A program made the position numbers and the translations under genes. DNA of 20,000 bases from an uncultured virus (IMG/VR IMGVR_UViG_3300045743_000142) (Duplodnaviria; Heunggongvirae; Uroviricota; Caudoviricetes; Schitoviridae), in IMG/VR virus record IMGVR_UViG_3300045743_000142; one strand, 5' to 3'. This document shows positions 1 to 20,000 of the stretch, in pieces (within the stretch, counting starts at the first letter, position 1; every line of letters starts with the position of its first letter). Below the pieces are notes generated by a model. That model did no database searches. It was not told where the DNA came from and saw only the letters and a program-made list of their open reading frames with translations.

Positions 1-2
1 CA

Positions 3-491
3 GTGGCTTCTGCTGTCTTGGCTACTTCTTCTGTCACGGCCAGCCTGACGACATCGATTCGAATGGCTGGGACTTTGGTTGCCCAGCCTCAGTTCACACC
101 AGTACTGACGAACCGCATCCTGTTGCGAGCCGTCCTGGCTGCCGAAGCATCTCTTGGTGGGGCAATCACCGTACTACCGGCTGCACTGGCAGCCAGGCTG
201 ATAGGCCGGGCTCAACTCACTGCAACGATCGAGACGGAGAAACGAGCTGAGGCCAGCATTCAATCCAGGGCTTCAATACTCTGCGATCTGTCTACTGGAC
301 CCGGCTTGGGTATCGTTCCGGCAGAGCGTGGTTACTACGTTGTTCCGGACCTTCGCTACTATCTAATGCCAGGTGAAAACCGAGGGTTTATCACCCCTGC
401 GGAAAATAGAATCTATACTCCAGATTCTGAAGACCGGTTGCTTGGTGTTTCTGCAGAGAGCCGGGTATGTATTCTTGAAGGGACAGTATGA
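3..491 (+). CDS. Putative tail-associated structural protein, C-terminal part (5' truncated by window)
   Basis: Ala/Thr/Ser-rich ORF open from the window edge, ending in repeated (E/D)xR motifs; ATGA overlap with the next tail-type gene. Confidence 0.5.
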   Translation: MASAVLATSSVTASLTTSIRMAGTLVAQPQFTPVLTNRILLRAVLAAEASLGGAITVLPAALAARLIGRAQLTATIETEKRAEASIQSRASILCDLSTGPGLGIVPAERGYYVVPDLRYYLMPGENRGFITPAENRIYTPDSEDRLLGVSAESRVCILEGTV

Positions 492-793
492 CCGAGACCT
501 TTGTTCTCCTCGCTGGAAAACCTACGATCGTCAAGGATCCAAACTCCCGTCTTGACTACACACTGGATTTCTCTGACTGGCTTCCCAAGCCAGTTGACAC
601 CATCGCAAGCGTCTCGTTTCCAGATACCGTGGGCGTGACTGTTGATAGCAGCAGTATTGTCGAAGACAGCAAAGTCGTTGTCTGGGTAACTGGTGGGGTT
701 GTTGCAGCCCCGGCTTCAGTCACTGTTCGAGTGGTTACCGTAGCCGGTCGCATTGAAGACCGTACCATTTACTTCAGAATTAAGGAACGATGA
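488..793 (+). CDS. Putative phage fiber-tail adaptor protein
   Basis: Recalled family motifs KDPxxxLDYxxDFSDWL, VVVWVTGG and T-x-x-GRxEDRT; coupled to neighbours by ATGA overlaps. Confidence 0.65.
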   Translation: MTETFVLLAGKPTIVKDPNSRLDYTLDFSDWLPKPVDTIASVSFPDTVGVTVDSSSIVEDSKVVVWVTGGVVAAPASVTVRVVTVAGRIEDRTIYFRIKER

Positions 794-1032
794 TGAGCGA
801 TATCCAAGAAACCATTGGATCAACTGTCCATGCAGTAGCCAGCAAAGTCACCGGCAGCGGGTCTGCCATTACTGTGGTCAGTTGGTATGTCAACTTTGAC
901 TGGGGCTTGTGGTTGGGTCTTCTGATTGGTTTGGCAGGACTGGTGGTGAACTGGTACTTCAAGCGTCAAGAAAACCAGCGCATGCAAGAAGAGCATGACG
1001 CCAAGATGGTCATGATGCAGGACCCGTCATGA
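790..1032 (+). CDS. Holin (HP1-like; start may be the second ATG at 793)
   Basis: 80 aa with hydrophobic helix DWGLWLGLLIGLAGLVVNWYFKR and a charged C-tail; immediately upstream of the endolysin; AAGGA RBS at 782-786. Confidence 0.85.
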   Translation: MMSDIQETIGSTVHAVASKVTGSGSAITVVSWYVNFDWGLWLGLLIGLAGLVVNWYFKRQENQRMQEEHDAKMVMMQDPS

Positions 1033-1535
1033 GCAGGGTTCGCATTGCAGTCGCAGCCCTGAGCCTCAGCGCTGTTGGCTTCATCAGCCTGGTGAGCGGT
1101 GAAGGCTTCGTCGACAAAGCCATGGTGCCGACCAAAGGAGATAGGCCCACCGTGGGCTTTGGAAGCACCTTCCAGGCTGACGGTTCACCGGTGAAGATGG
1201 GTGACACCACCACACCGGTGCGTGCCTTGGTGACGGCTGAGGCCCACATCAACAAGCAGGAAGAGCTGTTCCGGCAGTCCTTGACCGGAGCCAGCCTCAG
1301 CCAGGTCGAGTTCGATGTCTACATGGACTTCGTCTACCAGTACGGCACAGCCAACTGGTCGAGCTCGAGCATGCGTCGGGAGCTCCTGGCTGGCAACTAC
1401 CAAGCTGCCTGTGATGCCTTGTTGCAATGGAAGCGAGCTGCCGGCTACGACTGCTCGACACCTGGCAACAAGCGTTGCTGGGGTGTCTGGGAACGTCAAC
1501 TCGCCCGTCACCAGAAATGTGTGGGGGCTCTGTGA
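1029..1535 (+). CDS. Endolysin, GH24 lysozyme, probable SAR type
   Basis: N-terminal weakly hydrophobic Ala/Ser/Gly-rich segment (RIAVAALSLSAVGFISLV) followed by catalytic-type E-G...GDRPTVGFGST; C-terminal ACDALLQW...GVWERQ. Confidence 0.93.
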   Translation: MSRVRIAVAALSLSAVGFISLVSGEGFVDKAMVPTKGDRPTVGFGSTFQADGSPVKMGDTTTPVRALVTAEAHINKQEELFRQSLTGASLSQVEFDVYMDFVYQYGTANWSSSSMRRELLAGNYQAACDALLQWKRAAGYDCSTPGNKRCWGVWERQLARHQKCVGAL

Positions 1536-1876
1536 TGTGGCAAGGCGCACTGGCTGGAGCCTTGCTTGCTGTCGTTCTGGCTGCTTACGGTGGCTACCGC
1601 ACAGGTAGCACCTTCAAGCAAAGCGAGTGGGACGCTGCTGTCCTAGGGAAACAGAAGGGTGAAGCTGCTGCTCTCAAAGCTGCGGCTGAAGCCATCGCAA
1701 AGATCGAGGTGAAAAGTGAACAACTCATCCAGCCTGTTCGTGTCGAGATTCGCACGAACACTGTGTACCGCGATTGCAAGCACTCTGATGACAGCTTGCG
1801 CAACCTCAACGCCCTCATTGGTGGAACCGAACCCACTGGTAGTGGCGTCGTGCCCTCAGCCAACGCCCCTCGGTGA
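1535..1876 (+). CDS. Inner-membrane spanin (Rz-like)
   Basis: ATG at 1535 overlaps the endolysin stop; N-terminal TM helix, Ala-rich coiled coil, TVYRDC motif. Confidence 0.8.
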   Translation: MWQGALAGALLAVVLAAYGGYRTGSTFKQSEWDAAVLGKQKGEAAALKAAAEAIAKIEVKSEQLIQPVRVEIRTNTVYRDCKHSDDSLRNLNALIGGTEPTGSGVVPSANAPR

Positions 1877-1997
1877 TTCGAGCTTCGGTGCAACCACAGA
1901 GAAGCTCATGTGGTTTGCAGTGAACTACCGCAAGTGTCGTGAAGCTGCTCTGGCTACCAACGTCACCAATATCAGCACTACGAAAGACCCTCGATGA
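1716..1997 (+). CDS. Outer-membrane spanin lipoprotein (Rz1-like), overlapping Rz; start may be GTG 1740
   Basis: Different frame inside the 3' half of Rz; signal-like RFARTLCTAIASTLMTA-C (near-consensus lipobox) followed by a Pro-rich segment and two further Cys. Confidence 0.75.
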   Translation: MNNSSSLFVSRFARTLCTAIASTLMTACATSTPSLVEPNPLVVASCPQPTPLGDSSFGATTEKLMWFAVNYRKCREAALATNVTNISTTKDPR

Positions 1998-3178
1998 TCG
2001 ATCTTCTGTTGATGAAGCATGCCACTCCTCGTCAGACGGAGTATCTGAAAGCCATTGAAACTCATGGATCGGCCTACAAGGCAGCTAAAGCTCTAGGAGT
2101 GAGCGCAGGTAGCATCCACAACTCGATGGAGTCTCTGAAGCGGTTTGCGGCCTCTCAGGGTAGTGCTCGAGGCCACTTCGTTAGTGGTGTTGCACCTGGT
2201 TTCGCTATGGGCAAAGTGACCGTACAACGGGATGCTCACGGTGAGGTGGAACGTACGTGGGAACGGCAATCACCTGAGCAAGCCAATCAAATGGCTATGC
2301 TGAAGGAATTCGCAGTTACCCTGGGTGAGGGTGTCAAAGGTCTTGCACCCGTCTCCAAGGCCCCATTGCATGCCTCCAATGACCTGCTCTGCATCTACCC
2401 TTGGGGAGATCCTCACTTCGGCATGTTGGCTTGGTGGGAAGACGCTGGTGCAGACTTTGACCTTGACGAAGCAGAACGGCTCACTACAGGTGCTGTCGAT
2501 CGATTGGTAGACACTGCTCCTGTTGGTTCGATCGGATTGCTCCTGAATCTAGGCGATATGTTCCATGCCGATAACCAGAAGAACCAAAGCCAGTCTGGTC
2601 ATCAATTGGACGTCTCTGCTCGATGGGCTCAGGTTCAACAGGTTGGTTTGCGGGCAATGATTCACTGTGTGCGAAGGATGCTGGAGAAACACTCTCTGGT
2701 GATCGTGAAGATCAATAGAGGAAACCATGATGACCACAGTTCGTATGCTTTGTCTCTCATGCTGTCTTGTTACTTCCACAATGATCCACGGGTCAAGGTG
2801 GACCTCTCACCAAGCAATACCTGGTACTACGAGTTTGGTTCTGTACTGATTGGTTCAACCCATGGGGATGAAATCAAGGGCAAGGACATGGGTGCGGTGA
2901 TGGCAGCAGACAAGCCGCAGGCTTGGGGGCGCACCACTCACCGCTACTGGATGGTCGGCCATGTACACCACAAGGATGTGAAAGAGTACCCTGGCGTCAT
3001 CGTCGAGTACTTCCGCACCCTTGCAGCTCGAGATGCCTGGCACCAAGGCATGGGCTACCGTGCAGGTAGAGACATGCAGCTCGTGGTGATGCACCGTGAG
3101 CATGGTGAGATCGAACGCCACAGGTGTGACGTTGGAATGCTCACGGCTTCTGCTCAAGTCCTTGCTCTAGTCGCTTAA
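1994..3178 (+). CDS. N-terminal HTH fused to a calcineurin-like metallophosphoesterase
   Basis: HTH-like TPRQTEYLKAIETHGSAYKAAKALGVSAGSI; phosphoesterase motifs GDPH, LGDMFH, GNHD, THGD, GHVHH. Confidence 0.85.
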   Translation: MIDLLLMKHATPRQTEYLKAIETHGSAYKAAKALGVSAGSIHNSMESLKRFAASQGSARGHFVSGVAPGFAMGKVTVQRDAHGEVERTWERQSPEQANQMAMLKEFAVTLGEGVKGLAPVSKAPLHASNDLLCIYPWGDPHFGMLAWWEDAGADFDLDEAERLTTGAVDRLVDTAPVGSIGLLLNLGDMFHADNQKNQSQSGHQLDVSARWAQVQQVGLRAMIHCVRRMLEKHSLVIVKINRGNHDDHSSYALSLMLSCYFHNDPRVKVDLSPSNTWYYEFGSVLIGSTHGDEIKGKDMGAVMAADKPQAWGRTTHRYWMVGHVHHKDVKEYPGVIVEYFRTLAARDAWHQGMGYRAGRDMQLVVMHREHGEIERHRCDVGMLTASAQVLALVA

Positions 3179-3329
3179 TCACAGCCTCCCGAATACGAAT
3201 CTCTTCGGGAGTCTTGTGGTGGAAGAACGTAGTCTCATGCCCAGCCATGTACTGGGTATGACTGCAGTAGATCCAGACAGCTAGGAAGATCCAGAAAGCT
3301 GTCCAAGGTAGTGCGTTACCTTCAATCAT
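3141..3329 (-). CDS. Small hypothetical membrane protein (62 aa)
   Basis: ATG 3329 with AAAGGA RBS; hydrophobic N-terminus LPWTAFWIFLAVWIYC; last gene of the minus-strand block. Confidence 0.6.
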   Translation of the reverse strand: MIEGNALPWTAFWIFLAVWIYCSHTQYMAGHETTFFHHKTPEEIRIREAVIKRLEQGLEQKP

Positions 3330-3567
3330 TGGTTTGTCCTTTGTAGTAGAACTCTTCAGACATCCGTTGAGCAACCTTATCATTGACATACTTGTCGAGC
3401 CAAGCTGCTCTACGGCCTTTGCGATCCAGAATCTCAAACTCGAACTCTGCACCCTCTGAGGGGTAGCAGTTCTCGGGTCTACCCAAGAGCTGAGCTGGAA
3501 CTTCTGGCTTGTAGTGGATCACCTGGCACTGGCAGGGTATGCCATTGACGGTGGTATCGAAGATCAT
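3322..3567 (-). CDS. Hypothetical phage protein
   Basis: 81 aa ORF in a coupled chain; GIPCQCQV...PENCYP...EFEILDRKGRRAAWL resembles small conserved proteins of N4-like phages (recall only). Confidence 0.75.
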   Translation of the reverse strand: MIFDTTVNGIPCQCQVIHYKPEVPAQLLGRPENCYPSEGAEFEFEILDRKGRRAAWLDKYVNDKVAQRMSEEFYYKGQTND

Positions 3568-3740
3568 GGAAATAACTCTTCCGTAGATCGAGAATCATCA
3601 GGTGACTCGTCAGTGGTAAAGGTATCAGTGTTCCAGTCACACTCAAGATTACCTAGAGCACTACATAGCCGCTCATACGCTTCTTTTGGTGTACCTGCTG
3701 TTACCGTAATGGTGACGTTTAGGAAAGTAGTTTCCATCAT
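3564..3740 (-). CDS. Hypothetical protein (58 aa, not in ORF track)
   Basis: Hand translation MMETTFLNVTITVTAGTPKEAYERLCSALG...EELFP; ATGA overlaps at both ends. Confidence 0.7.
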   Translation of the reverse strand: MMETTFLNVTITVTAGTPKEAYERLCSALGNLECDWNTDTFTTDESPDDSRSTEELFP

Positions 3741-3940
3741 GCTTTCACCTGTGCAGCTTCCTTGAGTCGAGCAAAGTTAGCCTGAACAAAGTCATAGGCT
3801 TCTTCACTCAAGCCAGTCAACCACCTAGCACGGTGATCGAACATGTTGTACTTAGCACTACTACGCACCTTTTCGTAGGCTTTCCATGCTTCTATCTGAA
3901 GCTGGGTGAAGGGTAGGGGAGTATCTCCACTGTCGTTCAT
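3737..3940 (-). CDS. Hypothetical protein
   Basis: 67 aa ORF tiling the operon; YEKVRSSAKYNMFD motif. Confidence 0.7.
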   Translation of the reverse strand: MNDSGDTPLPFTQLQIEAWKAYEKVRSSAKYNMFDHRARWLTGLSEEAYDFVQANFARLKEAAQVKA

Positions 3941-3943
3941 GGT

Positions 3944-4129
3944 TTAGTCCGTATAGCTACCGCGGTGAGCTGGTGTGATCACAGCTTCCTCGGGATTCTT
4001 TTTCAAAGCCACCTTGACTGCATGGCGAGCTGCCCGCTCCTCTGACTTCATCAAGCATTGGCCAAACTTGGAGGCTTTGCCTCGTCTGCACTGAGTACAG
4101 CTGCAGGACTTCACGGTACCCTTGTACAT
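3944..4129 (-). CDS. Small basic Cys-containing hypothetical protein
   Basis: 61 aa with CxCxxC motif; start abuts the upstream stop (TGA-ATG). Confidence 0.7.
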   Translation of the reverse strand: MYKGTVKSCSCTQCRRGKASKFGQCLMKSEERAARHAVKVALKKNPEEAVITPAHRGSYTD

Positions 4130-4273
4130 TCAGGATTCCTCGTGAGCCAAGTGAAGGAATAGGTACACCATAGCCAGGTAGGCTGCATCAGGATGACCAT
4201 GACGGTTGAATCGGTTGGTGTAGTACTTGTGCCAGCCGATATTTGTGTTGGGGTACTTGGATGGGGTTCTCAT
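4130..4273 (-). CDS. Hypothetical protein (47 aa, not in ORF track)
   Basis: Hand translation MRTPSKYPNTNIGWHKYYTNRFNRHGHPDAAYLAMVYLFLHLAHEES; stop directly adjoins the next ATG. Confidence 0.6.
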   Translation of the reverse strand: MRTPSKYPNTNIGWHKYYTNRFNRHGHPDAAYLAMVYLFLHLAHEES

Positions 4274-4328
4274 GGTGTATATTCCGTTTACCGGCTGCGG
4301 GTATCAGCAGTATCTCCAAGGAATTGAA

Positions 4329-4406
4329 ATGCTGCAAGCGACGAAGAAGACTGCCCCCGTCAAGAAGAGCGGTGGTGGTAAAAAGGGTGGTGGCGGTAAG
4401 TGCTGA
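4329..4406 (+). CDS. Putative 25-aa Lys/Gly-rich peptide (MLQATKKTAPVKKSGGGKKGGGGKC)
   Basis: AAGGA RBS at 4318-4322, 6 nt before the ATG; occupies the only ~200 bp gap in the minus-strand gene chain here; followed by a bidirectional terminator. Confidence 0.55.
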   Translation: MLQATKKTAPVKKSGGGKKGGGGKC

Positions 4407-4441
4407 ACCACTGAACTACCGATCTCCTACAAGGAGATACG

Positions 4442-4470
4442 AAAACGCCCTGGTGATCCCAGGGCGTTTT
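4442..4470. terminator. Bidirectional intrinsic terminator
   Basis: Perfect 12-bp inverted repeat AAAACGCCCTGG-tgatc-CCAGGGCGTTTT between convergent stops at 4406 and 4473. Confidence 0.8.
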
Positions 4471-4472
4471 GC

Positions 4473-4637
4473 TTACTGCTTCGGTAGTGCGGACACAGAA
4501 ACACCAACCAGAGGGTCGATGCTTCCGTTGTCGTTGAAGGTATCCGTCAGATGCTCTGCTGCGGAGATGCCCAAGTTCTGGGCATCTTCCAAGTCATCTG
4601 CTTCTACCGTAAGTACTAAGGTGACTTCTACTTTCAA
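4473..4637 (-). CDS. Small acidic hypothetical protein (54 aa, TTG start, not in ORF track)
   Basis: MKVEVTLVLTVEADDLEDAQNLGISAAEHL...; TTGA overlap with the vWA stop; ends 2 nt before the terminator. Confidence 0.65.
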   Translation of the reverse strand: MKVEVTLVLTVEADDLEDAQNLGISAAEHLTDTFNDNGSIDPLVGVSVSALPKQ

Positions 4638-5950
4638 GCAGTCACGCCTTGAGCCTTACCAGCCACCTTCATCAGAGCTGAAGGCACCGACCACTTGCGA
4701 CCCTTGGGGGCCAAAGAGTTCTTCAGGATGGCCGTCTGCACGATGCCGTGAGCACCACAGAACATCCGAGCGTCTTCACGAGTCTCGAAGTACCGGAAGT
4801 TCGGAGTCACCGGGATCGGGCTCTTGGTGGGTGTGGTAGACACCGGCACTTGGAGCAGCTGTACCGGTGCAGTAGGAGCCGCCACAGGAGCCTTGGGCTG
4901 CAGGTAAGCCAGGTCCGCTGCAGTGAACGGAACACCAAGTTCCTTCCAGTACACGACACCCGAACCACCGACCAGTTTGCGGTTCACCGACTCGCTCTGA
5001 ATGAACAGGTCGAAGTTCTTGTGGTCACCAGGGTGCAGACGGGCATTCCGATCGGTCGGCAGACCAATCATCTGGCGAGCTTCCTTGCCAGAGTAGATCT
5101 TGCCGGTGACCTTCTCACGTACCAGAACCAGCTTGGTGTGGGACACCTTGGCTTCGGTCTTCGACAGTTGGTAGAAGGCAGCACCCTTCAGGTACTCCAT
5201 GCGGTGCTTCAGGATGAAGTCACGGATCTGGATGCCTTCGTCAGCCGGGTCTACCACATACAGGCTGACCTTCTTCGAGATGTCTTCCAGCACCGCCAGG
5301 TTGACCTGGGCAGCGTTGGCGTAGAACGAGCTCGAAGCGGTAGCGCCGGCGCTACGGGCAGCAAAGAAGCTACCCATGGCAGTGGTGGTCACCTGGGTCG
5401 ATGCAGCCATGCCGGCTTCCGTGGTATCCCACTTCTGGATGTTGTCCTTGGGGAAGCCAATGCGTTCCAGTTGGGCCAGGGTCCACTGGTTGGCAGTCGA
5501 CGGCACACGGGCCACGAACGACCAGCGACCGGTTGCCTTGACCGAGTTGATCAGGTCCGTCAGCGACTTCTCGTTGTAGAACGTGCTGTGGGCCTCTTCA
5601 CCGTCCGTGGTCACGAGGACCAGGAAGGAGACGTTCGTATCGGTGGCATCCGGCAGACCCTTGAACAGGTTCACCAGGTCAGCGATGCCGTCGAACAGCG
5701 GGGTGCCACCGTTGGTGGGCCACGAGGTCATGGGACGCAGCACGTGGGGGTTGGAGATCACCACCTGGCGCTTGGTCAGGGAGCCACCGGGGACACCCAC
5801 ACCGACCACCGACACCACGGTGTCAAGCATCTCGGTGTTGGCTGCGTTCTTCACGGCAGCGATCTGTGCGTTGTAGTCGGTCAAGGCTGCACGAGCCAGG
5901 TTCTGCATCGAGCCAGAGTGGTCGTTGACGAATCCGATGTAGTTCTTCAT
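4634..5950 (-). CDS. vWA (MIDAS) domain protein with additional C-terminal domains
   Basis: DHSGSM (DxSxS), GGTPLFDGI and VLVTTDGEE motifs; second domain with GAAFYQL...ARQMIGLP...FIQSESVNRKL; Pro/Ala linker and short C-terminal module. Confidence 0.88.
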   Translation of the reverse strand: MKNYIGFVNDHSGSMQNLARAALTDYNAQIAAVKNAANTEMLDTVVSVVGVGVPGGSLTKRQVVISNPHVLRPMTSWPTNGGTPLFDGIADLVNLFKGLPDATDTNVSFLVLVTTDGEEAHSTFYNEKSLTDLINSVKATGRWSFVARVPSTANQWTLAQLERIGFPKDNIQKWDTTEAGMAASTQVTTTAMGSFFAARSAGATASSSFYANAAQVNLAVLEDISKKVSLYVVDPADEGIQIRDFILKHRMEYLKGAAFYQLSKTEAKVSHTKLVLVREKVTGKIYSGKEARQMIGLPTDRNARLHPGDHKNFDLFIQSESVNRKLVGGSGVVYWKELGVPFTAADLAYLQPKAPVAAPTAPVQLLQVPVSTTPTKSPIPVTPNFRYFETREDARMFCGAHGIVQTAILKNSLAPKGRKWSVPSALMKVAGKAQGVTA

Positions 5951-5969
5951 GTGTGTTTGTGTTGAGACG

Positions 5970-5993
5970 AAAAAATGGCTCCACTAGGGAGCC
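5970..5993 (-). terminator. Intrinsic terminator-like hairpin
   Basis: Minus strand GGCTCC-ctagt-GGAGCC-A-TTTTTT downstream of the 6020 stop. Confidence 0.6.
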
Positions 5994-6019
5994 GGGTTGA
6001 GGGAACAGGTAGGTACTAA

Positions 6020-6247
6020 CTAGAAAGGAGTCAATCCCTTGTCGAAGGGTGTATCCGTGAAATCAACCCACACCCATGCTTGGACGTAGGTACCGTTGTC
6101 ATCGCCCTCAGAAAGAGTAGCGTTGTCATCGACCTCGAGTAAACCTTCACTGACGCATTGGTCTTTGGCCATTTTGACGATTGCAACTCGTCGAGTTTCA
6201 ACCTCGTGTGCAGCGTCTATGTGGGCTGTTTCTTCAGGGCTTGGCAT
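6020..6247 (-). CDS. Hypothetical phage protein
   Basis: Likely start ATG 6247 overlapping the upstream TGA; EVDDNATLSEGDDNGTYVQAWVWV motif. Confidence 0.7.
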   Translation of the reverse strand: MPSPEETAHIDAAHEVETRRVAIVKMAKDQCVSEGLLEVDDNATLSEGDDNGTYVQAWVWVDFTDTPFDKGLTPF

Positions 6248-6510
6248 CACAAATCCCCCATGCTCAAAGGCTCCAATCGAAAGCACTGAATCGTAACTAC
6301 TTCATCATCTGTGTTTGTGGTGATCAGTAAACCATCTTGATCTTCACAGAAGGATGCTTTCTGATCACGGATGCAGATCTGTTCTTCGGCGTACTCACCT
6401 ATCAGAGTGGCTGTTCGATCCTGAGGATCACAGCAGACATCAAAACCGTCTCCGTTGATCACAGCCTTTCCGGTCTTACTCAGTACGTCGTATGTGCTTA
6501 CTTGTGGCAT
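6247..6510 (-). CDS. Hypothetical acidic protein
   Basis: 87 aa; AAGGAAACCA-ATG right after the polymerase stop. Confidence 0.7.
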   Translation of the reverse strand: MPQVSTYDVLSKTGKAVINGDGFDVCCDPQDRTATLIGEYAEEQICIRDQKASFCEDQDGLLITTNTDDEVVTIQCFRLEPLSMGDL

Positions 6511-6518
6511 TGGTTTCC

Positions 6519-9131
6519 TTATGCCATTGAGGGGACTTCCCCTTTGGTGGCTTGACAGATATTGAAGATCGTCTCCCGATCAGCGTTGTTCGGGAGGGTT
6601 GTTGCCTTGGCCCATGAAGGCCAAAAGACATCTAGGGCAGCACCGAGCTTCACAGTGGGGTGCTGAATTTCAGGGAGCTCTTGCCACTGCATAGACTTGA
6701 TCAGTTCACGGTTAGCCCATTCCATCACGTCACTACGATCCCTAACCAGGATGTAGATGGCGTCATGGATCAAACCAACTGGCTTGATATCAAAGCGATA
6801 CTTCGAAGCCCAAACCTTGATCATGAAGTCCACTGCTGCACGGTTATTCAACAGGCCGTATGACTGCCCCATTGCGTTACCCGCAGTACGCCCTTCAGCA
6901 GCAGCTTCATAGGGCACCCGAGTACCCCATACAACCTGACCCAACAGAGGGGTTCTTACTCGTAGTCCGAAAGCCACTTCAACGAATCCATCCTTGGTAG
7001 CTTTCTCAAGCCTCGTCTGGATGTACTCGTCGCTGACCTTGTACATCTCGTGATACTTGGCTTCGACCATTCGAGCTTTCACCTCGTCCCATCCTTCGTT
7101 CACCATGAGCGTGTGGTACGTGCCCTGATAGGTGAGTGCGAAGGTAGGAGTCTTGGAATCCTGTCTCAGACTCTTGTGCGTCTTGGCTATTGAGTTCACT
7201 GACTTGGGATCATTCAGATCGATGTGTGGCAGTTGATCAGCGTAGTAGAACGCAGCACGAAGACAGTGCCCGTCAAACCCATCGGTGTAAACCTTGAGTT
7301 TGTTAGGATCCTTCGTGGTCAGAGCCGAGATCATGTCCTCCAACGAATTGAAGTCCGCTCCACAGAACAACCAACCAGTCGGACCTACGAAGCACTCTTT
7401 GATGAGCTTCCCGTAGATCGAGTTGGCAGGGATGTTTTGTAGATTGGGATCACTGCTCGACAACCGTCCGGAGACGGTTCCGCCCAGATTGAAACTCCCA
7501 TGAAGCCAGACTACGTTGTCACCCTTGAAGATCGCAGCCTCGAAGGCTGGGATGAATGTCGACAGTACCTTGGTGGCTTTGCCGTAGCCGATCAACGCAG
7601 CCAGGAGAGCTTTGTATGTTGGCTCCGTGGTGTGGTTGATCAGTTTCTCAAGAGTGTCAGCACCGGTGGCAGGTTGCTTGGTATCAGTGAGATCGAGTAC
7701 CGGTAGACCCATCTGCTCGTACAGCAACCTCTGGAGCTGCGGACCTGAGTTTGGGTTGAACTCCACATCATCGAAGTGAGACAGAGGATGCTGCTTGACC
7801 TTCAGCTTGGCATTGGCTTTCTCCATCTCCGTTTGACGGAAGATCAGGTTCAGCATCTTGATGAGTCCAGAGCCACGGATCACAGCTAGGTGCCCAGCCT
7901 GTATGCCCTCGAGCTTGGTCTTAACCTCTTTCACCTTCACAGGATCCAAAGGCATACCTATGAGTTCAATCTGGATGATCAACTTCAGGCTAGGCAGCAT
8001 GAGCGATCGATACAGCCCATCCTGGTTGTCTTCCACCATGATCGGGTAGTACTTGTCCCTCACGTAGGCTGTGGAGAGCCCGTCGATCAGGTTGTACTCA
8101 AGCAGCTTAGCCAAGGGCACCTTACGGATATCCTTGACTTCCACTGCCCAGTTCCCTGCAAACTCATGAGCCAGTGATTTCAAACCAAGCACATTACCTG
8201 CTGTACTGTTGATAGCCAGGTAGGTGATGATCTTGGTGTCGTGCATGTTCTTGCACAGCACATCCAAGCCAGTGAGCAGACCTTCAGTATCCAGGGCATC
8301 CTTCATCCACAGGGTATAGATGATGACTTTCACATCGTAAGACGCGTGATGCCAGGTGATCTCTCCTTGATATGTTTCTAGGAAGTTCTTGATGAGAGCA
8401 CGGACAACTGGATTCTCTTGGCGATATCCCTCAAAGCCCTCTACTGGTGGTACTGCATAGTTCTTGTAGTCACAAGCGAATGCCAACCCGTTGTGCTGAT
8501 CCCAGCAGAACGTGATGGTCCCTATCCCGGCCTCTGTAAACAGCAGCGAGAAGGCTTCAATGTCCGCGGTGAGCCTTGGGTACTGATGGAGCGATTCAAG
8601 GGCTCTAGCGATCTCCTGGACCCCTTTTGGGTACCATGCCGAATGGATGATTCCATGGCCAAGCACCTGGTAGGTACCCTTGATGTGATCCGACAGGGTT
8701 TTCAGGCTCAGGTCGAGCTTGACTTGCAGATCCGGGTTGTAGATCAGAGCTTGGTAGTTCAAACCAAGTACCACATTGATATGCTCGTATCCCTTCAGCT
8801 TGCAAGGGAAGACATACCCCAGGTGAGGTTCAGCCCTGGCTTGACCAGACAGCACCTTGAAGTAGTTCGCGTCAGCAACGTAGAGGTACTTGACTCCCAA
8901 CGAATCCAGTGCAGGAAGCAAGTTGTCCAGGTACTCTTTGATGAACTTGGCCGGAGCCTTGTTCACTTCGTTGTACTTGAGGTTGAATGCGATGACATCC
9001 TTGGGGAGTACGCCACTCTTCTCCAAGGGAGCAACGTAGTTGTTGATGAGTTCCTGCTTGTTGAAGGCAGTACTCTTTACCAACAGAGCAGTGTTGTAGG
9101 TGTTGTTCTCTTCAAAGATGATATGTCGCAT
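6519..9131 (-). CDS. DNA polymerase, family A, with 3'-5' exonuclease (N4-like)
   Basis: Exo motifs DIE, HHASYD, YNLID; TVSGRLSSSDPNLQNIP; motif A GADFNSLE, motif B RQDSKTPTFALTY, motif C IHDAIY. Confidence 0.97.
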   Translation of the reverse strand: MRHIIFEENNTYNTALLVKSTAFNKQELINNYVAPLEKSGVLPKDVIAFNLKYNEVNKAPAKFIKEYLDNLLPALDSLGVKYLYVADANYFKVLSGQARAEPHLGYVFPCKLKGYEHINVVLGLNYQALIYNPDLQVKLDLSLKTLSDHIKGTYQVLGHGIIHSAWYPKGVQEIARALESLHQYPRLTADIEAFSLLFTEAGIGTITFCWDQHNGLAFACDYKNYAVPPVEGFEGYRQENPVVRALIKNFLETYQGEITWHHASYDVKVIIYTLWMKDALDTEGLLTGLDVLCKNMHDTKIITYLAINSTAGNVLGLKSLAHEFAGNWAVEVKDIRKVPLAKLLEYNLIDGLSTAYVRDKYYPIMVEDNQDGLYRSLMLPSLKLIIQIELIGMPLDPVKVKEVKTKLEGIQAGHLAVIRGSGLIKMLNLIFRQTEMEKANAKLKVKQHPLSHFDDVEFNPNSGPQLQRLLYEQMGLPVLDLTDTKQPATGADTLEKLINHTTEPTYKALLAALIGYGKATKVLSTFIPAFEAAIFKGDNVVWLHGSFNLGGTVSGRLSSSDPNLQNIPANSIYGKLIKECFVGPTGWLFCGADFNSLEDMISALTTKDPNKLKVYTDGFDGHCLRAAFYYADQLPHIDLNDPKSVNSIAKTHKSLRQDSKTPTFALTYQGTYHTLMVNEGWDEVKARMVEAKYHEMYKVSDEYIQTRLEKATKDGFVEVAFGLRVRTPLLGQVVWGTRVPYEAAAEGRTAGNAMGQSYGLLNNRAAVDFMIKVWASKYRFDIKPVGLIHDAIYILVRDRSDVMEWANRELIKSMQWQELPEIQHPTVKLGAALDVFWPSWAKATTLPNNADRETIFNICQATKGEVPSMA

Positions 9132-9136
9132 TTAGC

Positions 9137-9295
9137 TCACTTAGGGATGCAGCGGGAACGCTTTTCGATATCCAGGGACTGCACTGCCTTCTGGCAGGCA
9201 ATATAGGAAGAGAACTCTCCCATGTAGCGCCACTCATACTGATCAGCGCGGGCATGTGGAGAGGTAATGATGGTCCAGATGAATAACAGAGTCAT
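9137..9295 (-). CDS. Small hypothetical, possibly exported protein (52 aa, not in ORF track)
   Basis: MTLLFIWTIITSPHARADQYEWRYMGEFSSYIACQKAVQSLDIEKRSRCIPK fills the gap between two genes; hydrophobic start, Cys pair. Confidence 0.6.
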   Translation of the reverse strand: MTLLFIWTIITSPHARADQYEWRYMGEFSSYIACQKAVQSLDIEKRSRCIPK

Positions 9296-9303
9296 GGTCT
9301 TAC

Positions 9304-9819
9304 TTAGATCAGTAGATTGGTGACCAAGCGCCGCTTCATCATTCCAATTGGCTCCTGGTTCTTATCTCTGAGGTGCATCACCCGTTCTTCTGCCAGGCGT
9401 GTCGTCTTGCAAGGACAAGTAGCCATAAGAGCATTGAGCGGATAGTGCACAGACTCGGGGAGGACTCGAAGATAGTCAGCCAGGTCACTCGATGAGTTGA
9501 GCACCTGGTTGATGAAACCAAGTACATAGGGTAGCTCATGGTTGTTGAGGGTACTCAGGTCTACCAAATATTCATCCATCTCACTACGAAGACTCGCGTG
9601 TAAACGATTCTTCTTGAGGGGTGGATGAGTAGAGTCGGTATTGTAGGTAACACCCTTGTAGGAGAAATGCTTGTGGCTGTAACCACCCATCAAGGTGTTC
9701 CTCATTACCAGGGTATCCAAGCGAGCCTTAAATTGCCTCTGCACCGGTCCGTAAAGGTACGAGTACAGAGCATCCTTCACTTGCTGTTTAGTCTTGGGAT
9801 CGTGTTCGAGCTTGTCCAT
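9304..9819 (-). CDS. Conserved hypothetical protein between helicase and polymerase
   Basis: 171 aa with GAG RBS; size and position match the gene between helicase and DNA polymerase in N4-like phages (synteny from memory). Confidence 0.8.
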   Translation of the reverse strand: MDKLEHDPKTKQQVKDALYSYLYGPVQRQFKARLDTLVMRNTLMGGYSHKHFSYKGVTYNTDSTHPPLKKNRLHASLRSEMDEYLVDLSTLNNHELPYVLGFINQVLNSSSDLADYLRVLPESVHYPLNALMATCPCKTTRLAEERVMHLRDKNQEPIGMMKRRLVTNLLI

Positions 9820-9846
9820 GTAAATCTCAAAAGGGAATGGTTTAGG

Positions 9847-11139
9847 TTAAGCCAAGTCCCCACACAAGTACACATGGTTTCTGGCTCGGGATACTGCGAC
9901 GTACAGCATGCGTGCGATCTGATCCCCTGAATTACAGCGACTCACATCGTCAAGATCGAGGAAGACTGAATCAAAGGTAGATCCTTGGGCTTTGTTAATG
10001 GTGCAAGCGTAAGCACCACGAAGGTCAACCCAGGAGTTTTCAATGATAGCCAACAAGTTGGTATCTTCAGCAGCACGAGCTACCTTGATACGTTCATTCT
10101 TCTCCGCCAAACTCTTAGGATGAAACGTACGTATCTTGTCATCCAACATTACCCAATTACCATTTACTTGGTAGTGTTGGCTGTCTGACTCAATCCCTGT
10201 TATCTGAACCAGTTGGTCAGTCTTCAGAGTCTGCTTCCCAACAGTTAGGAACGAGTTGCAGACTGCATAGTCATCCTCTTGAAAATGGGGATCACCTTTG
10301 GCCAGACTACGAACATACTGGTTAAAGGCAATGACGCACTTGTTAGTCCAACCGAGGATCTTGGAATCCTGATATCGCCAGTTAGGGCGGGTGAACTCAG
10401 CTTCAATTGCAGCGTTGAAGTCAGTACGGTTCAGCCTACGAACATAGTGACCATCTGGCTTGAAACCAAAGAATTCACCAGTGTTGACTGTGTGCCGAAA
10501 CTTGGTAGACAAGTCAACGATCGGATTGTCTTTGGCTTGTCGAACTACCTGAGTCAATGCTGCACCAGAGAACCCTGCATTGAATACAGGAGTGTTGGTT
10601 GACTTCACAGGGATCAGTTGAGCAGGGTCGCCAATAAAGACTACCTTGCTGTACTTGGTGCGTGTGAAGACATGACCAAGCAGTTCCTTATCGATGAAAG
10701 AGGCCTCATCAATAAACAATAGAACATACTCAGGAATCTGAAAGTTGTTCCGTGGAACCAACTTAGTCACATTGGTTCTGAAGTCGGTATCGACACGCAA
10801 TCCAAGGAATGACTGCACCGTACCCACATCCATGCCCGTGATCTGAGCCAGGTTCTCTGCGGCCTTATTAGTGGTTGCAGTGAGCTTGACCTCGTAATCC
10901 TTGGCTTGCGGATTGATCAATCGAATCGTCTTCTGGAAACCAGGCAGACGATCCATGATGGTCCGGACCAATGTGGACTTTCCACACCCTGAGTAACCAG
11001 ACAGAACGAATACCATTTCAATTGGATCCATGAGGAACCGATAGAAGGCATCCAGTGCTGCTTGTTGGTCCGTGGTCAGGGTGAGTTTGTCAAGATCAAG
11101 TTCAGTAGTTGCAGTAGTTGCAGTAGTTGCAGTAGTCAT
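9847..11139 (-). CDS. SF1B DNA helicase (Dda/RecD-like)
   Basis: Walker A GYSGCGKST, TATTNKAA, Walker B FIDEAS, GDPAQL, LTQVVRQ, TINKAQGSTFD, YVAVSRAR. Confidence 0.95.
   Translation of the reverse strand: MTTATTATTATTELDLDKLTLTTDQQAALDAFYRFLMDPIEMVFVLSGYSGCGKSTLVRTIMDRLPGFQKTIRLINPQAKDYEVKLTATTNKAAENLAQITGMDVGTVQSFLGLRVDTDFRTNVTKLVPRNNFQIPEYVLLFIDEASFIDKELLGHVFTRTKYSKVVFIGDPAQLIPVKSTNTPVFNAGFSGAALTQVVRQAKDNPIVDLSTKFRHTVNTGEFFGFKPDGHYVRRLNRTDFNAAIEAEFTRPNWRYQDSKILGWTNKCVIAFNQYVRSLAKGDPHFQEDDYAVCNSFLTVGKQTLKTDQLVQITGIESDSQHYQVNGNWVMLDDKIRTFHPKSLAEKNERIKVARAAEDTNLLAIIENSWVDLRGAYACTINKAQGSTFDSVFLDLDDVSRCNSGDQIARMLYVAVSRARNHVYLCGDLA
11103..11136. repeat. 9-bp tandem repeat (CAGTAGTTG x3 plus 7-bp partial) at the helicase 5' end
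   Basis: Exact repeats encoding M-TTA-TTA-TTA-TT. Confidence 0.9.
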
Positions 11140-11469
11140 GGGGTTACCGGTGGAGTTGGTTTGTTAGCCGCCTCCATCATTTCCTTCACCTCGTCGGGTG
11201 AGATTTGAAGAAGACCGGCAATCTTGTAGCGTTCGTATTCGGAGTTGGACATCAACTTGGTTGTCACCAGGTCGCGTTCCACTTCCGTAATACGCTTGGG
11301 ATTGCTGTAGGAATCGCTGAGTCGTTCAGCATTGGCCAGCGCAGCGATGATGGCGATCCCATCCTTGTGAGGGGAGGATGAGTTTGTTGTCGTAGGAGAA
11401 TTCAAGGATCATGAAGTTGTCCTTGATCTTCTCGGCTTTGACTTTCTTGACTGCTTCAGCGAGATCCAT
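11136..11469 (-). pseudogene. ~110-aa hypothetical gene interrupted by a +1 frameshift near 11371-11374
   Basis: ATG 11469 with AGGA RBS reads MDLAEAVKK...DNKLILP then stops at 11326-11328; the +1 frame continues PHKDGIAIIAALANAE... to a TGA overlapping the helicase ATG. Confidence 0.7.
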
Positions 11470-11477
11470 AAAATTTC

Positions 11478-12584
11478 CTAGATGTGATAGTGGATCACTC
11501 GACCAAATGGGGGAGTGAACTTCTCGTTGTTATGGATCAACCAGAGAGTCTCACTCTTGGCTACGTCACCATGGAATCGAAACTCCCCATCAGTGAACAC
11601 CATGAGCAGCTGCGGCTTCGCTGCATTGGCCCAAGTGATTACCGGTGATATAGCAGTACCACCACGGCCAATGAACTTGACTGCAGTGAGTTCTTTAAGA
11701 CTCTTCACTTCATCAATGGATTTGATGCAGGTGTCGAACTGGATCAGGGTGATCTTGTCAGGAGCCATCATCCTAAAGATAGTGGCAATCTCGGATACGA
11801 ACTGATGGAAGTCCGAATCAGATACTGAGCCAGAGATATCCACCGCAATAGCCAGGTCCATTAGCTTTTTTCCCCAGAGACTGGGTAAGTAGTGCTTAGG
11901 GAAGAACCTGCGATTCAACTTCTTGAATGAGTAATCACTCTTGTTGTATGTCTGCAGGTACTTTTGAAGCAGACGAGTCCAAGGGAGCTTGGGATTCAAC
12001 AAACCATTCAAGAAGATCTGGATATCACCAGGAATTGCTCCAGGGTTATCACCAGCCATCTTGGATTGGATAGCAGCACTAACCAGAATGTCTTCGACAC
12101 ACCGTTTAGCTTGCTCTATCTCTTCAGGGGTACCAGTCTCTGGCCGTACATCCTGCATCATTGGTTTACCTGGATTCTCGGGAAGAAGTTTGTAGACCTC
12201 TTCCCAAGCCATACCCTTGTACTTAGGGTCTGCGTATCCGTTCTTGGGCATCTTGAAACCACGCTCAATCAACTGAAGATTGATAACGTGATCCATAGCA
12301 ATGTTCGCCCTATCGGGACACATCCACGATTGCACTCGAATCGTATGCAGGTAAGCTGTGTGCATGGTTTCATGCAGCAACAGAAAGACCTGTTCTTCAA
12401 TATCCAAGCTCATGAAGAACTTAACATTGAATCGGATTTCTTTGGTGCTTGCACCAGCAGTAGAAATGCTGTTATCCCAAATATGCTTCAGAGAGAAACA
12501 CACAGTCGTGAAGAACACACTGTCAGGTTTACTCATCAGCGTAATCTTGGCTTTACTGAGAGCCTTATCGTGGTCAGTGATCAT
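11478..12584 (-). CDS. Putative metallopeptidase plus vWA-like protein (DUF2201-type; N4 gp25-like)
   Basis: HETMH (HExxH), NIAMDHVIN; C-terminal VDISGSV, QFDT, GRGGT, FTDG; likely start ATG 12584. Confidence 0.9.
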   Translation of the reverse strand: MITDHDKALSKAKITLMSKPDSVFFTTVCFSLKHIWDNSISTAGASTKEIRFNVKFFMSLDIEEQVFLLLHETMHTAYLHTIRVQSWMCPDRANIAMDHVINLQLIERGFKMPKNGYADPKYKGMAWEEVYKLLPENPGKPMMQDVRPETGTPEEIEQAKRCVEDILVSAAIQSKMAGDNPGAIPGDIQIFLNGLLNPKLPWTRLLQKYLQTYNKSDYSFKKLNRRFFPKHYLPSLWGKKLMDLAIAVDISGSVSDSDFHQFVSEIATIFRMMAPDKITLIQFDTCIKSIDEVKSLKELTAVKFIGRGGTAISPVITWANAAKPQLLMVFTDGEFRFHGDVAKSETLWLIHNNEKFTPPFGRVIHYHI

Positions 12585-12601
12585 GGTTTCTTTCTGAAAT
12601 G

Positions 12602-12624
12602 AAAAAGGGACCACTCGGTCCCTT
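12602..12624 (-). terminator. Intrinsic terminator-like hairpin
   Basis: Minus strand AAGGGACC-gagt-GGTCCCTT-TTT. Confidence 0.65.
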
Positions 12625-12645
12625 ATCACGGGGCGCAGGATGCGC

Positions 12646-12834
12646 TTAGACAGTAGTTGTAATGGCTACTGCTTGATTGGCTAGTAACCGCTCAAGGTGG
12701 TAGTTCAGTTCACTATGAGAATGCAGCACTTCTTCCCATGTTTTAGCGGTAAGGCCTCCACATATAGGAGCATCCTTAGCCAATTTAAGCGCAGCTGCAG
12801 CACGTATCAGAACTGTCAACGGGACTCCGTCCAT
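12646..12834 (-). CDS. Hypothetical protein
   Basis: 62 aa; GGAGG RBS upstream. Confidence 0.7.
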   Translation of the reverse strand: MDGVPLTVLIRAAAALKLAKDAPICGGLTAKTWEEVLHSHSELNYHLERLLANQAVAITTTV

Positions 12835-12986
12835 GATTGGCCTCCCATGTAAGCCGAGTAGAGATCAGCAAGTTCATCCTCATTGAGGTTTGGATTAAGT
12901 ACTTGCTTGCTTTCTTCACGGTATGCAGCCAGCACCATTGCTGTGATGAATGACGTAGACAATTCTTTCAGTTGAACTGCGTTCAT
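12816..12986 (-). CDS. Hypothetical protein (56 aa, not in ORF track)
   Basis: MNAVQLKELSTSFITAMVLAAYREE...WTESR; ATGA overlap with the upstream gene. Confidence 0.6.
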   Translation of the reverse strand: MNAVQLKELSTSFITAMVLAAYREESKQVLNPNLNEDELADLYSAYMGGQSWTESR

Positions 12987-13246
12987 GAGAACCTACTTAC
13001 TGCTCTGGCTTGTTTGGCTTTGTTCATGGTTCGTTGTGCAGCCAGAATGGCTTTACCGCGGTCTGTGGCTGTACCAACCCCATTCCGCAAATAATCCAGG
13101 TCGGTAGGCGTAACTACCTTGCCCATCAAGCCTTCGATGGCTTGGAGGAGCTCTTCGTTGAGAGCCAGTACTTCTGAGTGGTTAGTCTTCATAGCGACGG
13201 CATGGGAGACAGCGGCGAGAGCCGCAAGAGAGGATGTGTAGATCAC
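12983..13246 (-). CDS. Hypothetical protein
   Basis: 87 aa; GTGA overlap with the upstream gene; GGGAG RBS. Confidence 0.65.
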   Translation of the reverse strand: MIYTSSLAALAAVSHAVAMKTNHSEVLALNEELLQAIEGLMGKVVTPTDLDYLRNGVGTATDRGKAILAAQRTMNKAKQARAVSRFS

Positions 13247-13464
13247 AGGTGGATCTCCCCGATGTACTGGTAGAGCTTGCTCAAGGCTTTGGAGGCAGCT
13301 TCGATGTGCTTCTCGATGCGAGCCAGTTGCTTGGGGGTGAAGGCTTCTCGATGTGCTTCCAGACCCTCATGCTTCTCGAGTTGAGCCTCGATGGTGTCAA
13401 CCAAGTTCGCTGTCCGATCCAGCAGTTCATGTCGGTAGTACTCGACTTGTCGTAGAGTGATCAT
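13243..13464 (-). CDS. Hypothetical helical protein
   Basis: 73 aa; GGAG RBS; first gene left of attP. Confidence 0.75.
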   Translation of the reverse strand: MITLRQVEYYRHELLDRTANLVDTIEAQLEKHEGLEAHREAFTPKQLARIEKHIEAASKALSKLYQYIGEIHL

Positions 13465-13479
13465 GTTGGTTCTCCAATG

Positions 13480-13505
13480 AAAAAAGCCACCTCAGTGGGT
13501 GGCTT
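13480..13505 (-). terminator. Intrinsic terminator at the left edge of attP
   Basis: Minus strand AAGCCACC-cactga-GGTGGCTT-TTTT. Confidence 0.75.
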
Positions 13506-13532
13506 GGTAGCAGGGAAGTGGTAGCAGTGAGG

Positions 13533-13545
13533 TAAGTCGTTGATC
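13533..13545 (-). promoter_or_regulatory. IHF-like binding site (left arm)
   Basis: GATCAACGACTTA versus consensus WATCAANNNNTTR (one mismatch). Confidence 0.65.
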
Positions 13546-13558
13546 TACAAGGCGTAAT

Positions 13559-13607
13559 GCGGATTGCAAATCCGTCTAGTCCGGTTCGACTCCGGATCGC
13601 GCCTCCA
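13559..13607 (+). other. att core: 3' 49 nt of a tRNA-Cys(GCA) gene (not a complete tRNA)
   Basis: GCGGA-TTGCAAA-TCCGT anticodon arm, TCCGG-TTCGACT-CCGGA T arm, TCGCGCC-T-CCA end with the Cys U discriminator; no D arm upstream. Confidence 0.93.
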
Positions 13608-13622
13608 AAGAAAAGCCTTATA

Positions 13623-13635
13623 AATCAAGTACTTA
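13623..13635 (+). promoter_or_regulatory. IHF binding site (right arm)
   Basis: AATCAAGTACTTA matches WATCAANNNNTTR exactly. Confidence 0.75.
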
Positions 13636-13636
13636 G

Positions 13637-13669
13637 CAGCCTCGACAAGTTCGGGGCTGTTCTGTTTCT
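13637..13669 (+). terminator. Terminator downstream of the tRNA fragment
   Basis: CAGCCTCGA-caagt-TCGGGGCTG (one G-U pair) followed by TTCTGTTTCT. Confidence 0.65.
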
Positions 13670-13764
13670 GGGCCTTGGATGGCTACGGATAGCGGTGCTG
13701 CTACCGGGAATTGGTAGCGCTGCTACTGGTCACCGGACTGTGTTGTCCGTACAGTCGAGACACC

Positions 13765-14943
13765 ATGAGCATCTCTGTCCAACCCCGTGCTGGGGGTCGT
13801 CACCAGCTTCGAGTCGTCCATCGACTCCTCCCCAAGGCCTACTTCTCCACCTTCGAAGGTGAAGACAGTGAGCGACATGCCAGGGAGTACGGGGAGCAGC
13901 TGCACGCTCTGTTGGACGCGGGGATCCTTCCTGGTGAGCTAGTCGCTGATGCTCCCAAGACTGCCTTGGATCCAATGCTCACCGTGGTGATCCTGGACTA
14001 CATCAACAAGTCACCATCGCTGACTGACTCGGATGACCTCCTGTTGACCAGCATGGTCACTGAGATCACTGGCTTGAGAGTGAGCAGCCTCACATATGCC
14101 TGGGCAACTGGCTACGTGGCATCCCTCAAGAAGAAGGAGCTCGCACCAGGCACGATTCGCAAGCGGATAGGTGCACTGGGTAGGGTGATCGATTGGTATC
14201 TCTCCATGGTCACGCCAGGTGGCAAGGATAGGCCTACCAACTCACTGAGGCTACTACCCAAGGGGTACAGCACCTACACCAGGGTAGAAGGCCTAGCGCT
14301 GACATCTCAGAAGAAGACCATCCCTGTGGATGTGAGTAGGGATCACCGGCTTGGACCCAAGGATGGTGAAGCAATCCTGGGTGCTCTCGCCGGCGTCAAG
14401 AGGGAGGATAGGGAGCGATCGCTCGAACCAGATCCAGCCCTACGGATGCTCTACCTACTGATCGTCGACACTGGCTTGAGGCTTCGTGAAGCCTACCGTC
14501 TCAGGGTTGACCAGATTGACCTTCAGAGACGGGTCATCAAGGTAGAGGGAAGTAAGGGCCACCGAGGACTTATCAAGCCAAGGTTGGTTCCACTGAAGCC
14601 ACGCTTGGCAGAAGAGATAGCCCTGTACTTGTCTGACAAGACTGTCTTGGTCTTTCCATACTGGGATGGTTCCCCTGAGCAGCTGCGTCGTACTACGAAT
14701 CGACTGTCTCAGAGATTCAGCGTGCTGTTCGACTACGCTGGCTTGAATGACTTCACCGAGCATGACCTTAGACATGAGGCTACTTGTCGCTGGGTCGAGA
14801 TGCGTGGGAAGAATGGCCATTGGATGTACGGTGATGTAGAGCTCTGTCGAATCATGGGATGGACAGATACTCGAATGTTGTTGAAGTACGCAAGTCTGAG
14901 AGGTGAAGACCTCTCAGACCGCATGCTAGGCGTTGATGCCTAG
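13765..14943 (+). CDS. int: Tyrosine recombinase / phage integrase (392 aa from ATG 13765)
   Basis: TGLRLRE (Arg), GSKG (Lys), HDLRHE (HxxR), IMGW (H/W), LKYA (Tyr); core-binding motif LAPGTIRKRIGAL; adjacent attP. Confidence 0.95.
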   Translation: MSISVQPRAGGRHQLRVVHRLLPKAYFSTFEGEDSERHAREYGEQLHALLDAGILPGELVADAPKTALDPMLTVVILDYINKSPSLTDSDDLLLTSMVTEITGLRVSSLTYAWATGYVASLKKKELAPGTIRKRIGALGRVIDWYLSMVTPGGKDRPTNSLRLLPKGYSTYTRVEGLALTSQKKTIPVDVSRDHRLGPKDGEAILGALAGVKREDRERSLEPDPALRMLYLLIVDTGLRLREAYRLRVDQIDLQRRVIKVEGSKGHRGLIKPRLVPLKPRLAEEIALYLSDKTVLVFPYWDGSPEQLRRTTNRLSQRFSVLFDYAGLNDFTEHDLRHEATCRWVEMRGKNGHWMYGDVELCRIMGWTDTRMLLKYASLRGEDLSDRMLGVDA

Positions 14944-14944
14944 A

Positions 14945-15115
14945 TTACTTCGAGGCCTTGCTGCTGTGCTTGGCGTTCGAATGGCTCTTGCCACCGGTCT
15001 TCTTGGCTTTGGTGGTATGGGCCTTGCCACCCATGTCGCTGGCGTAGCTGGCCGGGACGATGGTGAATGCCATGGCGATGGCGGCGATCATGGTGAACAG
15101 GTAGGACTTCTTCAT
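14945..15115 (-). CDS. Small secreted Lys/His-rich protein (56 aa)
   Basis: Sec-type signal MKKSYLFTMIAAIAMAFTIVPASYA, then SDMGGKAHTTKAKKTGGKSHSNAKHSSKASK; stop abuts the int stop. Confidence 0.75.
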   Translation of the reverse strand: MKKSYLFTMIAAIAMAFTIVPASYASDMGGKAHTTKAKKTGGKSHSNAKHSSKASK

Positions 15116-15140
15116 GGTGGTTTCTTTCAAAGGTGCCTTT

Positions 15141-15431
15141 TTAGGCGGGTTGTAGTACAGGTAGTACCGGACGAGGGCGGGACGCCCTTACGGCTCTTGT
15201 AGGCCTTCCTGGTGCGTTCAGGATGCCTTGTGGTTTGGAGGGTGCTCGCCTGGTCAGAGATTCCTCGAGAGCAATCTCATCCAGACGAGCAAACAGAGCA
15301 CCGGCAGGGATGATCCAATCCTCTCCGAGCTTCACACCAGGTAGCCTGCCAGATCGACAGAGCTCTCTGACTGTGTACTCGGAGCAGTGGAGCAACACCG
15401 CAGCACTTTCTACGGTGTAGGGCGGGATCAC
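15141..15431 (-). CDS. Excisionase-like HTH DNA-binding protein (96 aa from GTG 15431)
   Basis: YTVESAAVLLHCSEYTVRELCRSGRLPGVKLGEDWII is a MerR-like/HTH_17 Xis signature; basic Pro/Arg tail; close to int. Confidence 0.85.
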   Translation of the reverse strand: MIPPYTVESAAVLLHCSEYTVRELCRSGRLPGVKLGEDWIIPAGALFARLDEIALEESLTRRAPSKPQGILNAPGRPTRAVRASRPRPVLPVLQPA

Positions 15432-15508
15432 TTCTTCTTGGGCAGCATCCAAGGCCACCAGATCATGATGGGGATGCGGAAGAAGATGGTGGTAAACAGG
15501 GGATTCAT
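15428..15508 (-). CDS. 26-aa hydrophobic peptide (not in ORF track)
   Basis: MNPLFTTIFFRIPIMIWWPWMLPKKK; ATGA overlap upstream and GTGA overlap with the xis-like gene. Confidence 0.6.
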   Translation of the reverse strand: MNPLFTTIFFRIPIMIWWPWMLPKKK

Positions 15509-15801
15509 TCTTCACTCCATTCATCTGCAAGGTCGGCTGCAAACAACAGGAAGGTGACACGAACGAATTGACGTTCCTTACCATCGAGGAATTCACTGAA
15601 CTCAGTCATGCTGGCTCCCATCCCTAAACGAAACAGGAATAGCTTGGCTTTGAGCTTTTGTCCTTGAGTGAACTTGTCGTCCAGGTACTTGGACTCAATA
15701 CCAAAGATCATGTCGCAGATGTATCTGGACTTACCTTTGATCGGCTCATCCTTGGGTATCCCAGCTGCTACTGCACGGAGAATGTCACCGGTGGTACTCA
15801 T
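15505..15801 (-). CDS. Hypothetical protein
   Basis: Likely start ATG 15801 (ATGA overlap, AAGGAG RBS). Confidence 0.7.
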   Translation of the reverse strand: MSTTGDILRAVAAGIPKDEPIKGKSRYICDMIFGIESKYLDDKFTQGQKLKAKLFLFRLGMGASMTEFSEFLDGKERQFVRVTFLLFAADLADEWSEE

Positions 15802-16118
15802 GACGAGAGCTCCTTGATGAGTGAGTCGAGCCACAAGTGGCGGAAGGTCTGGACGTTCTTGTGTGTGAGGCTGCGACGATTGGTCACGATATTGTTCAGG
15901 TATCCCACCACAGTACCGTGACCACCCAAACGCGACTCAACCAGATGCCTCGCTTCGGGGTAGAGAGGATGGTGTGAGCGTTTGATTGCGAAGCAGATGT
16001 AAGAGGTGCAGTCGAGGTAATCCTTCTGGTTCCCATGCCATAGGTGTGCTTTGGCTTGTTTGAACGCCTCAGCCATACCTTGGCGTTCTGTCTTGGTGTA
16101 CGTAAGCTGGACTCTCAT
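15798..16118 (-). CDS. Hypothetical protein
   Basis: 106 aa, coupled on both sides; YIC and QTFRHLWLDSLIKE motifs. Confidence 0.75.
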   Translation of the reverse strand: MRVQLTYTKTERQGMAEAFKQAKAHLWHGNQKDYLDCTSYICFAIKRSHHPLYPEARHLVESRLGGHGTVVGYLNNIVTNRRSLTHKNVQTFRHLWLDSLIKELSS

Positions 16119-16483
16119 GCTGGATTCCCCTTGGGGGGTTGCACCAACATGTGGTGAATGAACTGCATACCGTTGAACTCATCGTTGGGGATGAATCCAC
16201 GCCTGGTAAGCCACATGATGTTCAGTGCCGTGAGGATGGCCGTCCTTGAGGTGATGGATTCATGGCGTTGACGCATCTCACCCACAGCTGTGAGTTGGCT
16301 GATCATGTGGTTGACGATGTTCGAGCCCAGGGCGTCATCACTGTCGCGCATGAATTTCTTGGCGATATCACCTTCGAACATCATCTCGAGATCACGTGCA
16401 CTGAAGGTAGGTGGCCCGAAGGAGACAGCAATGCCACCTGGTTGATCGTTCTTCCAGAAGAACGAGGCTTTGAGAATTGACAT
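16115..16483 (-). CDS. Hypothetical protein
   Basis: Likely start ATG 16483 with AAGGA RBS after the ATPase stop. Confidence 0.7.
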   Translation of the reverse strand: MSILKASFFWKNDQPGGIAVSFGPPTFSARDLEMMFEGDIAKKFMRDSDDALGSNIVNHMISQLTAVGEMRQRHESITSRTAILTALNIMWLTRRGFIPNDEFNGMQFIHHMLVQPPKGNPA

Positions 16484-16496
16484 GGGTTTCCTTGAA

Positions 16497-17534
16497 CTAG
16501 AAGAGTTCGATCGCACTGGTAGCCACCCAATTGACAATGGCTGAGTGAGTACGAAGAGGCTTGTGCTTGCGAACAACCTCACGCATACAGATCACCTGGA
16601 ATTCCTTGGGAATACGGCCCAGGTAGGTCATGAATGAAGCAGCATTAGCAGCTGTGATGTTGTGACTCAGATTCCCTGTCATCGCATACAAGATGCTTGG
16701 TTCAGTGGGAACCTTGACACCCATGGGATCAACAGCAATCTTCTCGTGTTTGGGAAGGTTGTCGTAGATCTTGCAGAAGGTGAGGAACTCTCGAGCCACA
16801 CCTTCAGAGATAGTTCCTGCCAGCAAAGGAAGGATGTCAGGAGAATCAGTACCTTCTTCCTTCACCAGACGGTTAGCGAACTCCCATGTCCGGGGACAGG
16901 CATAGGTGTGATCCGTATGGTCAGGCTGAAAGGTGTAGATGTTGCCTGGTTTGAATTTGATCTGATCCGTGATGCGGTGATCAAAGTCATTGGCTACAGC
17001 CCAGTCACACCATTCCTGAGAATCAACAACCAGCTCCAAGTGAAGCAATCGTGATTCAAGAGCAGTGCTCATAGGTTGAACAATGGCACCATCAGACTCG
17101 AGGTTGCCAGCCATCACGATGGCTACGTTCTTGTGGAGCTTGTAGCTACCCACACCACGGTCCAGAACGAGCTTGTAGGCTGCTGCTTGGATGGCTGAAG
17201 GTGCTGACGTAGCCTCATCCAGAAACAGAAGCCAGCCTGCATAGGCTTGACCAGTAACTGGATTGATGGGCAGTGGATCCCCTTCGATGGGGAAGTGCAT
17301 CATCGGTGCGTAGTCAGCTTTGGTTCCCATGATCATGGGGAAACCAGCAAGGTCGGTAGGATCGCATTGAGCCAACCGAAGGTCGATTACCTTCAGGTTG
17401 TATGCTGCAGCGATCTGATAAATGATCTGTGACTTACCAATGCCAGGACTTCCCTTCAGTATGGGGACAATCCGGGTCTTGATTGCAGTAGTGATCATCC
17501 GAACTGCTTGGGAGGTCTTGACTTGAATAGCCAT
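16497..17534 (-). CDS. MoxR-like AAA+ ATPase (N4 gp24-like)
   Basis: Walker A GSPGIGKS, IDLRLAQCDPTDLAGFP, Walker B LLFLDE, sensor AGN, Arg finger ALESR, CPRTWEF. Confidence 0.93.
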   Translation of the reverse strand: MAIQVKTSQAVRMITTAIKTRIVPILKGSPGIGKSQIIYQIAAAYNLKVIDLRLAQCDPTDLAGFPMIMGTKADYAPMMHFPIEGDPLPINPVTGQAYAGWLLFLDEATSAPSAIQAAAYKLVLDRGVGSYKLHKNVAIVMAGNLESDGAIVQPMSTALESRLLHLELVVDSQEWCDWAVANDFDHRITDQIKFKPGNIYTFQPDHTDHTYACPRTWEFANRLVKEEGTDSPDILPLLAGTISEGVAREFLTFCKIYDNLPKHEKIAVDPMGVKVPTEPSILYAMTGNLSHNITAANAASFMTYLGRIPKEFQVICMREVVRKHKPLRTHSAIVNWVATSAIELF

Positions 17535-17557
17535 GGTGTATTACTAAGCTCAGTGAG

Positions 17558-17737
17558 CTACTTGGATGATTGAATCATCTTGAGTAGTGTGTTGTGGTAG
17601 ATGAACAAGATAGAACAGAGGGTGTTCTTGTTCATAACTGGTAGTTGACTGTCTGCGTAGTCAACTACCTCTTGGAGAGTCCCCATGGTCGGGAAAACAA
17701 CCATAGGTACCGCCCGGAGTGGCGGCTGAGTGCTCAT
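17558..17737 (-). CDS. Small conserved hypothetical protein
   Basis: Likely start ATG 17737 (ATGA overlap); SQLP...YHNTLL motif recalled from N4-like phages. Confidence 0.7.
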   Translation of the reverse strand: MSTQPPLRAVPMVVFPTMGTLQEVVDYADSQLPVMNKNTLCSILFIYHNTLLKMIQSSK

Positions 17738-18027
17738 GGATGCGAGTTCATGCTGTAGCGATTGGGAAAGATCCAGTCGTAGACACGCTTCCACCTAGAA
17801 GTACGAGTAGGAATCGGCTTGGGTGGAATATTGACAGCAGGTACAGGGCTTGCTTTGGGCTTCCGATGTTTCACACCGGGATCCACACCAGCTTCTTCGA
17901 GTACACGGATGATGGTTCGACGTGAGTGTTGCCACTCGAAAGCCAAGTCAGTGAGTGCAGCACCCAATACTTGACGTTGGAAGACGATGGTTTGTTTTTC
18001 AGTAGTACTGAGGCACTTGACAGTCAT
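17734..18027 (-). CDS. Hypothetical protein, possible HTH DNA-binding
   Basis: LTDLAFEWQHSRRTIIRVLEEAGV is helix-turn-helix-like; Pro/Lys tail. Confidence 0.7.
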   Translation of the reverse strand: MTVKCLSTTEKQTIVFQRQVLGAALTDLAFEWQHSRRTIIRVLEEAGVDPGVKHRKPKASPVPAVNIPPKPIPTRTSRWKRVYDWIFPNRYSMNSHP

Positions 18028-18308
18028 AGTGAAAGTTCCTTGGTTTGGATAACCGTGTTGATTTGGATAGGTGGCTCGATCTTCTTGAGCCAGTCCTGAG
18101 CAAAGTGAGCCCGACCACCAGATACATCACGGGTACCTGGTTGACCAATCTCAGCGTACTCAGCTTTGCAAAGCCAGATGGGACCGTACTTGGTGTGCTC
18201 CCCTTGACGGGAGATCACTTCAACTACCAGACCGATGTTGGGACTCTGAGCACCGAGTAGTCCGGAAACTACACGACACATATCCCCTGCTTGAATGGGT
18301 TTGTTCAT
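18024..18308 (-). CDS. Hypothetical protein
   Basis: 94 aa ORF coupled to the downstream gene. Confidence 0.7.
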   Translation of the reverse strand: MNKPIQAGDMCRVVSGLLGAQSPNIGLVVEVISRQGEHTKYGPIWLCKAEYAEIGQPGTRDVSGGRAHFAQDWLKKIEPPIQINTVIQTKELSL

Positions 18309-18374
18309 ATTGAGTTAGACCCTCGGTTGAACATAGTCAAAAATCGATGTTTTGGAAAGTTAGGATATCGGTAG

Positions 18375-18413
18375 GAAGTCCAAGAGAAGTATTTGAGTAC
18401 TTCTCAGGACTTC
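18375..18413. other. Long bulged stem-loop after the RNA ligase stop
   Basis: GAAGTCC-aa-GAGAAGTA-tttgag-TACTTCTC-a-GGACTTC (7+8 bp), without a U tract. Confidence 0.7.
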
Positions 18414-19456
18414 TATTCGATCATCGCGCCTTCATTCATGCGGGTGACATACCACCTTTTGGCCACCTGAGCGATCGGACCACCCAATTTCTTGGGATCG
18501 ATACCACTGGCTTCCAGGGTGTCAGTTTCTTCCTTGATCACATCTGAGTGAATCCAACGGATGAAATCACCGATGCTGGTCATGTCGAAGGGTTTGCGCT
18601 GCTCACGCACCAGGTTCTGTAGACCCTGTTGGAGGCGTGCTTCCGTAACTGTTTGGGTCACGAAGGCCTGGATACTGGCCAGGGCATCCGTATCCACAGC
18701 AGCCAGGGTCTTCACCTTGGAGGCAGAATGCTTCTCACCCTTGACCTTGAACCACAGGTCGGGACTGGGATCCTCGACACATCGCCAGACAATCCCTTCG
18801 CCTACTCCTGAGTTGCCGAAGTGCTTGCCCACTGGGCATTCATCTTCGACAGCTTGGGTAAGTTCACCCAGAAAGTTCTGCTTGGCTTCAGGCTTCTCGA
18901 AGTCGATCGACATGAACCACTTGGGGAACTGATAGATCGAGTAGATCGAAGCAGCCTTCAGGGAAGCTGCAGTGAACTCGGGCAATGCTTCATTGACCCA
19001 TTCACCGTTGATCATCACAGCGAAGACAACGAACATCTTGGGCAAGCCAGCGATGGCTACACTCTTCTGGTTGTTTCCACCACACCACTCACCATAGACA
19101 GCGATGGTGGTATTGGCTGGGGTTTGTTGCATGCCCAAGCTACTACCCCAAACCAGGGTGGCATAGAGATCCCGCAAGGCATCTCCTTGCTGGCTCATGT
19201 GGGTATAGAAGCCAGCGTTGTCTTGTTCTGCGGACAGCACACGCTCACGGGATTGGTAGGTGATACCTTCCGGGCTGAACACTACCGCGGCATTGGTGCC
19301 ATGCAGCTTGACGGTACCCACGAAACTCAGGGTAGGGAACTTAGCAGCAGCATTGAAGATAGCCTCGCCGGCGTCATCAATGCCCATGAAGGAAGCCTTG
19401 CGCTTCACCTGGGTGATGACATTTTGGAACTGATTGATTGAGGGGAATGGGAGCAT
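18413..19456 (-). CDS. RNA ligase, Rnl2-like family
   Basis: Nucleotidyltransferase motif I KLHGTN, QSR, motif III VYGEWCG, motif IIIa FVVFAV, motif IV GEGIVW, motif V FKVKGEKH. Confidence 0.9.
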   Translation of the reverse strand: MLPFPSINQFQNVITQVKRKASFMGIDDAGEAIFNAAAKFPTLSFVGTVKLHGTNAAVVFSPEGITYQSRERVLSAEQDNAGFYTHMSQQGDALRDLYATLVWGSSLGMQQTPANTTIAVYGEWCGGNNQKSVAIAGLPKMFVVFAVMINGEWVNEALPEFTAASLKAASIYSIYQFPKWFMSIDFEKPEAKQNFLGELTQAVEDECPVGKHFGNSGVGEGIVWRCVEDPSPDLWFKVKGEKHSASKVKTLAAVDTDALASIQAFVTQTVTEARLQQGLQNLVREQRKPFDMTSIGDFIRWIHSDVIKEETDTLEASGIDPKKLGGPIAQVAKRWYVTRMNEGAMIE

Positions 19457-19459
19457 GTC

Positions 19460-19624
19460 TTACTCGTCTTTGTTTCGGGTATAGATTCGACCAGTCACTG
19501 TCAATCCACTAGGGATACCTACGGTGAATGTCTTGCGTTGGCCACAGTGCACCAGACCACACTCAGAAGAGCGGGGTTTCTGGCACACAGGGCAGGAGGG
19601 TTTCTTCTCAGGTTCTTTCTTCAT
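19460..19624 (-). CDS. Small Cys-rich, possible zinc-binding protein (54 aa, not in ORF track)
   Basis: MKKEPEKKPSCPVCQKPRSSECGLVHCGQRK...; ATGA overlap with the ligase stop. Confidence 0.6.
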   Translation of the reverse strand: MKKEPEKKPSCPVCQKPRSSECGLVHCGQRKTFTVGIPSGLTVTGRIYTRNKDE

Positions 19625-20000
19625 GGCTTGCTCATGTCTTGAATCAACCGATGACTCATGTAGGTAGGGAATCGAGGTTGATCCTTGACACCATGCGTCA
19701 TGTGTTTGAACTTGACGATGTGGTTCACGATCTCTTCGGGATGTTGGAAGTAATGAGTGGCCTCAGCCACACTCATCTCTCCACTACCCACAGTGATCTC
19801 CAATCCCTTGGCAAACAGCATCTTCCCTGTGATCGGATCATGGAAGTCTTTAAGCAGAACCCCTTGGATGGAGCCCACTTGACCATTGGGAATCAGCCCG
19901 GCCGCACTTGAGCTGCGCTCCGTGCGTCCTAGGCTGTTCTTCTTGGCTTCGTTGGCGTTCTTGTTGCCCTCGGTGATACCGGTGACCAGAATCTCGGCAT
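19621..20000 (-). CDS. ATP-dependent DNA ligase, C-terminal OB domain (5' truncated by window)
   Basis: Frame open to the window edge: AEILVTGITEG...NEAKKNSLGRTERSSS...TVGSG...IVKFKH...GVKDQPRFP, typical of phage DNA ligase OB folds. Confidence 0.8.
   Translation of the reverse strand, partial: AEILVTGITEGNKNANEAKKNSLGRTERSSSAAGLIPNGQVGSIQGVLLKDFHDPITGKMLFAKGLEITVGSGEMSVAEATHYFQHPEEIVNHIVKFKHMTHGVKDQPRFPTYMSHRLIQDMSKP

Follow-up and report, generated by a model that had tools for sequence, protein, structure and literature searches.

A candidate tRNA-Cys integration module in attP arrangement within the replication block of a probable N4-like river phage

The stretch of DNA analysed here (20,000 nt, hereafter the window) carries an apparent site-specific recombination module at 13484-15431, which lies within an N4-type replication block, flanked by its ATPase and vWA genes. 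Profile searches identified phage genes on both sides of it. To the left lies the gene for a DUF2201/vWA-like protein of the N4 gp25 type (11478..12629, minus strand), 62-63% identical to its counterparts in two uncultured relatives, G002 and G003, and to the right the gene for an AAA+ ATPase of the N4 gp24 type (16497..17534, minus strand), 64% identical to that of G002. Further genes of the block on the minus strand encode a Dda-like SF1 helicase (9847..11139), identified by profile searches and synteny, and a family A DNA polymerase of N4 type (PolA; 6519..9131), identified by profile searches, best matches and synteny.

The module encodes a tyrosine integrase of 392 amino acids (13765..14943, plus strand), which was assigned by PF00589 (49.9 bits against a cut-off of 27.1), by the phrog_1 integrase profile (3e-21) and by alignment. 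Its reading frame is open from a TTG at 13711, and the ATG at 13765 is the probable start. R239, in TGLRLRE, and K264 are invariant in all six aligned integrases, while HDLRHE, MGW and RYAS are present in the five full-length ones aligned; we take these to be the catalytic motifs, with which a XerC-like alignment agrees, and R, K, HxxR, W and Y are all conserved. Relatives of this integrase were found in viral and metagenomic contigs at 61%, 72% and 30% identity. The 72% relative lies on a 2.4-kb contig (L150), where its upstream sequence holds no tRNA piece but has the end of an ORF that reads as H-NS-like in translation. On the opposite strand, 15141..15431 encodes an excisionase-family HTH protein (Xis) of 96 amino acids when read from a GTG at 15431. 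It scores above cut-off for TIGR01764 (31.7 against 28.8 bits) and HTH_17 (37.5 against 27 bits) and matches the phrog_1840 excisionase profile (1.6e-5), and its homologues adjoin related integrases in the contigs L002 and L038. Between int and xis, a 56-aa ORF on the minus strand (14945..15115) has a hydrophobic N-terminus and a Lys-rich tail. No family match to it was obtained in profile searches, and it might encode a secreted moron.

The attP core (13560..13607, plus strand) adjoins int and is identical at 48/48 positions to the last 48 nt of the Burkholderiales tRNA-Cys(GCA) gene, from the 5' strand of the anticodon stem to the CCA. An earlier note on this DNA had described a 49-bp fragment at 13559-13607; the fragment is present, but base 13559 is a G, in contrast to the A found in the 20 most frequent upstream variants of the host genes (66 matches together), and the length of the fragment is corrected to 48 nt. 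The comparison with bacterial tRNA genes, which that note had proposed as a check, thus returned an exact host tRNA-Cys match. Exact copies of the 46-mer 13562-13607 were found in 98 stretches from a species-representative genome collection, with 100 matches in all. Most of these (95/100) fall within a full tRNA-Cys gene starting GGCGCGA, the beginning that had been predicted for the host tRNA; one is at a contig start and four are copies of the 3' fragment only. The predicted host class also agreed: among the 80 titles listed for the 46-mer, all are betaproteobacterial except one unspecific 'Proteobacteria bacterium', the most frequent genera being Variovorax (14), Hydrogenophaga (12) and Rubrivivax (10). 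ARAGORN found no tRNA anywhere in the 20-kb window and Rfam (E ≤ 1) none either, the core included, so the stretch is a tRNA-Cys fragment rather than a gene.

Five putative arm repeats of the GGTAGCAG type flank the core, on both arms. A repeat search placed two of them in tandem, 14 nt apart, in the P arm (TGGTAGCAG(G/T)GA(A/G)G; 13505..13532, plus strand), and the other three, in the order -,+,- (CTGCTACC / TGGTAGCG / CTGCTACT), lie in the P' arm just before int (13697..13729). The motif GGTAGCR has eight exact matches in the window, four of which are inside 13506-13719, and a count of eight was reached in 0/200 shuffles. The IHF-type pattern ATCAANNNNTTR has only two matches in the 20 kb, namely ATCAACGACTTA at 13533..13544 (minus strand), 15 nt left of the core, and ATCAAGTACTTA at 13624..13635 (plus strand), 16 nt to its right. 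Their number is not above chance (at least two in 59/200 shuffles). The weight of these predicted sites lies instead in their placement and in the conservation of the right-hand one in Curvibacter phage PCA1 and L002; the left-hand one is conserved in PCA1 and in L070, a Comamonadaceae MAG. Two terminator-like hairpins complete the site. One bounds the P arm on its outer side (13484..13505, minus strand; GCCACC..GGTGGC, then a T run) and directly precedes the ribosome-binding site and start of the gene 13464-13243. The other, with a T-rich tail, lies right of the core (13635..13671, plus strand) and would act as the terminator of a tRNA-Cys gene rebuilt upon integration; equivalent hairpins are found downstream of the tRNA in L002, in PCA1 and at the attL of the prophage described below. 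The IHF-like sites, the repeats on both arms, the integrase with its full catalytic set, the Xis-like gene and the flanking phage genes had all been read by the earlier note from the letters, and each was recovered here.

A related element in integrated form was found in Pseudaquabacterium pictum W35 (G001). Its integrase, 50.8% identical to that of the window, lies directly 3' of an intact tRNA-Cys, and 39.6 kb away, on the same strand, the tRNA 3' end is present again, giving attL and attR with a shared block of 46 nt from the anticodon loop on (read by eye). Genes for a tape measure, a major head protein, a protease, a primase and a CI-like repressor lie in the interval. This prophage (C1:621646-661307) resembles the window in having tRNA-Cys next to int, an Xis homologue and a direct repeat of the tRNA 3' end, but it is of siphovirus type, without an N4-type PolA, and is integrated, whereas the window has the attP form. 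Because a 51%-identical integrase stands beside an intact tRNA-Cys with attL and attR across a prophage, tRNA-Cys is indeed a target of this integrase family. Other elements repeat parts of the layout. In L002, with a 60%-identical integrase, the tRNA-Cys piece, int and xis are arranged as in the window, and the -,+,- repeat triplet also precedes the integrase (read by eye). In L070, two tandem AGTAGC repeats followed by GTAAGTCGTTGATCT stand left of a fragment-only tRNA-Cys copy, as in the P arm of the window, and genes of the host (UDP-glucose dehydrogenase and PstS-like) lie on the other side. The search for attL/attR junctions suggested earlier thus succeeded for the G001 integrase and for this P-arm look-alike; among the public-run k-mer contigs listed, no hybrid attL/attR join was found for the window phage itself. 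PCA1 (OP588919), from a Comamonadaceae host, likewise has a tRNA-Cys piece, int and a divergent xis in this order, and the IHF-type site after the CCA is conserved, with an integrase 38% identical to that of the window over 93% of its length. It differs in being a 58-kb tape-measure (siphovirus-type) phage with another replication set, and its temperateness was inferred by its authors from the integrase alone (PMC9763317). The cassette appears to derive from ordinary temperate phages of Comamonadaceae/Sphaerotilaceae-type hosts.

Judged by its sequence, the locus is a real attP-int-xis unit with tRNA-Cys as its target. Integration into tRNA genes is textbook biology, and sublocation classes at the anticodon loop were reportedly defined by Williams in 2002. 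In the mechanism that we propose, the N-terminal domain of the integrase would bind the five arm sites and its catalytic domain the core, while the ATCAAnnnnTTA sites on either side would be bent by host IHF. The strands would be exchanged inside the 48-nt block common to the phage and the host tRNA-Cys(GCA), with the anticodon loop as the likeliest position. The integrated phage would interrupt the host gene; a working tRNA-Cys would be restored beside int by the 3' part that the phage brings and the terminator at 13635-13671, and the displaced host 3' fragment would come to lie at the opposite end of the prophage. The excisionase (15431-15141), an HTH protein, would steer the reaction in the other direction. 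The slot that the module occupies, with ATPase and vWA genes as its neighbours, is a variable one. This scheme does not differ in principle from that of elements of the Islander type (PMC4383910), in which the split tRNA gene is restored and a displaced fragment left behind, and the core shared with the target, the repeats in either arm, the IHF sites and Xis are likewise those of lambda-type attP and tRNA-targeting islands. The best explanation of 13484-15431, to which we give a probability of roughly 0.7, is that it is an integration/excision module in attP, hence unintegrated, arrangement and belongs to a temperate-capable phage.

The carrier was placed among N4-like phages by best matches, synteny and the hallmark genes of its relatives. 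The N4-type PolA, which is accompanied by the ATPase, vWA and helicase set, has its own best matches in Schitoviridae (51-55% identity), and the best matches of the ATPase are at 44-49.5%; with relatives that are syntenic across the module, this upholds the N4-like replication genes claimed before. Among cultured Schitoviridae, Salmonella phage FSL SP-058 and Pseudomonas phage Littlefix have a 55%-identical PolA and share the ATPase/vWA/helicase/PolA set. Unlike the window, Littlefix has no integrase within 1-50,000 of its 74,895 nt, and the window differs from the cultured phages in having no primase-SSB-vRNAP run after PolA. The closest PolA relatives (66-75% identical) are uncultured viral contigs of 48-75 kb, and all five encode a vRNAP-like giant protein (3400-3600 aa; that of G002 is cut by the contig start) and a tyrosine recombinase. 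PolA is 75% identical to that of G002 and 70% to that of G003, and the ATPase, vWA, helicase, PolA and 438-aa genes are co-linear. In both, the order ATPase-[int]-vWA is contiguous, and the slot is filled by a different integrase from that of the window; a relative of the window integrase was found in 0/5 of the closest N4-like relatives. Two proteins were dropped as markers of phage type, the Gp77-like protein, which has only weak matches in actinobacteriophages, and the 438-aa protein, which leads to Caulobacter phage Cr30. No match was returned when the whole window was compared by Megablast with 50,697 phage records.

The strongest competitor of the temperate-capable reading, although we regard it as unlikely, is that the module is intact and the phage effectively virulent. 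The cassette would then be a recent or decaying passenger, for example without a repressor matching the N4-type programme of an injected RNA polymerase. Such a phage would fit the 20-kb window, in which no repressor was recognised, and also the Burkholderiales samples, where one query for the N4-type PolA found it in 0/401 genomes of the family of G001 and 0/401 of its order (802 together). An integrase gene is no guarantee of lysogeny. Efforts to isolate stable lysogens failed for Bcep22, BcepIL02 and DC1, podophages with recombinase genes, and among the Bcep22-/GP4-like podophages only JC1 has proved able to integrate, via a serine recombinase at rimO (PMC9144972). Like the presumed carrier of the module, these are Burkholderiales podophages with an integrase and a Gp77-type adaptor; the integrase of G003 is 45-49% identical to theirs, while that of the window is of a different lineage. 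What weighs against virulence is the state of the module, with int and xis open, all catalytic and family signatures present and a core that matches the tRNAs of living hosts without a mismatch. Furthermore, a PF00589 gene is found in 15/23 PolA relatives in IMG/VR and is kept in 9/13 of those at least 90% complete. One relative, G415, whose PolA is 62% identical, is a provirus that abuts a host gene: the 22-kb contig with its PolA also holds an ABC-F ATPase gene of the host (NF011646, 1023 bits, cut-off 762), separated from the integrase by 28 nt.

It is less probable still that the carrier is not N4-like but a mosaic podophage with a borrowed N4-type replication block and no virion RNA polymerase. 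The window contains no vRNAP, RNAP II subunit, primase, N4 structural gene (MCP, portal, TerL) or recognised repressor. It does contain a YuA gp49-like gene and a fibre-tail adaptor of the Gp77 type, which is named after the Ralstonia podophage GP4, and neither G002 nor G003 has a counterpart of its exonuclease (1994-3178) or of its genes at 3-793. On the other hand, of 36 window ORFs tested, 14 match G002 in the same order, 10 match G003 and 18 match either, at 42-75% identity, and the matches to G003 include the lysis cassette. Both relatives have vRNAP, and the N4 primase, gp44-like, SSB, MCP, portal, TerL and RNAP1/2 genes are present in one or the other, with a two-subunit RNAP II in G002 and with MCP, portal and TerL of G003 54-63% identical to those of Littlefix. 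The Gp77-like gene also occurs in one of the five vRNAP-bearing relatives (G005). A 63,603-nt contig from a public run ends in window positions 1-11127, which gives a genome of at least 72.5 kb if the contig is all phage, a size that would fit the roughly 70-75 kb of N4-like phages. As vRNAP, the RNAP II subunits and a repressor would lie outside the window, N4-likeness is drawn from the relatives and from this genome size. The carrier is most likely a vRNAP-bearing N4-like podophage of about 73 kb from river water, with a betaproteobacterial host of Comamonadaceae or Sphaerotilaceae type.

There is also a slim chance that assembly created the attP join: the phage would have been integrated in the sample, and the assembler would have fused its ends across the 48-nt tRNA repeat. 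In each of four public runs the k-mer contigs stop at 13560-13607 and none bridges the P-core-P' join; they end precisely at 13560 and 13607, where host tRNA-Cys contigs overlay, a pattern that by itself is neutral between the attP and the integrated form. Nevertheless, ATPase-[int]-vWA is contiguous in the independent contigs of G002 and G003, depth is alike on both sides of the core (37.9 and 35.9), the repeat is shorter than ordinary reads, and hybrid joins are absent from the contigs listed. Phages often carry tRNA genes, and the PCA1 record labels its own tRNA-Cys copy as a tRNA, but it is scarcely credible that this stretch was left over from a phage-encoded tRNA gene after loss of the 5' half, with no connection to integration, given that the perfect host match ends sharply at the anticodon stem, that the stretch adjoins int between arm repeats and IHF sites on both sides, and that the related G001 integrase has attL/attR with the same block.

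The unintegrated module of a temperate-capable phage thus remains the preferred reading, and the relatives suggest a wider pattern. Integrases in the clade occupy the ATPase-vWA slot in the window, G002 and G003, and a position 2-7 kb after PolA in G004-G006. The sequence of the provirus G409 is trimmed precisely at the integrase stop. Near the integrases of five relatives, Rfam (E ≤ 1) reported a full tRNA-Arg in G004 and no other tRNA, a result that is uninformative on tRNA fragments because Rfam misses the known fragment of the window. Tentatively, and at slightly less than even odds, we propose that a freshwater clade of vRNAP-bearing N4-like phages maintains lysogeny while swapping its modules as cassettes. 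At least three integrase lineages and at least two slots would be involved, with tRNA-Cys (window), the start of the ABC-F gene (G415) and possibly tRNA-Arg (G004) as targets, the cassette of the window having come from siphovirus-type temperate phages of Comamonadaceae.

N4-like phages are widely regarded as strictly lytic, which is partly why they are chosen for phage therapy. The earlier note had considered integrase-bearing relatives uncommon, though probably not unprecedented, and it overrated the novelty, in view of the IMG/VR counts above and of Zheng et al. (mSystems 2023), who reported 54 N4-like genomes with lysogeny genes and 40 proviral regions (PMC10654107). Their genomes, like the window, have a tyrosine integrase, come from aquatic metagenomes and are read as temperate in a family thought to be strictly lytic. 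Their proviruses are mainly in Moraxella, and the parts of the paper used here give no attP/attB anatomy, whereas in the window a Burkholderiales tRNA-Cys target, core, arm sites and Xis are defined (PMC10654107). With such genomes and proviruses already published in 2023, the window is a well-defined new example and not a new kind, and it opens no new category, since both tRNA-targeted integration and integrase-bearing N4-like genomes were known. What it adds, as predicted from sequence, is the definition of target, core, arm sites and Xis for the module of an N4-like phage. It also shows an integration cassette moving between unrelated phage backbones. With a fully readable attP and predictions for both attB and the host group, the window makes the 2023 claim of lysogenic N4-like viruses testable at the bench, and, if our reading of the clade is true, these phages would be well suited to studies of how a lysogen silences a transcription programme that begins with an injected RNA polymerase.

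The module at 13480-15431 was confirmed as a tRNA-Cys integration module, with a tRNA fragment, arm repeats, IHF-consensus sites, an integrase gene and an xis gene all present, and we put the probability that it is a genuine tRNA-Cys attP-int-xis unit at about 0.9. At its left edge, a terminator-like hairpin (13484-13505, minus strand) is followed by two tandem repeats TGGTAGCAG (starts 13505 and 13519) and the left IHF-consensus site (13533-13544, minus strand). Then come a tRNA-like block with a terminal CCA at 13607, the right IHF-consensus site (13624-13635), a plus-strand terminator-like hairpin (13635-13661) with a T-rich tail, and three further TGGTAGCAG-type copies in the order -,+,- (13697-13729). 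ARAGORN called no tRNA anywhere in the window, which marks the tRNA-like block as a fragment. GGTAGCR had eight matches in the window, a total not reached in any of 200 shuffles; four of them lie inside 214 bp round the core. Just two matches to ATCAANNNNTTR were found in the window, one on each side of the core; as 59 of 200 shuffles reached this number, the count by itself is not significant, and the weight of the IHF-consensus sites rests on placement and conservation in relatives.

Comparison with bacterial tRNA genes identified the target. Exact copies of the window 46-mer at 13562-13607 were found in 98 stretches from a collection with one genome per species, and all 80 listed titles were Burkholderiales-type betaproteobacteria (one merely an unspecific 'Proteobacteria bacterium'), which bears out the suggested betaproteobacterial host. 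By manual tally of the title table, the 80 listed included Variovorax (14), Hydrogenophaga (12), Rubrivivax (10), Ottowia (7), and Comamonas (5). The tRNA 5' half GGCGCGATAGCAAAGCGGTTATGCAACG preceded 95 of 100 matches, placing the core within a tRNA there, and the predicted host tRNA start GGCGCGA was seen in the genes matching the core; of the others, one was truncated by the contig start and four were fragment-only copies. Identity to the host tRNA-Cys gene covers 13560-13607. The 3' fragment proposed in the earlier note is thus present, but its length of 49 nt (13559-13607) is reduced to 48 nt because base 13559 is mismatched. Integration into tRNA genes with restoration of the gene is described as standard (PMC4383910).

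The core is followed by a tyrosine integrase of 392 aa (start ATG at 13765) and, on the minus strand, an excisionase-family gene of 96 aa (15431-15141). Every full-length integrase aligned retains the catalytic residues R, K, HxxR, W, and Y. Between the two genes, on the strand opposite to the integrase, lies a 56-aa minus-strand ORF (14945-15115) with a hydrophobic, signal-peptide-like N-terminus and a Lys/His-rich tail; it matched no family in Pfam, PHROGs, or NCBIfam and may be a lysogenic-conversion moron. The region 13001-16000 has a G+C content of 54-55%, versus 46-51% in the adjoining replication genes, which is consistent with a cassette from a higher-GC source.

Four integrase relatives had a readable context. 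In Pseudaquabacterium pictum W35, the integrase (51% identical) lies immediately 3' of an intact tRNA-Cys, whose 3' end recurs 39.6 kb off on the same strand. Read by eye, the copies have a 46-nt block in common that begins at the first T of the anticodon loop and ends with CCAAG. Between them lie genes for a tail fibre, tape measure, major head protein, protease, primase, CI-like repressor, and integrase, and the copies form a textbook attL/attR pair. The left edge of this repeat would place the crossover at the anticodon loop. Sublocation classes for tRNA-gene integration were reportedly set out by Williams in 2002. The temperate-phage contig with the closest integrase (L002, IMG/VR; 60% identical) carries a full tRNA-Cys and an Xis homologue, as well as a repeat triplet in the same -,+,- order; its other genes (ParB-like, reverse transcriptase, and repressor) are not N4-like. 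On this contig, the reverse transcriptase (4280-5755, minus strand; phrog_1423, 1.9e-110) adjoins the ParB-like gene and may belong to a retron or other defence element. Curvibacter phage PCA1 (integrase 38% identical over 93% of length) likewise has a tRNA-Cys piece, an integrase, and a divergent excisionase, and keeps the stretch CCTTATAAATCAA..ACTTA 3' of CCA. Its record annotates a 72-nt tRNA-Cys (OP588919 23382-23453; 15757-15828 of the extracted locus), where ARAGORN called no tRNA and where alignment to the window's tRNA piece is limited to the 3' part; it is probably an attP fragment and not a phage tRNA gene. In the fourth relative, a small MAG contig (L032), the integrase (45% identical) lies 3' of a full tRNA-Cys. 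Furthermore, a Comamonadaceae MAG contig carries a fragment-only tRNA-Cys (locus 3001-3150) whose 5' side, with two tandem AGTAGC repeats and GTAAGTCGTTGATCT, reproduces the layout of the window's left arm, with host-type genes on the other side. Its element side has GAF, response-regulator-like, HTH_17, and Lon-protease genes, and the copy looks like a scar or the end of an island and not a phage. The siting of relatives at tRNA-Cys and the conserved catalytic residues suggest that the integration unit is real, specific to tRNA-Cys, and probably active.

On either side of the module lie minus-strand phage replication genes. Those on the right encode ligases and an AAA+ ATPase (16497-17534); those on the left encode a DUF2201/vWA protein (11478-12629), a Dda-like helicase, PolA (6519-9131), and a 438-aa protein of unassigned function (phrog_26613, 4634-5950). 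The genes converge on a plus-strand lysis cassette (790-1876). Among 2838 phage records, the best PolA matches were 51-55% identical, two of them confirmed Schitoviridae, and the best ATPase matches were Erwinia and Vibrio phages (44-49.5%). The 438-aa protein is conserved 3' of PolA in G002 and G003, two of the closest PolA relatives (63-67% identical), and shares 44% identity with a protein from jumbo Caulobacter phage Cr30. A 394-aa phrog_704 'DNA repair exonuclease' with a weak N-terminal HTH (1994-3178, plus strand), on the late strand after the lysis cassette, had a counterpart in neither. At the helicase N-terminus, a 9-nt unit ACTACTGCA occurs three times (11103-11136), encoding MTTATTATTATTE; one metagenome run (X2) has one unit fewer and public-run contigs end there. 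The tandem repeat is coding and polymorphic.

IMG/VR held 23 contigs with PolA relatives, the five closest being 66-75% identical and 48-75 kb long. With residues 900-2200 of the Littlefix vRNAP (a cultured Schitoviridae phage) as query, all five had a vRNAP-like ORF, four of 3418-3597 aa and the fifth cut by the contig start. PF00589 matched in all five (four above cut-off), and in 15 of the 23, including 9 of the 13 at least 90% complete. G002 and G003 both have N4-type primase, gp44-like, and SSB genes and, taken together, MCP, portal, TerL, RNAP1, and RNAP2. Half of the window ORFs tested (18 of 36) matched one or the other in conserved order at 42-75% identity (14 in G002, 10 in G003). 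Both carry an integrase in the window's slot, immediately upstream of the vWA gene, but of a different lineage and co-oriented with the replication genes. By arithmetic from coordinates, the distance from PolA to the recombinase that follows it is about 2 kb in G004 and G006 and about 7 kb in G005. G004, a complete 73.5-kb N4-like contig, has a full tRNA-Arg(ACG) about 0.9 kb from its recombinase (G004:C1:14057-14133; locus 2872-2948), which may be an attP with a whole tRNA gene.

Two of the 23 were classed as proviruses. On the single 22-kb contig of G415 (PolA 62% identical), the start of a complete host gene for an ABC-F ATPase (NF011646, 1023 bits; cut-off 762) is separated by 28 nt from the integrase stop, followed by an Xis-like ORF and phage genes (locus 1-3000). 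Its att site would overlap the ABC-F gene 5' end; a chimeric contig is possible. The terminal integrase of provirus G409 is 97% DNA-identical to that of G415. The N4-type PolA and ATPase, the syntenic vRNAP-bearing relatives, and the tRNA-Cys-sited integrase relatives support the proposal of a temperate N4-like phage in attP form, and the carrier is very likely a vRNAP-bearing N4-like phage.

The stretch was found in two riverine metagenome runs from separate studies, with all sampled words in X1 (possibly the source run) and 0.77 in X2. The end of a 63,603-nt X1 contig matches up to window position 11127 with zero differences, giving at least 52.5 kb left of the window and a genome of at least 72.5 kb if the contig is all phage. 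Run contigs end precisely at 13560 and 13607, and the core is overlaid by short contigs that carry 5' halves of host tRNA-Cys, so that both edges of the shared block are confirmed. Depth was 37.9 left of the core versus 35.9 right; no joints were reported among public-run contigs, and no such contig independently bridges the attP join from left arm through core to right arm.

Several results weigh against a lysogenic N4-like carrier. The 20-kb window contains no vRNAP, RNAP II subunit, primase, or recognisable repressor. A single N4-type PolA query found nothing in samples of 401 genomes from the family of P. pictum and 401 from its order. The window integrase lineage was found solely in ordinary temperate phages and in none of the five closest N4-like relatives. 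A recombinase gene is no guarantee of lysogeny, and efforts to isolate stable lysogens of Bcep22, BcepIL02, and DC1 are described as unsuccessful (PMC9144972). Integrase carriage, suggested in the earlier note to be probably not unprecedented among N4-like phages, is indeed on record: Zheng et al. 2023 mined IMG/VR and GenBank and reported lysogeny genes in 54 N4-like genomes or proviruses, some subfamilies with such genes in >75% of members, and 40 proviral regions with Moraxella predominating, so that temperate N4-like phages have already been proposed in print (PMC10654107). We lean towards, with less confidence, a carrier that actually lysogenises. What is new here is a fully readable attP with a named target and host group, together with evidence that siphovirus-type temperate phages of those hosts share the cassette.
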